From: Malacoraja senta
Lineage: Eukaryota
Length of the DNA: 64,000 nt
Direction of reading: 5' to 3'
NCBI GenBank assembly: GCA_038087875.1
Contig: CM075993.1
Span: forward strand, 434,001 to 498,000
In this document: in pieces, positions 1 through 64,000 of the stretch
How the letters are laid out: each line of letters starts with the position of its first letter
How positions within the stretch are numbered: the first letter of the stretch is position 1
Program-made: the position numbers and the translations under genes
The notes under the pieces: model-generated
The model's database searches: none
What the model was told of the DNA's origin: nothing
The model's input: only the letters and a program-made list of their open reading frames with translations

Positions 1-109
1 GAAGCCAATATAAGACCCATAGTTCTTCCTCAAATGGGACAGAAGAGGGCTGTCAATTGTTTATTTTTGTCAGATATGAAGCTGACGGATAGGCGGACAG
101 TTTGTGAGG

Positions 110-600
110 TGGTGTGCTCCTGTTGTTGGAGCAGGATTTCTGTGCATTCCTAATGCATGGCTATAAGTTCTCAAAACCATACTCCACTTTGAGCAATTGT
201 GGGCTAGACATTCCTGGAGTTAGTTGGGATGTTTTATCTTTTCCCCAGAGATCACTTCCTTGAATTTGTTCTTCTGTTCAACAAATAACAGCCTCTTACA
301 AGGGTGCTGGGAATATTGGGTCTGTCCTTGGTACCTGGTGTTAAACATACAAACAACATGGCCTGTCCAACATTGCCAACTGGGAATGACTAGAACCTCA
401 ATGCTGCAGAGGTTGAAGTAGGAGAGAAAGCTGACGATGGTTCACAAATCCTCCCAGTGAACTTGGAGGCAGTATTGGTTGTATTTTCCAATCACCGAAG
501 AATAACAAAGATCAGGGATCACAGCTTTCTCCAAAACATACATTTTTTGACAGATAAGAAGCCTTGATTTATAAATACTCTTCTTCAATGGACCAACTTG
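110..600 (-). mobile_element. Decayed RTE-type LINE 3' fragment
   Basis: Minus strand shows KY.Q.CL..I.WED, WAGHV-like and related RTE C-terminal remnants. Confidence 0.5.
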
Positions 601-1349
601 TGTTCCTATAATGCTGTAGTTTCTGCAGCAGCAGTGCTTCTGCAGCCAGAGCACCACCCTGGCCCCTGCTCCTACAACACTGCCCATGCCTTGGCCATGA
701 CAACACTGTCCCTGAACTGCCTCTGCAGCTATGCTGTTCCCCCTGCAAGTGCATCTGCTGCGGTAGTGCTGCCAATAATGTACTATATGACCACTGCTGC
801 TGCTGCAGTGCTGCCTCTGCTGTTTAGCCGGCTCCTGCAATGCTGCCCTTTATCTGCAGTGAACTGGAAATGATACCAGCTGAAGCGATGGATTAAAATC
901 CAGCATGAAGACAGAAGAAAAATAAAAGAACAAACTACACAATGCTAAGACCAAGAACTTCACACAAGACGTCCAATCTCGGTTACAGTAAGAAATTTGG
1001 CCGGAAATTCTGTAACCACAAGTGTTTCAGATACAACTTCCTGTGGTTTCCTGCCTTCCACTCTCACAGAGATCCATAAGCCAACCCTCATTTGTAGCTT
1101 ATGTTTTGCATAAAATTAAATAATCAGTATTCATTTCTCCTGGAAGATGTTAAGCCTCTAAATAGATGTTGAGTTGTGGAACTAGCTGCAAAAAATTGCA
1201 GTGGAGGAATTGGATTAACTTCTGAAAATGAAGGAGAGAACATTATTTTGAGTGAAGTCAGGGAACTGTAGGAAGCAGAAACAAATGGTGGGATTTGTAC
1301 ATAGATCCCAAACAGTAATGGTAACTTGGGAAAGTAGAGGAACACGTAA

Positions 1350-2190
1350 GAAGAGTAATAATAATCAAGAAAACTGGACAAACTAAATGAGCAGTTATAG
1401 TGAGGAGAACAAATATGGGGAATGTGAAGCCACCAACTTTGGTAGAAAACATGCAAGGTCAAAATATTTTTAACTGGATGGAGATTGATAGGTGTTAGTG
1501 TTCAGAAAGACCTGGCAGTCTTTGTATATAATTCACTGAAATTTAATGTGCAGCTACAATAGGTAATTAGGAAAGCTAGCAATAGGTTGACCTTTGTTGA
1601 GGAGAATTTAATTTAATTTAGAGATGTGTTACTTTATTTATACAGAACTCTGGAGAAACCATTTGTAGGCTTTTTATACAGGTCAGCTCTCCCCAACTAA
1701 GAAAATATATATTTAGATAGAGAAAGGACAACAGAGGTTTGCCAGATTGATTCCTGTGTTGCAGGTTAGTTGCGTGAGGAGAGCGTACGCAGACGGGCCT
1801 GCACTCTATTGAGTTTTAAAGAATAAGAGATTATCTCACTGAAGCATAGAAAACTCTTCAGGTGCTTACAGAGAAATGTGGTGTTAAAATTTCCCCATGC
1901 TGGGGTATCTAGATCTAGGGGTCACAGCTTTAAGAGGTCAGGCATTCAGAACAGGGATAAGAACAAATTTCTTCCCCAAAGGATAATGAATGTTTGAAAT
2001 TCTCTGCTCCAAAAGTTCGTGGAGGATCAGTCCTGAGCATTTTCAAGACAGAGATTGAAGATGTTAAGGGAATTAGGAGATATGGGCTTTGTGCAGGAAA
2101 ATGACTCTGGGTAAAAGAACAAGGTTGAGTTACTGAATGTTGGAGCAGGAACAAGAGCCTTAATGGCCTTCTTAAGCTCTTAGTTCTTAT
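1350..2190 (+). mobile_element. Old CR1 LINE RT C-terminal fragment (others at about 11280-11660, 28610-29250, 57150-57670)
   Basis: Decayed CR1 motifs (HFG.KN, RDLGV, RGDLIE, RGH) with many stop codons. Confidence 0.55.
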
Positions 2191-4269
2191 GGTCTCTAAA
2201 AGGAACCACTTACTTCCAAGCTGTCTTTTCCTTCATTAGTTTATAGAATATTTCAAGATTTTACCTAAAAATGTTTTAATGCAATCTCTTTGCCTGCTTG
2301 TCCTTCTTAATTTTCCTATGCACTTTGTAAACTCTTCAAAGCTTTCTGCGAAGCTGAGCTTTCGGTATCTTCACAAACTCTACACGTTTGCTTGATTCTG
2401 TTTTTTATGTTGTTCAACGTCCATGAGAATCTAGAATTGAAAACCGCGTGATAAAGGGACTTCCACAATGGAGTGATAGAAGTGAGTCACATATTTTCTA
2501 TTTCTGGCATATTGAGTTCAATTTCCAATTCTTCTTCGCTTGTTTCAGTAAAGCTCTGGGTCGCTCAGTATATCAGGGTTCTCACTGTAAAGACAAAATT
2601 ATGGTTCCACTTGTACAGCAGCCGTTACCCCGACCAGGAAACTCTTCAATTGTCCTCTATCAGGAAGCATGAATAAGCTCCATTGTTACGACCTTCCTGT
2701 GACACTGACAGAAGGATTTTCAGAGAAACAACAGAGAAAGCCTGCAGTAGATCAGTTGTGGTTGAGTTTGCATGGGGTGGGGAATTGCTGACACCACAGT
2801 AACTATTAATAACTCTGCATATCACTGCAACTATCTTTATCATAAACACAAATACTTTTGCTAAAGGATCGCAGATCAATTATTGACATGATAGATGATT
2901 TGATAATTATGTTATACTGCAAATTTGTTTCATATACATGGTGGAGTTTGTATGAAATTGTACTGAGTTCTGTACCTGTATCCATCTGTCCTGTCTGTCT
3001 CTTTGGTTTAAGCCAGCATCTGCAGTTCCTTCCTACATACACACTCATCTCAACGGTGTACGTCAGTCTGCCCGTTTATACAGTACACGGTTTTGTGTGT
3101 GTGCCTGTCTGAGTGTGTCAATACACATTCATATGTGTATGTGTGTACCTCTGCACATGTGTATGTGTTTGCTTGTGTGTGGGTGAGGAGAGTAGTTATG
3201 ACTGTAGAGTGTCTGTTTTATGCAGCCTAGCAGCCCAGGGGCTGGGAGATATAGTTCACACATTGCTGAAATTACTGCTACATTCCTGCCTAATCTGCAA
3301 AACACTGTGTGCGCTGCTCAACACATCAATCAACTCAAAGAACAGGGACTGGAAGGCCAAGGACACACTTCCCGATCTCATTAAATTTTGAACAATCGGA
3401 AAATCCCAAGAGGAATCCAAAATTAGCCTGCTGTAGTGTGCCCCAGATCTTTGATCATTAGGAAGCAGAGGTTCAGGATGTATAAATAAAGGAGCAGGTC
3501 AGATACAGATAGCTTTGTCATTCGTTCCCACATGGCAACCATGCGTCAGCTGAAGGTCAGAGTTAAATTCAACTCAACGTTTGAACTTTCCATTCCAAGT
3601 CACAAAGTGACTGTCAACTTATAAGCAGAATGTTCAATTGAAGAAGCAAAATAAAAATCAGGAGATGATGTTGTGATGCCAGACGGCACTTTAAAGCCAG
3701 CAGGATTTTAGGTAATAGAAAAACTAAGCAAGGTGGAATGTCAAGCAAATGAGTGAATTTATCTGAATTGAAACAAAAGTATTCTGAAGGTTGGAGGTGA
3801 AGAAGATACAGAATAAAGTTCACAGCACCTTGAACAATCATGATCCTGGTGAAAGGGAGAAAGGAGATATTTGACAAGAGAGATGTTGGAGGCTTATAAT
3901 GAAGGCAGTGGGGGTGATGGGTTATGTACAACAGACAACAAGCGATTCTTTTCATCATATCCTTGGGAACAGATGAGTGAGTAGGACTTGGGACAGGTAG
4001 AACCACCAGAATGAAGGAAAACATGCATAAAATTAAGGTAATAGCTTGAGGTCATTTAGGTGTGCGGAGAGTCGAAGGCTGAAGTCCCTATCCATTGCAT
4101 CCTCCTACACCTCTCCAATTCTATCACTTACCCATACACTCGGGCCAATTTACAATGGTTAATTAATCATACAATCACACCCAAGCTTGTTACCGTGTAC
4201 TAATTTATTGTGCTGGGAGAGCTGTGCAGTCAAACAAGAGAGTGGGAAACAGCAGTTTCACATCCAGCA

Positions 4270-4600
4270 GTTCACATCATTAGGTTGTAAGCTACCCAAG
4301 CAGAATATGAGGCACAGTTCCTTCAGTTTGCGCGTGGCCTCACTCCAGCAATAGAGGAGACCCAGGACAGAAAGGTCAGTATGGGAATGGGAAGGGGAAT
4401 TAAAATAGTTAGCAACCTAGAGATACATCAGGCCTTGGTGGACAGGGCATGTGTTCAGTGAAGTGGTCGCCAAGTCTACGCTTGGTTTCTTCGATGTAAA
4501 GACCACATCAAGAACACTGAAAGAGGTAGATAAGATTAGAGGAGGTGCACGTGAACCTCTGTCTTACCTGGAAGGACTGCTGGGGCCCCTGAAAGGATAG
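4270..4600 (-). mobile_element. Penelope GIY-YIG fragment
   Basis: Reverse complement resembles 14720-15030. Confidence 0.6.
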
Positions 4601-4979
4601 AGGTATCAGAACATCTGTCTATCAGAAGATTCATAACCCTCTGAGAGAAGAAATTCCTCCTCCTCTGCATTTGAAATAGTCAATTCCTTATTCTCAAACT
4701 ATGCCCCTAGTTCTCGCCAGTAGAGGAAGCATCCACTCAGCATCCATCACATAAATTCCACTCAGAATTGTGCACGTTTCAACGATATCACCTCTTCTTC
4801 AGAGATTCACCCTGCACAACCTTTCTTCATATGTCAATTACATCACCCCAGGAATTGACCCAGTTAAGTACCAATAGAAGCTCATTGTTAAATACAGAGA
4901 ACAAAATTGAAAGCAGTGCTTTCCACCCGATGTCTCACCCTCACCCTGTAAAATTGCAACAAAACTTCCCTACTTTCAT

Positions 4980-5210
4980 GTGTAGGAAGGAACTGCAGAT
5001 GCTGATTTATACCAAAGATCGTCACAAAATGCTGGAATAACTCAGTGGGACAGGCAGCATCTCTGGAGAGAAGGAATGGGTAACGTTTTGGGTTGAGACC
5101 TTTCTCAAGTCTGAAGAATGGTCTCGACCTGAAATGCCACTCATTCCTTCTCTCCTTCTCTCCAGAGATGCTGCCTGGCCCACTGAGTTTACTCCAGCAT
5201 TTTGTGTCTA
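4980..5210. repeat. Older palindromic copy of the same Penelope-derived family (others at about 13830-14010, 17973-18135, 29253-29488, 32078-32265, 45650-45770)
   Basis: Shared AAGGAACTGCAGATGCTG / CTGGAGTAACTCAGC / GAGATGCTGCC modules in inverted arrangement. Confidence 0.75.
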
Positions 5211-8059
5211 GCTTCTCTACATTCATGTCCCATACCACTTGCAACAAAGACCGACGTTCCATTAGCCTTCCCCATTAATTGCTGTACTGTTTGCATTTTA
5301 TGTCCTTGGATCCCCAGATCCTTTTACACCATAACACTTTGCCATCTCACTCCTTTTATGTAATAAATTGCCTTTTCATTCTTTCGTCCTTTCCAGAGAA
5401 CCTCACATTTCCCCACATTATTTAACATGTGCCAACCTCTTGCCCACATATTTAAACTATCTGTTTACCTTTGCACAACTTATATCTTGCTAATCCACCT
5501 GTTGTTGGTATCATTAGCAAACATAGCAGTATACATTAGACTTTGTCTTGTCCTACTCTGAACTGTATCCAAAGCATTAACATTTTTTCTTAAATAAGGA
5601 AACCATTAATTCTCACAGCACTCCAGATGTGGTCTCACCAAGGCCATATGAAGCAGAGCCAAACAATTTTTGTATTCTCTGCCCTGGCCACAAATGATAA
5701 CGTTCTGTTTGCTTTCTAAATGATTTGCTGTACCTACATGCTAGACTGCACCAACCCATCCAGATTACGTTTATCTCAGAGCTGTCCTGGGTTTCACATA
5801 TTAATAAAATGTTTATTTTTAATTACTTTTTTAAATGGGTTTTGAATTTTTTGAATGTTTTTGAATGATATTCACAATCAAACCGTGGCAGGTGTGTGAC
5901 AGCTGGTTTACCATGGGGCTCTGTTTTAACCAGCTGTCAAGGCCTTTGTGTGTGCCGGGTTTCTTCAGGCATGGCCTCCTGGTGCCGATTCGGACTGCAG
6001 GGACCAGCACTTCACAGACTTGCCAAGCAGGTCAGAGCTAGCTCCCTGAATGAAGTTGCCACCAAGATCTTCTCCAGTCACGCGTGGATTTTGTGGGTAA
6101 GGAATTAGGCCGCTTACTATTTCCAAGGAGGTCAAGAGCATTCAATTATGTTGCTGCTTATAACAGTTTGTCAACATCTCCCCTCCGATCTCTTTCCTCT
6201 GCCACTCAACAGACTTCAACTATCAAATGATTATATGATCTCTACATTTCTCCTAGCAAAATACACCAACTTCCACCGGGAAATGCGTTCATGGAATGTG
6301 CATATTATTTAGATTCAACATATAATGTCCATTTCTAATTGCCCCTTGTTAACCAGATTGGTGGATTTTGAGTCCCATTAGGCAAACGCTGGTAAGGATG
6401 GCACATGTTCTTCACTGGAGGACATGAACCCAATGAGTTTGTGTCGTGTAACTTCCAATTTAATTTCATTACATGCATTTAATTATTTTTTAATTCTCCA
6501 TCTTGCATTCGTGCCCCTATTAAGCTGACAGAGAAGGAAAGTTCAGGTTAATCAGTGCACTTCTTCATGCAAACACAGGCTTAAAATTAGATCCAAAATT
6601 GAAGGATTGCATTGATAGAAAATTTAAGGGCAGATAATGGGAAGAAATGGTTTGCCACAGAGTTGAGGTTGTGGAATGTGCAGCCAGAATTATTGACTAA
6701 GGCATAGAGCCAAGCAAAGCCAGCAAAGACCACTACATACAGGCCAGATGGTGATAAACAAAAGGAGGATTAAGCATGAAACGGGGTGAGGAAATAGGAT
6801 TAGGACCCTGCTCATGTGACACAAAAGTTAGTGGTATCATAGACCGTGAGGATGGTTATCTTCAGAAAGAAGGGTCCTAACCCGAAACGTTGCTTATCCA
6901 TGTTCTCCAGAGATGCTGCCTGACCCGCTGAGTTACTCATTGTGTATTTGTTAATATATAATTAGGGACTCAGTTGTAGAGATGTTGGCCTGGGGGAGAA
7001 TACTGGTGTTGGTACACTTATCCTGGCAGTGGGCTTGGATGATTTTGAAAAGTAATAGTGATACTTTTCCAGTGAGGTCCATTGTAAAGAATTAAGCAAA
7101 TTTGCGGGTCTACAACATTTCATTCCCCAGGGCTGCACTGCCACCTGCTGGCTTTCTTTTCATCTTCTCTGACTGCTCCATGGGACAAGAAGGATGTGCT
7201 TCCATAATGGTTCTATTGGTTGGCAGGAGATTCATGCAGGATCAACAAATCTCCTGCAGGGAGAACAGGTGGAACTTGGCAGAGTGGCTGCTTACAGCTG
7301 GCATCCATTTTATAAAAGGAGCAGAAATTGAGATACAAAAGTGTGTTCACACAACACTTTGCAGATAGATGGACAATAAGAAGACTGCAAAACAATCAAG
7401 AATCCTTGCCTTGATCAATAGAGAAAAATGAAGGGAGTTATTCAACACCTGTATGAAGCTCAACTGGCCTCAGCTGAAGAGCTATTTAGGAGAACCACAC
7501 TTTGGGTGCCAACATCTTCATGAGGACATGAAGGAGATTTACCACAATGAATCTAGGAGCAGGATAATATTTACATGGAGAGACTGGAGAAGGTGAGAAT
7601 ATCAGAAAAGAGATGGAAATTTGATAAAGGTGTTCAAAATTAAACAGCATTTTGATGGAGTAAATTTTTTATTTTTATTTATCATTACACTTATGGGCGC
7701 CTTTCAAAGACTCTCAAGGACGCCTTGCAGATAAGCAGATTACAAAACATATAAGCAGAATAAAAAATAAAAAATAGTAGGGACATCAACAACATCACAA
7801 TACACAAATTAAGGACAGAATTTATTCCAAAGGCACAAAAAAGAAAATCAGAAACACAATTTGAGGCGAGAGCAGCGGCAGCTAAACCGCGCCAGCGTCC
7901 ACTCTCCCCTCCGACTGCCATCTTGAACACAGACTAACAAAGACACAGCACACAAAAATCATCCCCCCACAATGAATAACCACTGTGGGGGAAGGCACAA
8001 ATAAAGGATTGGCAACTAGAGGGCACAGTAAGAATCCTGTTCACATTGCTAGAGAGTCT

Positions 8060-8545
8060 AGAGTCAAGAGTGTTTTATTGTCAGATGTCTCGAAATGGAA
8101 CAATTAAATTCTTACTTGCAGCAACACAACATATATGTAAACATAGTATGTAAAACACATAATAAACAACAACAAAAAGTTCAGTATATATGTTTAAAAA
8201 AAACCACAAACAGACAAATAGACAATAATAGTGCAAAGTCAAAAATAATGCCTCCATGTCTATATAGTTCGGACCTAATTGGAGATTGTACTGTTCAATA
8301 GCCTGATGGTTGTTGGGAAGAAGCAGTTCCTGAACCTGGACATTACAGTTTTCAGGCTCCTATGCCTGCTTCCCGATGGCAGGAGTGAAATGAGAGTGTG
8401 GCTAGAGTAGTGTGGATCTCTGATGATGCTGGCTGCCTTTTTGAGTCAGGTTCTCTTGTAGATTGCTTTGATGGTGGGGTAGTCAGTACCCGTGATGGAC
8501 TGGGCAGTATTCAACACTTTTTGAAATCTCCTTCGTTCCTGGGCT
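8060..8545 (-). mobile_element. Rex1/Babar LINE 3' fragment
   Basis: Similar to 49350-49790. Confidence 0.65.
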
Positions 8546-11500
8546 AATCATTGTGATCTGGAACGTACTGCCCAAAAGGGTGATAGAAGCAGATTTAATG
8601 GCTAGGATTTGATGACCTGTCTGATGAAGGTTCTCAACTAGAAATGTCACCTATCCAATTTTCCAGAGATGCTGCCTGACCCGTTGAGTTACTCTCGCAC
8701 TATGTGATTTATTACCTCTCTGATGGTTCCAGGATACCACATTTGTGGACATACGTATTCCCAGAGATCTAAACACTGAGGCATCTGCCTTCTGGATATG
8801 TGCTCCCTGCACACTGATTACCTGCACACCTACTTCCATGGACACCAATTGTCATAGACACCCAGTTCTTTGGGTCCCGAGCCAATACGTCACCCATATT
8901 TTTCCTCCAGAGATCAAGCCTGACCCGTTGAGTTAGTCAAGCACTTTGAGTCTATCTTTGCACACCAGCCTTTTCGACACCTCAAAGTAAAGCAATTTTA
9001 AACCCCATGACCAGCTATTTGTATTCTGAGCTGGTCATTGTTTTGAACTGAGATAACTTAAATTAGAATAAAACAAAGCACTCACACAGAATGGCAATTT
9101 CCCATGGCCATGACTTTTGCAACGTTGACTTTGAGTCTTGACACATTTCAATGATAGTTTTGGTTTCCTTTGATTGCAAGTGTCCAGTGCACCAAGTGAC
9201 GGAGAACAGTCTGGAACCAACCTGTTGAGAAACAAAGCTGAACTCATTATTGCAGTAGACCATGTACAGGGGGCTGAGATCGCTAACCCTCTACACAATA
9301 ACTGGTTAGGGGCTTGCGCTGAGGAGGGAGATGGGGTATGAGTGAGTTGGTGCAAAATATTACTTGGTTCTCACGTCCCCCTGTGATCAGTTCCTCCAGG
9401 TACTAACTATCCCTGGGGTATGTTTTCTCAAGGTGCAGGTCGAATTGTCTATATGAGATTAGAATCAGAGATTAGTTTTAATAAACTCTTAATAACCAAC
9501 ACCATATTGTTACAAGAGGAAAATTCTTATATAAAAATAAATGATCATGATATAGAAGGGAGAATTAGTTGCGTGTGAATTATCAGCATCAATTGGTGCA
9601 ACAGAGGTTATATTAAAATGTTGATTTAGTGAGAAGTTCAAGTTTAACGTACAAAACATCCCTTTCGGTATTTTATCACAAATTATAGACGGAAGTGATT
9701 TAGATGAGATAATTTAGACTGCAAGAGAGGGTTTGGATTGACAGTAACTAAAAGGCCAAGAAATAAAAATGAAAGATTTCACTATTTTAAATACTGACAC
9801 ACACGCAATGGCAATAGAAGTGTGGTGGATAAATGTTTGTAGATTATATCCAGTCTTTCATCTCAGAATACTGAACCCCCCAGTTCCTCTAAATCAGAAT
9901 AAAACTGTTAATAATATTGACATCAGAGGGCTAGAGGTTGCTGTACAACATGGTGATGACTGGGATACTCACCACAAGGCCCTTCTGTGAGGCAGCACTG
10001 AGCTCCTGTTTGATGGAGTTATTCCCAGAGAGAGCTGCAACACGCTCAGATATTTCTGATACTTCATTCCTTCGATATTTCAAATGTAGCTGCAATAAAG
10101 TTGCGACAAATCCAATGAACAGAATGACAAGGCAATGTTCTCAGCTCTGTGCAGCTGCCATTGTACGAGTTGATTTTGGTCTTTGCAGAACCATTCCTCA
10201 ATATGAAAGTGACACAGAAATTCTCCGTGGAATTGTGAAGCTGAGAGAGGTAATGGGCAGCAATAAACTGTCCCGAGCTATCAGCAGTCAGTCCCAGAGC
10301 AGCGCCTACCTTGCCTGAAGCATTTGTCGTCAACATCTCCTCAGACTAAAAACCCAGAATGCTTCTGCAATATATTTCTGGAAAACAAAGTGGGAATCAC
10401 TATGAATCACTATGAAGAAAATCACAATTCATGACTGTAAGTATAAATAAAATTACTGTCGAATAACCCTGGAGTCCTATGAATATTTAATAACATGGAA
10501 AACAATATTGTTGCTTACGTATTTGGGAGTTTACTGACATGTAAATTGCTTTACAATTTCCCTTGACACTCCTTCCCCTTCTAAATCCATGTTCAGCCAA
10601 ATGTTTACAGTTGCCAGAGGCTCTGGGGTCTGGCTGAATGTTTTGCTGCTACTCTAACTAGAAAACTAAAGCTGTGGACTGTGAATATCTCAGACCTATA
10701 TCAATATGGTAAGGGCGGGGTGAATGCATTGCACCATTCAGTATGTTGGATCATTGGATACCTGTAAATTGGGAATACTGTCAGTCGACCATTCCATTGT
10801 AATCCTTTTCAGTCATAGGCTCTGAGTTTAAGTGAGCTAATACTTGGCTTACAATGCTCCATGGAGGTAAATGCAGAACTTCCCTGCAGCTGGCCGACCA
10901 TCCCTGGGCTGGATCTGCCTCTCACTGGTTCCATTCCTGTTTATCTTCAATTATCTGTTCTCCAGCCAGAGATGCTTCACATTTGCTAAAGATTGGATCT
11001 AAGAAAATAAAATTGTAAAAACTGGGATTTGACCTGTGATAGAGATTGGAGTAAATTGTAAAAGCTAAGAACACTCACATTTCAACCTAGCCTTGCAATC
11101 TTAGTTTCCTCGTTAGATTCTCTAATTCAATAATTCCTTATTGAAACCTTTCCGTACCTGAAATCTTTACTTAGCACAATCCCAGGGACTACAGATAGTG
11201 AGCCTTACATCAGTCGTGGTAAACTTAATGGAAGGGTTTCTGAGGGATCGGATATATTAGAATTAGTAAAGACAAGGACTGTTCAGGGATAGTCACTATG
11301 ACTTAGTTTTGTGGGAGATAATGTCTCACAAATTTTGAGTCTTTTTGAGGAGATGAAGAGGAATGACAAAGGTAGGGCTTTGTCTACATGGACTCTGGCA
11401 AGGCCTCTGACAAGGTCCTGCAAGGTAGGCAGGTCCAGAGATTTGAATAAATGGGATCCAGGAAGAGATAGCAAATTGGATACAAAATTAGCTGGTGGTA

Positions 11501-12311
11501 CGAGGCAGAAGGTGATAGTAGAGGGTTGCTTTTCTGGTTGGAGACCTGTAACCAGTGGTAGGTCCCTTCTTTTACCATATATATTAATGATTGGGATGGG
11601 AATGTAGGTAGCACGATGAGCAAGTTTGCAGATTACATCAAAATTGGTGGCACAGTAGACAGATTAGTCCACAGGCTTCATGTTTAAGACAGTGAAGAAG
11701 GGTTTCAACCCAAAACGTCACCTATCCATGTTCTCCAGAAATGCTGTCTGATCTGCTGAGTTACGACCACTCTGTGTCCTTTTGTGAGTAGGTGCACTGA
11801 TAGGTAAGGCAAAGGATATTGGCGTGGATAGGCATCCCGGTTGGCATGGATGTGATAGGCCAAACGGCCTGTTTCTGTAATGTATATCCCTGTCAATAAG
11901 CTAATCCTTAGGATCAGCCTTGTCTTTTCCCCATTAACCAAAGAACTGATTAAAAATGTCCTCCACTATAAATATTACGTCTCTCTTTCTGACCTGCGCA
12001 GTCTTTCCAGAATGTCTGTTTTCATTTTACATTACAAATATCTGTTTTTACTCTTTATCCCTCTGCTCATACATCTCACACTCAGGCATTGATTATACAC
12101 TGACATTGGAATGAGCTCCCATTCTCGCTCGATTCTGGGGAAATTGAGGAAAGGTTTGATTGGACTCTGTCTGCTATCAGGGCAGTATGTTTCTGGCAGC
12201 AGCAACACTTTATGGAAATCCTGATTGGCTTTTCCTGAAATTATCTAAAATTGATGGTGCAAGATAAGGCTGGTAATGCTTTGGGTGAATCTGGTTTAGA
12301 TGGGATGCTTG

Positions 12312-12536
12312 TGTTAAAGAAGGAACTGCAGATGCTGGAAAATCGAAGGTACACAAAAATGCTGGAGAAACTCAGCGGGTGCAGCAGCATCTATGGAGCG
12401 AAGGAAATAGGTAACGTTTCGGGCCGAAACCCTTCTTCAGACTGAAGAAGGGTTTCGGCCCGAAACGTTACCTATTTCCTTCGCTCCATAGATGCTGCTG
12501 CACCCGCTGAGTTTCTCCAGCATTTTTGTGTACCTT
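12312..12536. mobile_element. Palindromic Penelope-terminal-repeat-derived element with TSD
   Basis: Perfect 95-bp inverted arms at 12346-12440 and 12442-12536; direct repeat TTAGATGGGATGCTTG at 12296-12311 and 12535-12550. Confidence 0.85.
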
Positions 12537-14532
12537 AGATGGGATGCTTGCTGTGTTATTAAATGAACGTTACTGGAGGTTACAGAATTACTGGATATAA
12601 TCTTTCAATCGTAGTTTCAAGTGACAAGCCAGTGGACGAGAAACTTTCAAATGTTCATAAAACAGTCGAAGGACATGCCTGGCAAAATCAGACTTGTCCC
12701 TTTAATCCTAGTGTTGGGGAAGTTTTGGAAACACTAATAGGCACTTGCAGTGTCTGGGTTTCTATCAATGTTGCTGCAAGGATAAGCACATACTGCAGAC
12801 AGCGGCTCATCTATAAACAGAATATTTGTTCTTCTATGCAGTAACTCTCAAATGAACAGCAGTGTATATATAGACATACACTAGTGTTTGAAGATGTTTA
12901 GTTTAGTGAAAGAGAGTCAGCAGAGAATCAGAGTTAACTTTATAGGTCAATGATTCTTTATCAACAGCACTTTGCTTTGGAAGAATTTTGTCTCTCACTC
13001 ACCATGGATGTTACCTGACCTGCTGAGTAACTCCAGCACTTCTATGTCATGTTAGGCCATTCAGAACAGGCAACAAATGCTGGCTTTGCCAGTGAGGTCT
13101 GTATCCTAAAAATAAATGTAAAAATTGAGGATTGATATTAACAAAACAACATAAGTAAAAATGTAAAAAAATATATATTGCTAGCACAGAATTAAACGTG
13201 TAAAAATAATTTCATTTTCCAGGTAGACCATTGGAGGAGTTGTCTCAGTTTTTATTGTTTAAAACTAAAATATTCAAGATGTAATTAAGGATTTAATTTG
13301 GCATCGGCTACACTCTCTGCATATACCAGTAATGAACAGGAACATAATTTCCTGTACTCTCCAGGTCCATACTGCGTTCCCTGGGCTTGGGAGTAATTAA
13401 TTGCATTACAAAGATTGAATCTGGCATCTTCTGGTCAGTGCACTGAACATGTACTGCAGATCTACTACTTCGTGCAAATTAAATGCATGGATAGTTCATC
13501 ACCTGATTAACACTTAATGAAACGCGATGTAATGAGGCCATCCACTGGTAAACACCGAAGTCAGATCACCGGCATTGCTATTAGACGCTGCCACTTCCAC
13601 ATTCTCCAACTAAGTTTGGGGACTTTGGGGACATTAACAAAGCATCATGTTGCTTAAAACATTCTCCCAGCAGGATGATAGAAGAAATCTTCAGTCTTGA
13701 GATGGTTTTTCCAGTTGGTGCATTAATAAGCACACAGTTTATGTTATCCCAATGTGATATCACCAGCGGACAGATCTTCCCTTCCATACTCCTTTCTGTC
13801 TCCCAAAACAATAATTATTTCCACGATGTGTAAGAAAGAACTGCAGATGCTGGTTTAAATCAAAGGTAGATACAAACAGCTGGAGTAACTCAGTGGGACA
13901 GGCAGCATCTCTGGAGAGAAGGAATGGGTGACGTTTTGAAATGTCACCCATTCCTTCTCTCCAGAGATGCTGCCTGTCCCGCTGAGTTACTCCAGCTTTT
14001 TGTGTCTACCTACTGTATTATTTGCACAATGCTCTAATTCACTCTTCTATCTCTACCTCCCTCTCCAGCTGATGATACTCCCGTGTAACAAAAGAACAAC
14101 ACCTGCCCTTTTTATACACTGCATACACTCATATGATTTTGGAGCATCTGTAGGCTATTTGGCTTTCAATTTTGTTCCACCATTTAATAAGTTTATGGCT
14201 GATCTGACAATCACTTCAACTCTGGCTACGGGCACACCCCTTATCTGTCATTGCCTTGTTTGTCAAGAATTCATCTATGCGTAAAAATATTCAAAACATT
14301 TGCTTCCACTGCCTTTTGAACAACAGAATTCCTAAGATTCACTAGTTTCTGAAAGAAAACATATGCCTAATTGCTCTGTTAAAAGGATCACCCCATATTT
14401 ACAAATGGTATCTCTGCCTCTTCCCTTTATAGATTCTCTCATAAGAGGAAACATCCTCTCCACATCCACCTTATCAAGCCCCCTTAGAATCTGATATGTG
14501 TCAGTCAAATCACTTCTTACTCTTTCAAACTA

Positions 14533-15290
14533 TGGTAGGCATCTTCCCATCTCCTCCCCTTTCTGCTTTCTGCAGAGATCGTTCCCTCCGTAACTCCCTG
14601 ATCAATTCGTCCCTTCCTACCCAAACCACCCCCTCCCCGGGTACTTTCCCCTGCAACCACAGGAAATGCTACACTTGTCGCTTTACCTCCCCCCTCGACT
14701 CCATCCATTGACCCAATCAGTCTTTCCAGGTGAGGCAGAGGTTCACCTGCACCTGCTCCAACCTCATCTACTTAATCCGCTGTTCCCGGTGCCAACTTCT
14801 CTACATCAGCGAGAACAAGCGCAGGTTCGGCGATCTCTTCGCCCAACACCTCCGCTCAGTTCATATTAATCAACCTGATCTCCCAGTTGCTCAGCACTTC
14901 AACACCCCCTCCCATTACCAATCTGACCTTTCTGTCCTGGGCCTCCTCCATTGCCAGAGTGAGGCCCAGCGCAAATTGGAGGAACAACACCTCAAATTTT
15001 GCTTTTATAGTTTACACCCTAGTGGTATAAGCATTGACTTCTCTAATTTTAGATAGCCCTAGCTTTCTCCCTCCTTCCCCTCCCCCTTCCCAGCTTTGCC
15101 ACTAAGCCTACTGTCTCCGCCTCTTCCTTTCTTTTTCCCACCCCCCCTCCCGACATCAGTCTGAAGAAGGGTCTCGACCCGAAATGTCGCCTATTCCTTC
15201 TCTCCATAGATGCTGCCTCACCCGCTGAGTTTCTCCAGCATTTTGTGTCTACCTTTGATTTTTCCAGCATCTGCAGTTATTTCTTAAACA
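14533..15290 (+). mobile_element. Penelope-like retroelement 3' fragment: GIY-YIG endonuclease plus terminal repeat with hammerhead-like motif
   Basis: ORF 14730-15056 reads FTCTCSNLIYLIRCSRCQLLYISENKRR...VAQHFN...LEEQHL; CTGAAGAAGGGTCTCGACCCGAAATGTC at 15161-15188. Confidence 0.85.
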
Positions 15291-16329
15291 TGAACAAATG
15301 GACCACATGTTTCTCTCATTGAGATGTTTCTAGGCCAACAAGTGTGTGCAGCATGACAGGATTATGTTCTGCAATGAGCTTTCTCTGTGCTCACTGGTCA
15401 AAAGGATTACAGCAAGTTAGGGATTTGCATCGTCATCTACCATTAAGCTGTTGACTGATTGTCAGACTCAAACTACCAATTATTCTGTGCATCCTGATCA
15501 CTCTGATCTGCATCTACTTGGCATAGAGTTATAAAGTCATAGTCATACATCATGGAAACAGGCCCGTCATCTAACGCCCACACCAACCAATATGCCACAT
15601 CTACACCTCATACTTAACTGTATTAAACTCATTCACCATTCCTTGCCCACCTGCTCAACCGATCAAGATCCTGCTGCAATTTTTGACAACCGTCTTCGCT
15701 ATCCACAATACCACCCACTTTACTGCCATATGCAAACTTTCTAATCATGCCTATATGTTCTCATCCAAAACATTGATGTAGATGACAAACAACAAAAGCA
15801 TTGAGCCCTGAGGCACACCATTAATTACAGGCCTCCATCCGAAAAACAACCTTCCACCATCACTGTAATATTGATATATAGTGACTGAATGACAGGATAG
15901 GTTTGACTCACACTCCTATATTCTTGTGTTCCAATGTATCAATACCACAGAAGCTGACTTCACTGGGGTACCAGTCCCATCGACATCGATTCTCATCAGT
16001 GTAAGATCTACAGACACTTATTCTCACTGGGGTAGGGTTTCACAAAGACACTAATTTGGCACAGTTCCAAGGGCACTGATTCTCACTGGAGTTTATCTTC
16101 TGTTGGTGAAAGAGAGGAGAGGATGTTTCGGGTCGAGAACCTTCTTCAGACAGGGGCCGAATGTATGGGCTGGTGTAGACAGGCCCTTCAGGGAAAGCAG
16201 TAAGGCCAGCGGAAATCTGGAACTCTTCCACACCCTATTTAGATGATAGAAGTGTGGCTTCAAATGAGTGCTTCAAAATGGGAGATATTCGACTAAACAC
16301 CCACCGTAAACTTGCTGTTCCTCAGGAGA

Positions 16330-16780
16330 CGTCGAATGGGCTTCATCGTCTCATACAGTTCCTATGGCAACGGGATCGGCGCCGGCGGTCGCTCAGTGCG
16401 CCTGCGTGGGTGTCGGCGGTCCGTCAGTGCGCCTGCGTGGGTGCCGGCGGTCCGTCAGTGCGCCTGCGTGGGTGCCGGTGGTCGCTCGGTGCTGTGGCCG
16501 TGTGGTGGGCGGGATGATGGCGGCGGCGACGGCGATAGCGCAGCTCTTGGCCGACCAGGAGGTTGAGGTCCATCGGCTCAGTCAAGTGATCGAGCGGCTG
16601 CAAAGTGAAGACGAGGAGTTGCTAGTCGGCTCGGACTTGCAGAGCCTCAGAGAGGAGAACGAGAAGTTGAAGTACCGGCGACTGCACCTGCAGCGGAGCT
16701 TGCGGGCGGAGATGGCGAGGGGCCCGGCCCCACACAGCGCCGGTCCTGGGCCCCAGGTAGGGCGGCAATTATCTGGGACA
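16330..16780 (+). promoter_or_regulatory. TARS3 CpG-island promoter with an RFX X-box-like site and a 31-bp tandem repeat carrying NRF1-like sites
   Basis: CpG-rich. GTTCCTATGGCAAC at 16358-16371. About 3.5 copies of a 31-bp unit starting at 16381, 16412 and 16443, each containing TGCGCCTGCG. Confidence 0.6.
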
Positions 16781-19700
16781 GGTTGGTGTGAGGGACACCA
16801 GCTCTACTGGGCACCGTTGCCTGAACCTAAACACTGCCCATTGACCTCCCTAATTGACAAATACTAGAGTGCTCGGTGTAAAATCGTAAGGCAACCACCC
16901 CTCCCCCTCCTTATTCCAAGTATTAATGTCTTAAACATTCTCTGACTGCTTCCAACACATTAACGTCTTTCCTTAAATAAGGAGACCAATACATTGTGTA
17001 ATGACGAAAGCTATTGCATTATCCTAAAACCCCAACCAGTTTGCCACTACCCTTTAGGGTAGGACATCTGTCATCCTTACCTAAATGAGACTCCTAATCC
17101 ATTGATTTACTACCTAAAATGGTCAAGCGGTTGTATCATAACTGTGATATTAAAATGGATGAAAGATAAAACCGGTTGCCTCATTAGGGATCAACATTGA
17201 ATTTGGGGAAGTAACTGACAGGACAATAATGCTTAAAATGTGCTTTTCACAAACATCTGGTGGCTGGTGTATAAGGTGAGAGTGCTGTGTTATACTGTAG
17301 TTGAACAACCGCTTGAAATAGTTCCACTCAGAATCATTCCTTAAAAGTAGTGTTCCAAGCTCCTTCATAATCCCCTACGTCGAAGAGAAATACAGACTGG
17401 CCAGCTGAGAATTGTACCAGGCTTGGACCTGTCAAAACTGTAACACATTGTCCACAAACAGCAATAACACCATGTAAAGGAAGGAACTAAAGAATCCCAT
17501 AATTAACTGATCCGATTGAAGTTCTGCAATGCTGTTGTTTGTGGTTCTGAGTTGTGCTGGAAAATTGAACAGCTGATGAAAGTTGGTTCACAGTCATCTG
17601 TCCACAACAATCACTGAGGCTGGCCTGCAAGTGCTGAAGCAGTTGCAGCCATGTTCAAGCAGAAGGGCCGTGGATGATCCATCTAGGCTTCCTCCATAAA
17701 TTTCCCACAACACCAAAGCCACCTGTGCTTTCTCGTCCAGGCTTTCACTACTGACATTTGGGTAAATGAATACTCCTCAGTATCATGTACTTGCTGACCT
17801 TAGTCAATCCTCAGGTTTGGCGGATCACTTGCTGCTTTGAACACTTATCTTAAATAACTTTGGAAAAGAGCTGTTCTTCATAAACTCTGGCGATCTTGTG
17901 CAGAATACGTTACAACCCTGTTGGTTACATTTAAAACCAGCCCAATACTGGTTTGGGATGCATTTGTGATTGAAGATAGACACAAAATGCTGGAGTAACT
18001 CAGCGGGTCAGGCAGCATCTAAGGAGAAAAAGGAACAGGTGACGTTTCGGGTCGAGACCCTTCTTCAGGCTGAGAGTAAGGGGAGAAGGGAAGGTCTATC
18101 TTTCGGTGAAAACTAGCATCTACAGTTCCTTCCTACATTTGTGATTGATGTTGTCATTCAGGTTTACAAACAATTCTCTCTGCTCATCCCAGCCAAACTA
18201 ATTGTTGCCCTTCTCATTAGAGGGGAAAAGGCTTGATTTAGGAACAATCTGCAGGTTCTAAATTAATAAATTTTGTGATTGTCAGATTGTAGTTAGCTTT
18301 TGACATGGGAGCAGTGTAGTGAACTTACAAGGCCAGCACTCAGACGCCTGGTCTATTGATCTGCATACATGAGTTTGAATCCCATTGCATTGAAAAAGGT
18401 GGTCTTGGTACTGATCACCATGAAACTACTGCCTTGTTAAAAACCCATCTAGTTGCTCAAACAAGAAAATGTGGCACTTTGATCCCAGACCCACAACCAT
18501 GTGGTTGAATCTTAACTTCCCTCTGAACTGACCAAATGAACCTTGTGTAGTTGAAGGGCAATTACAGCTGTGCGATAAATGCTTTCTTTGCCATGGATAG
18601 CCACAAGCCATTAACAAAAAAAATCATTTTCCTGAACGTAAATGAAAATCTTTGGTGATTCCAATCCATAGCATCCAGATTACCAACATGGCAGACTGGA
18701 GTGCTGATTGATTCGAGTTTGATTCTGGTAAAACCTGATGATCGAAACTGATTCTCAGCAGCTACCCTGATGCTCCAGAGAAAACAATCCAAGTTCCCTG
18801 GTCACGTGCTCCTTGGAACATGTTTCCAAGTGGGATTGGGGAACACAAGGGAGTTACAGGAGCAAACATCATTAAAACATATATGCTTCAGGTTACGGTG
18901 ACCAAAAAAAACTATGCACCTGGCAGCTTCACAAGATGGATTGAAATTATGTTGGACCCATACAAAACACTGTTCTGACTTTGTTGTAAAAAAGATACAC
19001 AGTAAATCCTTGCTTTTCGGACCTCTTTATAACGGATTTTAGCTATAGCGGACAGACCTACGACCTTCACTGCCAGGCTGGGCAGCTGATGCCATCCTGC
19101 CCTGTGCCACCTCTCTGGCCGCCTCTCCGGCTGCTCCTACCAACGCATCCACCACGGCCACTCCTACCACCTCCAACCTGATCGCTCCCAAGCTGCCGCC
19201 GCTGCCAGAGGTGTCACCCCCACCACCGCCACTGCTACTACCACCGTCATCCCCGCCACCTCTGTCGCTGCCACTACCACCGTCAATATCACCGCCACTG
19301 CCGCCGACCCTTACCTGCACCCCGGCTGCCCGCAACCAATGACTCTGATGACCCGCCAGCAGGCCGGGGCCATCACTTCACTTGGATTCCAGGTCCAGAG
19401 TCTGACGAAGGGCCTGGTCTTCTTCAATGTTCTTCAGAGCTGCTGACCAGCTGTGTTACTCAAACACTTTGTGTCCTTTTGTGTATCAACCAGCAACTCT
19501 AGTTGTGCATTTCTACTATTTATACAATAATACTCCTTTACCAAGTTATAGTGGACAATCATCAATAACAGACACCACCTACCCTTTAAGGTCTGTTATA
19601 ACGAGGGTTGACTGTGTATATATATTTTTAGGATGATACCCGAATTATGCTTATACTCATCAAGCGTGGTTAAACAGTCTGAGGGTTTCTTCCAAAGGGG

Positions 19701-22700
19701 TGACAATGAATATTCAGTTTTCATTGGTTGGTCGGCAATGGAGAGCATTAACAGCTTTAATGTCCGGGGTGTTAATATATCAGATGACCTGTTCCAGGCC
19801 CAGCACGTAGACGTAATCATGAAGAAGGCATGTCAGCAACTCTACATTCTTAGAAATGTAAAGACATTTGGCATGACAACTAATATTTGCTACTGATGAA
19901 CTGCTGAAAGTATCTTGACTAATTGCATCGTGATCAAATTAAAGCTTTCAGAATTTTTAAGGTGAGAAAACTTATGCTGTCCACTCTTAGACCAGGGAGA
20001 ATGTTTCAATGATTTTCATCTCAATTGTATAATATTGTTTTAAAAGTTGAAATGATTGTGTTTTTATATACAAATTTGAAGAACTCGATTTATTGGGAAG
20101 GCAAGTCCAACATGGAGACATTGGAAAGAATTTCTGGAATCGCTTTCCTTGACAGCAATATGCAGAAAGAGCAAGAAGAAACCAATAACTTAGATCACAG
20201 AAACATTGGACGGGTATGGGAACATTTCTGTGGTTAGAAACATAGAAAAATAGGTGCAGGAGTAGGCCATTCAGCCCTTTGAGCCAGCACCACCATTCAA
20301 CATGATCATGGCTGATCATCTAAAAACAGTACCCCGTTCCTACTTTTCCCCTTGATTCCTTTAGCCGTAAGAGCTAAATCTAACTCTCTTGAAAACATCC
20401 AGTGAATTGGCCTCCACTGCCCTCTGTGGCAGAGAGTTTCACAGATTCACAACTCTCTGGGTGAAAACGTTTTTCCTCATCTCAGTCCTAAATGGCCTAC
20501 CCCTTATTCTTAAACTGTGACCCCTGGTTCTGGACTCCCCCAACATCAGGAACATTTTTCCTGCATCTAGCCTGTCCAATTTTATATATTTCTATGAGAT
20601 GTCCTCTCATCCTTCTAAATTCCAGTTTGATGTTCAAGGTTAAAAATGATTTGCAAATCGTGAAAGAAAACCACTGCATGGGCAGAAAAAGAGCTTGGAC
20701 AATGCAAAAGCCACTGAGGAGAAGAGAGTTCCAATTAATTTGATCCAGAGACATACTGGACATTGTGTTGTATGAGTCATAGAGCTACACAGTACAGAAA
20801 CAGGCCCTGCTGAATGTAACCATGCCAACCAAGTTGCCTAACCGAGCGAGTCCCACTTGCCTGTGCCTAGCCTATACCCCTCTATTTCTTTCCTCTCCAC
20901 ACATTTATCCAAGTGTGTTAAATATCAGAATTGTAGCCACCTCTACTACTTCCAATGGTGGCTTGTTCCTTGTATCCACACATTCTGTGAAAAAATTACT
21001 CCTTGGTTCCCTTTTAAATCTTCTCCTCTCACCTTAAGCCTCTATTTTTAAACTCCCCTACTTTGGGGAAATAGCTATTCACCTAATCTATGGCCCTCTA
21101 AGGCCACCTTTGTGAAACAGCTGCCTATAGTCCTCTCTGCTTCCTGTGCCCCGTATTGGAGGGTTATCTCCGTTGGAACAGTGAAGGCTGTGGAAAGACT
21201 TAATCAAGGTGTGCAAATTGTGGTCATGGGTGGAGTAAATAGGAAGGGCCTATTTCCTTTGGCAGTGGGATCAAAATAAACAGGGTTTGTGATGTACATT
21301 GTTTCTCATTGATTTAACTTCTATTTGCTTTCCAGGAACAGGAATTGTTTTTCTTCCATGAGCTCAGCCCGGGGAGCTGTTTCTTCCTCCCAAGAGGTGC
21401 TTTCATTTACAACACGCTGATGTCATTCATACAGGTAGGAGAGCCATTCGCTGATTTATTCATCAAAATACTAGAGTGGTGGACTCATGAACAATGAGAC
21501 ACCTCATAATCTCTCAGTTATACCTCGGTGAATGCTGTCTTGCTTCCGGATCAAGGTGGTCCCAGGTTCCACTATTTAGTTGCTAAGGTCACATCCCATT
21601 GACTGAGGGGAGAAGAGAAGTTGGGCAGATTGCTGTTTCCATGTGTTCTCAACAGGTGTCTGTGGGAACAAGAAGGGGCTGTGATAGTTGAGTAGACTGC
21701 AGACTTTAATTTCCTGGCCCCAAGTAAGAACCAGCAATCTGCTCGGTTTTACAACATCTGCTGGGGGTTTGGTGGAAAATGATGACCAATTCCTCTCAAG
21801 TATTGGTGCTGCGCTGGTGGGAGCTCGTATTTATGAGATGTGCCTTGACAATACTGTCACTGGCTTCAAAGGCTGTGGATTCAAGTTCCACTCCAGAAAT
21901 CTGAGCACAAAGTCATGGCTGACAGTTCATTGCACCACCAAGCAAGTGTGGTATGATCATACGTACGTCCTTCAGATGTTACGCTGAATATTTGGTGGCA
22001 TAATGACTCGTGGTATTGTTTGAAGGAAAAATTGGGGAGTTGTCCTTGAGGTTGCACCAATGTTCCTGGACCGCTACCACCAACAAGACCAGCTGGTCAT
22101 TCGGTATCACTGCGTTTGGATGCGCGCTTTTTGTAAAATGCCAGCCCCATTCCTTCTTTGAGCAGCAGATGTTACTATTAAGAAATAAAAGCAAAAGAAA
22201 TATGGAAACATTCAGCAGGTCCAGCAGGTCAGGTCATTTCTGAAAAAAGATAAACACAGTAAACACCTCAGGTCATACACCCCTCATATGAAAAAGAATC
22301 TTCGACTTGAAATGTTAGCTCTGCTTCCCTTTCTGCAGATGCTGCTTGGCCTGTTGAATGTCATCATTTTCTGTTCTATCACCGTTCTTCAGAAGGAGCT
22401 TCATCGGTTGTGAAGTACCTGGTGAAATCCTTTGTTTCTTGGAAGACAAGAGATGCAAGTCAGGTTTGACTGTTTGTCTGTCCTGTTGCAGTCGGAGAAC
22501 CGAAAGCGTGGGTTCAATGAAGTGGTCTCTCCAAATATCTACAGCAGACGTCTGTGGGAGATGTCTGGCCATTGGCAGCACTGCAGCCACAACATGTTCA
22601 GCTTTGATGTGGAGAAGGAGATGTTTGCGCTGAAGCCCATGAACTGTCCTGGCCACTGGTACATATGAACCACAAAAACAGTTATTGAAAAATTGGTTAT

Positions 22701-25700
22701 TTTAAATGTCTAGGCTGATATTCAGGTGATTTATCAGGGTCAACTGGAGTGAGGATCTATTCTGTCGTGTGGGTGAGCTGGTGTTTGTTACTAATCTGCT
22801 TCACAGATAAACACAGCACGGACCTTCATTCACCTGCAGGAATCCAGGGCCCTCCCTCAAAGCCCAGTGGATCTTTGCAACAATGCAGCAATGTGCAGGA
22901 AGCCCTAGAGTCCTAACATGTTGCTGAAAATGTTACCGCCCAATGAATCAAATGCAAAATGTTGAAAATGGCAAATATGGTCAAAATGTGGAATAACATT
23001 CAAATGGCAAAAATAGTTATTTATCTAAATGCTGAAGCATTTGTAGCAAGGCAGTGAGTTAATGGCACAAGTTGAAGTGAATGGGTGTGATGTAATTGTC
23101 CTCATAAAATCATGACTGCATGATGAGCAAGACTGGGATTCATCCTCTCGATGCCCAAGTGATTTTGCACATTTGAACAAGGTCTTCTCCCATTCTCCTA
23201 AACTGTGGAGAATGCAGACCTAGTCTGTTCATTTAACAAACATGCCATGGCAGGAACCAGTCTGGTGAATGTTTGCTGTAGTCACTCAGTGATAAGGTGA
23301 GGAAACCAAACCTGTATATAATTTATATGTGCAGTCTCATCAGAGCTCTTCCAATTAATATCTCTCCTCCTGTGCTTGAATCTTCTCATAAACAAAGGCC
23401 AACATTCCATTTACTTAGTTGTTTGCTGCACATGTGTGCCTGCTCTCGGTGAAGTGTGCCGATGCAAAGGTCCCAGTCCCGCTTGGGGAACCAACCTTAG
23501 CTGTAGCGGTGACATTGCAGTTACTGTCGGCTTGGCGAAGAAACTCTGCCAAAGTCTCATCACTGTCCAGCAACATCCTTTGTCAGAGTTGTTCACTGTT
23601 GTTATGGGATAGTTGCATTCACCTGGTCCCTTTGCTCAGGCGTGGGTCATGGTTGTGTGAAGGTGATGGCAGAGGTTGGCTTAGGAGATCTATTTTTTCA
23701 GTTTGTGTATTTCTTCGGGTGAGGTTAGAAATGCTGACAAAGCCATTCATGACTGACCCTGAATTGAGTTGTTTGTGAAGCCCTTTCCGCGGGCTATTTG
23801 CAGTGATCCGTATTGTGTCATGTCTGGACTCTCAGTTTGGCCAGATTGGATAAAGATGACAGATTTCCTTTCATGGAGAACTTGAGCAAAGCAGATAGGG
23901 TTTTCCCACAATTAGGAGGGTCTTAGCTTTTTAATTTTAGATTTCTGTGGCATTAATTTATCTCATTCTGTTGCATGTTTAGTAAAGAATGTTGAAATAA
24001 TCATCTGCTGCAACTCTTTCAGTTTGATGTTTAGCCATCGCCCACGTTCCTGGCGAGAGTTGCCCCTTCGGTTCGCCGACTTTGGCGTTCTTCACCGCAG
24101 AGAGCCTTCAGAGTCGTTAAACGGGCTGACCAGAGTGCGGCGATTTGAACAGGATGATGGCCACATCTTCTGCATGATGGAGCAGGTGGGAGATGAGGTG
24201 CTTCCTGGTCTCCCTGCTTAGTCTCTTCTCCATGGTAGCACCTTAAACATGAACAGAAATTGGACCAGTTATTTGCACTGGTTGTGATTTATATACTGAA
24301 GGTGTGACTCTACCTGGGTTACAGTCCCTGAAGGTGCTGACTCTGGGACACTGACATTGAACAGAGTTGGTGTGCTCACTGTTGCTTTTGGACAGCTTCA
24401 TGGAAGCTGACGCTTGCAAAGCTATGGGCCTTTATTCTATGGAATCATGAGTAAGAGACATGTGTAATTGGTGGGTGTTGATACTCACATGTCTTGAAAG
24501 ATTTGCTCTTCTTCCAGATTGAGGAGGAGATCATGGGCTGCCTCGACTTCTTGCGCTCGGTGTATGGAGTCTTTGGTTTCACTTTCCAGCTGAAACTCTC
24601 CACACGGCCAGAGATGTTTTTAGGAGACCTGAACACATGGAATCAAGCAGAAGAGGCAAGTGATAACTGGGCTAAGAGGCTACAGTATTCAGGCTAAGGT
24701 TCTTGGATGTTCCAGGAGACATGCTGGAAAACAAGTGGTTCATAATCCATCATTTCAGGCATCCAATATTTGAAATTCTCCATTTAGGAGCTGTCAAATC
24801 TCATGATGTAAAGGAAAGTTCCAGAAAGAAAGAGCTTTCTTTAGAGGCTGACTACGCTGTGTCACCTGAGAGGGTTGATCACAGACAGGCTGCTGGAAAG
24901 GGTAGACATTGGTTTCCAGTGAATGGCATCTGGACCTGAATGAGCATGAGGGTTATTAATTCCAGTTTAAAGTTGTATAAACGAAACAATCATCATCAGT
25001 TGGAGCTGAGCCTTGGTTTCTTTGCTGTTTTAGCATTTGAAGTTCAGTTTGGATGCGTTTGGTGAGGCCTGGAGACTGAGTGCAGGAGATGGAGCTTTCT
25101 ACGGACCGAAGGTTAGTGAGGGGAGCACTTGGGGTTTGAGAGACTGCTGTCAATCTTAATCTCCCAGACACTTTTACCTTCTCTAATTGACTGCAGATTG
25201 ATGTTGACGTGAAGGATGCCCTGGGCATATACCATCAGTGCGCCACCATCCAGTTGGACTTCCAGCTTCCTATTCGGTTTAATTTGACCTACGTTAGGTG
25301 AGAGTGGTTTCAGGTTGTTACTGAAACGTCTTGGAATCCTGTGTTTAAATGTTAAATCTGGGAAATAATGTTATCTGCTCCCTTCCTACCTGTCCTTGCA
25401 TGTGGGTGGTGGAGAGGAACATGCAAAGATGAGTCTGTGGGTAAATGCAGCACCGGGCAGACTGATGGCAGTGTGGACGGTCATAGTGTTTTACGTAAAT
25501 GAGCTTGAGGAGCTGGATCATGGGGAATGGAAATAGTCACTGTCCATTCTGCCCTGGATCACAGTGCATGTTGGGTTTGACAGAATGCCAGGCTTGGGTT
25601 ACATAGTTAGCTTGGGTTGTGCTATGACATCAGGGTACTGACAGCTCCCACTCACCACTAACACTAGAGATGGAATGTAAGGGTTGGTGTTGTGTACGTA

Positions 25701-28700
25701 TGTTGCTGATTCAACTTTCTGTTTGTAGCAAGGATGGAGCAGATGAGAACCGCCCAGTTATCATCCATCGTGCTGTGCTAGGATCGCTGGAACGCATGGT
25801 GGCTATCCTTGCTGAGGACTATGCTGGGAAATGGTAATGCTTCAAAGCCAAACAACACAGGGCAAGTGAGTTTCCCCACTGAGTCTCGGGTCACCCTGGC
25901 ACTGCGTTATTGGCTCTGTGGGGAATCCTGTCCAAGGTTATGTGCGTGGTGTTGGATTGAGTGCTTTGTTGGATTTGTCACTTTGTGGACGGTGCAAGTG
26001 ATGTGAAGTAGGAATTCATTATTATATTCAACCAGAAAAGCCGAACAGATGATCCATCTCAGCTTCGTGCAGAGGTGCATCTGCTGCCCACGTGCGTCAC
26101 AGAGACCACTCACCTGCCAATACAATTTATTCCATATAATGTCAGTTACCGGTTAAGAGCACAGATATGGCACAGATTGCTGGACTAGACAAGATCCCAT
26201 CTCCAGTACTGAAACCCTGTACACCAGAACTAGACATGCCTCCCGCCAAGCTGTTCCAATGTTACAACACTGCCATCTGACCGCACCATAGGGAAACTTG
26301 CCCAGGTGTGTCCTGTTTACGAGGAGCATGACGAATCCAATAGGGTGATTACCATCCAACTAATCTAAACTCAGGCAATGATAAAGTCATGGGCCCTGCC
26401 ATCAACACTGGCTCATAAGTGATAGGAGCAGAATTAGGCCATTCGACATGACATCCGGAGGCTGCAGTGCATCGTTCGATCAGCTGAGAAGGTTGGCTGC
26501 AACCTTCCCCCCCCCATCGATGAACTGTACACTGCAAGGGCCAGGAAACGAGTGAGTAAGATTATCTCTGACCCCTCTCACCCTGGCCACAAACTCTTTG
26601 AAACACTTCCCTCTGGAAGGCGACTCCTGACTGTCAAAGCAACCACAGCCAGACATAAAAACAGCTTTTTTCCACAAGCTGTAGCTCTACTCAACAGCCA
26701 AAAGTCTGTAGCCTCCTTTTGCTCTGGTATTTTATTTCATTCTTCACATGTTTAAATTACTATGTATTATTTTTAATTGTCTACTGTATATCGTGTTGTT
26801 ACTTGCAAGCAAAGCACCAAGGCAAATTCCTTGTCTGTGCACATACTTGGCTAATAAAATGTATTCAATTCAATTCAATTCAACTCAAGTCTACTCCGTC
26901 ATTCAGCCATGGCCAATAACCCTTGACACTCATACTAATCAAATGGCAATTGGCAATATGTGTCAAATGGTAATAACCAACTCACTGATGCACAGTTTGG
27001 ATTTGGCCAGGACCATTTGGTTCCAGATTTCATCAGAGTCTTGATTAAATTGTGAACCAAAGCACAGTATGTCAGAGGTAGGGAGTGATTGCCCATGATA
27101 TTGAGGCAGCCTTTGACTCAATATGGCCTCTATCAGCATCGCGAGACCCTGCAAACAGTGAGCTGGGAGCTCTGTAAACACAGGCTCACTCAGTGGGCTT
27201 CCTGGAAGCACCAATGTTATCTTGGGGATACTTTGATCCCTTTGACATCGCCATGCAAAAGCTCCTTAATTTGAATGGATGGACAATGCGAGATACCTAG
27301 GGTGATGATGAGCATTAAACAGCATTGTATGAGTTGCTGGATAATGGACTGTGTTCTGAAGACAGGAACTTGAATATCTGGTATTTGAACTCGAGTCATC
27401 CAATCATGATGTAAGTATTGAATACCGCGATGGTTGAATTGTTGTAAAACTCATTTCACCGACTCGTGCTTCGTGGGGAAAGAAATTTGTCTTCCCGGTC
27501 ATCCAGTGTTACTATTAGTGACTGCAATCCCACCAGTGTGGTTGACTCTCAGGGCAAGTTGAATTGGACATTAAATTACCCCCACCCCCCATTTCAGTGA
27601 TGTTCCCATCCCTTACCTGAATGAAAGTATCCATTTCCCAATGTTGTTGAGTTGAATGGAAAGGTGCTGGTGCTGCATGTGAACTGCTTGTTATTTTGGT
27701 AACTAGGATTATCTCATTATCAGCATTCAGATCTGAAGACTCCATTTATCTTGTGGTAGATTTTCTGTGCCTGTGCCATCTGATCTTGTTGTTCATTTGG
27801 TATTCATTTGGGCTGTCTCAACTTGCCACTTTTGTTAAATTCAACAAACTTCTTTTCTTGACCTTTGGCAAAAGAAACTCGGCCACCCAGTTTTCTGAAT
27901 CCCCTGTGCCGGGTATACTTTAATCTTGGGGTTGGGTTGGAGTGTCTGGTATGTGAGGCTTTATCAGTCCTGGAGAAGTTTCACAGTTGGATTGGGCTCT
28001 GTTACCTGTATCAGGATGGGCGAATCAGATGTGAGCACAGCAGGGTGTTGAATGAAAGAAGACATTTGCTAAAAAGCGTTGATAAAGAACTTATCAATGT
28101 CAGAACAGATATCACAGGCTTCGTTAACTTGCTACAGCTGGGCCGTCGAGATTAAACCAGAACTTATCCTCACACCGTCTGTCTCACAGGCTTTCCCTGG
28201 GCGATTGGTCTGTGATTATCCCACTGCCCCTAGATTGACCTTTGTCTTAATTGTTTATCCACGTTCCGCCCTCCTGACTAAAGTAGGGCTGGTTTGTTGT
28301 TCCCTCTACACGAGTGACTGATTTTGATGGGAGATTTCAGTGGAAGCAGAATGAACATTACCTGTGGGGAATCGGGACAGTACTCCCTTGGTTGGGATGT
28401 CAGATCCGTTCAGGGGCCTTTTTCACTGCCATGCCCAGCTCCTCCACACCATATTTAAACTGCTGGTGGGGAGGGAGGGGGGCGGTGCTACCTCTCTGCC
28501 CAGCACACAAGGAATGGCTTCTGGCTACAGGTGGGAACTGGCTTTCTCTCCGGCCTGTTCCCCAAAATTGGCAAAAAAATACAGGAGGTCCCTGTGGGAG
28601 CATGCATACGAAATAGTAATGGGATACAAAAACAGGCCCTTCCACCCAACTTGTCCAAGATGCCTGCTGTGAGCTACTCCCATTTGCCTGCGCAATGCCC

Positions 28701-31299
28701 ATATCCCTCAGAAGCTTTACTGTCCATGTACATGTCCGTGTCTTTTACACATTGTAATTAAAACCGCCTCTGCCACTTCCATTGACAGCTCGTTCCACGT
28801 ATCCACCACCCTATGAGGAAAATGTTGTCCCTCAGGTTCCTATTAAAGATTTCCCCTCTTATCTTAAAATTATGCCCGCTTTTTTAATGGTCCCCTACCC
28901 TGGGAAAAGACACACCTTATCTATGCCCCTCATGATTTTACTAACCTCTGCAAGATCACGCTCAGCCTATCCAACTATTACATCTATTAAATCTTCCAGA
29001 CCATAACAACCTCATATCTCTTTTATATATTTTCCACTTGAATGACATCTTTCCTGTAGCAGGGCGTGTAAAACTGTACACAGTACTCCAAATGTTGCTT
29101 ACCAACGTCTTGTGTAGCTGTAACATGACGTCCCAACTTCTGTACTCCATACTCTGACCAAAGAAGACAAAGATGCCGAATGCCTTCTTCACCACCCTGA
29201 CTAGCTTTGTTGCCACTTTCACTTAACCATGTACCTACATCCCTAGGCCTCTGTGTAGGAAGGAACTGCAGATGCTGGTTACACTGAAGATAGACACAAA
29301 ATGCTGGAGTAACGCAGCGGAACAGGCAACATGACTGGATAGAAGGAATTAGTGACATTTCGGGTCGAGACCTACAGAATGAAGGGTCTCAGATCTCAGA
29401 ATGGAGAAGGGTCTGAACCTGAAACATCACCCATTCTATCCAGAGATGTTGCCTGTCCTGCTGAGTTACTCCAGCATTTTGTGTCTGTCCCAGGCTTCTG
29501 TGTTCTACAACACTCCCCAGGTCCCTGCCATTCATTGTGTAGATCATGTGTGGTTCCAACACCTTGCATTTATCTGAATTTAATTAGATCTACTCACAGT
29601 TGATAAAGATCCCATCGTAATCTTAAATAACAATCTTCACTGTCCACTCACTATACTACAAATTATCGTGTCAATCTTCGTGGTTACCTGTTTAAAAAAT
29701 CTCGAACAAATCATGAGACATGATTTCCCATGCACAAAGATAGGGGGAGTTCAGGGCTAGCATGTTCCGGTAGAGTGAATGGCAAGGATGGCTGGAATAG
29801 GGAACCCATGGAAGATATTGAAGTTATGGTCAAGAAAAAGTAAGGAGGCATACATCAGCTTTAGGTATCTGAAGACTGGTGTGTGTGAATGCAAGGAAAG
29901 GCCTGAGCACTACAGATCAGTGAGCCTAACATCAGTGGTGGGTAAGGTGTTGGAAGAGTTTCTGAACAACAGGATAGTGGCACACCTCTACCCATCTCAT
30001 GAAAGCCTTTCACTTGCCTGTAAACAACCTCCCCCAATTACCTACTGAAATTTCCTTTTCTAATACCATTAAAATCGTGTTTATCCACATTTTGAACTGG
30101 TTGGACCAGTACTATCTTTTTCTGTAACTGTTTTAAAATAGAATGAAAAACCGTTAATTACTGAATGATTTGCATGATATTTTAAAACAATTTGCGTGAT
30201 ATTTTTAAACAATTTCTACTTGTTTAAATCTAGGCCTTTCTGGCTGTCGCCGCGGCAGGTCCTGGTGGTCGCTGGACCAGGCTGTGAGGAGTATGGCAGG
30301 AGGGTGAGCACAAGCTGTAACTTCCTTGGGTGACGTGCCACCTGTGCCAACAGCTCCTGACTCTCGTTTCTTGTAGGTTTGTCAGGAACTGACTGGGGCT
30401 GGTTTCATGGCAGATGTGGACCTGGACACTGGCTCAGTGCCTTATAAGAAGAAGAATTCTCAGCTCGCTCAATACAACTTTATCCTCGGTAGGCAAAACC
30501 ACTCTGCTCTGAGATCTTGTTTTGACAGCCTGCCCTCCCCACGGCCCCATTGCCCTTATTCAGGCAGGTGCAGCTATTGGGGCAGACCTGAGTACTGCCT
30601 CAAGAAGATGTGGAAAGATCACTCCTCGATTTCCCAGCTAAGGCCGACATTCATGATGCATTTTCTCTGGTTTGAATTTCTACCTTGATTGTGATAAATG
30701 AATGTTAATCAATTTGGTGCTACCATGGAACTTTCAGGGGTATAGTGTGGGCTTCCCTACTTTGAAGATGTGCTTGCAGGGTGGTGAGGTGAAAGGCAAG
30801 TGTCCTCAGTCTAGAGATAGCAGAGCAGAGGGACAGAGGCATCATGCCAGCCACAGGGACCCACACAGAAGATACTGGGAGAAGGTAAAACAAGGCTGAG
30901 GGTAGTGGAGGATTTGGACATTCCCATCCACACCAACAGGAGTGGGCATTGATGACCCTGTGTGTCTTTTATGTTTACACTGTGCAAGTTTGCTGAAGTT
31001 TTTGTTCCATGTTGGTGAGTTGTACTGAAGATGGGTCCATTTTTATGGCACTTCTTTTGCTTGCAGCGGTCGGAGAGAAGGAGAAGATGAATCACACAGT
31101 GAATGTCCGTATGAGAGATAACAAAGAGCATGTCGAGCAGTCATTGGCAGCAACGCTGGAGCAGCTGAGGTGGCTGCAACAGCAACGAGCTCCGAGGGCC
31201 CAGGAGGATTTCCAGCTTCCAGTCTGTGGTCGGGCGGATCCAAACCGTGACGTACTGAGAATTATAGCACCATGGAAGCATTCAGAAATATTAAAATAA
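16514..31299 (+). CDS. TARS3: Threonyl-tRNA synthetase-like paralog (TARS3/TARSL2), 12 detectable coding exons, about 546 aa, lacking TGS/N2 editing exons
   Basis: Exons with compatible phases: 16514-16756, 20082-20213, 21336-21434, 22492-22658, 24023-24185, 24518-24655 (GC donor), 25034-25111, 25197-25297, 25729-25833, 30234-30303, 30377-30488, 31067-31299 (1641 nt). ThrRS motifs include [74 protein letters not shown] and VGEKE. Exon 1 encodes the ArgRS-like leucine zipper typical of TARS3. The gene is adjacent to TM2D3, as in mammals. Confidence 0.9.
19000..19614. mobile_element. Possible Tigger/pogo-like MITE enclosing a CCA/CCG-rich low-complexity tract
   Basis: Ends CAGTAAATCC...TTATAACGGA and TCTGTTATAACGAGGGTTGACTG form imperfect TIRs. 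Confidence 0.45.
20234..20625 (-). mobile_element. CR1 LINE 3' end in TARS3 intron 2
   Basis: ORF track shows [16 protein letters not shown]; same family as 62178-62622. Confidence 0.75.
26455..26885 (+). mobile_element. Rex1/Babar LINE 3' fragment in a TARS3 intron
   Basis: [23 protein letters not shown]...[10 protein letters not shown] followed by AATAAA and an (ATTCA)n tail. Confidence 0.75.
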
Positions 31300-32286
31300 A
31301 TTACTCATTAATTGGAATTGCAACCTTGATGTTCTGGGCTGGAATGTATTCGAGGAATTGATGTGAAATTCAACTAGGAAGTAACACTACAATAAAAATA
31401 AACCAAAATTAGATTGTTGATTTATTCACAATATTGTTGATTCTGTGCATTTTCCTGGCAGTTGACTATTCGTGCGAATTTGTTCTGCTAATATTCAGTA
31501 GAATTACAGCAGCAGTTCAGTGCAAGGACAGGCCCTTCAACCCACCATGTCTGTGTCTACCATGATGCCAATCTAACTAATTGCATATGCTTGGACATGG
31601 CCCATATTCTTATTCCTTGTCTGTTTATATGCCTGTCTAAATGCCTCTTAGACATATATGCTTCTACCACCCCCATAGGCAGTGCGTTTCAGGTTCTTAC
31701 TACTCTCTGTTTAAAAAGAAACTGATCTTGCAAATCTCCTTTAAACTTTCCCCACCTCATCTTCAATCTATGTCCTTGAGTATTTGATCTGCCCTGGGGA
31801 AAAGTATTTGTGTACTCTATCTATGCATTTCATAATTGTATATGCTCTCATCAATCACTGACACTCCTTAGAAAAGTCCAAACTCTTTATAACTTACCTT
31901 CCAATCCATGCAACATCCTGTTGAACATCTTCACCACCATTTAAAAATGTTCTACCTCATTCCTTTCAGACCAGAAGTGCACATAATACTCCAAATATGG
32001 CCTAACCATGGCAGCGTGTGTGATGGGGATCGGGCATCTGTAGGTCTCAGTGGGCAGTGTGTGGAGTGGATATATACCCAAATGCTGGAGTAACTCAGCG
32101 GGACAGGCAGCATCTCTGGAGAAAAGGAATGGGTGATGTTTCGGGTTGAGCCCCTTCTTCAGTCTCGGCCTGAAACATCACCCATTCCTTCTCCCCAGAG
32201 ATGCTGCCTGTCCCATTTTGGGTCTATCTTTGGCTTAAACCAGCATCTGCAGTTCCTTCCTACATAGCGTGTGGAGGTGTGGGCAA

Positions 32287-32603
32287 NNNNNNNNNNNNNN
32301 NNNNNNNNNNNNNNNNNNNNNNNNNNNNNNNNNNNNNNNNNNNNNNNNNNNNNNNNNNNNNNNNNNNNNNNNNNNNNNNNNNNNNNNNNNNNNNNNNNNN
32401 NNNNNNNNNNNNNNNNNNNNNNNNNNNNNNNNNNNNNNNNNNNNNNNNNNNNNNNNNNNNNNNNNNNNNNNNNNNNNNNNNNNNNNNNNNNNNNNNNNNN
32501 NNNNNNNNNNNNNNNNNNNNNNNNNNNNNNNNNNNNNNNNNNNNNNNNNNNNNNNNNNNNNNNNNNNNNNNNNNNNNNNNNNNNNNNNNNNNNNNNNNNN
32601 NNN
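32287..32603. other. Assembly gap (317 N)
   Basis: Run of N between TARS3 and TM2D3. Confidence 1.
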
Positions 32604-32628
32604 CAAAGATCTCGCTATAGGATCTTTG
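32604..32628. mobile_element. 25-bp remnant of the same family (left flank hidden in the gap)
   Basis: caaagatctcgctataggatctttg; its reverse complement begins caaagatcctatagcga, like the other copies. Confidence 0.65.
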
Positions 32629-32659
32629 CTTGTGCTTCCGCTCAGCATTGCAGCATCTG

Positions 32660-32778
32660 CGGCCTTTATTTCCACTCGCCGCTGATTGGTGGCTTTCCGC
32701 GCGGGCTGTGATTGGCCCGGCTTCTCCGCGGCGTGATTGGCCGGTGTGGGTTGCCCCTCATTGGGCGGGGCAGCAGCA
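32660..32778 (+). promoter_or_regulatory. TM2D3 promoter: four reverse CCAAT boxes and a GC box within a CpG island
   Basis: ATTGG at 32685, 32711, 32736 and 32760; GGGCGGGG at 32763-32770, just before the ATG. Confidence 0.65.
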
Positions 32779-35700
32779 ATGGCGGCGAGGAAGCTTCTGC
32801 AGCGTCTGCTGCTGCTGGTGATGGCGGCGGCACTGGGAGCGGGAGCGGGAGCGGGAGCGGGAGCGGGCAGCGGTGAGTGCGGGGCCGGGGCTGCTCCTGA
32901 TGGCGGCGTTAATGGGAGCGGGAGGTGAGTGCGGGCCGGGGATCCGGACCCTGCCCGCGGTGGAGAACCTGGGCCCGGTCGGGGCGATGCGTTGGGCCTA
33001 ACCCCTTTACTTCTTGTCCTCAGAGTCTCCGAGTACCGGCGCCCCCGATGGCCTGCTCCAGTCCCGGGGCACCGGCATGCCCGCCGCCGGCGGCTTGGAC
33101 AGCACCCGCGCCCAGCCCGAAGTCGGTAAGTAAGCGCTGTGTGTGTGTGGCGGCCACGCCAGCTGGGAGCTCCACGTTCGCCGTGCCGCCGGTCTCCCTA
33201 CAATCACCATCTCTCTCTCCCTCCCCCCAGCGCCAACCACGCTGCCGCCCTACCTGGCGAGATGCCCGAGCGCCGGGCCGTGCAACAGGCTGCCGCCCGA
33301 CTGTGTCGACTGCTCGCTGCATTCTAACTGTGTCTACGGAAAGGAGGTTTCGTTCAACTGCACAGTCAAGCCAGGCGTACAATGCACGGTAAGTAACCGA
33401 TGCAACAAAAGAGGAATCTGGTAGATAGATCAGAGGAACAGGCCCTTCGGCCCACTATGTCTATGTCAACCCCACTTGCCAGCAGATTTTGTGTATGCCC
33501 AACCAGGCTTGGGGGCTTTCATGGCCTGCTGTTTATGTTCTTGTCTAGGTCAAGTAGTGCCAGAATTAACCTAAAATGTTGACTCATTTCATACACAATA
33601 ACTGATGTTTTGTGGCATTTTTTTCTTCTAATTATATTAAGGAACACAAAATTCTTAACAGCAAACTCGATCTGTTCAGCTTCTCGAGGTTCCCATGTGC
33701 AAATGGTTATTGGTTTTGTCTTTTTCCGATCTATTCTGCGTTTGTGTTTGCCTGTATGGGAAGCCAGCCTCCAGGTGTCTTGCCAGTATTCTTTACTCAG
33801 CTGCAAGTCAGTGCTACATGACTACAGCTGTTGAATCTTTCATTGTTTTGGGAGATAGTGGCAGTCTGTCAGGTCCCTTTGAGGATCTGTCAGAACCAAA
33901 CTAGTTCTATCTGGTTGTGTGACTAATATTGTGGCTACAAGAGTAGGTTTGATACTGGGTAACCCGCTGGTGTCCCAATGGCCTTCCACCATCTACGTCA
34001 GGATGTGATTACTTGCCAAGGCTATCCTGGCAGCAGCCTTCAAATCTGCAAGAAGAATAAGGGCAGCAAATGCACAGGATTGCGACCACCCACAAGTATC
34101 CTTCAGTTGCGCACCATCCTGACAACTCCACTGCTATTACTGTGTCTAAATCCTTGAACCTCTGCCCCACTGCAGCTGTTCATGTTAGTCTTAAAGGTAA
34201 TTAATGTTGGACAGTAAATACACTTTGCCAGAAAAATGCCCAGATCTGAAAACATAAATTTAAAAAAAATGTTTCTCAGCCTTTAGCTTCTAATGTAGCA
34301 CACTCATCCTTGGTGGAACATGGTTCAGGCATCTGGCAATGCTGCCACTCTGCACCCACCCCCAGCTTTGTAAATGAGACACTTGAATATTGAAACCATT
34401 CACAACCTTGGAGGGGAAAAAGGGTTAGGATTGCAGTGGTTTATCAGAGGTGATAACTGGAGCCCTACGAGGAGCATGGGAGAAAAACATAGCTACCATG
34501 GTGTAGATTAGCTGACTTTGCATGTAAAGTAATGGATTCTGGCGCATCAGTGACTTTGTTATCAATTATTTATTATTGTTCACATGTTTTTATTCTGTTT
34601 GCTACTCAGGATGAGAATAAGATAGAACAAAAAACATTTTGGATATCAATGGTCTGTCAGTTCTGTTGGCAGTTGCCTCCCACTCTGTACCAGTGCAAGG
34701 AAAGTACGAAATGCAAGACGGTGCGGTGCCCACGTGAATACTTTATTTCCAACTGCACAGCTCTGGAACATGTGCATTGTCTTGGTAGGTAGTCTTCGAA
34801 GGGGCAAACATTGGTGCTGTGTGATTTGTGTAGCAATGTTACAAAATTTTGAGATTTAAAAAATAAAGTCTGCAATTTATCCCATCAGATAAAGCATAAA
34901 AAGAAGTTTAATTTGACACTTAATTCACTTTCATATCTTCAGTATTAAAAAAGTTATGGCCATTATCATACTCAGAAATTAGCATCTAGTTCCCTATTGC
35001 TTTTCCATTGACTTAACACAAAAGCTGTGATCGAGGACAGTTAAAAGCCCATAACTTTCTTAAAAATTATGGTAACTGAAAGAAATTTTCAGGTATTATA
35101 GATTGAAGCATTCTGAAACAAATATGAAACAATCTTACTTCGAAGACATGAAAGTAAAGCATATAATTAGTTAGTTACCTAATTGTAGCTAATTACAAAA
35201 TTCAATTACTAGATCTAAACATCTATCAATTTCTTAAGAATAGGTTAACATTTTTAAATAGCCTAAGTGTCCAAATAACATTCACACAATAATTCACAAT
35301 ATAACATAATTTTTAAATCTAATTTTCATGAATTTACAGGCCAAATGGAAGGAATTGAATGTTTAATACCTGTAAATTAATGGGCATTTAATTCATCTTG
35401 CGAGTGAGAATTTCTGGAACGCGATCTTTTGGAACGTTCATTTGCGGTGAATTTAACCCCGTATTGGCATGAAAAATACTGCCGTTAATTCGGGGAATAA
35501 AATCACCGTGTCGCATGACAAAATGTGAATTAAAGGCTTCTTAAGAAGCACTTTTATACATTTAAAGAAAGCACTTTTGTTTACCTGTCCATTGTGTGAA
35601 ATCCGTCCCCGTTATTGGCGTTGACGCTTCAGGAGCTGCTTTTAAAATGACTGTAGCGCTGACATTGACGATTTAATTTTTTTAAAAAATTCACAAATCG

Positions 35701-38395
35701 CCGGTAGGAACGATTTTGTCAGCGAAGGTTTGTACTCCAACAAAATATTTCCAGGACAAGGGAGGAGAAACCGCGTTTTAACCCCGCCCCCCCCCTTAAA
35801 GGCGCCAAAATCGCGCACACGGCCAGTGGCAGAATTACAGCGCGACTGAAGGTAAGTTTTGTAACATACCTAATTTGTGTCCGTGCAATGACTTTATTCA
35901 AGATATGGATAGTTCTGCTATAATTCAATAGTTGCTTTCCTAAGAAACTGTTCATCATAGAAAATCCCTAACCCTGACCGAATATGTGGTATTCCCAAAG
36001 TCGTCAATGATTTATCCAGTTAGCCATATGGAAATACGTGAACCAATGGTTTAATAGATTTGGTGAAGTCCAAGTAGTTTAATCATTTAAATGTATTGGA
36101 CAGGTGTAAAAAATAACAATGTTGATTCTTATTTGATAAGCTATAATACAAAGGATTAAAATGATGCTGTAATAACTAATCAAAAGTCAGGTTAAGTTAA
36201 ATAGTTCTAAGTAGTGCATCCAGGAAGAGTACATTGGGCATTGAGGGAAGACAGTGTTGATGTACTAGAGCTGATAACTGAATTCAGGCACGGATTGCCA
36301 GGGTCATGTTCCCTGGCATATGAAGGTTTAATGACTGGATCAAAGTTACAAGTGAGGGAATACTGCTGGGATAAACAGAATCAACTATTTTGATTTTGGA
36401 AAGGCTTAAAAATAGGGGATGCAGGTGAAGAATTGAGACCACAATGGTTTTCAGCAATAACCGTAAACATTGCTGTGAACTTGTGGACCTTTTTCTACAA
36501 ACTGCAATTTATTGTGTAATTTGTTTATAATTTTTTTTTTTTTAATTGTTAAAACCTGATCGATTGCACAGGTCCTTGAGATGTGCCAACTCTTTTGCGT
36601 GGCTTTGTGCTCTGACAATTTGGTAAATATTGTCAATCAAATCTGGGCTGCATTTGACTGAGTGCTGCTGTGATGTCATGCGGTATTCCTCAGACCTCCT
36701 GGCGTCTGTACCGGGTCCACGTCCATCACTTATTCGTTAGGTTGGCACCAAGACTACTTTCACTGTAGTGATTTCTTGACCACTCTGACACAGACAAAAC
36801 ACACATAGAACACATCAAATGTAAATGTCTCGAAGTCTGAGATTTTGTTTTCTTTGTCAGGTAATCGCACATTTCAGAAGAAGATGTATTGCAATTGGAC
36901 AGGGGGTTACAAATGGTCAACTGCTTTGGCTCTGAGGTAAGGAAATATTTTGATTCTTGAGTGAGGATGTTTTGTTTTTAAACCTTTCTGTATGCTAGTT
37001 AATAGTCCCGTGGTAAGTAAGGTCGTTAAGAACGATTTTGGCCGTTTCTTGCATGAAATGCATCCCCCCAGGGATATCTGATTCTTCTGCCTCCACTCAG
37101 TCCCCACCGATCATCACCCCGTACCTTGGTAGTTATGGCCACAATGACTGGTGTTGAATGTAGAAAACTTTATAATTGGCCCTTTGATAGTTATTTCTGG
37201 AGCACTGATTGCATGTAAAGCCAGCATTTATTGCATTACATTAATTGCTGCATGAATTTAATTACTTGCCAGACTAGTTCAGAGGACAAAGATGTACGGC
37301 TGGAAAACTCTGATCAGTTAGAGATAATGTCTTGAGTCAATTACTTTAGGCCAGAATTGTAGCCTCATTTGCTTGGAGTGCATGGATTAGGTGAGGGTGG
37401 CAGTCTTGCTTCCCTGATAAAACATTGCCATTGCATTTTGCCCAAATCTGACAATTCTATAATGACAAATGGCAGCATTTGATTTCAGTGATTTATCTGA
37501 TTGTAATACTCTTAATATGTGAGCAGCAAGGGTTTGGAGTATTTAAATCTTTTGGAGTGTGGGATACTTACAAAAGGTTTCAGCTGAGCAAATGAGGGAC
37601 AGTGATAATATCGATTCAAAATTATTTTGATACAGTTCTATGGTCAGAATCAAAGGCCTGATTAGTTTCAATTGACCTGATTTTTTTTTGGGGGGCGGGG
37701 TTTGAGAGCTAATCTCTGGTGAGGGAACACATTTTGACGTGTTCATTTTGGATTGAGCAAAACAAAACTTTCATTGAAGCTGTGTGGTCTTTTTGACTGG
37801 CAGTATTTGCATTCCCAGTAACAAACCGTTCTCAATCTTTGCAGTAAGTCATAGGTTGTGTTATATGGTTGTTGTTTTTTCCCACTTAAGCAGATAACCT
37901 ACATGAACGCAGGCATTCTGTGGCTCTCTCGACTCATTCCAAACAGTGATTCATTATGTAGAACATTTGAAAATGTTCATCTGCAGCAAACTGTGTCATA
38001 TAATATCTGTTGACAGCGGGGAGTGGGTGGGAGGGGGAGACACTGGATCGTGATCAGCAGCTGGGCTTGGGTTAATCGGTAAACTTTCTTTTACCAGGAC
38101 ATGGGCTTGACTAGTATCTAAGAGCAGGTGTTGAACCCACACTTCTAACCAGTTTGCTATCATGTAGACATGTTCATTCTCATGCATATACTTTCTCTTT
38201 GCTTAACTGAAATTTTGATTTGATTTCAGCATCACTTTGGGAGGGTTTGGAGCTGACCGATTCTATTTGGGCCAATGGAAGGAGGGTCTTGGTAAACTCT
38301 TTAGCTTTGGCGGCCTTGGAATATGGACCTTGATAGATGTGCTGCTAATTGGGATTGGCTATGTTGGGCCTGCTGACGGCTCGTTGTACATCTGA
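32779..38395 (+). CDS. TM2D3: TM2 domain-containing protein 3, 6 exons, 256 aa
   Basis: Exons 32779-32872, 33024-33125, 33231-33388, 34610-34784, 36861-36936, 38230-38395, all GT-AG and in frame (771 nt). Encodes a signal peptide, a Cys-rich ectodomain (CNRLPPDCVDC, CQFCWQLP) and the TM2 domain YCNWTGGYKWSTALALSITLGGFGADRFYLG...GPADGSLYI*. Confidence 0.95.
34833..35870. mobile_element. Non-autonomous DNA transposon, about 1.04 kb, in TM2D3 intron 4
   Basis: Terminal inverted repeats GCAATGTTACAAAA ... TTTTGTAACATACC, flanked by TA on both sides; no transposase ORF. Confidence 0.7.
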
Positions 38396-39484
38396 GCTGC
38401 ACAAGGACCTGTCCTGTAAAACCACGTGGAGTTACGGAGCACAAGTTCTGATATTTTGGAGAATGCTCCATCTGTACAGGAATCACTTTCTTTGCCACTG
38501 TCAAGCTGAGGACTTGTGCCATTGCTTCCTGATCAACCTTGGTGATGGTGATTATTGAAACTATCAATGAAGGCATCCTTGGGACCCTACAGTGACTTTT
38601 TTAAATTCTCTGTGATTCTTCTTTTAATGGAGATATTTCACATGCAACATTTGGACATATTTGCTGATAGGTCAGAAACCTAAAGACTGCCTGCAATTCT
38701 GACTATTTTGATAGGGTGAGTTGTGGATGGAATGAGAGATGAAAAAGATTTTGAAGATATTAACATCAAGCAAATTTGCACTGTTTGAACATTGCCTTCT
38801 CAATGGGGAACGAAGGAAGATGGGAAACATATGCAAACAGTTTTGGGCTGCTGACTACAGACAAGTGCATAAGTAAGGCCATGAATCACCTGTTTGTGGA
38901 GTTTCTTGGCACTGTAAATTTGCTGGTATTTCCAGTAACATGCTGAAAGCACAACTTCTGATTGTACTCCATGGTAAAAGTAAAGGCAGTTTGTATCAAG
39001 GGTTGGAATTAATCATTGCCTTCCATGGCGCAAAAGGTGACCTGCCAGTTTAATGTGCTGGTGACACTCTGCTCAGTCCAGTCTGGGCCAGCTGTTTAGT
39101 TCTGGTGTGGTCCCATGGAGGTTTATTAGAAGACTCCAGTCACCTAATGTTGGTCAGCTCCTAAGTTGCATTACTTACCATCAGGGATCTGAGCAATCCT
39201 GGGTGTGGAATGCAGTTTGAGGAGTGCATGGAAGGGGAAACTGGAAGGTAAGTGGCCTCACAGCTCTATCACTCCACACTTATCATGTTAGTCTATTGAG
39301 CTCAAATGGCATTTAATGTTACAGCTGGGGCTGTTAAGGTGTGTGAGGAAAGGCTCTATAATGCACCATTAGGTGCCCGCTGGAGATATCTGGCAGTGAT
39401 TTCAGTCACCTTGAACATGTTTAACCAGCCTGTTGGATTCAGTGCTTTAGATATCTGTACTGTACATTGTTACAAAATTGTGAA

Positions 39485-39490
39485 AATAAA
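39485..39490 (+). terminator. Candidate TM2D3 polyadenylation signal
   Basis: AATAAA about 1.1 kb downstream of the stop codon, followed by U/GU-rich sequence. Confidence 0.45.
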
Positions 39491-39849
39491 CATCAATATC
39501 AATTATTTGAATCTTGTCATGTAACTTGTATGAAACTTTGTGGCATGTTGGTCACATCTCTTGCTATTCTTTATCGTATATTCCTGAAATAAGTGCATTC
39601 AAATGTTTCCAATATAATCAAAACATTGGTGGGAAAGCACAGCAATGGTGGAGCCAGGCCAGGTTTCAGATTGAGCTTTACATTCATCTGATTAAATGTA
39701 CTCGGTGTTTACCTGCAGTAAGCCAACAGCAGAAAACAGTGGTTGTTAGGGATGAAAAATCATGGCATGGTGACAGCCAATATTACTAGATTCCATTGCT
39801 GCATCACACAACTTAAGTGTCAGATCCAACCAAATAACAGCAGAAGAGA

Positions 39850-41110
39850 TTGCTCCCTGTGCAACCTCTTGGTTCACTCATCCCAATCCACCCAGGTATT
39901 TCCCCCTGCAACCACATAAGATGTAAGACCTGTCCCTATACCTCCCTCACCTCCAGCAACCCTTCCAGATTCGACAGGTTCACATGCAATTCCTCTAACC
40001 TCACCTGCTGTTCCCAATGTGGCCTCCTGTATAGGGAGGTTTCACGGCAGTCGGGTCACGACCCATGACCCGTACTGTTGCTACGCTACGCCAAGTGGAT
40101 TACACGCGATGAACTGCAGGTAAGCACTGACCATTGTTTCCAGCGTAGCGGGCCCGTTAAAACCCGCCAAAATTGTCAAATTTTGCGCTGTAAATAATTA
40201 TGGAAATCGGGATAAGCGTGAGAGACATTTAGCCTACTTCAGAATTCAAAATGTGAGGAGAAAAGACGGTAGATAGAAGCGAGAGCTGAAGGGACAACAG
40301 CCAAAGTGCTTGGCGAACATTGGCCGTTTGCTCACTGCATTTCATCAACGAAGGCATTATTTGTGTTTTTTCTTGATTCCTTTGGCATCTAAAAAGTTTC
40401 AGAAGGGATAAATCTGGCTGTAAAATTTTAAAATCGCCCATGGTTCTCGTGGGTTTTTACATACAAAAACAAAATGCCTCTGAAGCAAAATTTACAACCA
40501 GATTTATCACTTCTGAGACTTTTTAGATACCAAAGGAATCAAGAAAAAAACCAAATAATGCCTTACTGTTGATGAAATGCAGTGAGCAAACGCGATAAAT
40601 CCCAATATTTTCAATTCCGATATCTGCACGGCCAATATTCGCCAAGCACTTTAGCTGTTGTTGTCCCTTCAGCTGTCGCTTCTCTTTACCTTCATTTCGC
40701 TTAACGTTTTGAATTATGAAGTTGGGTACATGTCTCTCACACTTACCCGGACGTCCACAATTTTTTACAGCGAAAAAATGCAACATTTTGGTGGTTTTTA
40801 ACAGGTAGGAAAGTATGCATTTCTAGCATTAATAACATAAACCGGAAGTTACGTATGTCCTCCAGATGGATTGAGCGGCTCCGTGCGTCAAGCCCTATGA
40901 CCCGGTGACCTTACGTGCAACCCCCCTATATTGGCGAGCATAAACCTAGCGACCAAATACTTGCACTGGGTTTGCCAAGGCCCGAATCTCCTAGCGGCTA
41001 ACCATTTGAACTGTTCCTATTCCCACACTGACCTTTCTGCCCTGGGCCTCCATTGCCACAGTGAGGTACACACAAACAGCATCTAATTCCGCTTTAGTAG
41101 CTTACAACCC
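39850..41110 (+). mobile_element. Decayed Penelope GIY-YIG fragment split by the nested transposon
   Basis: Similar to 14580-15020 on both sides of 40033-40927. Confidence 0.65.
40033..40927 (-). mobile_element. Deleted DNA transposon (ISL2EU/Harbinger-like) with a decayed THAP domain, nested in a Penelope fragment
   Basis: TIRs AGGGAGGTTTCACG / CGTGCAACCCCCCT with AT duplication. ORF 40523-40786(-) M.HFFAVKNC...LANIGRADI...RVCSLHF resembles a THAP zinc finger. Removing the element restores CTG TAT ATT GGC GAG (LYIGE). Confidence 0.7.
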
Positions 41111-41813
41111 AACAGTATTTAAAAAATATATAAACCAGCATCTGCAGTTCCTTGTTTCAACAGCAGTAATTGCTTGGCTAAATGGGACACAGAGTGAGTT
41201 TCACTATATTGTACTAACTGTTGGGGATATAATATCACTATGATAACAGTATAAATGAGAAAATCACCAGTTTGCCATATCCAACTAAGCTATTTAACCT
41301 GGCACCTGGTGTGGGACATGAGGGTGTCGGGAGACTATTTTGGAAAAAACACAAGTAATGTTGCTAAAAATCATTTGCTGGTAGTGTAGTGCTAGATATA
41401 CAGGATAGCAATTAACTATTTCATTTGCAAACCAAAGAAAAATCAATAAGCAATCTGAGTGCGGGTGCTGCAGTATAATTCAAGCATTGAACGCAGATCA
41501 GTATTCTAGTGACACAGACTTTTGATCAACAGGAACTAGCAGCCACCTAGCATTTGCATACAAAAGCAGCACCTTCTGGCACAGGGGTCAGGTTAGGGGG
41601 AGAAGGCAGGAGAATGGGGTTAGGAGATAGATCAGCCATGAATGAATGGCAGAGTGGACTTGATGGGCCGAATGGCCTAATTCCACTCTAGAATTAGGAC
41701 CTTCTGGGGAAGGAGATCGTGGGAATGCTTATGAATGTGGCATAAACATTTTGGCAGGAAGGACAATTGTTCAAGTACAATCGACACAGGAGTATAAGGA
41801 TGTTTAATCTGCA

Positions 41814-41819
41814 TTTATT
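41814..41819 (-). terminator. Candidate LARP6 polyadenylation signal
   Basis: TTTATT on + (AATAAA on -), about 400 nt past the LARP6 stop. Confidence 0.45.
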
Positions 41820-42219
41820 CAAATCACAACAATATACACCATCTTTTCATTCAAGTATGAATACCAGCTCAACAATGTCCCTTTCTGCACCGTTACTCAA
41901 CCTAATAACTCCAAGTCTCTCACCACATCCCCCAATTACCAGCTGCACTTTCATAGCATTGTCAGGTTAACAAAAATATTAGCCTTGGGTTCGGATACAG
42001 CCCACTTGTAAACAATAGTTTAAAATAAAAAGGTAGGATATTTCACCCAAAAACATGGAAATAAAAAAAATGCAGTTTACTCCTGCACAGTTACATGAAA
42101 TACCAACTCAACATAGGATACGTTTAAATCACACTATATTTGGTTTTACTGAAATAATTTCAATTTACCAAGTACAAATCCAGCATTACTCTGAGGGTAG
42201 CTAGGGTAGGTTACAAGAC

Positions 42220-45200
42220 TCAGATTACAAGCGGCTTGCTCCTCTCTACAGGTGTTTGGAATCCTTTAGTGCCGTCTGGTCCTCTGGGCATACGTACTAC
42301 TCCTGCAGGCAGCCCGCCTGCACTGTGCATCTTTCTAGAAAGCATGGGGCTGCCAACTGGAGTATTCTCATGGGATACCCCCTGCGCTTGCTTCCGTCTC
42401 TGTACCCAGGGGCTGCCGGACGGTGTGTTGCTGCTGTCCGATGAATAGTCCGTCCACTTACTTGCAACCTCAGCATTTGCAGGAGCTCCAAGCTTAGCAT
42501 CTGCAGTGAGCGGAGATTTGTGCGCAGCCGTATCTTTCCGTTGCATCGATGGGCTGGAACGCGGACTGTTCCACGGACTAGCTCGGGGAGAAGTGTTAGG
42601 ACTCAGGTGATTGTTTTTATAGGTGTTGGGGCTCAGCTGATTAATGGGTTTGGGTTTGCGGCCAAGCATAGGAGATGCAGGGTTGCTCTCTGGTTCAGAA
42701 GAGCTGCATGCTGAGGAATCTTCATATATATACTGCAACTCCTCCACTCGCTTATTGCTTGATTTGCTTTTCATCTCATTCTTGCCAACATCTTCAGCCT
42801 CTTTGTTCTTCTCTCTGACAACTTTCTTCTTTGGTGGTTTCATCTCTATTAGCACCACTTTCATTCCCCCTTCATCGTTTTTCCAAGTGATTCATGTGCC
42901 TTGATTGCAGATTCAACATTTTTCATACTCTACAATTACACAGTCCTTTGTTCCCAACTGTGAATAGCGATTGCCCAGTCTTTTCACATCTGCAGGGAGC
43001 TCCTTCCCTGGCTTTATAACACGAACAGAGATGACTGGACCAAACACACCAAATGCCTTCAGTACGTACTCCATTATCCTTTCTTGCAAGCCAGCATTTT
43101 CACATTCTAGATTATCATTTAAAACCTGGAGTTCTGGACACAGAAGCATATCATATACCAGCAGTATCTGACTTGGAAGATGCTCACTTGGGAAAACTGG
43201 AACGGCTGTCTTCCGTCTCACTTTTTTCCCTTCATCATTTAGTTTCCAAAAGGTCAGAGTACTTCAGAGCAAAGGCAGTGTTTGCCAGTCACGAGTGAGG
43301 TGTTTTACCTAGAACAAAAGATTCCATTTTATCCATGCCTATTCAACAGGAATGAACACCTGGACGATTCACTTAATTATAGTAATGAAATATCAAAGCA
43401 GTTAAACCATTGCAGAGGGAATAGACAGACGATGCTTCGGCTGGGACCTTTCTTTAGATTGAAGGAGGGTTGAGAATGCTGATAAAGAGAGATGGGGAGG
43501 GGGCGAGGCATTGCAAGTGATAAGTGGAAACAGACCTCCGCTCTGTTCGCAAAATCCAACCTGATCTCCTGGTGGCTCAGCACTTCAACTCCCCCTCCCA
43601 TTCCGAATCCGACCTTTCTGTCCTGGGCCTCCTCCATGGCCAGAGTGAGGCCCACCGTAAATTGGAGGAGTAGCACCTCATATTTCGCTTGGGCAGTTTA
43701 CACCCCAGCGGTATGATCATTGACTTCTCCAATTTCAGGTAGTCCCTGCTTTCTTCTTCCCAGCTCTCCCCCAGCCCACTGTCTCCGCCCCTTCCTTTCT
43801 TCTTCCCGCCCCCCCCCCCCCTCACATCAGTCTGAAGAAGGGTCTCGGCCCGAAACGTCGCCTATTTCCTTCGCTCCAATAGATGCTGCCTCACCCGCTG
43901 AGATTCTCCAGTATTTCTGTCTACGGTGGATACAGACGAGAGGTTTGATGGGCAGATGAGTGGAATAACTTAAAAAGGCTGGAGGTGAAGAGGAGACTAT
44001 CAGATAATAAGAAAGAAATGTATAGCTGGGAGGGATGTGGGGTGCACAGGGATGGGCGGCGGCCTAATGCAAGGCCTCTTTCCCATACTGTATCTGTAAA
44101 CTAATTTAGGCTATCTAGACTACTGAGCCTGTCCTGCCATTATCAAGATCGAGGCTGATCACCTTCCTCAGCTTCACTTTACAATCCACATCCCTCAGTC
44201 CCCTATTATCCAGAAATCAATCATTGTCATTGGAAAGAATATAGCCTGAGGATTCCACTGATTCACTATCCTTTAAGGTGCACTTTTTTGATAAACTGTG
44301 CTCCCCGATCTCGGACTCCTAAGCCGTCTGATGTCAAGCCCAGGAGCCCTTTAACTATTTTGTTTAGATCTGCTCTCATCATTGTAAATTTGAGATTATA
44401 ATCCACTCACCCTATTCTACGGCAAACATCCCACTTTTGGAATAGTCTAGTGAACCTTCACTAGAATTCCACTATGGCAACTATTTTCATTCTTAGGTGA
44501 GACAAAAACTAGTAAATATGGCGTCACCAAGAACGTATAGAACTGAACTGATTTTTTTCTGTATTCAAATCCTCCAAATACTGTACTACATTCCTTTTGA
44601 ATGACTCGCTGCACCGGCTCGATGTTCAGTTACTTGTGCAAGAGCAAACTTCAGTCTCTTTGAACATCCACACTGCCCAGTTCCTTACAATTTAAAACTT
44701 TCTCCAGTCTGTTTGAGCATTAAAATGGCGACCGCACATTATATTCCATCTGCCATGTTCTTGCCCACTCACCCAGATTGTTTGTATCATCTTGACCCTC
44801 TGTCTTCATTGCTCGATCTCACCTTGTTTAGTGTTGGATGTGAATGATTTGGATGTGGTCAAACTAGGTGCCTATGTGGCTGTTGGATGAAATGAGGGCT
44901 TTATTCTGTTTGAATACATGGTAGTGATAACATTAAATGGTTTGCTGGCCCATTGCAATGGAACACAATAGTTAGTCTAGGGGCTAGTTCAGGGCAAGGA
45001 GAATTAATTTCCTTCCTGAGGGCATTCATGAACCAGATGGGATTTTATAGCTATCATAGTGGTCATCAGACCAAGAACAGTTGTCCCTCCAAATTCTTCC
45101 TTAAATGCCAGTGGCATTATTCATTCATTGAATACATACTAGCAAAACAGTGTTGGATTAACTCAGCAGGTCGGGCAGCACCTGGTGAGGGAATGGACAG

Positions 45201-46301
45201 GTGACATTTCTGGACAGACCCTTCTTCAGGCTGATGGAGATGGGGGAGAAAGCCCCGACAAGTAATAGGTGAATACACATGAGGGGGGGGGGGGTATTGG
45301 CAGATGGGTGGATTATTAGTTTTGAAATGCAAGTACTATACCACAATAATCAACTATAGTTGAAAGTAGATGATTGGGACTTCAACGTTCTTTATCTATG
45401 TAATAATTCCCCATCATCTGACTTTGAGCAACCCAGCAAGTACAATAAGTCAGTGAGGGATCCATTCTACTAACTTATTGGTGTTAGTCTAAAGCTTCAA
45501 ATTAGCCACCGCCACTACGACACAAGACACGCCAAGTGTTGGTTTACAACAAAAAGAGAACATGGCTGGGTGACATTTCGGGTCGGGACTGTTTGGGGGG
45601 TAGGGAGCTGGAAGAGAGGAGGGCAGGGCAAAGCGTGGCAATAATATTAAGAAGGGTCTCGACCCGAAACGTCACCCATTCCTTTTCTCCAGAGATGCTG
45701 CCTGTCCCGCTGAGTTACTCCAGCATTTTGTGTCTATCCTCGGTTTAAACCAGCATCTGCAGTTCCTTCTTGCGCAATAATATTAATGTTACCTTTTTGA
45801 AAGAAGTCAGCAGTTTAACACTGACATAGCCCATCTTATTTCTTCTCACGTGTTTTAGTAGAAATGCATCGTTTTCCAGGTAGACATCAGACAGATAATA
45901 TTCAATCTGGGCAACAAGTTTCTGCACCAGCTCACTGTCCGGTGGCGCCCACTCCACCGCCAGATCATCTTCTCCACCGCTGCAACAGACAGACAGGGAG
46001 CGGATTAACGGAGCTCCGACCCCCGCCCCTCGCCCGCTCCCTCCCTCCCTCCATCCCTCCATCTCTCCCTCCCTCCCTCCCTCCATCCCTCCCTCCATCC
46101 CTCCATCTCCCCGCGGCCTCGGTACCTGTTTATCCCGGGCCCGGGAGCTGCCTCTTCGTCCGTGCCACTGCCCACGCTGCCGCCCTCCGGCCGCGCCGCC
46201 GGCTCCTCCTCGGCCGCCGCCACTTGGATGCGGACAAGCGGCGCGGCCTCCCCGGCCGGTACGGTCAGCGCCCCGGTGTCGCCGAGCGTTCCCCCCTCCA
46301 T
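42220..46301 (-). CDS. LARP6: La-related protein 6, 3 exons; exon 3 is disrupted in this sequence by four 1-nt indels (pseudogene or assembly error)
   Basis: Exons 46301-46126, 45979-45793, 43308-42220. La motif (QIEYYLSD..LENDAFLLKHVRRNKMGYVSVKLLTSFKK|VKHLTRDW), RRM (FGVFGPVISVRVIKPGKELPADVK) and C-terminal LSA motif (GVVRMPRGPDGTKGF). In-frame TGA codons at 43264-43266, 42913-42915 and 42892-42894 lie inside two short frameshifted segments. An alternative in-frame ATG is at 46505. Confidence 0.9.
43555..43925 (+). mobile_element. Penelope-like 3' fragment in LARP6 intron 2
   Basis: Nucleotide similarity to 14870-15250; hammerhead-like core at 43832-43859. Confidence 0.8.
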
Positions 46302-46559
46302 GGTCAGCGGCGAGCACGGGCCCCCGCCCCCGCCCCGAGGCCGAGCTTGGGCCGGAGGAGGAGCGCAGGGCGGGGCCGGGGGTAGGCCGGGCCTACGAGT
46401 CGGCGGGAGGAGCCTGTGGTCCCGGGCGGGCGCCAGGGACTCCCGGAGTGCCGGGGGCGCCAGGAAGGCGGCCCAGCGCAGCAGCGCGTCCTGCAGGTTG
46501 TACATGGGAGGCGGTGGGGCCCGGTCGCCATCCCCGGCCGCTTATCAACAGACCGCCTC

Positions 46560-47880
46560 CCAATCAACCCGGCCCAACCCCAGCCTCATCCAGTCCAATC
46601 CCCAGCCTCATCCAGTCCAACCGCCAGCCCCATCAAACCCAACCTCCAACCCCCAGCCCCATCAAACCCAACCTCCAACCCCCAGCCCCATCCAGTCCAA
46701 CCCACAACCCCATCCAACCCCCAGCCCCATCAAACCCAACCTCCAACCCCCATCCTCATCCAGTCCAACCCACAACCCCATCCAACCCCCAGCCCCATCA
46801 AACCCAACCTCCAACCCACAGCCCCATCCAGTCCAACCCACAACCCCATCCAACCCCCAACCCTCAGCCCCATCCAGTCCAACCCCCAGCCCCATCAAAC
46901 CCAACCTCCAACCCCCATCCTCATCCAGTCCAACCCACAACCCCATCCAACCCCCAGCCCCATCAAACCCAACCTCCAACCCCCATCCTCATCCAGTCCA
47001 ACCCCCAGCCCCATCCAGTCCAACCCACAACCCCATCCAACCCCCAACCCCATCCAACCCCCAGCCCCATCAAACCCAACCTCCAACCCCCATCCTCATC
47101 CAGTCCAAACCCAGCCCCAGCCAGTCCAACTCTCCCAGCCCCCAGCCCCATCAAACCCAACCCCCAGCCCCATCCAACCCCCAACCCCCAGCCTCATCAA
47201 ACCCAACCCCCAGCCTCATCCAGTCCAACCCCTAGCCCCATCCAGTCCAACTCTCCCAGCCCAGCCCAGCCCCATCAAACCCAACCCCCAGCCCCATCCA
47301 GTCCAACTCTCCCAGCCCAGCCCCCAGCCCCATCAAACCCAACCCACAGCCCCATCCAACCCCCAGCCTCATCAAACCCAACCCCCGGCCCCATCCAACC
47401 CCCAGCCTCATCCAGTCCAACCCCAACCCCATCCAACCCCCAGCCTCATCCAGTCCAACCCCCAGCCCCATCCAACCCCCAGCCTCATCCAGTCCAACCC
47501 CCAGCCCCATCCAGTCCAACTCTCTCAGCCCAGGCCCCAGCCTCATCAAACCCAACCCCCAGCCCCATCCAAACCCCAGCCCCATCCAGTCCAACCCCCA
47601 GCCTCATCCAGTCCAACCCCAGCCTCATCCAGTCCAACCCCCAGCCCCATCCAACCCCCAGCCTCATCCAGTCCAACCCCCAGCCCCAGCCTCATCCAGT
47701 CCAACCCCCAACCCCATCCAACCCCCAGCCTCATCAAACCCAACCCCCAGCCCCATCCAACATCCAGTCCAACCCCCAGCCCCATCCAGCCCAGCCCCCT
47801 GTCCAATCAAACCCAACCCTGGCCCAACCCCCAGCCCTAGCCCAATCCAACCCAGCCCATCCAATCCCCGCCCCAATTTC
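46560..47880. repeat. C/A-rich modular minisatellite, about 1.3 kb, upstream of LARP6
   Basis: Shuffled modules CCCCAGCCCCATCAAACCCAACCTCCAA, CCCCAGCCTCATCCAGTCCAA and CCCACAACCCCATCCAA. Confidence 0.95.
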
Positions 47881-47955
47881 ATTGGAGAGGAAGAGTGTCT
47901 AAATGCCTCTTAAATGTTATTATTGCAGCTGATTCCAGCAGGTCTCTGGCAGCAC

Positions 47956-47980
47956 CAAAGGTCCTATAGCAGGATCTTTG
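47956..47980. mobile_element. 25-bp remnant of the same family with 8-bp TSD GGCAGCAC
   Basis: ggcagcac|caaaggtcctatagcaggatctttg|ggcagcac. Confidence 0.75.
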
Positions 47981-49341
47981 GGCAGCACGTTCCAGATATC
48001 AACCACTCGGGTCCTAAACACTCTGCCCTCAGTTCTTATTTAAAACTCCTTATATTCACCTTAAACCTATGCCTACCATTGGAAGTTTGACTTTCTATTC
48101 TCCGCATCCCAAAATATTGTGTACTTCTGTCAGCTCACTCTCGACCTCCTTCACTTCAAGGAAAATAGCTTATCCAATCTTTTCTCGTAACTCAAATCCT
48201 GGTCAATCTCCTCGATACATCTGCAGCGCAATCATATCCTTCCAGATGTGTGGTGACCAGAACTACGCACATATTTGCCAGAGCTTTGCCCACACATTCG
48301 TTTCATTGCTTCCTCATATCCTCTCCAAAATTTACTTTCCTTCATAAGTCCATGTGATAGGAGCATAATTAGACCATTCGGTCCATCAAGTCTACTTTGC
48401 CATTCAATCATGGCTGACCTATCTCTTCCTCTCAACCCCATTCTCCTGCTATATCCCCATAACCCCTTCCTATGGTACTTGGTATGGTACTTTATTTCTG
48501 TATGGTACTTTATCTATTTCTGTATCATCAGCAAATTTAACAACCATATCTTCAGTGACTGCATCCGAATCATTGATATGATTATAAAATGTCGAAGCCC
48601 CTGTACCAGTCAGTGGCACAGCATTCCTCAATCCTGCCATCCACGTATGCCTATTCACCAGCCATCCTTCATCCACACTATGTGTAGGAAGGAACTGCAG
48701 ATGTTGAAACCGAAGATAGTCACAATCCCTTCAATGGGGTACCTTTTCCAATGTCTTGGGAAATCTAATTTATCCTTTCCTTCTAATTCCTTATGCCTGG
48801 CTGAGATATTAATTTATCCTTTCTATTGAAGACCAAGGCAAAATATGTCTTATTAATTTACCATATCTATGGTTTCCATTACTAATTCTCCACTTGCTTT
48901 CTAAAGTACCAACATTTATTTTGTTAACCCTCATTTTATAACATCTTTAGACGCTCCTATTTGTTTTTATATTTCTAGTTTGTTTAATTTCATACTTTAT
49001 TTTCCTTCCTTAGTTATTGGTTTTAATGTTTTTTAGATAATGCCAAATCTTCTGATCTACTTGGCTTTGCACGTACGTTTATCTTAGGCTTGCTGCTATA
49101 TTTCAAGTTCAAGAATCAAGAATCAAGTTTCCTTTATTGTCATTCAGACCTTTCGGTCTGAACGAAATTGTGATGCCTGCAGTCATACACAGAACCAATA
49201 ATAACAAAACATACAATAAACACAAATTAAACATCCACCACAGTGAGTTCACCAAGCACACCCTCACTGTCATGGAGGCAAAGTCTTCGTCTCCGTCTCT
49301 TCCCTCCTTGTCTATATTTCTCAATGGAATGTGCAAGTAAT

Positions 49342-50957
49342 CCAGTCAAGTCAAGTGAGTTTATTGTCATGTGTCCCTGGTAGGACAATGAAATTCTTGC
49401 TTTGCATGAGCACAACAGAACATAGTAGGCATTTACTACAAGGCATTCTATAAATATATACACAATGGTCAATATACTGATAAAGTGCAAATAACAGTAT
49501 TGGCTAGTAAAGTTCAGTGTTATGTCCGAGCCAGGTTTAATAGCCTGATGGCTGTGGGGAAGTAGCTGTTCCTGAACCTGGTCGTTGCAGTCTTCAGGCT
49601 CCTGTACCTTCTACCTGAAGGTAGTAGGGAGATGAGTGTGTGGCCAGGATGGTGTGGGTCCTTGATGATGCTGCCAGCCTTTTTGAGGCAGCGACTGTGG
49701 TAGATCCCCTCGATGGAAGGGAGGTCAGAGCCGATGATGGACTGGGCAGTGTTTACTACTTTTTGTAGTCTTTTCCTCTCCAGGGCACTCAAGTTGCCGA
49801 ACCAAGCCACGATGCAACCGGTCAGCATGCTCTGTGTTCTGTTTCACAGAGACAAGGCTCACCCCCAGCTCCCCAGATTCAGCGGTCCAGCCTGAAGGTT
49901 TCTCCATCCATCGTATGGACCGTACACTGGCATCTGGGAAAGGGAGAGGAGGGGGCGTCTACCTCATGGTCAACTCTGCGTGGTGCTCAGACGTGGCAGT
50001 CCTGTCCAACTCCTGCTCTCCACACCTCGAACATCTGGCGGTGAAGTGTCGTCCCTTCTACCTTCCGAGGGAATTCACCTCCATCATCCTGACCGCGGTC
50101 TACATCCCACCCCAGGCAGACGTCCGTCTGGCACTGGGGGAGCTGCACGCCGTGGTCAACAAACACCAGACGTCTTACCCCGAGGCGTTCACCACCATAG
50201 CCGGGGACTTCAATAAGGCAAACCTAAAGAAATCACTCCCTAACTTCCACCAACATGTCTCCTGCTGCACCAGAGGATCAAACACCCTCGACCACTGCTA
50301 CACCACCATCAAGAATGCCTATCGCTCTATCCCTCGCCCTCACTTCGGTAAATCCGACCATACCGCGGTGCTGCTTCTTCCTGCCTACAGGCAGCAATTA
50401 AAGAGCGCACCCCCAGAGGTGAGGACAGTACAGAGCTGGTCGGGGGGGGGGGGGGGGGGCAGAGGAACAACTCCAGGACTGTTTGGAGTCTGTAGACTGG
50501 GCAATGTTCAAGGACTCGGCAACGGACCTGAACGAATACGCCACAGTCGTTACAGACTTCATTAAGAAGTGTGTGGAGGACTGCATCCCCACCAAAACCT
50601 TCCGAGCGTTTCCCAATCAGAAACCTTGGATGAACTTTGAGATCCGCACTCTTCTGAAGTCCAGACACCGGGCATTCATGTCTGATGATACAGTGGCCTA
50701 CAAGGAGTCCAGATACGACCTTGGTAAGGCCATCAAAAAGGCCAAAAGGGACTTCTGCTCCAAACTGGAGGAAGAGACTGATGTTCGGCGGCTGTGGCAG
50801 GGCCTGAATGCAATCACCTCTTACAAGGCGAAATCAGGAGGCAGCTCGAATGTCGGCGAAACATCACTCCCTGATGAGCTCAATGCGTTTTACGCACGCT
50901 TTGATAGGGAGAACACCGATGTGCCTTGCCGAGCCCCCATTTGCTGTGATGGTATTT
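49342..50957. mobile_element. Rex1/Babar-type LINE with 5' inversion (3' end on -, APE endonuclease on +), 8-bp TSD CAAGTAAT
   Basis: 49520-49828(-) encodes the post-RT C-terminus (LLPSGRRYRSLK...RNSYFP). 49834-50957(+) encodes APE motifs (CFTET, GGGV, AGDFN, LDHCY, SDH), with a frameshift in the poly-G at about 50442-50460. TSD at 49334-49341 and 50958-50965. Confidence 0.85.
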
Positions 50958-51648
50958 CAAGTAATGTGTGCTTCCATAACACAGATTGGACGTAACACGA
51001 TCGATGGATTAGGGAACACTATTTGTCTTCCGCGGGTCTATTTTGTCATAACACGATTTCGATTGGGAACTAAAAACCCACCAATAGTTACTTTGGAAAT
51101 TAAAAACTGCATTGGAAAATAAATGTTTCCATGTAACCACCCGGAAATAATCAGAAGCCGCTGTTATTTAAGGTTGTTGACACTGACAAGCAATCGCTTC
51201 TATTGACACTGCGATATCGCTCTAGGAAAGAATGTGGTATCCACCCATCACTTGCCCGACTTTGTCCCGCCACCACCTCTCTCCATCAGTCTGAAGAAGG
51301 ATCCCGACACGAACCCTCGCCTGCCCATGTTCTCCACAGATTCTGGTTGATTACTGCGCATCAGTGGTTACCTAGCGCAGGTCGGAGTAGAGTAGCGCTT
51401 AAACTTTGAAGTGGGCCTTTTTTTGAAGTGGGCCTTTTTTGACCAAGTTGAGGAGATCTAGTTGCTCAATCCCATTTTTAAATGACTTAACATCGGGAGC
51501 AGCGTGTGTTGGGTGGTAACCTATTCCATTCCCTTATCATCCTTGGGTAAAGGGGATATGTAGCAATTTAGCGAGTTGATGATGTAGGGACCGTTATTTT
51601 GTCATGTTTCATGGCAGTCGGTGCTCTGGAATGACGGGAGATTTTGAT

Positions 51649-51660
51649 CAAAGATCTTTG
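51649..51660. mobile_element. 12-bp palindromic remnant CAAAGATCTTTG with 8-bp TSD ATTTTGAT
   Basis: attttgat|caaagatctttg|attttgat (TSD at 51641-51648 and 51661-51668). Confidence 0.7.
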
Positions 51661-51942
51661 ATTTTGATGGCGTGATTTTGTGAATCTCCTTGTCCGACCC
51701 TGCCCGAGATACTACCCGACCCGCTGAGTTCCTCCGGCAATTCGTGTTTAGCATACAACCTTTAGTATGCTTTATTTTGCAGTAACAAAAATAAACTCAT
51801 AGCTATGAAAAAAAATTGCGAATTCCGAATGAAAAGCTGTAATTGAAAGCCTTAAGTTCCCTCGTTCCTCATCTAATTGTTTCTATAAGGCGAGGTTTAC
51901 GGGGAGCGCAAGGATTGTGTTAGCGCAGAACTACCTGCCTAC

Positions 51943-51988
51943 CAAAGATCTTATAGCGAAGCTAGAGATTAAAGATTAGAGATCTTTG
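51943..51988. mobile_element. 46-bp transposon remnant (P-like excision footprint) with 8-bp TSD CTGCCTAC
   Basis: ctgcctac|caaagatcttatagcga...gatctttg|ctgcctac (TSD at 51935-51942 and 51989-51996). Confidence 0.75.
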
Positions 51989-52049
51989 CTGCCTACTTTG
52001 TGCTTTCAGAAAGCTCCCCTTCACAATGTGCTGCACCCGGAGTGACCTA

Positions 52050-52400
52050 TCCCCCACTTGGCTGGCGGGCGGGCCGGACTGGGAGTCGCGGCCTGCGGGG
52101 CGCTGGGGAACATGAAGCGCGGACACGGCGAACAGCGGAAGTAGCGGTTGCTAGGGAGCCGGGGGGCGGCGGGGGTGAGCACGGTGCCGGCGGCCGCAGT
52201 GGGATCGGGAGGGGGACGGGGACGGGGACGGGGACGGTGCGGGACGGGGACGGGGACGGGGACGGTGCGGGACGGGGGATGCTGCCCGGCAAGTATCGGG
52301 CGAGGCTGCTCGGAAACCCGGTAGGTGCTGTGGGTATCCATGGAAACCCAACCCACGCCTCGCCCTTTGTGTGCGGTTCCGACCGGCGAGCCGCGTGTAT
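52050..52400 (+). promoter_or_regulatory. LRRC49 CpG-island promoter/exon 1 region with an X-box, an ETS-like site and a (GGGGAC)n tract
   Basis: CGGAAGT at about 52136; GTATCCATGGAAAC at 52334-52347 (X-box consensus); (GGGGAC)n at about 52212-52278. Confidence 0.6.
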
Positions 52401-53751
52401 CAGGTCTCGGGTACCGGGTCACTCTCCTGTGCTGAAGCACAGTCCTGTGTCACCGGGTCACTGTGCTGAAGCAAAGCAAGAATTTCACTGTCCTATGACA
52501 CATGACAATAAACTCACTTGAACTTGTCCGGGGCGCGGGGTCACTGTCCGGGGGTGAAAGGTCACCGTCCGAGGGCGCGGGGTCACTGTCCGCGGGTGAA
52601 GGGTCACTCCGAGTGCACGGGGTCTGTGTCTGGGAGTCACTGACCGAGGGCACGGGGTCACTGTCCGGGGGTGAAGGGTTACTCCGAGGGCACGGGGTCA
52701 CTGTCCGGGGGAAACCTTTGGCGCTCCAGAGAAAATAATACAAATTTGTGCAACCTCTCCTTGCCAATATCCTTTAATCCAGTCAACATAATATTTCCTG
52801 TCAATTTCTGAGCTGCTCTCATTGTCATTTGAATCCATCCTCAAATCTCTTTCCTTCCTTCCTTCCTCCCTTCCTTCCTTCCTTCCTTCCTCCCTCCCTC
52901 CCTCCCTCCCTCCCTCCCTCCCTCCCCCTACAAAGGAAGGAAGAGTTTGGATGACGCCGCCTGCCACATTGGGGCTTTACTTAACAAGGAACCTTTCCTC
53001 ATCTTTTGACAACGAGATTAGTCTTCTGTACCTAATGTTGAATTCATCATTTAAAACACTCATAATACCATTGTAATATTTCCACAATTCAGTTTTCTGT
53101 TCTGGTAATTTCAGGTTTTATTTGTTTTTACACTTCTGTCAGCGCTATCAAACTGTTATTCATTAATAACTGCCTTCGGACACCCAGAAAATTGCATAGG
53201 ATTTACATGGAGGGTAGAAAAAGGGTTGCAATTGCAAGCACCTGTTCTTTTTACAAAGAAAAGTGGATGACATATCAATTCCTAGTTAGTAACCTGTGAC
53301 TTAGTCACAGAGCTATACAGTATTGAAAATTGTCTTTCGGCCCACTTTGTCCATGCCACTGGGCTAGTCCCATTTATCTACATTTGGCCCGTAGCCTTGA
53401 AACCCATCCTGTCCTTCGTGGACTTCGGGAGCCGTGGTTTCCTGGGAGGTGGCGGCCGCTCCAGACACTCCGGGCCGCTGAGAGTGTTCACCCGACGCCA
53501 GAGCTTCATCATCCGGCGAGAGGGCCTGAGGCATCGGGCTGCCATATCGGCGACTGCAGAGGCCTCAATAAGCCCCGACTATGGGTGAACTGGGGATGGG
53601 ACTGGACTTTGCTGCCTTCCCCCACAGTGGGAACCATTGTGGGGGGGGATGTTTTTATGTTATTGTTAAATTCTTTAATGTTATCTTTATTTGTGTGCTG
53701 CATGGCAAATCAAATTTCACTACACCAATTGGTGTATGTGACAATAAATGT

Positions 53752-53785
<34 letters not shown>

Positions 53786-56700
53786 GACAACTGTTGGAAC
53801 ACAACTCTCTAAATGTTGCCTCTTCCCTTCCACGTGCACCCTAACACTGGCACTCAGTTATCATTCTGGTAAATCTACATTGCAGTCCCACTGAGGTCTG
53901 TACATTCTTCCTCAAGTGCAGTTGTTAGGACTGCCCAGAGTACTTCAGGTGCGACCTCTGCATTTGTTGTTGGAGTAAGTCTTGGTGAGGAGAGCCAATT
54001 CTGTGGCAATTTGACTGTGACAATTTTTGCAATACAATATTTTTCCATATTGTGACAAAACGGTGTTTTCTTTGAGATGACATTTTTTATTTAAACCAAA
54101 AGAGTTGGCAATGTTATGAGTCTGCCCTCTAATGGTTTAGTGTTGACAATGATGTGTTGAAAATTAGGCTTCTGATCACATAGTATTTTATTACTACAAG
54201 GTACAGTGTATTACAGGTATTATAACTTAATTGTTTTGTTTGCAGATTAATACTTGCAGTCTTCAGTTAACTGTGCAGGCTTCAGCTGTCGGAGATCGCT
54301 TATCTCAGAAGCAGCAGGTAAAAAGTGTCAATGATTGATAGAAATTACACTGAAAAAATACTGGTCTTACTTGCGACAAAAAATGTTGTTTTCTTCTTTG
54401 TGCCAAGAATTGACTTTAGAATCAAAATGCACTTTGAATGTCATTGGAACAAATATGCAAAATACTTTTAAATCAAATTTCTTCTCTATCTTCAACCCTG
54501 CTCATTCTCTATTCTCCCCTGTCCTGTCAGGTTGAAGATTCATAAGCTTGAAAACATGTACCATCAGATTCAAGAACAGCTTCTTTCTTGCTGCCATCAG
54601 ACTCATGAACGGACCTGTCAAACGCCCAATCTCCCAATCTACCTTGTTGCACCCTTGTGCTTGTTTTATCTGCACTTTCATTGTAGCTGGAACACTATAT
54701 ATTCTGCATTTTATTCCTTTTCCTCTCTTGCACAATGTACTCATGTACTGTATGATTTACCTGGATAGCACACAAAACAAATGTTATTCCACTGCCCCTT
54801 GGTACAGATGACAATAATGGCAAAATTCTATTCTGCATTATAGATGTTTGTGGTTTTATTCAGTGAATCATGAAATTCTGAATTCAAGAAAGTTTTGTTT
54901 TAAAATCACTTCATTTAAATCTGTATTTTTTATTTTGCAGCTTGATTATAGAGCAAATAAGGAGCTCCTTCCTTCACATAAACTTTTGAATGTGGATGGA
55001 GACAAGAATTTCCATGGAAAACCAGGTATGGTACATCTGCAAGTATTCACTTGTCTGACTACTAACATTTATCTCTCTCAGATTCAAACATACTTCAAAA
55101 CTGGACACAATACTCTAAATGTGGCCTCACCAATATCTTATATAACTGTAGCATGACCTCCCAACGTCTACACTCAATACTCTGACTGATGATGGTCACT
55201 GTGCCAAAAGCTTTTTTTGACCACCCCACAATTCAGTTCTTCTTCCACAATGCTTTAAACTCTCACGTGATCTTTTGTCTCTGGTTCTACTACAGAATGC
55301 AGCTTATTTTGTTTCTCTCCATGTAACAAAGACCTTATGAACTTTTGAAACTAATTTTCTGTAAAACAACTCTAAGATGAGCAAATTACCGCAACCCATA
55401 ATGGGAAAAGCGTTAATAATATGGCTGAACTTCATAATAATGCGAGGGAATTGGACTAATATTGCCTTTCACAGAATCACTGAGCTATCCTGGAAAATAT
55501 ATATTTGTGAGAAAAGTTTGGTATGTATCCCAAAGATGAACTCTGTAATAAAGTTTCATTCTGTTCTCATGGGCAATTCTATATGTTTTCTATTGCTGTA
55601 ATTGATATTCTGTATATTTTAATAGTATTTAATTGTTGATTATTTGAATGCAAATTATTGTACCTCCAGCACAAGCATCATGTCAGGTAGACAAGTTATA
55701 GGGAGGCAGATTATACTTGTGTAGACTCTTCATTGAATTTTGTTGTTCACAGAAATAACCTGTCATGATGATCCACACCGCCACTACTCAGAACTGTCAT
55801 TGAAGGAAACAGCTGGGGACATGCCATCACAAAGTCCCAGTTTACTAAAATCTCGACAGGGCTCTCAAAGTGCTGTGCCTTTCCATTCTCATAGTCACGG
55901 AACCTTGCCGTACTTACCAGGTATTTCCTGTTTCCTGTTCGTAACCTATTCTGTTTCTGTTTTAAAAGGTCTAACGAAACAACAGTCCTTATGTCAAGTG
56001 GGCTGAATTAGAACTGTACAAAACTATGAATAGTGCCTTTCCACTCTCAGTCCTGATATGGTTAAGTGGTTTATGATACCACATGCCTATCAGCACCAAC
56101 ACTTTTTAATCTCTCCGCACATAAAAAACACAATCACCTTTTTATTTTCTCCACTTATCTCGTATTTTTCTGCATTATATTGCATCCATGTCCTTGACCA
56201 TTTACTCACCCTGTCCATATCATCCCGAAGCCTCTTGGCATCTCCTCACAGGGGAGACTGACTTTCAGCTTTGTGTCATCGGCAAATTGCGATAAACTGT
56301 AAATATTAGATATTGATTGTGAGCAGCTGGGCATCGGCACTGATCTCTGGGACACTTCACAAGTTAGTTCTAACCTGAAAATTACCCTCTGTATTTAGTT
56401 TGTTCATTTATCCTTAATCAATGCTCAGGTATTAATTACCCCAACCCACTACCCACAGATCCTGATTTAATTTGAAAATCTTTTAACAATGGTCTTCTGA
56501 AAGTTCAAATACACCACATCACATGATTCACCTTTACACAGTCTGCTTCTATGTTTTGTCTGATGTTCTTAGATTATTTTGTTCATGCATGATGGAAATC
56601 CTGAACACTGTCCAGAATATTGTTGAGGTTGGGGTGGCGGGGGTGATGGTTGGTAAATGGAGAACTTTAAACCGGGGTTGTACATACACTTCCTAGGCAG

Positions 56701-59700
56701 AGCTACTCCAAGCCGTGAAACCAAGATGGATTGATGAAGACAATGTACAAATCATGATTCCATAGAATGGTAAAAGCAGATTGCAGGGGCTTGTGATTTT
56801 TTAAGGAATTTTGTTATCTCAAATCTTCCAAATAGTGCTGAATTGCTGACTCGTAGAAGTGGCTCATTTCTGGCTTCCTTGTTATTTATTTAGTTGGAGC
56901 ACCATTTGTTTGTATGTTAGCATGGCTTCAAATGTTCCAGTACAATGACCTTCTCTATATCCTGAGAAATGACCAAACCCTTTGTAAACTCCCAGGTGAC
57001 AATGTCATTTTCTCTGAGCTTCCTTCAACACCTGGAATACCAGTTGTATACCGCACACCCGAACAGCGGGCGGAATATGCAGACAGACTGAATCTGGACA
57101 GGTGAGTATGATTTTAAAAGATTGAAAGTTTAGATGGGCTTGTTGAGAAATGAACATAGAACAGTATAGTTCAGAAACGGGCCCTTTGGCCCACAATGTT
57201 TGTGCCGAACATTATGCCAAGTTAAACTCTCATCTGCCTGAACATGATCCATTTCCCTCTATTCCCTGCACTTCCATCTGCCTATTTAAAAGCTTCTTAA
57301 AGGTCACTGTCACCACCACCCTGGGCAGTGCATGCCAGGCTACCACCACTTTCTGTGTGATAGAACTTGACCGCACATCTCCATGAAACTTCCCCCCTCT
57401 CGCCTTATAGCTATGTCCACTAGTGTTGGACATTTCCACCCTGGGACAAAGGTTCTGACTGTCTAGGCCTCTCATCATTTTATATACTTCTATCAAGTCT
57501 CTCCTCAACTTCTGACGAACCAGAGATACCTATCTAAATCTATCCCTGTAACTGAAACCCTCTAATCCAGGCAGTGTTTGGGTAAACCTCCTCTGCACCC
57601 TCTTCAAAGCCTCCTCATCTTTCCTGTATTGGGATGACCAGAATTGCAAGCAATAGTCCAAATGCTACCTAATCCAAAGTCACAGAATTATACAGCAGGG
57701 AAACAGGCACCTTGGTCTAACTCATTCGTGCCAACCCAATTACTCCGTAAACTAATCCTATTTGCCTCTATTTCATCCATTCTCCTCTAAACCTTTCCTA
57801 TTCACATTCGTGTTCAATGATAAGTGGTCCCAACAATGTAATTAAGTTCATGAATATAAAAGAAAGTTAAAACGATACGATTATAAATTGAGAGCATTTT
57901 GCTGATATTTTCAGTTAAAACATCAATTTATTATCTTGTAAACTTAAATAAGGCAGCCACAACTGTAATGAAACATTGCCTAATTGAAGAAACGTGAATT
58001 AGTAGACAATTAAAAAAACAGCATTTGTATTGAGAGGAGTGGAATAAACCTTCCCTGAGCTGCGTCAGACTGAGTCCCAAGTCTGACAGGTTTTCAGTGA
58101 GGTGTCTACATTACAACGGAGCTACAGTGAATTAAGAAATTATAGCATTGTTCCCTTGGAACTACAGTGGGTAAATAAATGTAATTTTACATGGGTTACA
58201 AATTAACTGTTTTCAACCCTCCCAATATGAACTGTTTTTGAATGAACCATCACAAAATCTAAGCTCTGAAACCGTAACTCCCATATCATTGACAACATGT
58301 AAATTAATCCTTTCACCCAAGTCTTAAATGAAAACAGTTTATAAAAATGTCCTGGAAAATGCTCAGTGGTATTTTTGTTGCAGATTACACTTGTGATCGG
58401 GCATGTTCTGTAGCAAATACTTGAGCTATCTCTCGTACAGATTTAAATTGGAAGTTTTTAAATTTGTTTTTAATACTCATCTTTTGTTGAAATGGAATTT
58501 ATTCTACCATGCAAAACTTTACTTGCTGAATATCTAAGACATTACTTTCCATCAACAATTTAATATTTGTAATTATTGATCAGGCGAAATCTAACCGTCT
58601 GTCCAATACTGGAGGGTGAGCAACAACTTCGCTTGTTGAATTTCCAGCACAACCTCATCACGCAGATACAGCACATTTCCAACCTGCGCCGCCTTATCTT
58701 CTTGGACTTGTACAACAATCAGATCGAGGAAATCTCCGGTCTTTCTTCTCTGAGGTCACTCCGTGTGCTTATGCTGGGCAAGAACAGGTACAAAATCCTT
58801 GTTCGTGTATTCAGGCAGTAGATTGCTCTCTCATTTGATGAAATTATTGACTCAGCAACTTTTCCCAAATTCGTTTGAACTCTCTGACTCCAGCCAATTG
58901 AAAATGTCTTCCAATGTCTATTGAGTTCACTATTACTTCAGATTCTTAATGCCACATTTGGTGATATGATCTCTTGATGTAAGGACCTGTTATTCTCATT
59001 GTTTGGTCAAGATTGGAATGAGGTGACTTTTGCTCAGTTTTAGAGACACAAGAAACTGCAGATACAAATCAGGAAACAAAGTGCTGAGGGACTCAGCGGG
59101 TCAGGCAGCATCTGTGGACACTCAGTGTTTTGAGTCGGGACACCTTCAGACCGATGGGGTAGGCGGGGGAGAAAGGTGGAAATGAGAGGTGAGAGGTGAA
59201 GTAAAGCCTGGCAAATGATAGATGGATAGTGGTGAGGAGCTGATTGGCCGATGAGTGGAGTAAATCACAAAGGCTAAAGGTGATAAGGAAGCAAAAAAGA
59301 TTTTTGTTGTGATAATCTTCAGTCCATTTGAACACACTTCCCCCAATACCAGTTTAGTTTAGAGATACAGCGCGGAAACAGGCCCTTCAGCCCACCAAGT
59401 CCGTGCCGACCAGCAATCCCCGCACACTATCCTACACACACTAGGGACAATTTACATTTATACCAATCTAATTAACCTACAAATCTGTACGTCTTTGGAG
59501 TGTGGGAGGAAACCGAAGATCTCGGAGAAAACCCATGCGGTCACGGGGAGAACGTACAAACTTTGTACAGACAGCACCTGTAGTCGGGATCGAACCCGAG
59601 TCTCTGGCACTGTAACTCTATCACTGCGCCACCATGCCGCCGCTATAGGGCACTTTGTCAGATGTCTTCTAGGAATCCAAGTACACCACATTTACAGGTT

Positions 59701-62700
59701 CCCTTCTATCAACTCTCCTTGTTACAAGTTAAACATGATTTACTTTTTAAAATACTTTGTTGACTTTAGTCCCATTAGCTTTTCCATTACCTTGTCCGTC
59801 ATGATAGTGAGTGTTATAAGTTCTTCCCTTTAGTAACAAACCAGGTTAGCGTGAAGGCAGTCAGATATCTTTGCAATATTTTGGTGAGTCCTCTGCCATG
59901 AAGCCTGATACAAAATATTCCTGTTTCCATCAGGCAAGAGGTACAGGTGCCTAAAGTCTCACACCAGCAGCTTTATCCAAAGAAAAAAGAAAATAGCAGG
60001 TTACAGTAATGAGATAAGGGAGCGGTGGGTAGAACTGCTAATTCCCTGCAACTATTGAATTCTTCAACTGATCTGCACGACTCTAATCCTATCTCAGCTA
60101 CAGGACATTTCTGACCACCTCTAGAACTGCAATAGACTTGATTTCTAATCATGTTTTGCACTAATGTCTTGATTTTTTAACATAATCTTTTCTCTTTTCA
60201 CCACCTTGTGGAGTTTGTGTGAATTATATATAATTTATGATTTACGTCTCTGTACTTGTGATGCTGCTGCAAGTAAGGTTGTGCATTGTACCTGCACCTC
60301 ACCGTACTTGTGCAAATGACAATAAATTCAACTTGATTTGATTTAACTTATCTTCCATTTCTTTCTTTCCTGTTATTAATCTCAAGTTTTGACATCTCGA
60401 TATCCTACACTTACACTTGTTACCCTCTGGCCTGGAATGTTTTGCCTCCACTGGAGGTTACTTTGCCTCCACTGTTAACTCTGGTAAATCCTCTTGGGGC
60501 TCCAACTTAATCAGCCAGTGATCCATCAGTCTGTTGGCATTCTGTCTCTGGGCACAAGATGCCGACTTGGACTTGAGAATGACCAAAGAGTGGACTGGAG
60601 CAAGAAAAGTCAAATACGATGGACTTCCTGAAGAAGGAGTTGTTCTTTACCAGAGCAGGTGGTAAATGCATGTTTTGTTATTCGCAGGATCAAGAATATC
60701 TCCAATCTGGAGAATCTGACTGATCTCGATGTGCTGGATCTTCATGCAAACCAGGTGTGGTAACGTCACAACTAACAGGCACAGAATCTGTCAGCATTCA
60801 AATATTCAACCAGATTTGATCAGTTTTACACGAAAAACAAATCATTTATCAGGTTGATTGTGTGATATTATTAGTGTTTAGTGTTTGGAATAATTGTTAA
60901 AGGTTTCTGTGTTGTGCCAGCAACCGACAGTTATGTTTTGACACTTGGTGTAATGTCACTGATCAACTATTTTTGGAAACTCTTCAGATAACCCTGTCAA
61001 ATAAACGGATTGTAATTTTTGCTGCTCAAGGTACCTGGTAAAGTAAGTACATTTTTACCCAAATTGAGCATCTAAAAAAATGTCAGTATGTCCCTACTGT
61101 AATGTTAGTTTGCTCCAGGATATTAGTACTCCTGAACCACTAGCTTTCACATCCTTCACCATGGTAAATACAGGTGAGAAGTATTCATTCAGGACCTTGC
61201 CCATTTCCTGTGGTTTCAGACACACATTACCACACTGATCCTTATGGAGACTTACTTCCTGCCCAGCTACCCCTTTGTTTTTAATATATTTACAGGTTTT
61301 GTTTTAGGATTCTCCTTTATATTGTCTGCCAAGAATATCTCATTCCCCTTTATCGCCTTCCTAATTTCCTTCAGCTTAGGCAGTTGTGTATGCAAATGGG
61401 GGAGTCCCAGACCTGGTGGAAACCTACGCAGGGGAATGCTAACATCAACATCAACATCAATAGGATAGATGAGGTAGAATGGAGTTGTGAAGAAATTTTG
61501 AAAAGAGAAATATGAAAAATCTACATTTGTTAATCAGTTTATGCATGTGGGAAATATTTGTTAAATCACTATGGAACAAATGAAAGGTGAGAATTCTATT
61601 ACACACAATAATTGGGACTTGAACATCTAATCAGGAACAATGGGAGGGAGAGAAGTCAAATTCACAACAGATAATACAACTAATGGATATTTGGCAGAGG
61701 CCAGGGAACATAGAATTAATGTGATAGCAACAACTAGAAGTAGCAGAAGGAAGTTGATTGGGCGTATAAAATACTGCTGTGACAGTACAGAAGGGGTGAT
61801 GTTGTGGCATTCTGAAGAGAACTGTATGAGATGTTATGAGGAAAGGGATCTGCAGGGAGTTGTGAGGAGAGGGCAGGATAGTGGGACCAGCTGGATTTTT
61901 AAATCAAGCCAGTACTGTCTCAGTGGCCTGAATGGTCTGCTTAATGTTATAACTATTCTGTGTTATTGTTATAACCTTAAGGGGTAAAATGGCTTTGTAT
62001 TCTGCTTCTATTGCCATCTGTTTCATCTCAATGTGGATATCTTGGCACATTGTTGTGAAGTGGAAACATAAGCTGTGAAAAAGAGTGAAGCAAAGTTCAT
62101 TGGGCTGCTGCCCAGATGCTTGCACCTTCTGAGCAATGTCTCCCTGTACTTTTCCAATTGACTGGTTCTCAGTGTTACATAGAAACATAGAAAATAGGTG
62201 CAGGAGTAGGCCATTCGGCCCTTTGAGCCTGCACCGCCATTCAATATGATCATGGCTGATCATCCAACTCAGTATCCTGTACCTGCCTTCTCTCCATACC
62301 CCCTGATCCCTTTAGCCACAAGGGCCACATCTAACTCCCTCTTAAATATAGCCAATGAACTGGCCTCAACTACCTTCTGTGGCAGAGAATTCCACAGATT
62401 CACCACTCTCTGTGTGAAAAATGATTTTCTCATCTCGGTCCTAAAAGACTTCCCCCTATCCTTAAACTGTGACCCCTTGTTCTGGACTTCCCCAACATCG
62501 GGAACAATCTTCCTGCATCTAGCCTGTCCAACCCCTTAAGAATCTTGTAAGTTTTTATAAGATCCCCCCTCAATCTTCTAAATTCTAGCGAGTACAAGCC
62601 AAGTCTATCCAGTCTTTCTTCATTGTGTTGTAGCTACCACCTGAACAGGTCAAGGATAATTACTCTGTCACTGACTGAAGCTATCGTTACCCATTCTAGT

Positions 62701-63612
62701 GATCAGAAAACCTTGCCTGCAGGATGTGGCTTTCATTCATCCATTGCACATCACACTGAATTACTTGTGCTGGACAGGGCATCTGATGATTTGTATGTTA
62801 CAAATCAGCCTCTACCCACCCCTCCCTTATCTCATTACTGTAACCTGCTATTTTGTTTTTTCTTGGGATACATCTGCAGTTCTCACAAGTTTCATACTCC
62901 CAAAAGTTCCCTTTTTAAAACTGATATATAAATTAATAGGTCAAACCTGGAATTTGAGCACACCAAGCTACAATTTGTCAGTAGCCTCCTGGCTTGCCAA
63001 TCTATAATGAATTGAGATGTAGCAAGACAGATTACAAGCTTATTGTATTATAAAATGTGAATGTATGTAAACAGAGTAGGCGAAGATTTATCATTGTCTC
63101 GGCCCTCATTAGCACATCCAGTTTTGCCTTCAATGAAAACTTTGAACACTTGCTAATAATTAGTGGAAGGGAAGTTGTGTCCTGTTGCTGAGAGTCAGAG
63201 GCCACCAGCCAGTTAGAACAATCCCAGAGTAATAATCAGAGAGAGAGCGATGTGTCTGATTAAAGACTGGGCAGTCTGTGCGCCTGTTTCAGTACGGTCA
63301 ACTCATTTGCATAACTTTTCCATAAGACTGAGTTCTACTTTGTGTTTGGAGAAGAGTAATCATTATTTAAGAAAACCACAATGTTTTCCTTATGCTTTAC
63401 TTGTCAATGTTCTCATTTTTATTTGCCACCTGAGGAAATGTGAGTATTCAAACTATATTTATTAATAGATTTCGAGGATAGAGAACATTAACCATCTGAC
63501 TGAACTCCGCGTGCTAAATCTTGCAGGGAACCTCATTGTTCATGCTGAAAATATGAATGGTCTTGACTCACTAACAGAACTCAATCTCCGACGTAATCAC
63601 ATAGAATCTGTG
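52279..63612 (+). CDS. LRRC49: Leucine-rich repeat-containing protein 49, 5' part (gene continues beyond the window)
   Basis: Exons 52279-52320 (MLPGKYRARLLGNP), 54246-54317, 54941-55025, 55753-55920 (probable cassette), 56996-57101, 58584-58787, 60688-60754, 63469-63612; GT-AG with consistent phases. SDS22-type LRRs such as LRLLNFQHNLITQIQHISNLRRLIFLDLYNNQIEEISGL. Divergent from LARP6, as in other vertebrates. Confidence 0.93.
52525..52712. repeat. GC-rich minisatellite in LRRC49 intron 1
   Basis: Repeated GGGGTCACTGTCCG(G/A)GGG units of about 20 bp. Confidence 0.8.
52848..52928. repeat. (CCTT)n/(CCCT)n microsatellite; (ATCT)n at about 53753-53784
   Basis: Direct inspection. Confidence 0.9.
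55753..55920 (+). CDS. LRRC49: Probable symmetric (phase 1-1) cassette exon of LRRC49
   Basis: ttgttcacag acceptor, cag|gtattt donor, 168 nt, open in the frame set by the flanking exons (EITCHDDPHRHYSELS...LPYLP). Confidence 0.6.
59351..59641 (-). mobile_element. tRNA-derived SINE (HE1/V-SINE-like)
   Basis: Minus-strand head GGCGGCATGGTGGCGCAGTG (A box) ... GGGTTCGATCCCG (B box), central TGGGTTTTCTCCGAG...CCTCCCACA segment and CR1-like tail. Confidence 0.8.
62178..62622 (-). mobile_element. CR1 LINE 3' end, young (related copy at 20234-20625)
   Basis: (CATAGAAA)n tail and CR1 C-terminal coding region (RLRGDLIETYKI-like) on -; the two copies are very similar. Confidence 0.8.
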
Positions 63613-64000
63613 GTAAGTGTTATCCATGGCCCATTCGTTGAGCTGATTCATGATACTTGTCATTGTGTTCAACAACCTCGCTGTAAAAGACTGTGTTTTG
63701 TGATTTTCTTTAATTGATGATTTTTTCCATGAAGATAAAGTTTCTGTTCCGGCATATTTGTTTTATCCATTGGTAAACCAAGCCTCCTCCTGCTGCTTCC
63801 TCTGCTGCTAAGTGTTCATGTTGTTGGAATATTATCTTTATCACGTCAGAGACACCAATTATGTTGCTATCCACCTTCGCTGTGATTAGTTTTATGGATG
63901 GGTTCCTGCCGTCGACTTATTCGCCACACCCCACCTGTTATCTTTCAAAATCTTTGTACTCCCTATTAAACCGGTTGCTGTTTTCAACCAGTCAAGTGCC

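Follow-up and report, generated by a model that had tools for sequence, protein, structure and literature searches.

TARS3 (TARSL2) is a duplicate of cytoplasmic threonyl-tRNA synthetase (ThrRS) that is specific to vertebrates. It is, to our knowledge, the sole duplicated synthetase gene in vertebrates, and as far as we know its role is unsettled. ThrRS cores without cis editing include the crenarchaeal split enzyme (ThrRS-cat and ThrRS-ed) and engineered N-truncated E. coli ThrRS, for which editing is supplied in trans or absent. Dock-Bregeon and colleagues reportedly found in 2000 that E. coli ThrRS truncated at the N-terminus charges tRNA and mischarges serine. We know of no earlier vertebrate case of a natural cytosolic ThrRS paralog that lacks editing. 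TARS3 charges and edits in vitro, its loss leaves tRNA(Thr) charging unaltered in mouse and zebrafish, and the knockouts are viable (PMC10200997). In human ThrRS-L both zippers lie within Met1-Cys74 (PMC6794377).

The skate TARS3 gene has lost its TGS and N2 editing exons, yet its remaining exons form an in-frame gene model, which confirms the main observation of an earlier note made from the letters of this DNA. The locus is probably the elasmobranch ortholog of TARS3, changed by an old intron-to-intron deletion, with the remainder in frame and the core under selection.

Gene model and identity of the locus

The window is the whole stretch of DNA that was analysed (64 kb). The TARS3 model has 12 exons on the + strand at 16514-31299 and gives 1,641 nt encoding 546 aa, with no stops or frameshifts; the size and exon number in the earlier note were thus reproduced. 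The features are as follows.

16200..16800: CpG island over the TARS3 start (GC 0.50-0.71; CpG o/e 0.72-1.10 vs 0.40 in the whole window)
16381-16492: 31-bp tandem repeat, 3.6 copies, inside the CpG island and just 5' of the TARS3 ATG
16514..16756, + strand: exon 1, 81 aa, two-helix leucine zipper (Ha, Hb), then a short Pro/Gly tail; phase-0 end
16757..20081, + strand: intron 1, 3,325 bp, where other vertebrates have about eight exons (linker, TGS, N2)
20082..20213, + strand: exon 2, 44 aa (NSIYWEG...DHRNIGR), last N2 strand and linker helix; both ends phase 0, after AG
21336..21434, + strand: exon 3, start of the catalytic domain, motif 1
22492..22658, + strand: exon 4, ends in MNCPGH with the Zn-ligand Cys
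24023..24185, + strand: exon 5, motif 2
24518..24655, + strand: exon 6, donor GC (GCAAGT) in place of GT
25034..25111, + strand: exon 7 (...GDGAFYGPK), from tBLASTn to fish TARS3 and the gene model
25197..25297, + strand: exon 8, the Arg of GRYHQC, invariant in vertebrates, is Ile
25729..25833, + strand: exon 9, IIHRA (Zn-ligand His) and motif 3 (GSLER)
30234..30303, + strand: exon 10, start of the anticodon-binding domain; 1-aa deletion
30377..30488, + strand: exon 11, anticodon-binding domain; the LNKKIRNAQ motif reads PYKK-KNSQ
31067..31299, + strand: exon 12, CAG at the ancestral stop after ...EDF, 28 further residues, stop at 31297-31299

The splice sites of the model are canonical (21) except for a single GC donor. 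The GC donor of exon 6 also occurs in a second skate; fugu has GT. Exon 1 ends in the donor GTAGGG, and the exon 2 acceptor is not strong (a short T-rich stretch, then AAG). The exon order and phases described in the earlier note hold: exons 1 and 2 are both phase 0 across 3,325 bases, from the GT donor at 16756 to the phase-0 acceptor at 20082. The ten introns 3' of exon 2 match fugu TARS3 in both position and phase. Relative to gar TARS3 there are only whole-codon indels (4 aa and 1 aa in exon 2, 1 aa each in exons 10 and 11), in agreement with the multiples of three claimed before. Fugu TARS3 has a TGA immediately after EEEF, unlike skate exon 12 with its CAG.

Exon 1 matches the N-extension of gar TARS3 (residues 2-70) with an E of 1e-6 and that of pike with 3e-5 in tBLASTn. 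The same method places exon 2 at gar residues 356-405 and, with pike and gar queries, recovers every exon downstream of the gap; exons 10-12 align to gar residues 690-800. A TM2-domain exon lies downstream at 38219-38392 on the same strand as TARS3, and we take TM2D3 to adjoin TARS3 in human. The skate core falls within the vertebrate TARS1/TARS3 clade (support 99/99) in a polytomy, on a terminal branch of 1.23 that is about 10 times the median. The tree was built on the core alone and does not separate TARS3 from TARS1 for the skate protein. A scaffold alignment with window exons added was usable for six of them, since MAFFT misplaced shorter fragments. Homolog searches considered the best 120 of 8,000 scored candidates. 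Among these matches, proteins of teleosts, tetrapods, gar and coelacanth were present and full-length TARS3 from cartilaginous fish was not, which is suggestive.

The missing TGS and N2 exons

Gar TARS3 residues ~71-355 have no match in the window in tBLASTn with pike and gar queries (E<=20), and profile HMMs for TGS and N2 return noise alone (E>5) across its 64 kb. The same HMMs find all six exons in fugu, the positive control, with E values of 1e-10 to 1e-25 (1e-21 to 1e-24 for the TGS, or N1, exons). The claim that the intervening sequence contains no TGS or N2 is therefore upheld. Along with both domains, skate TARS3 lacks the rest of the N-extension beyond exon 1. Intron 1 was also correctly described as free of gaps: it has zero N in 3,325 bases, and the sole run of N in the window is at 32287-32603. 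The statement that the intron holds only repeats stands in part. A SINE-like element at 17969-18138 has about 20 copies within the window; the remainder of the intron has no recognisable coding content.

The remnant of N2 is its last ~25 residues, within exon 2. This exon has no match to Pfam tRNA_SAD or to the HMM for N2, and at 7 of its positions a residue invariant in vertebrates is altered. In fugu TARS3 a phase-0 intron lies directly in front of SSSTYWEG, and the exon 2 acceptor sits at this position. Since the skate acceptor is the ancestral phase-0 acceptor, the loss is best described as an intron-to-intron deletion.

The comparison with a shark that the earlier note had called for gives the same picture. 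The whale shark locus (longest isoform, P0409) comes from an independent, chromosome-level assembly and has exons 1, 3 and 4, with no TGS or N2 between exon 1 and exon 3. Exon 1 of skate and whale shark match with an E of 7e-19 and have the donor CCCAG|GTAG in common; exon 3 is 94% identical. Because the independent assembly is also without these exons, misassembly is an unlikely cause, and the loss probably happened long ago. In the place of exon 2 the whale shark has a 55-nt exon, which breaks the frame of the zipper and whose nucleotide similarity to skate exon 2 is not above that of shuffled controls. Exons 5-12 were not found within 11 kb downstream. Therefore, the truncated gene has not been kept intact everywhere. 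Judged by its sequence, the whale shark copy seems to have decayed more and, if so, the truncated TARS3 would be dispensable in at least one lineage.

Selection and the catalytic core

Selection within skates was estimated from 15 substitutions between the skate and a closely related contig from the second skate (L002), which covers exons 3-9 and 851 exon bases. Of these, 11 are synonymous and 4 nonsynonymous, giving a dN/dS of 0.09 (binomial P 1.8e-5). The difference at nonsynonymous sites is 0.6% compared to 3.4% in introns (Fisher P 7e-6), and there are 61 gap columns in introns and 0 in exons. All splice sites in this comparison are conserved, including the GC donor. Exon 3 has one synonymous change, and Logan contigs of a related skate encode an identical product for the exon 4 ORF. 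Look-ups of exact ORF products gave no match for exons 1, 2 and 12 or for intron 1. Between skate and whale shark dS is 0.84; exons 3-4 have a dN/dS of 0.11 and exon 1 has one of 0.44. In the second zipper helix, Hb, 21 of 22 residues in a 22-residue stretch are identical.

The truncated TARS3 is thus not decaying, and its core (exons 3-9 within skates) is under purifying selection. The dN/dS values of 0.09 and 0.11 are far from the value near 1 that the earlier note had named as counting against it. Together with the near-identity of helix Hb they support its proposal that selection has kept the zipper and the catalytic core without editing. The retained job of skate TARS3, as read from its domains, does not seem to need proofreading.

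The protein keeps 96 of 100 columns that are universally conserved in diverse ThrRS, Zn ligands included. The zinc ligands (C334, H385 and H511 in E. coli) are present as the Cys of MNCPGH and the His of DDGHIF and IIHRA, as had been noted, and so are the Arg and Glu of motif 2 and the Arg of motif 3. Exon 5 aligns to residues 341-392 of E. coli ThrRS (1qf6) and to human ThrRS with an E of 1e-24, and keeps the equivalents of R363, E365, R375, Q381, D383 and H385. Judged by residue retention, the amino-acid/ATP/Zn site is intact. The motif 2 loop (HRNE.SG) is non-canonical, with Arg at the N364 equivalent and Glu at the G368 equivalent. Across 39 diverse ThrRS the conservation of these two positions is 100% and 95%, respectively, and 218 vertebrate sequences show no variation at either. 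The class IIa anticodon-binding domain is counted as present; Pfam HGTP_anticodon gives a weak match to the exon 12 piece (E 0.003).

Among ~170 positions that are >=98% conserved in vertebrate TARS1/TARS3, about 26 are altered, including the two universal motif 2 residues. Since so many conserved positions are changed and the terminal branch is so long, canonical activity may be lost. The unusual changes concentrate in three places: what is left of N2, the loop of motif 2 and one motif of the anticodon domain. The altered elements at otherwise invariant positions are presumably tRNA-contacting; a literature search on the anticodon-contact Arg found no paper.

Possible function and comparison with known systems

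An old intron-to-intron deletion would have removed the lysine-rich linker, TGS (N1) and nearly all of the N2 editing exons. The remainder splices in frame because exon 1 and the first exon after the deletion are both phase 0. The product would join a zipper for docking on the multisynthetase complex and a linker to the class II catalytic and anticodon-binding domains. The protein is presumably made and would dimerise via its class II core; the zipper may dock on AIMP1/ArgRS, and threonine and ATP may be bound. If tRNA(Thr) is charged, the protein could not clear Ser-tRNA(Thr) itself and would depend on editing by TARS1 in trans. Either function offered in the earlier note, a mischarging enzyme or a repurposed threonine/ATP-binding protein, may apply. 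We lean slightly towards a role through amino-acid/ATP binding and membership of the complex over bulk charging, because odd substitutions gather in the loop of motif 2 and in the anticodon motif and because TARS3 is dispensable for charging in mouse and zebrafish. A bolder and tentative reading, with a probability of about 0.35, is that elasmobranchs, probably since before the split of sharks and skates, kept a cytosolic ThrRS paralog without TGS or editing, in which the threonine/ATP/zinc pocket and the zipper are selected and the tRNA-contacting elements remodelled.

A fully active ThrRS without editing is possible, though somewhat doubtful. Such an enzyme, comparable to the truncated E. 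coli ThrRS or the mitochondrial ThrRS of yeast, would contribute to charging and would mischarge part of the tRNA(Thr) with serine. The residues that we take to be required for Zn, threonine recognition and the adenylate are all present and the anticodon-binding domain is kept. However, the N364 and G368 equivalents are altered, GRYHQC has Ile for its Arg, and KKIRNAQ is changed and carries a deletion; moreover, charging in vivo does not depend even on full-length TARS3 (PMC10200997).

It is unlikely that the locus is a unitary pseudogene, in which a dispensable TARS3 was killed by the deletion and decays slowly since elasmobranch genomes evolve slowly. The very long branch, the many altered invariant positions, the lost ancestral stop codon and the GC donor would all fit such decay, as would the apparently broken whale shark copy and the viable knockouts (PMC10200997). 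The low dN/dS against the second skate and the whale shark speaks against it, as do the absence of indels from the 851 exon bases next to the 61 intron gap columns and the conservation of splice sites, GC donor included. Furthermore, the 1,641-nt ORF is intact at a dS of 0.84 to shark and the CpG island is retained. An assembly artefact, with TGS and N2 exons real in the animal and collapsed or omitted, is highly improbable. One assembly of this species was examined, but intron 1 has no N and the chromosome-level whale shark assembly has the same absence. In addition, exon 2 has lost N2 residues that never vary where the domain is present, as expected if the partner strands of this remnant are long gone.

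If the bolder reading, a retained paralog with a selected pocket and zipper, is true, TARS3 would be retained in vertebrates for neither charging nor proofreading and would need amino-acid binding and multisynthetase-complex membership, e.g. for sensing or regulation. A gene with editing and TGS deleted and with zipper and catalytic core preserved would be a natural domain-deletion experiment, showing which parts have the selected function. It would also offer a simple protein for asking about error-prone charging, threonine sensing or regulation of the complex.

Compared to vertebrate TARS3/TARSL2 (ThrRS-L; PMC5909460, PMC6794377, PMC10200997), the skate gene shares the ArgRS-like two-helix zipper, the cytoplasmic-type core and the intron positions of fugu. 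It differs in lacking the second half of the N-extension, TGS and N2 (~546 vs ~800 aa), in a core that evolves much faster and in a lost stop that adds a 28-aa tail. The yeast mitochondrial ThrRS MST1 (PDB 3ugq and related entries) is likewise a natural protein with catalytic and anticodon-binding domains and no N2. However, MST1 is the sole, essential ThrRS of its compartment, whereas the skate protein would be a cytosolic spare copy with a docking zipper beside an editing-proficient TARS1. The crenarchaeal split and N-truncated E. coli enzymes are primary synthetases or laboratory constructs, unlike the skate spare copy. We know of no separate editing half for the skate gene. Insect SLIMP, as far as it is described where cited in PMC5909460, is similar in being a selected synthetase duplicate that evolves faster and has changes in its catalytic or tRNA-contacting elements. 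Unlike paralogs of the SLIMP type that lost charging, as outlined there, the skate protein appears to have an essentially complete amino-acid/ATP/Zn site.

Gene model and missing domains

The TARS3 model was built from six-frame translation, tBLASTn and splice sites and has 12 exons in the window:

16514-16756, +, exon 1: zipper exon, phase-0 end, donor CCCAG/GTAG
20082-20213, +, exon 2: starts NSIYWEG; orphan N2 strand
21336-21434, +, exon 3
22492-22658, +, exon 4
24023-24185, +, exon 5: motif 2 (aligned to 1qf6)
24518-24655, +, exon 6: GC donor
25034-25111, +, exon 7
25197-25297, +, exon 8
25729-25833, +, exon 9
30234-30303, +, exon 10
30377-30488, +, exon 11
31067-31299, +, exon 12: ends at TAA 31297-31299

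The spliced model of 1,641 nt encodes 546 aa without stops or frameshifts, which reproduces the size and exon number given in the earlier note. All acceptors are AG and all donors are GT, with the exception of intron 6, a GC-AG intron (GCAAGT, 24656-24661) whose donor is GT in fugu. At the predicted exon 1-exon 2 junction the acceptor is not strong (a short T-rich run, then AAG). Within the last exon, at 31210-31299, CAG replaces the ancestral stop after ...QEDF, where fugu has TGA directly after EEEF; therefore, the reading frame is extended by 28 residues. The CpG island over exon 1 is still present (o/e 0.7-1.1 vs 0.40 for the window) and contains a 31-bp tandem repeat (16381-16492, 3.6 copies, 90% match) directly 5' of the start codon.

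A representative search with exon 4 returned a full-length TARS3-type protein of pike (P0029), in which Pfam TGS, tRNA_SAD, tRNA-synt_2b and HGTP_anticodon domains follow a 170-residue N-extension; gar TARS3 (P0255) came from a second search. In tBLASTn of both proteins against the entire window (word size 2, E up to 10-20), exon 1 and all exons from NSIYWEG on were matched, and gar residues ~71-355 had no match anywhere. Profile HMMs of the TGS and N2 (editing) regions, built on ~215 vertebrate TARS1/TARS3 sequences, were run on all stop-free six-frame pieces. They recovered 6 of 6 exons in the positive control, the fugu TARS3 locus (E 1e-10 to 1e-25), and the best E in the window was above 5, which is noise. 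Intron 1 contains no N. The proposed absence of the TGS and editing exons is thus borne out. The claim that intron 1 holds only repeats stands in part: it has no recognisable protein domain and carries one SINE-like element. This element of ~100 bp (17969-18138) occurs in ~20 other places of the window on both strands (78-93% identity) and in many copies in the whale shark TARS3 locus.

Probable origin of the loss

The codons for ...IYK and SSSTYWEG are separated by a phase-0 intron in fugu TARS3; exon 2 of the skate gene therefore starts at the ancestral acceptor. The ten downstream introns all equal those of fugu in position and phase. Since exon 1 also ends in phase 0, with a donor common to whale shark, the loss looks like an intron-to-intron deletion. 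It would have taken out ~8 whole exons (linker, TGS, N2), and the two remaining phase-0 ends would give an in-frame join.

Two short whale shark proteins (NCBI models 'threonine--tRNA ligase(-2)-like', 178-240 aa), with exon 3 and 4 sequence similar to the window's, were also among the hits of the representative search. In their chromosome-level assembly (locus L001), the zipper exon is followed after 7.7 kb by exons 3 and 4, and neither TGS nor N2 was found in the locus by tBLASTn or HMM. Because the absence recurs in a distant elasmobranch that was assembled independently, the assembly collapse considered in the earlier note is unlikely to be the cause. The shared absence suggests that the deletion is older than the shark-skate split. 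It could also stem from separate losses in shark and skate, since their introns have diverged beyond alignment.

At the place expected for exon 2, the whale shark models have a 55-nt exon (L001 17207-17261), and as a result the zipper exon and exons 3-4 are in different frames; in one isoform, exon 1 itself is read in another frame. The models stop after exon 4, and the next 11 kb, a stretch with two small N runs, did not yield exons 5-12. The whale shark lineage may have recently lost the intact protein. A gene on the - strand of L001, with a product matching the Pfam ENTREP_C family, spans the TARS3 remnant.

Selection on the remaining exons

The reading frame around exon 4 gives the same product in Logan contigs of two sequencing runs. 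One of these contigs (L002, 5,234 bp) was aligned to 20828-25945 and covers exons 3-9 (283 codons). Its introns differ from the window's by 3.4% mismatch and several indels; therefore, it comes from a different genome, that of a closely related skate. All splice sites are kept, including the GC donor. The exons have 15 differences, 11 synonymous and 4 nonsynonymous, with dN 0.006, dS 0.065 and dN/dS 0.09 (Nei-Gojobori; this within-skate estimate covers exons 3-9 only). The nonsynonymous share expected under neutrality is ~79% (binomial P 1.8e-5). Nonsynonymous sites have six-fold fewer differences than introns (Fisher P 7e-6), synonymous sites do not have fewer, and gap columns number 0 in exons and 61 in introns. 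Three stretches of introns 8 and 9 (25315-25573, 25946-27957, 28326-28872) are missing from L002 and are lineage-specific insertions or deletions.

Between skate and whale shark, dS is 0.84. The dN/dS ratio is 0.11 in exons 3-4 and reaches 0.44 in exon 1, where the second zipper helix has a stretch of 22 residues with 21 identities. The low value for exons 3-4 shows that they were constrained for most of the whale shark lineage's history. Purifying selection had been proposed and is seen in both comparisons, with ratios for exons 3-9 (second skate) and exons 3-4 (whale shark) far from the value near 1 of an unconstrained gene. On this evidence, TARS3 in skates is not a decaying relic.

Retained residues and possible function

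The skate protein is divergent. In an alignment with 218 vertebrate TARS1/TARS3 sequences, 177 columns are at least 98% conserved, and it deviates at 31 of them (~26 without junction misalignments; other sequences, median 0, mean 1.4), and its terminal branch in a maximum-likelihood tree is 1.23 vs a median of 0.13. It falls in a polytomy inside the vertebrate TARS1/TARS3 clade, so the assignment to TARS3 is based on the zipper exon, the common intron positions and a same-strand TM2-domain gene downstream, which agrees with the TM2D3-TARS3 neighbourhood in human. That gene (32737-38392, Pfam TM2 at 38219-38392) is probably TM2D3, and its first exon, near 32780, is GC-rich and signal-peptide-like; the only N run in the vertebrate DNA of the window (32287-32603) separates it from TARS3.

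Of 100 columns at least 90% conserved in 39 diverse ThrRS, 96 are kept. These include all three Zn ligands, as the earlier note had stated, and the equivalents of E. coli R363, E365, R375, Q381, D383, Y462, K465, Q479, Q484 and R520. Motif 2 numbering (R363 to H385) was taken from exon 5 aligned to 1qf6; the numbering of the other residues and all residue roles follow the E. coli structures. The columns lost are Y161N, N240R (N364) and G244E (G368), with one exon 1 alignment artefact excluded. Changes at vertebrate-invariant positions form three clusters: seven in the orphan N2 strand (exon 2), five in the motif 2 loop, and others in an anticodon-domain motif (LNKKIRNAQ to PYKK-KNSQ). The last two regions are probably tRNA-contacting elements, for which a literature search gave no confirmation.

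The predicted product thus consists of zipper, linker, catalytic and anticodon domains, without TGS or N2, and its amino-acid/ATP/Zn pocket is intact. In human ThrRS-L, both zippers in Met1-Cys74 are required to join the multisynthetase complex via AIMP1/p43 and ArgRS (PMC6794377); skate exon 1 holds both helices. Post-transfer editing is the task of N2 (PMC5909460), and tRNA(Thr) charging does not change in mice and zebrafish from which Tarsl2 has been deleted (PMC10200997). On the simplest reading, TARS3 is retained for a function that is independent of the editing and TGS domains. The skate protein could be an error-prone auxiliary synthetase, with Ser-tRNA(Thr) that TARS1 would need to clear. 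Alternatively, it could belong to the complex as a threonine/ATP-binding protein whose tRNA handling is altered. The sites of the unusual substitutions tip the choice slightly towards a threonine/ATP-binding member.

As far as could be found, a vertebrate cytosolic paralog without TGS and N2 but with a selected complex-docking zipper has not been described. Editing-less ThrRS as such are already known, with yeast mitochondrial MST1 (which has PDB entries), the crenarchaeal ThrRS-cat and a truncated E. coli ThrRS as examples.

What the first reader, a model, noticed from the sequence alone, without database searches (positions are those of the whole stretch)
47948..51996. Family of 12-46 bp palindromic inserts with 8-bp TSDs near promoters: candidate P-element excision footprints in a cartilaginous fish
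Seen: four inserts share ends CAAAG(A/G)TC...GATCTTTG. They are at 51943-51988 (TSD CTGCCTAC), 51649-51660 (TSD ATTTTGAT, insert only 12 bp), 47956-47980 (TSD GGCAGCAC) and 32604-32628. Two copies keep the same 17-nt end, CAAAGATC(C/T)TATAGCGA, before diverging. The 12-bp copy is what joining two ends through their internal AGATCT palindrome would give, and the 46-bp copy has filler built from micro-duplications. All four lie within about 0.15-1.7 kb upstream of the TM2D3, LARP6 or LRRC49 start codons, and I saw none elsewhere in the 64 kb. Established: P-superfamily (THAP9-like) transposases make 8-bp TSDs, have CANRG-type termini, favour promoters, and cut with a 17-nt stagger that leaves up to about 17 nt of each TIR between the TSDs after end-joining. 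Inference: these are scars of a formerly very active, promoter-targeting vertebrate P-element family that has remodelled promoters.
Basis: partly seen in the sequence, partly recalled or inferred. Interest (0 to 1): 0.85.

Follow-up and report, generated by a model that had tools for sequence, protein, structure and literature searches.

The report
Transposon excision scars near gene starts
Four tiny palindromic inserts next to three gene starts in this cartilaginous-fish DNA are scars left when a cut-and-paste jumping gene landed and later left. Their shape matches the unusual cut made by the fruit-fly P element, but the parent element was not found here.

Summary
Four inserts with ends CAAAG(A/G)TC...GATCTTTG sit at the stated coordinates. 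The three whose flanks can be read have perfect 8-bp direct repeats. Shuffled sequence gives about 0.04 such ends pairs per window. I found no other insert of this type in the 64 kb.

New evidence: contigs of two related species join 51934 to 51989. They skip exactly the 46-bp insert plus one repeat copy, and 8 letters fit both sides. That is an exact empty site, so this is a lineage-specific insertion followed by excision. The 47956 scar is shared with related species, and one of them keeps the consensus base.

Retained ends are 8-9/16-17, 15/10, 17/9 and 8/8 nt, never more than 17. The junctions are blunt, microhomology-mediated or carry templated filler, as in published Drosophila P-element repair junctions. 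hAT and Mutator-type cleavage leaves no element ends at the donor site.

The best reading is therefore P-type excision footprints. Membership in the P superfamily is untested, because no parent element or transposase is in the window and the genome could not be searched. The promoter bias rests on four sites. "Remodelled promoters" is unsupported. First readers of this scan noted similar scars in other windows of the same genome.

The parts
32604..32628 (.). 25-bp footprint, 8-9 nt of one end joined directly to 16-17 nt of the other (CAAAGATC|TCGCTATAGGATCTTTG). It lies 150 bp upstream of the TM2D3 ATG, inside its CpG island. The left flank is masked (N), so the TSD cannot be verified.
47948..47955 (.). 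Left copy of the 8-bp target-site duplication GGCAGCAC
47956..47980 (.). 25-bp footprint: 15 nt of the left end (one substitution, G at 47961) plus 10 nt of the right end. It lies 1655 bp upstream of the LARP6 ATG, of which about 1.25 kb is a tandem repeat. It is also present in related organisms B and D; B has the consensus A at 47961.
47981..47988 (.). Right copy of the TSD GGCAGCAC
51641..51648 (.). Left copy of the TSD ATTTTGAT
51649..51660 (.). 12-bp footprint CAAAGATCTTTG: the two 8-nt ends joined over their shared GATC (4-nt microhomology). It lies 618 bp upstream of the LRRC49 ATG, inside a repeat-derived stretch (51210-51776).
51661..51668 (.). Right copy of the TSD ATTTTGAT
51935..51942 (.). 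Left copy of the TSD CTGCCTAC. It is single-copy in organisms B and D.
51943..51988 (.). 46-bp footprint: 17 nt of the left end, 20 nt of filler with micro-duplications (TAGAGAT twice, AGATTA twice, AAAGAT shared with the arm), then 9 nt of the right end. It lies 290 bp upstream of the LRRC49 ATG at the edge of its CpG island. It is absent, together with one TSD copy, from related organisms B and D.
51989..51996 (.). Right copy of the TSD CTGCCTAC
32779..32928 (+). TM2D3 first coding exon (ATG at 32779); the TM2-domain exon is at 38219-38392. Context for the 32604 footprint.
45748..46301 (-). LARP6 exon 1 (ATG at 46301, La motif); the SUZ-C exon is at 42223-42891. Context for the 47956 footprint.
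52279..52400 (+). LRRC49 start (MLPGKYR...). The exon end was not determined. LRR exons lie at 58573-58818 and 63469-63714. Context for the 51649 and 51943 footprints.

Best explanation
The four inserts are donor-site scars of one cut-and-paste DNA transposon family. Its ends read CAAAGATC(C/T)TATAGCGA, and there are at least two sub-variants, C or T at position 9.

Proposed sequence of events: each element inserted with an 8-bp target duplication. It was later excised by a transposase that cuts one strand at the element tip and the other about 17 nt inside the inverted repeat. The broken chromosome therefore kept up to 17 nt of each element end as single-stranded tails. Host end-joining then sealed the tails in one of three ways:
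- directly (8+17 and 15+10);
- through a GATC microhomology (the 12-bp scar);
- after short templated synthesis, as in polymerase-theta-type repair (the 46-bp scar with filler).

This is the chemistry of the P-element/THAP9 superfamily, so the parent was most likely a P-type element.

Shown: the inserts, their TSDs, one exact empty site in related species, the retained lengths, and that one scar is older and one younger than the split from the related species.

Inferred: the 17-nt stagger, the repair pathways, the superfamily, and any preference for promoters.
For: - Sequence and statistics.
- Empty site: contigs of organisms B and D join 51934 to 51989, skipping 54 nt with 8 letters fitting both sides. 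Organism C breaks at 51942 and resumes at 52070 with 76 other letters, which is compatible with an empty site plus a diverged 73-nt stretch.
- Older scar: organism B's contig aligns across 47956-47980 and reads A at 47961, the family consensus.
- Arm lengths: 8-9/16-17, 15/10, 17/9 and 8/8, none above 17. The filler is built of micro-duplications.
- P-element properties: transposase cuts 17 nt inside the repeat, makes 8-bp TSDs and favours promoters (PMC7776569).
- Experimental Drosophila P{wa} repair junctions keep the TSD plus up to 17 nt of each end. They fall into the same blunt, microhomology and templated-insertion classes (PMC2895639).
- hAT, Transib and MULE transposases form hairpins on the flanking DNA and so leave no element ends (PMC5499845). 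Tol2 footprints are precise or small indels (PMC3553969).
- Unchecked first-reader notes report THAP-bearing P-like elements and other 8-bp-TSD remnants, one of them 17+17, elsewhere in this genome.
Against: - No parent element or transposase is in the window and none could be fetched, so superfamily membership is untested.
- The true length of the inverted repeat is unknown. The left arm of the 46-bp scar could be longer than 17 nt if what I call filler is really element sequence.
- Only eight arms were measured.
- CAAAG fits the hAT terminus rule as well as the P rule (my own knowledge of Repbase classification).
- The ends do not resemble the zebrafish Pdre2 repeat CATACCTGTCAAC.
- The cleavage chemistry of other 8-bp-TSD superfamilies, such as Zisupton, is unknown to me.
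- Whether the 12-bp scar arose at this locus could not be told from the reads, because it sits inside repeat-derived sequence.
Confidence: 0.7

Rival explanations
1. The scars come from a non-P transposon family with 8-bp TSDs, either hAT or a superfamily whose chemistry is unknown (for example Zisupton). The short retained ends would then arise from aborted gap repair copied from a sister copy, or from an uncharacterised staggered cut.
For: An 8-bp TSD and the terminus CAAAG also fit hAT (own knowledge). A follow-up note of this scan reports hAT MITEs copied hundreds to thousands of times in this genome (unchecked). No transposase links these ends to P.
Against: hAT and MULE cleavage leaves hairpinned flanks and no element ends. 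Vertebrate Tol2 footprints are precise or small indels. Aborted gap repair gives retained tracts of widely varying length, often hundreds of bp. Here all eight arms are 17 nt or less and two reach 16-17.
Confidence: 0.2
2. The inserts are tiny non-autonomous elements (micro-MITEs) that inserted as they are and never excised.
For: They have inverted ends and TSDs, as any MITE does.
Against: The four copies differ in length (12, 25, 25, 46 bp) and in their internal junction, so they are not copies of one master. A 12-bp insert is only the two 8-nt tips overlapped. From established knowledge of P elements, transposase binding sites lie inside the ends, so such stubs should not be mobile.
Confidence: 0.05
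3. Chance palindromes or an assembly or library artefact.
For: One copy abuts an N run.
Against: 0.04 are expected by chance and 0-0.1 for TSD-flanked palindromes. A contig of a same-species run carries the 46-bp insert, though it may come from the assembled sample. A related species carries the 47956 scar, and two related species show an exact empty site.
Confidence: 0.01

Closest known systems
Drosophila melanogaster P-element excision footprints (P{wa} repair junctions, PMC2895639; mechanism review PMC7776569)
   Same: An 8-bp TSD is kept on both sides. Up to 17 nt of each inverted repeat is retained between them. Junctions are blunt, microhomology-mediated, or carry short templated AT-rich filler. 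Insertions lie near promoters.
   Different: The end sequence differs (CATGATGAAATAACATA in the fly, CAAAGATCYTATAGCGA here). The host is a cartilaginous fish. These are fixed natural scars, not laboratory events. The transposase is unknown here.
Zebrafish Pdre2 / zfTHAP9 P-like transposon (PMC10983969)
   Same: A vertebrate P-superfamily element with 8-bp TSDs and internally deleted copies.
   Different: The Pdre2 repeat is 13 bp (CATACCTGTCAAC) and unrelated in sequence. Excision by zfTHAP9 in cells gave larger flanking deletions, and the passages I read describe no 17-nt-limited footprints.
hAT elements such as Tol2, Ac and Hermes (PMC3553969, PMC5499845)
   Same: An 8-bp TSD and a CA-type terminus. 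hAT MITEs are reported as abundant in this genome by another note.
   Different: hAT excision makes hairpins on the flanking DNA. Its footprints are altered TSD junctions or precise restorations, not 8-17 nt of both element ends.

Membership tests
P superfamily (P element / THAP9-like DNA transposons) | Target-site duplication of 8 bp (7-8) | tested here: met
   Perfect 8-bp repeats flank all three inserts whose flanks are readable. The empty site in two related species has a single copy.
P superfamily (P element / THAP9-like DNA transposons) | Donor cleavage staggered by 17 nt, so that at most 17 nt of each end stays at the donor site | tested here: met
   Arms are 8-9/16-17, 15/10, 17/9 and 8/8, none above 17. 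Caveat: there are only eight arms and the parent repeat is unknown, so one arm is 'at least 17'.
P superfamily (P element / THAP9-like DNA transposons) | Transposase with an N-terminal THAP domain and an RNase-H-like catalytic domain carrying a GTP-binding insertion | not testable with these tools
   No element body is in the window and the genome is not searchable here. THAP-bearing P-like elements elsewhere in this genome are reported only in unchecked notes.
P superfamily (P element / THAP9-like DNA transposons) | Inverted terminal repeats with a 5'-CA terminus, plus subterminal transposase-binding sites and inverted repeats | tested here: inconclusive
   The terminus CAAAG is present and the ends are inverted over at least 17 nt. 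This also fits hAT. Subterminal sites cannot be seen in footprints.
P superfamily (P element / THAP9-like DNA transposons) | Insertion preference for promoters and open chromatin | tested here: inconclusive
   All 4 scars lie within 1.7 kb upstream of 3 of the 4 gene starts in the window. Two are inside CpG islands. Roughly 10% of the window lies within 1.7 kb upstream of a gene start, but the sample is small and the threshold was chosen after the fact.
hAT superfamily | 8-bp TSD and a YARNG-type terminus | tested here: met
   That CAAAG fits YARNG is my own knowledge.
hAT superfamily | Excision through hairpins on the flanking DNA, leaving footprints without element-end sequence | tested here: not met
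   Every scar keeps 8-17 nt of both element ends. The hAT chemistry is described.
MITE (mobile miniature element) | Many near-identical copies of one short unit | tested here: not met
   The four copies have lengths 12, 25, 25 and 46 bp with four different internal junctions.

The most novel reading that the evidence does not exclude
A P-superfamily transposon family was active in this cartilaginous-fish lineage both before and after its split from sister species, and preferentially hit CpG-island promoters. Its fixed scars would be a natural record that the odd 17-nt staggered donor cut of the fly P transposase is conserved in vertebrate P transposases. An active or recently active vertebrate P element may therefore still exist in these genomes.
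Probability: 0.4. Interest if true: 0.7.

Novelty: new member of a known kind. Interest (0 to 1): 0.55.

Why it matters
I found no description of P-type transposons in cartilaginous fish in the searchable literature. In the papers I read, the 17-nt staggered cut is documented only for the fly enzyme.

A family of fixed scars with a hard 17-nt limit would show that this cleavage geometry is old and conserved. It would also give a simple sequence signature for counting past excisions, and so past activity and target preference, in any genome.

The lineage-specific insertion and excision beside LRRC49 shows that these events add tens of base pairs to promoter-proximal DNA and differ between sister species. 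That makes a regulatory effect testable, but none is shown.

Tried and rejected
- I looked for a longer element with these ends in the window, using the 17-mer with up to 3 mismatches and 8-mer ends with up to 1 mismatch plus a TSD at spans up to 6 kb. Only the footprints came back.
- I looked for footprints of other families, meaning any CA...TG palindromic insert with an 8-bp TSD. There were none.
- I listed the window's ORFs of 140 aa or more and scanned eight ORFs from the gene and LINE-like regions against Pfam. The hits were LARP6 domains (La, SUZ-C), a weak anticodon-binding match and a weak LINE endonuclease match; none looked like a transposase.
- The end sequences give only two chance primer hits in the literature.
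- A search for CANRG and YARNG found nothing relevant.
- The scan's own index gave nothing by sequence. By words it gave only titles, with no sequences.
- I did not scan the metagenome or viral collections for the 17-mer. Chance hits would outnumber any fish DNA there.
- I could not obtain a P-transposase query from any tool, so no protein search for the parent was run.
- Whether the 12-bp scar is present or absent in the related species could not be decided. Contigs break in the surrounding repeat.
Full report
**What is there**

The four inserts are exactly as reported.

| Copy | Coordinates | Sequence or structure | TSD |
|---|---|---|---|
| C | 32604-32628 | CAAAGATC joined to TCGCTATAGGATCTTTG | not checkable |
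| B | 47956-47980 | CAAAGGTCCTATAGC joined to AGGATCTTTG | GGCAGCAC |
| D | 51649-51660 | CAAAGATCTTTG | ATTTTGAT |
| A | 51943-51988 | 46 bp (arms and filler described below) | CTGCCTAC |

The left flank of copy C is the masked run 32287-32603. I did not try to fill it.

The ends pattern has 5 strand-matches against 0.04 expected by shuffling. It misses the 12-bp copy, whose ends overlap. Searches found that copy.

The 17-nt end CAAAGATC(C/T)TATAGCGA is exact in two copies.

My own scans looked for any short CA...TG palindromic insert flanked by an 8-bp repeat, exact or with one mismatch. They return only these inserts, and Markov-shuffled sequence gives 0 to 0.1. Four other isolated CAAAGATC 8-mers match the chance expectation of about 3. 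No longer element with these ends is in the window.

**Gene context**

The window holds four gene starts.

- A TARS3-like gene runs on the plus strand from about 16.4 to 31.3 kb. It was named from ORF similarity that I recognise and a weak anticodon-domain hit.
- TM2D3 is on the plus strand, with its ATG at 32779 and its TM2-domain exon at 38219-38392.
- LARP6 is on the minus strand, with its ATG at 46301. La and SUZ-C domains support the name.
- LRRC49 is on the plus strand, with its ATG at 52279 and LRR exons at 58.6 and 63.5 kb.

CpG-island-like windows lie at 16.2-16.8, 19.0-19.4, 32.4-33.4, 45.8-46.6 and 51.8-52.8 kb, among others.

The scars lie 150 bp, 1655 bp, 618 bp and 290 bp upstream of the TM2D3, LARP6 and LRRC49 start codons. 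About 1.25 kb of the LARP6 distance is a C-rich tandem repeat.

Roughly 10% of the window lies within 1.7 kb upstream of one of the four starts. Four of four sites, or three of three loci, is therefore suggestive: about 1e-4 to 1e-3 if placement were uniform. The threshold was chosen after the fact, the sample is tiny, and the TARS3-like island has no scar.

**Cross-species evidence (new)**

Public runs of the same species (organism A) and of related species (organisms B, C and D; names are coded) were laid on the region. Pieces of the related species' contigs carry roughly 2-9 other letters per 100.

In B and D, one contig each joins 51934 directly to 51989. Exactly 54 nt are skipped and 8 letters fit either side, with more than 200 nt of flank on each side. 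That is an exact empty site with one copy of CTGCCTAC.

In C, the contig runs through 51942 and resumes at 52070 with 76 other letters. This is what an empty site followed by a diverged 73-nt stretch would give, but it is not proof.

So the 46-bp insert and its duplication arose in A's lineage after the split. An element inserted, made an 8-bp duplication and left again.

By contrast, B's contig aligns across 47956-47980 and reads A at 47961. That is the consensus CAAAGATC, where the window has G. D also covers the site. This scar therefore predates the split, and the G is a later substitution.

The family was thus active over a period that spans these speciations.

A same-species contig reproduces 51683-52200 with one difference. 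It may be from the assembled sample.

The status of the 12-bp scar in the relatives could not be read. It lies in repeat-derived sequence where contigs break.

**Anatomy of the scars**

Arm lengths were measured against the 17-nt end.

| Copy | Left arm | Right arm | Junction |
|---|---|---|---|
| C (32604) | 8-9 nt | 16-17 nt | no filler |
| B (47956) | 15 nt, one substitution | 10 nt | no filler |
| D (51649) | 8 nt | 8 nt | arms overlap on GATC |
| A (51943) | 17 nt | 9 nt | 20 nt of filler |

The filler in copy A is made of micro-duplications: TAGAGAT twice, AGATTA twice, and AAAGAT shared with the arm.

No arm exceeds 17 nt and two reach 16-17.

Position 9 is C in copies C and B and T in copy A. 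At least two sub-variants were therefore mobile.

**Mechanism**

P-element transposase cuts the 3' strand at the element tip and the other strand 17 bp inside the repeat. This leaves 17-nt 3' tails. It makes 8-bp duplications and favours promoters and origins (PMC7776569).

The tables of sequenced Drosophila P{wa} donor junctions show the 8-bp target on both sides with up to 17 nt of each end between them. The junctions are blunt, use 1-10 nt microhomologies, or carry templated insertions made of short repeated runs (PMC2895639). The four scars here fall into these same classes.

The other well-studied superfamilies with long duplications (hAT, Mutator-like, Transib) cleave through hairpins on the flanking DNA. 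They therefore leave no element ends at the donor (PMC5499845). Tol2 footprints in zebrafish are precise or small indels (PMC3553969).

I therefore read the inserts as P-type excision footprints repaired by end joining. The TSDs, the empty site and the arm lengths are observed. The 17-nt cut, the repair route and the superfamily are inferred.

**Limits**

- No parent element or transposase is in the window, and none of the available collections holds this genome. Membership in the P superfamily is untested.
- The terminus CAAAG fits the hAT rule as well as the P rule (my own knowledge).
- The ends do not resemble the zebrafish Pdre2 repeat.
- The left arm of the 46-bp scar is 'at least 17', because the parent repeat is unknown.
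- 'Very active', genome-wide promoter targeting and 'remodelled promoters' are not supported by anything I could test.

**Earlier notes of this scan**

First readers of other windows of the same genome recorded similar remnants with 8-bp duplications:

- a 31-bp palindrome;
- 36-37-bp double-ended elements;
- a 17+17 remnant;
- a 36-bp remnant joining two end types.

They also recorded several THAP-bearing P-like elements, one with 31-bp repeats. These are unchecked titles without sequences. They are leads that fit this reading, not support. One follow-up note reports abundant hAT MITEs and calls the animal a skate.

**Verdict**

The mechanism is P-like with good support, and family membership remains open. 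This is a new member of a known kind. It is a tidy natural record of P-type excision in a cartilaginous fish, of moderate interest.

Noticed in passing
window 49105-50957: A stretch of about 1.85 kb holding LINE-like ORFs (weak endonuclease-reverse-transcriptase hit) is skipped by contigs of related organisms B, C and D, which join 49104 to 50958. It is therefore a lineage-specific retrotransposon insertion between LARP6 and LRRC49.
   Followed up: partly
window 46572-47819: A 1.25-kb C-rich tandem array (units of about 22, 39 and 68 bp, CCAACCCCCAGCCCCATCCAG-like) lies directly upstream of the LARP6 CpG island. It gives long spurious ORFs on both strands.
   Followed up: no
window 46037-46104: A (CTCC)17 microsatellite sits inside LARP6 exon 1. 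The N-terminal part (MEGGT..., from the ATG at 46301) and the La-motif part are in different frames across it. This means a small intron, a length polymorphism or an assembly slip.
   Followed up: no
window 51210-51776: Contigs in all four runs join 51209/51210 to 51777. This 567-bp stretch is therefore a repeat inserted into another, moderately repeated element. It contains a very abundant 43-nt segment (51707-51749) and the 12-bp footprint.
   Followed up: partly
window 16200-16800: The CpG island and first coding exon of a TARS3-like gene, with a coiled-coil N-terminus (ORF at 16364-16867) and C-terminal exons near 30.4-31.3 kb. This is the only promoter-like island of the four genes without a footprint.
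   Followed up: no
window 32630-32637 and 51998-52005: The 8-mer TTGTGCTT lies just right of two footprints. It starts 2 nt after the 32604 scar and 2 nt after the right TSD of the 51943 scar. It may be chance and was not tested.
   Followed up: no
window 47900-48181: Organism B's contig has a net 17 extra letters somewhere in this stretch, which holds the 47956 footprint. Where they lie was not shown in the output.
   Followed up: no
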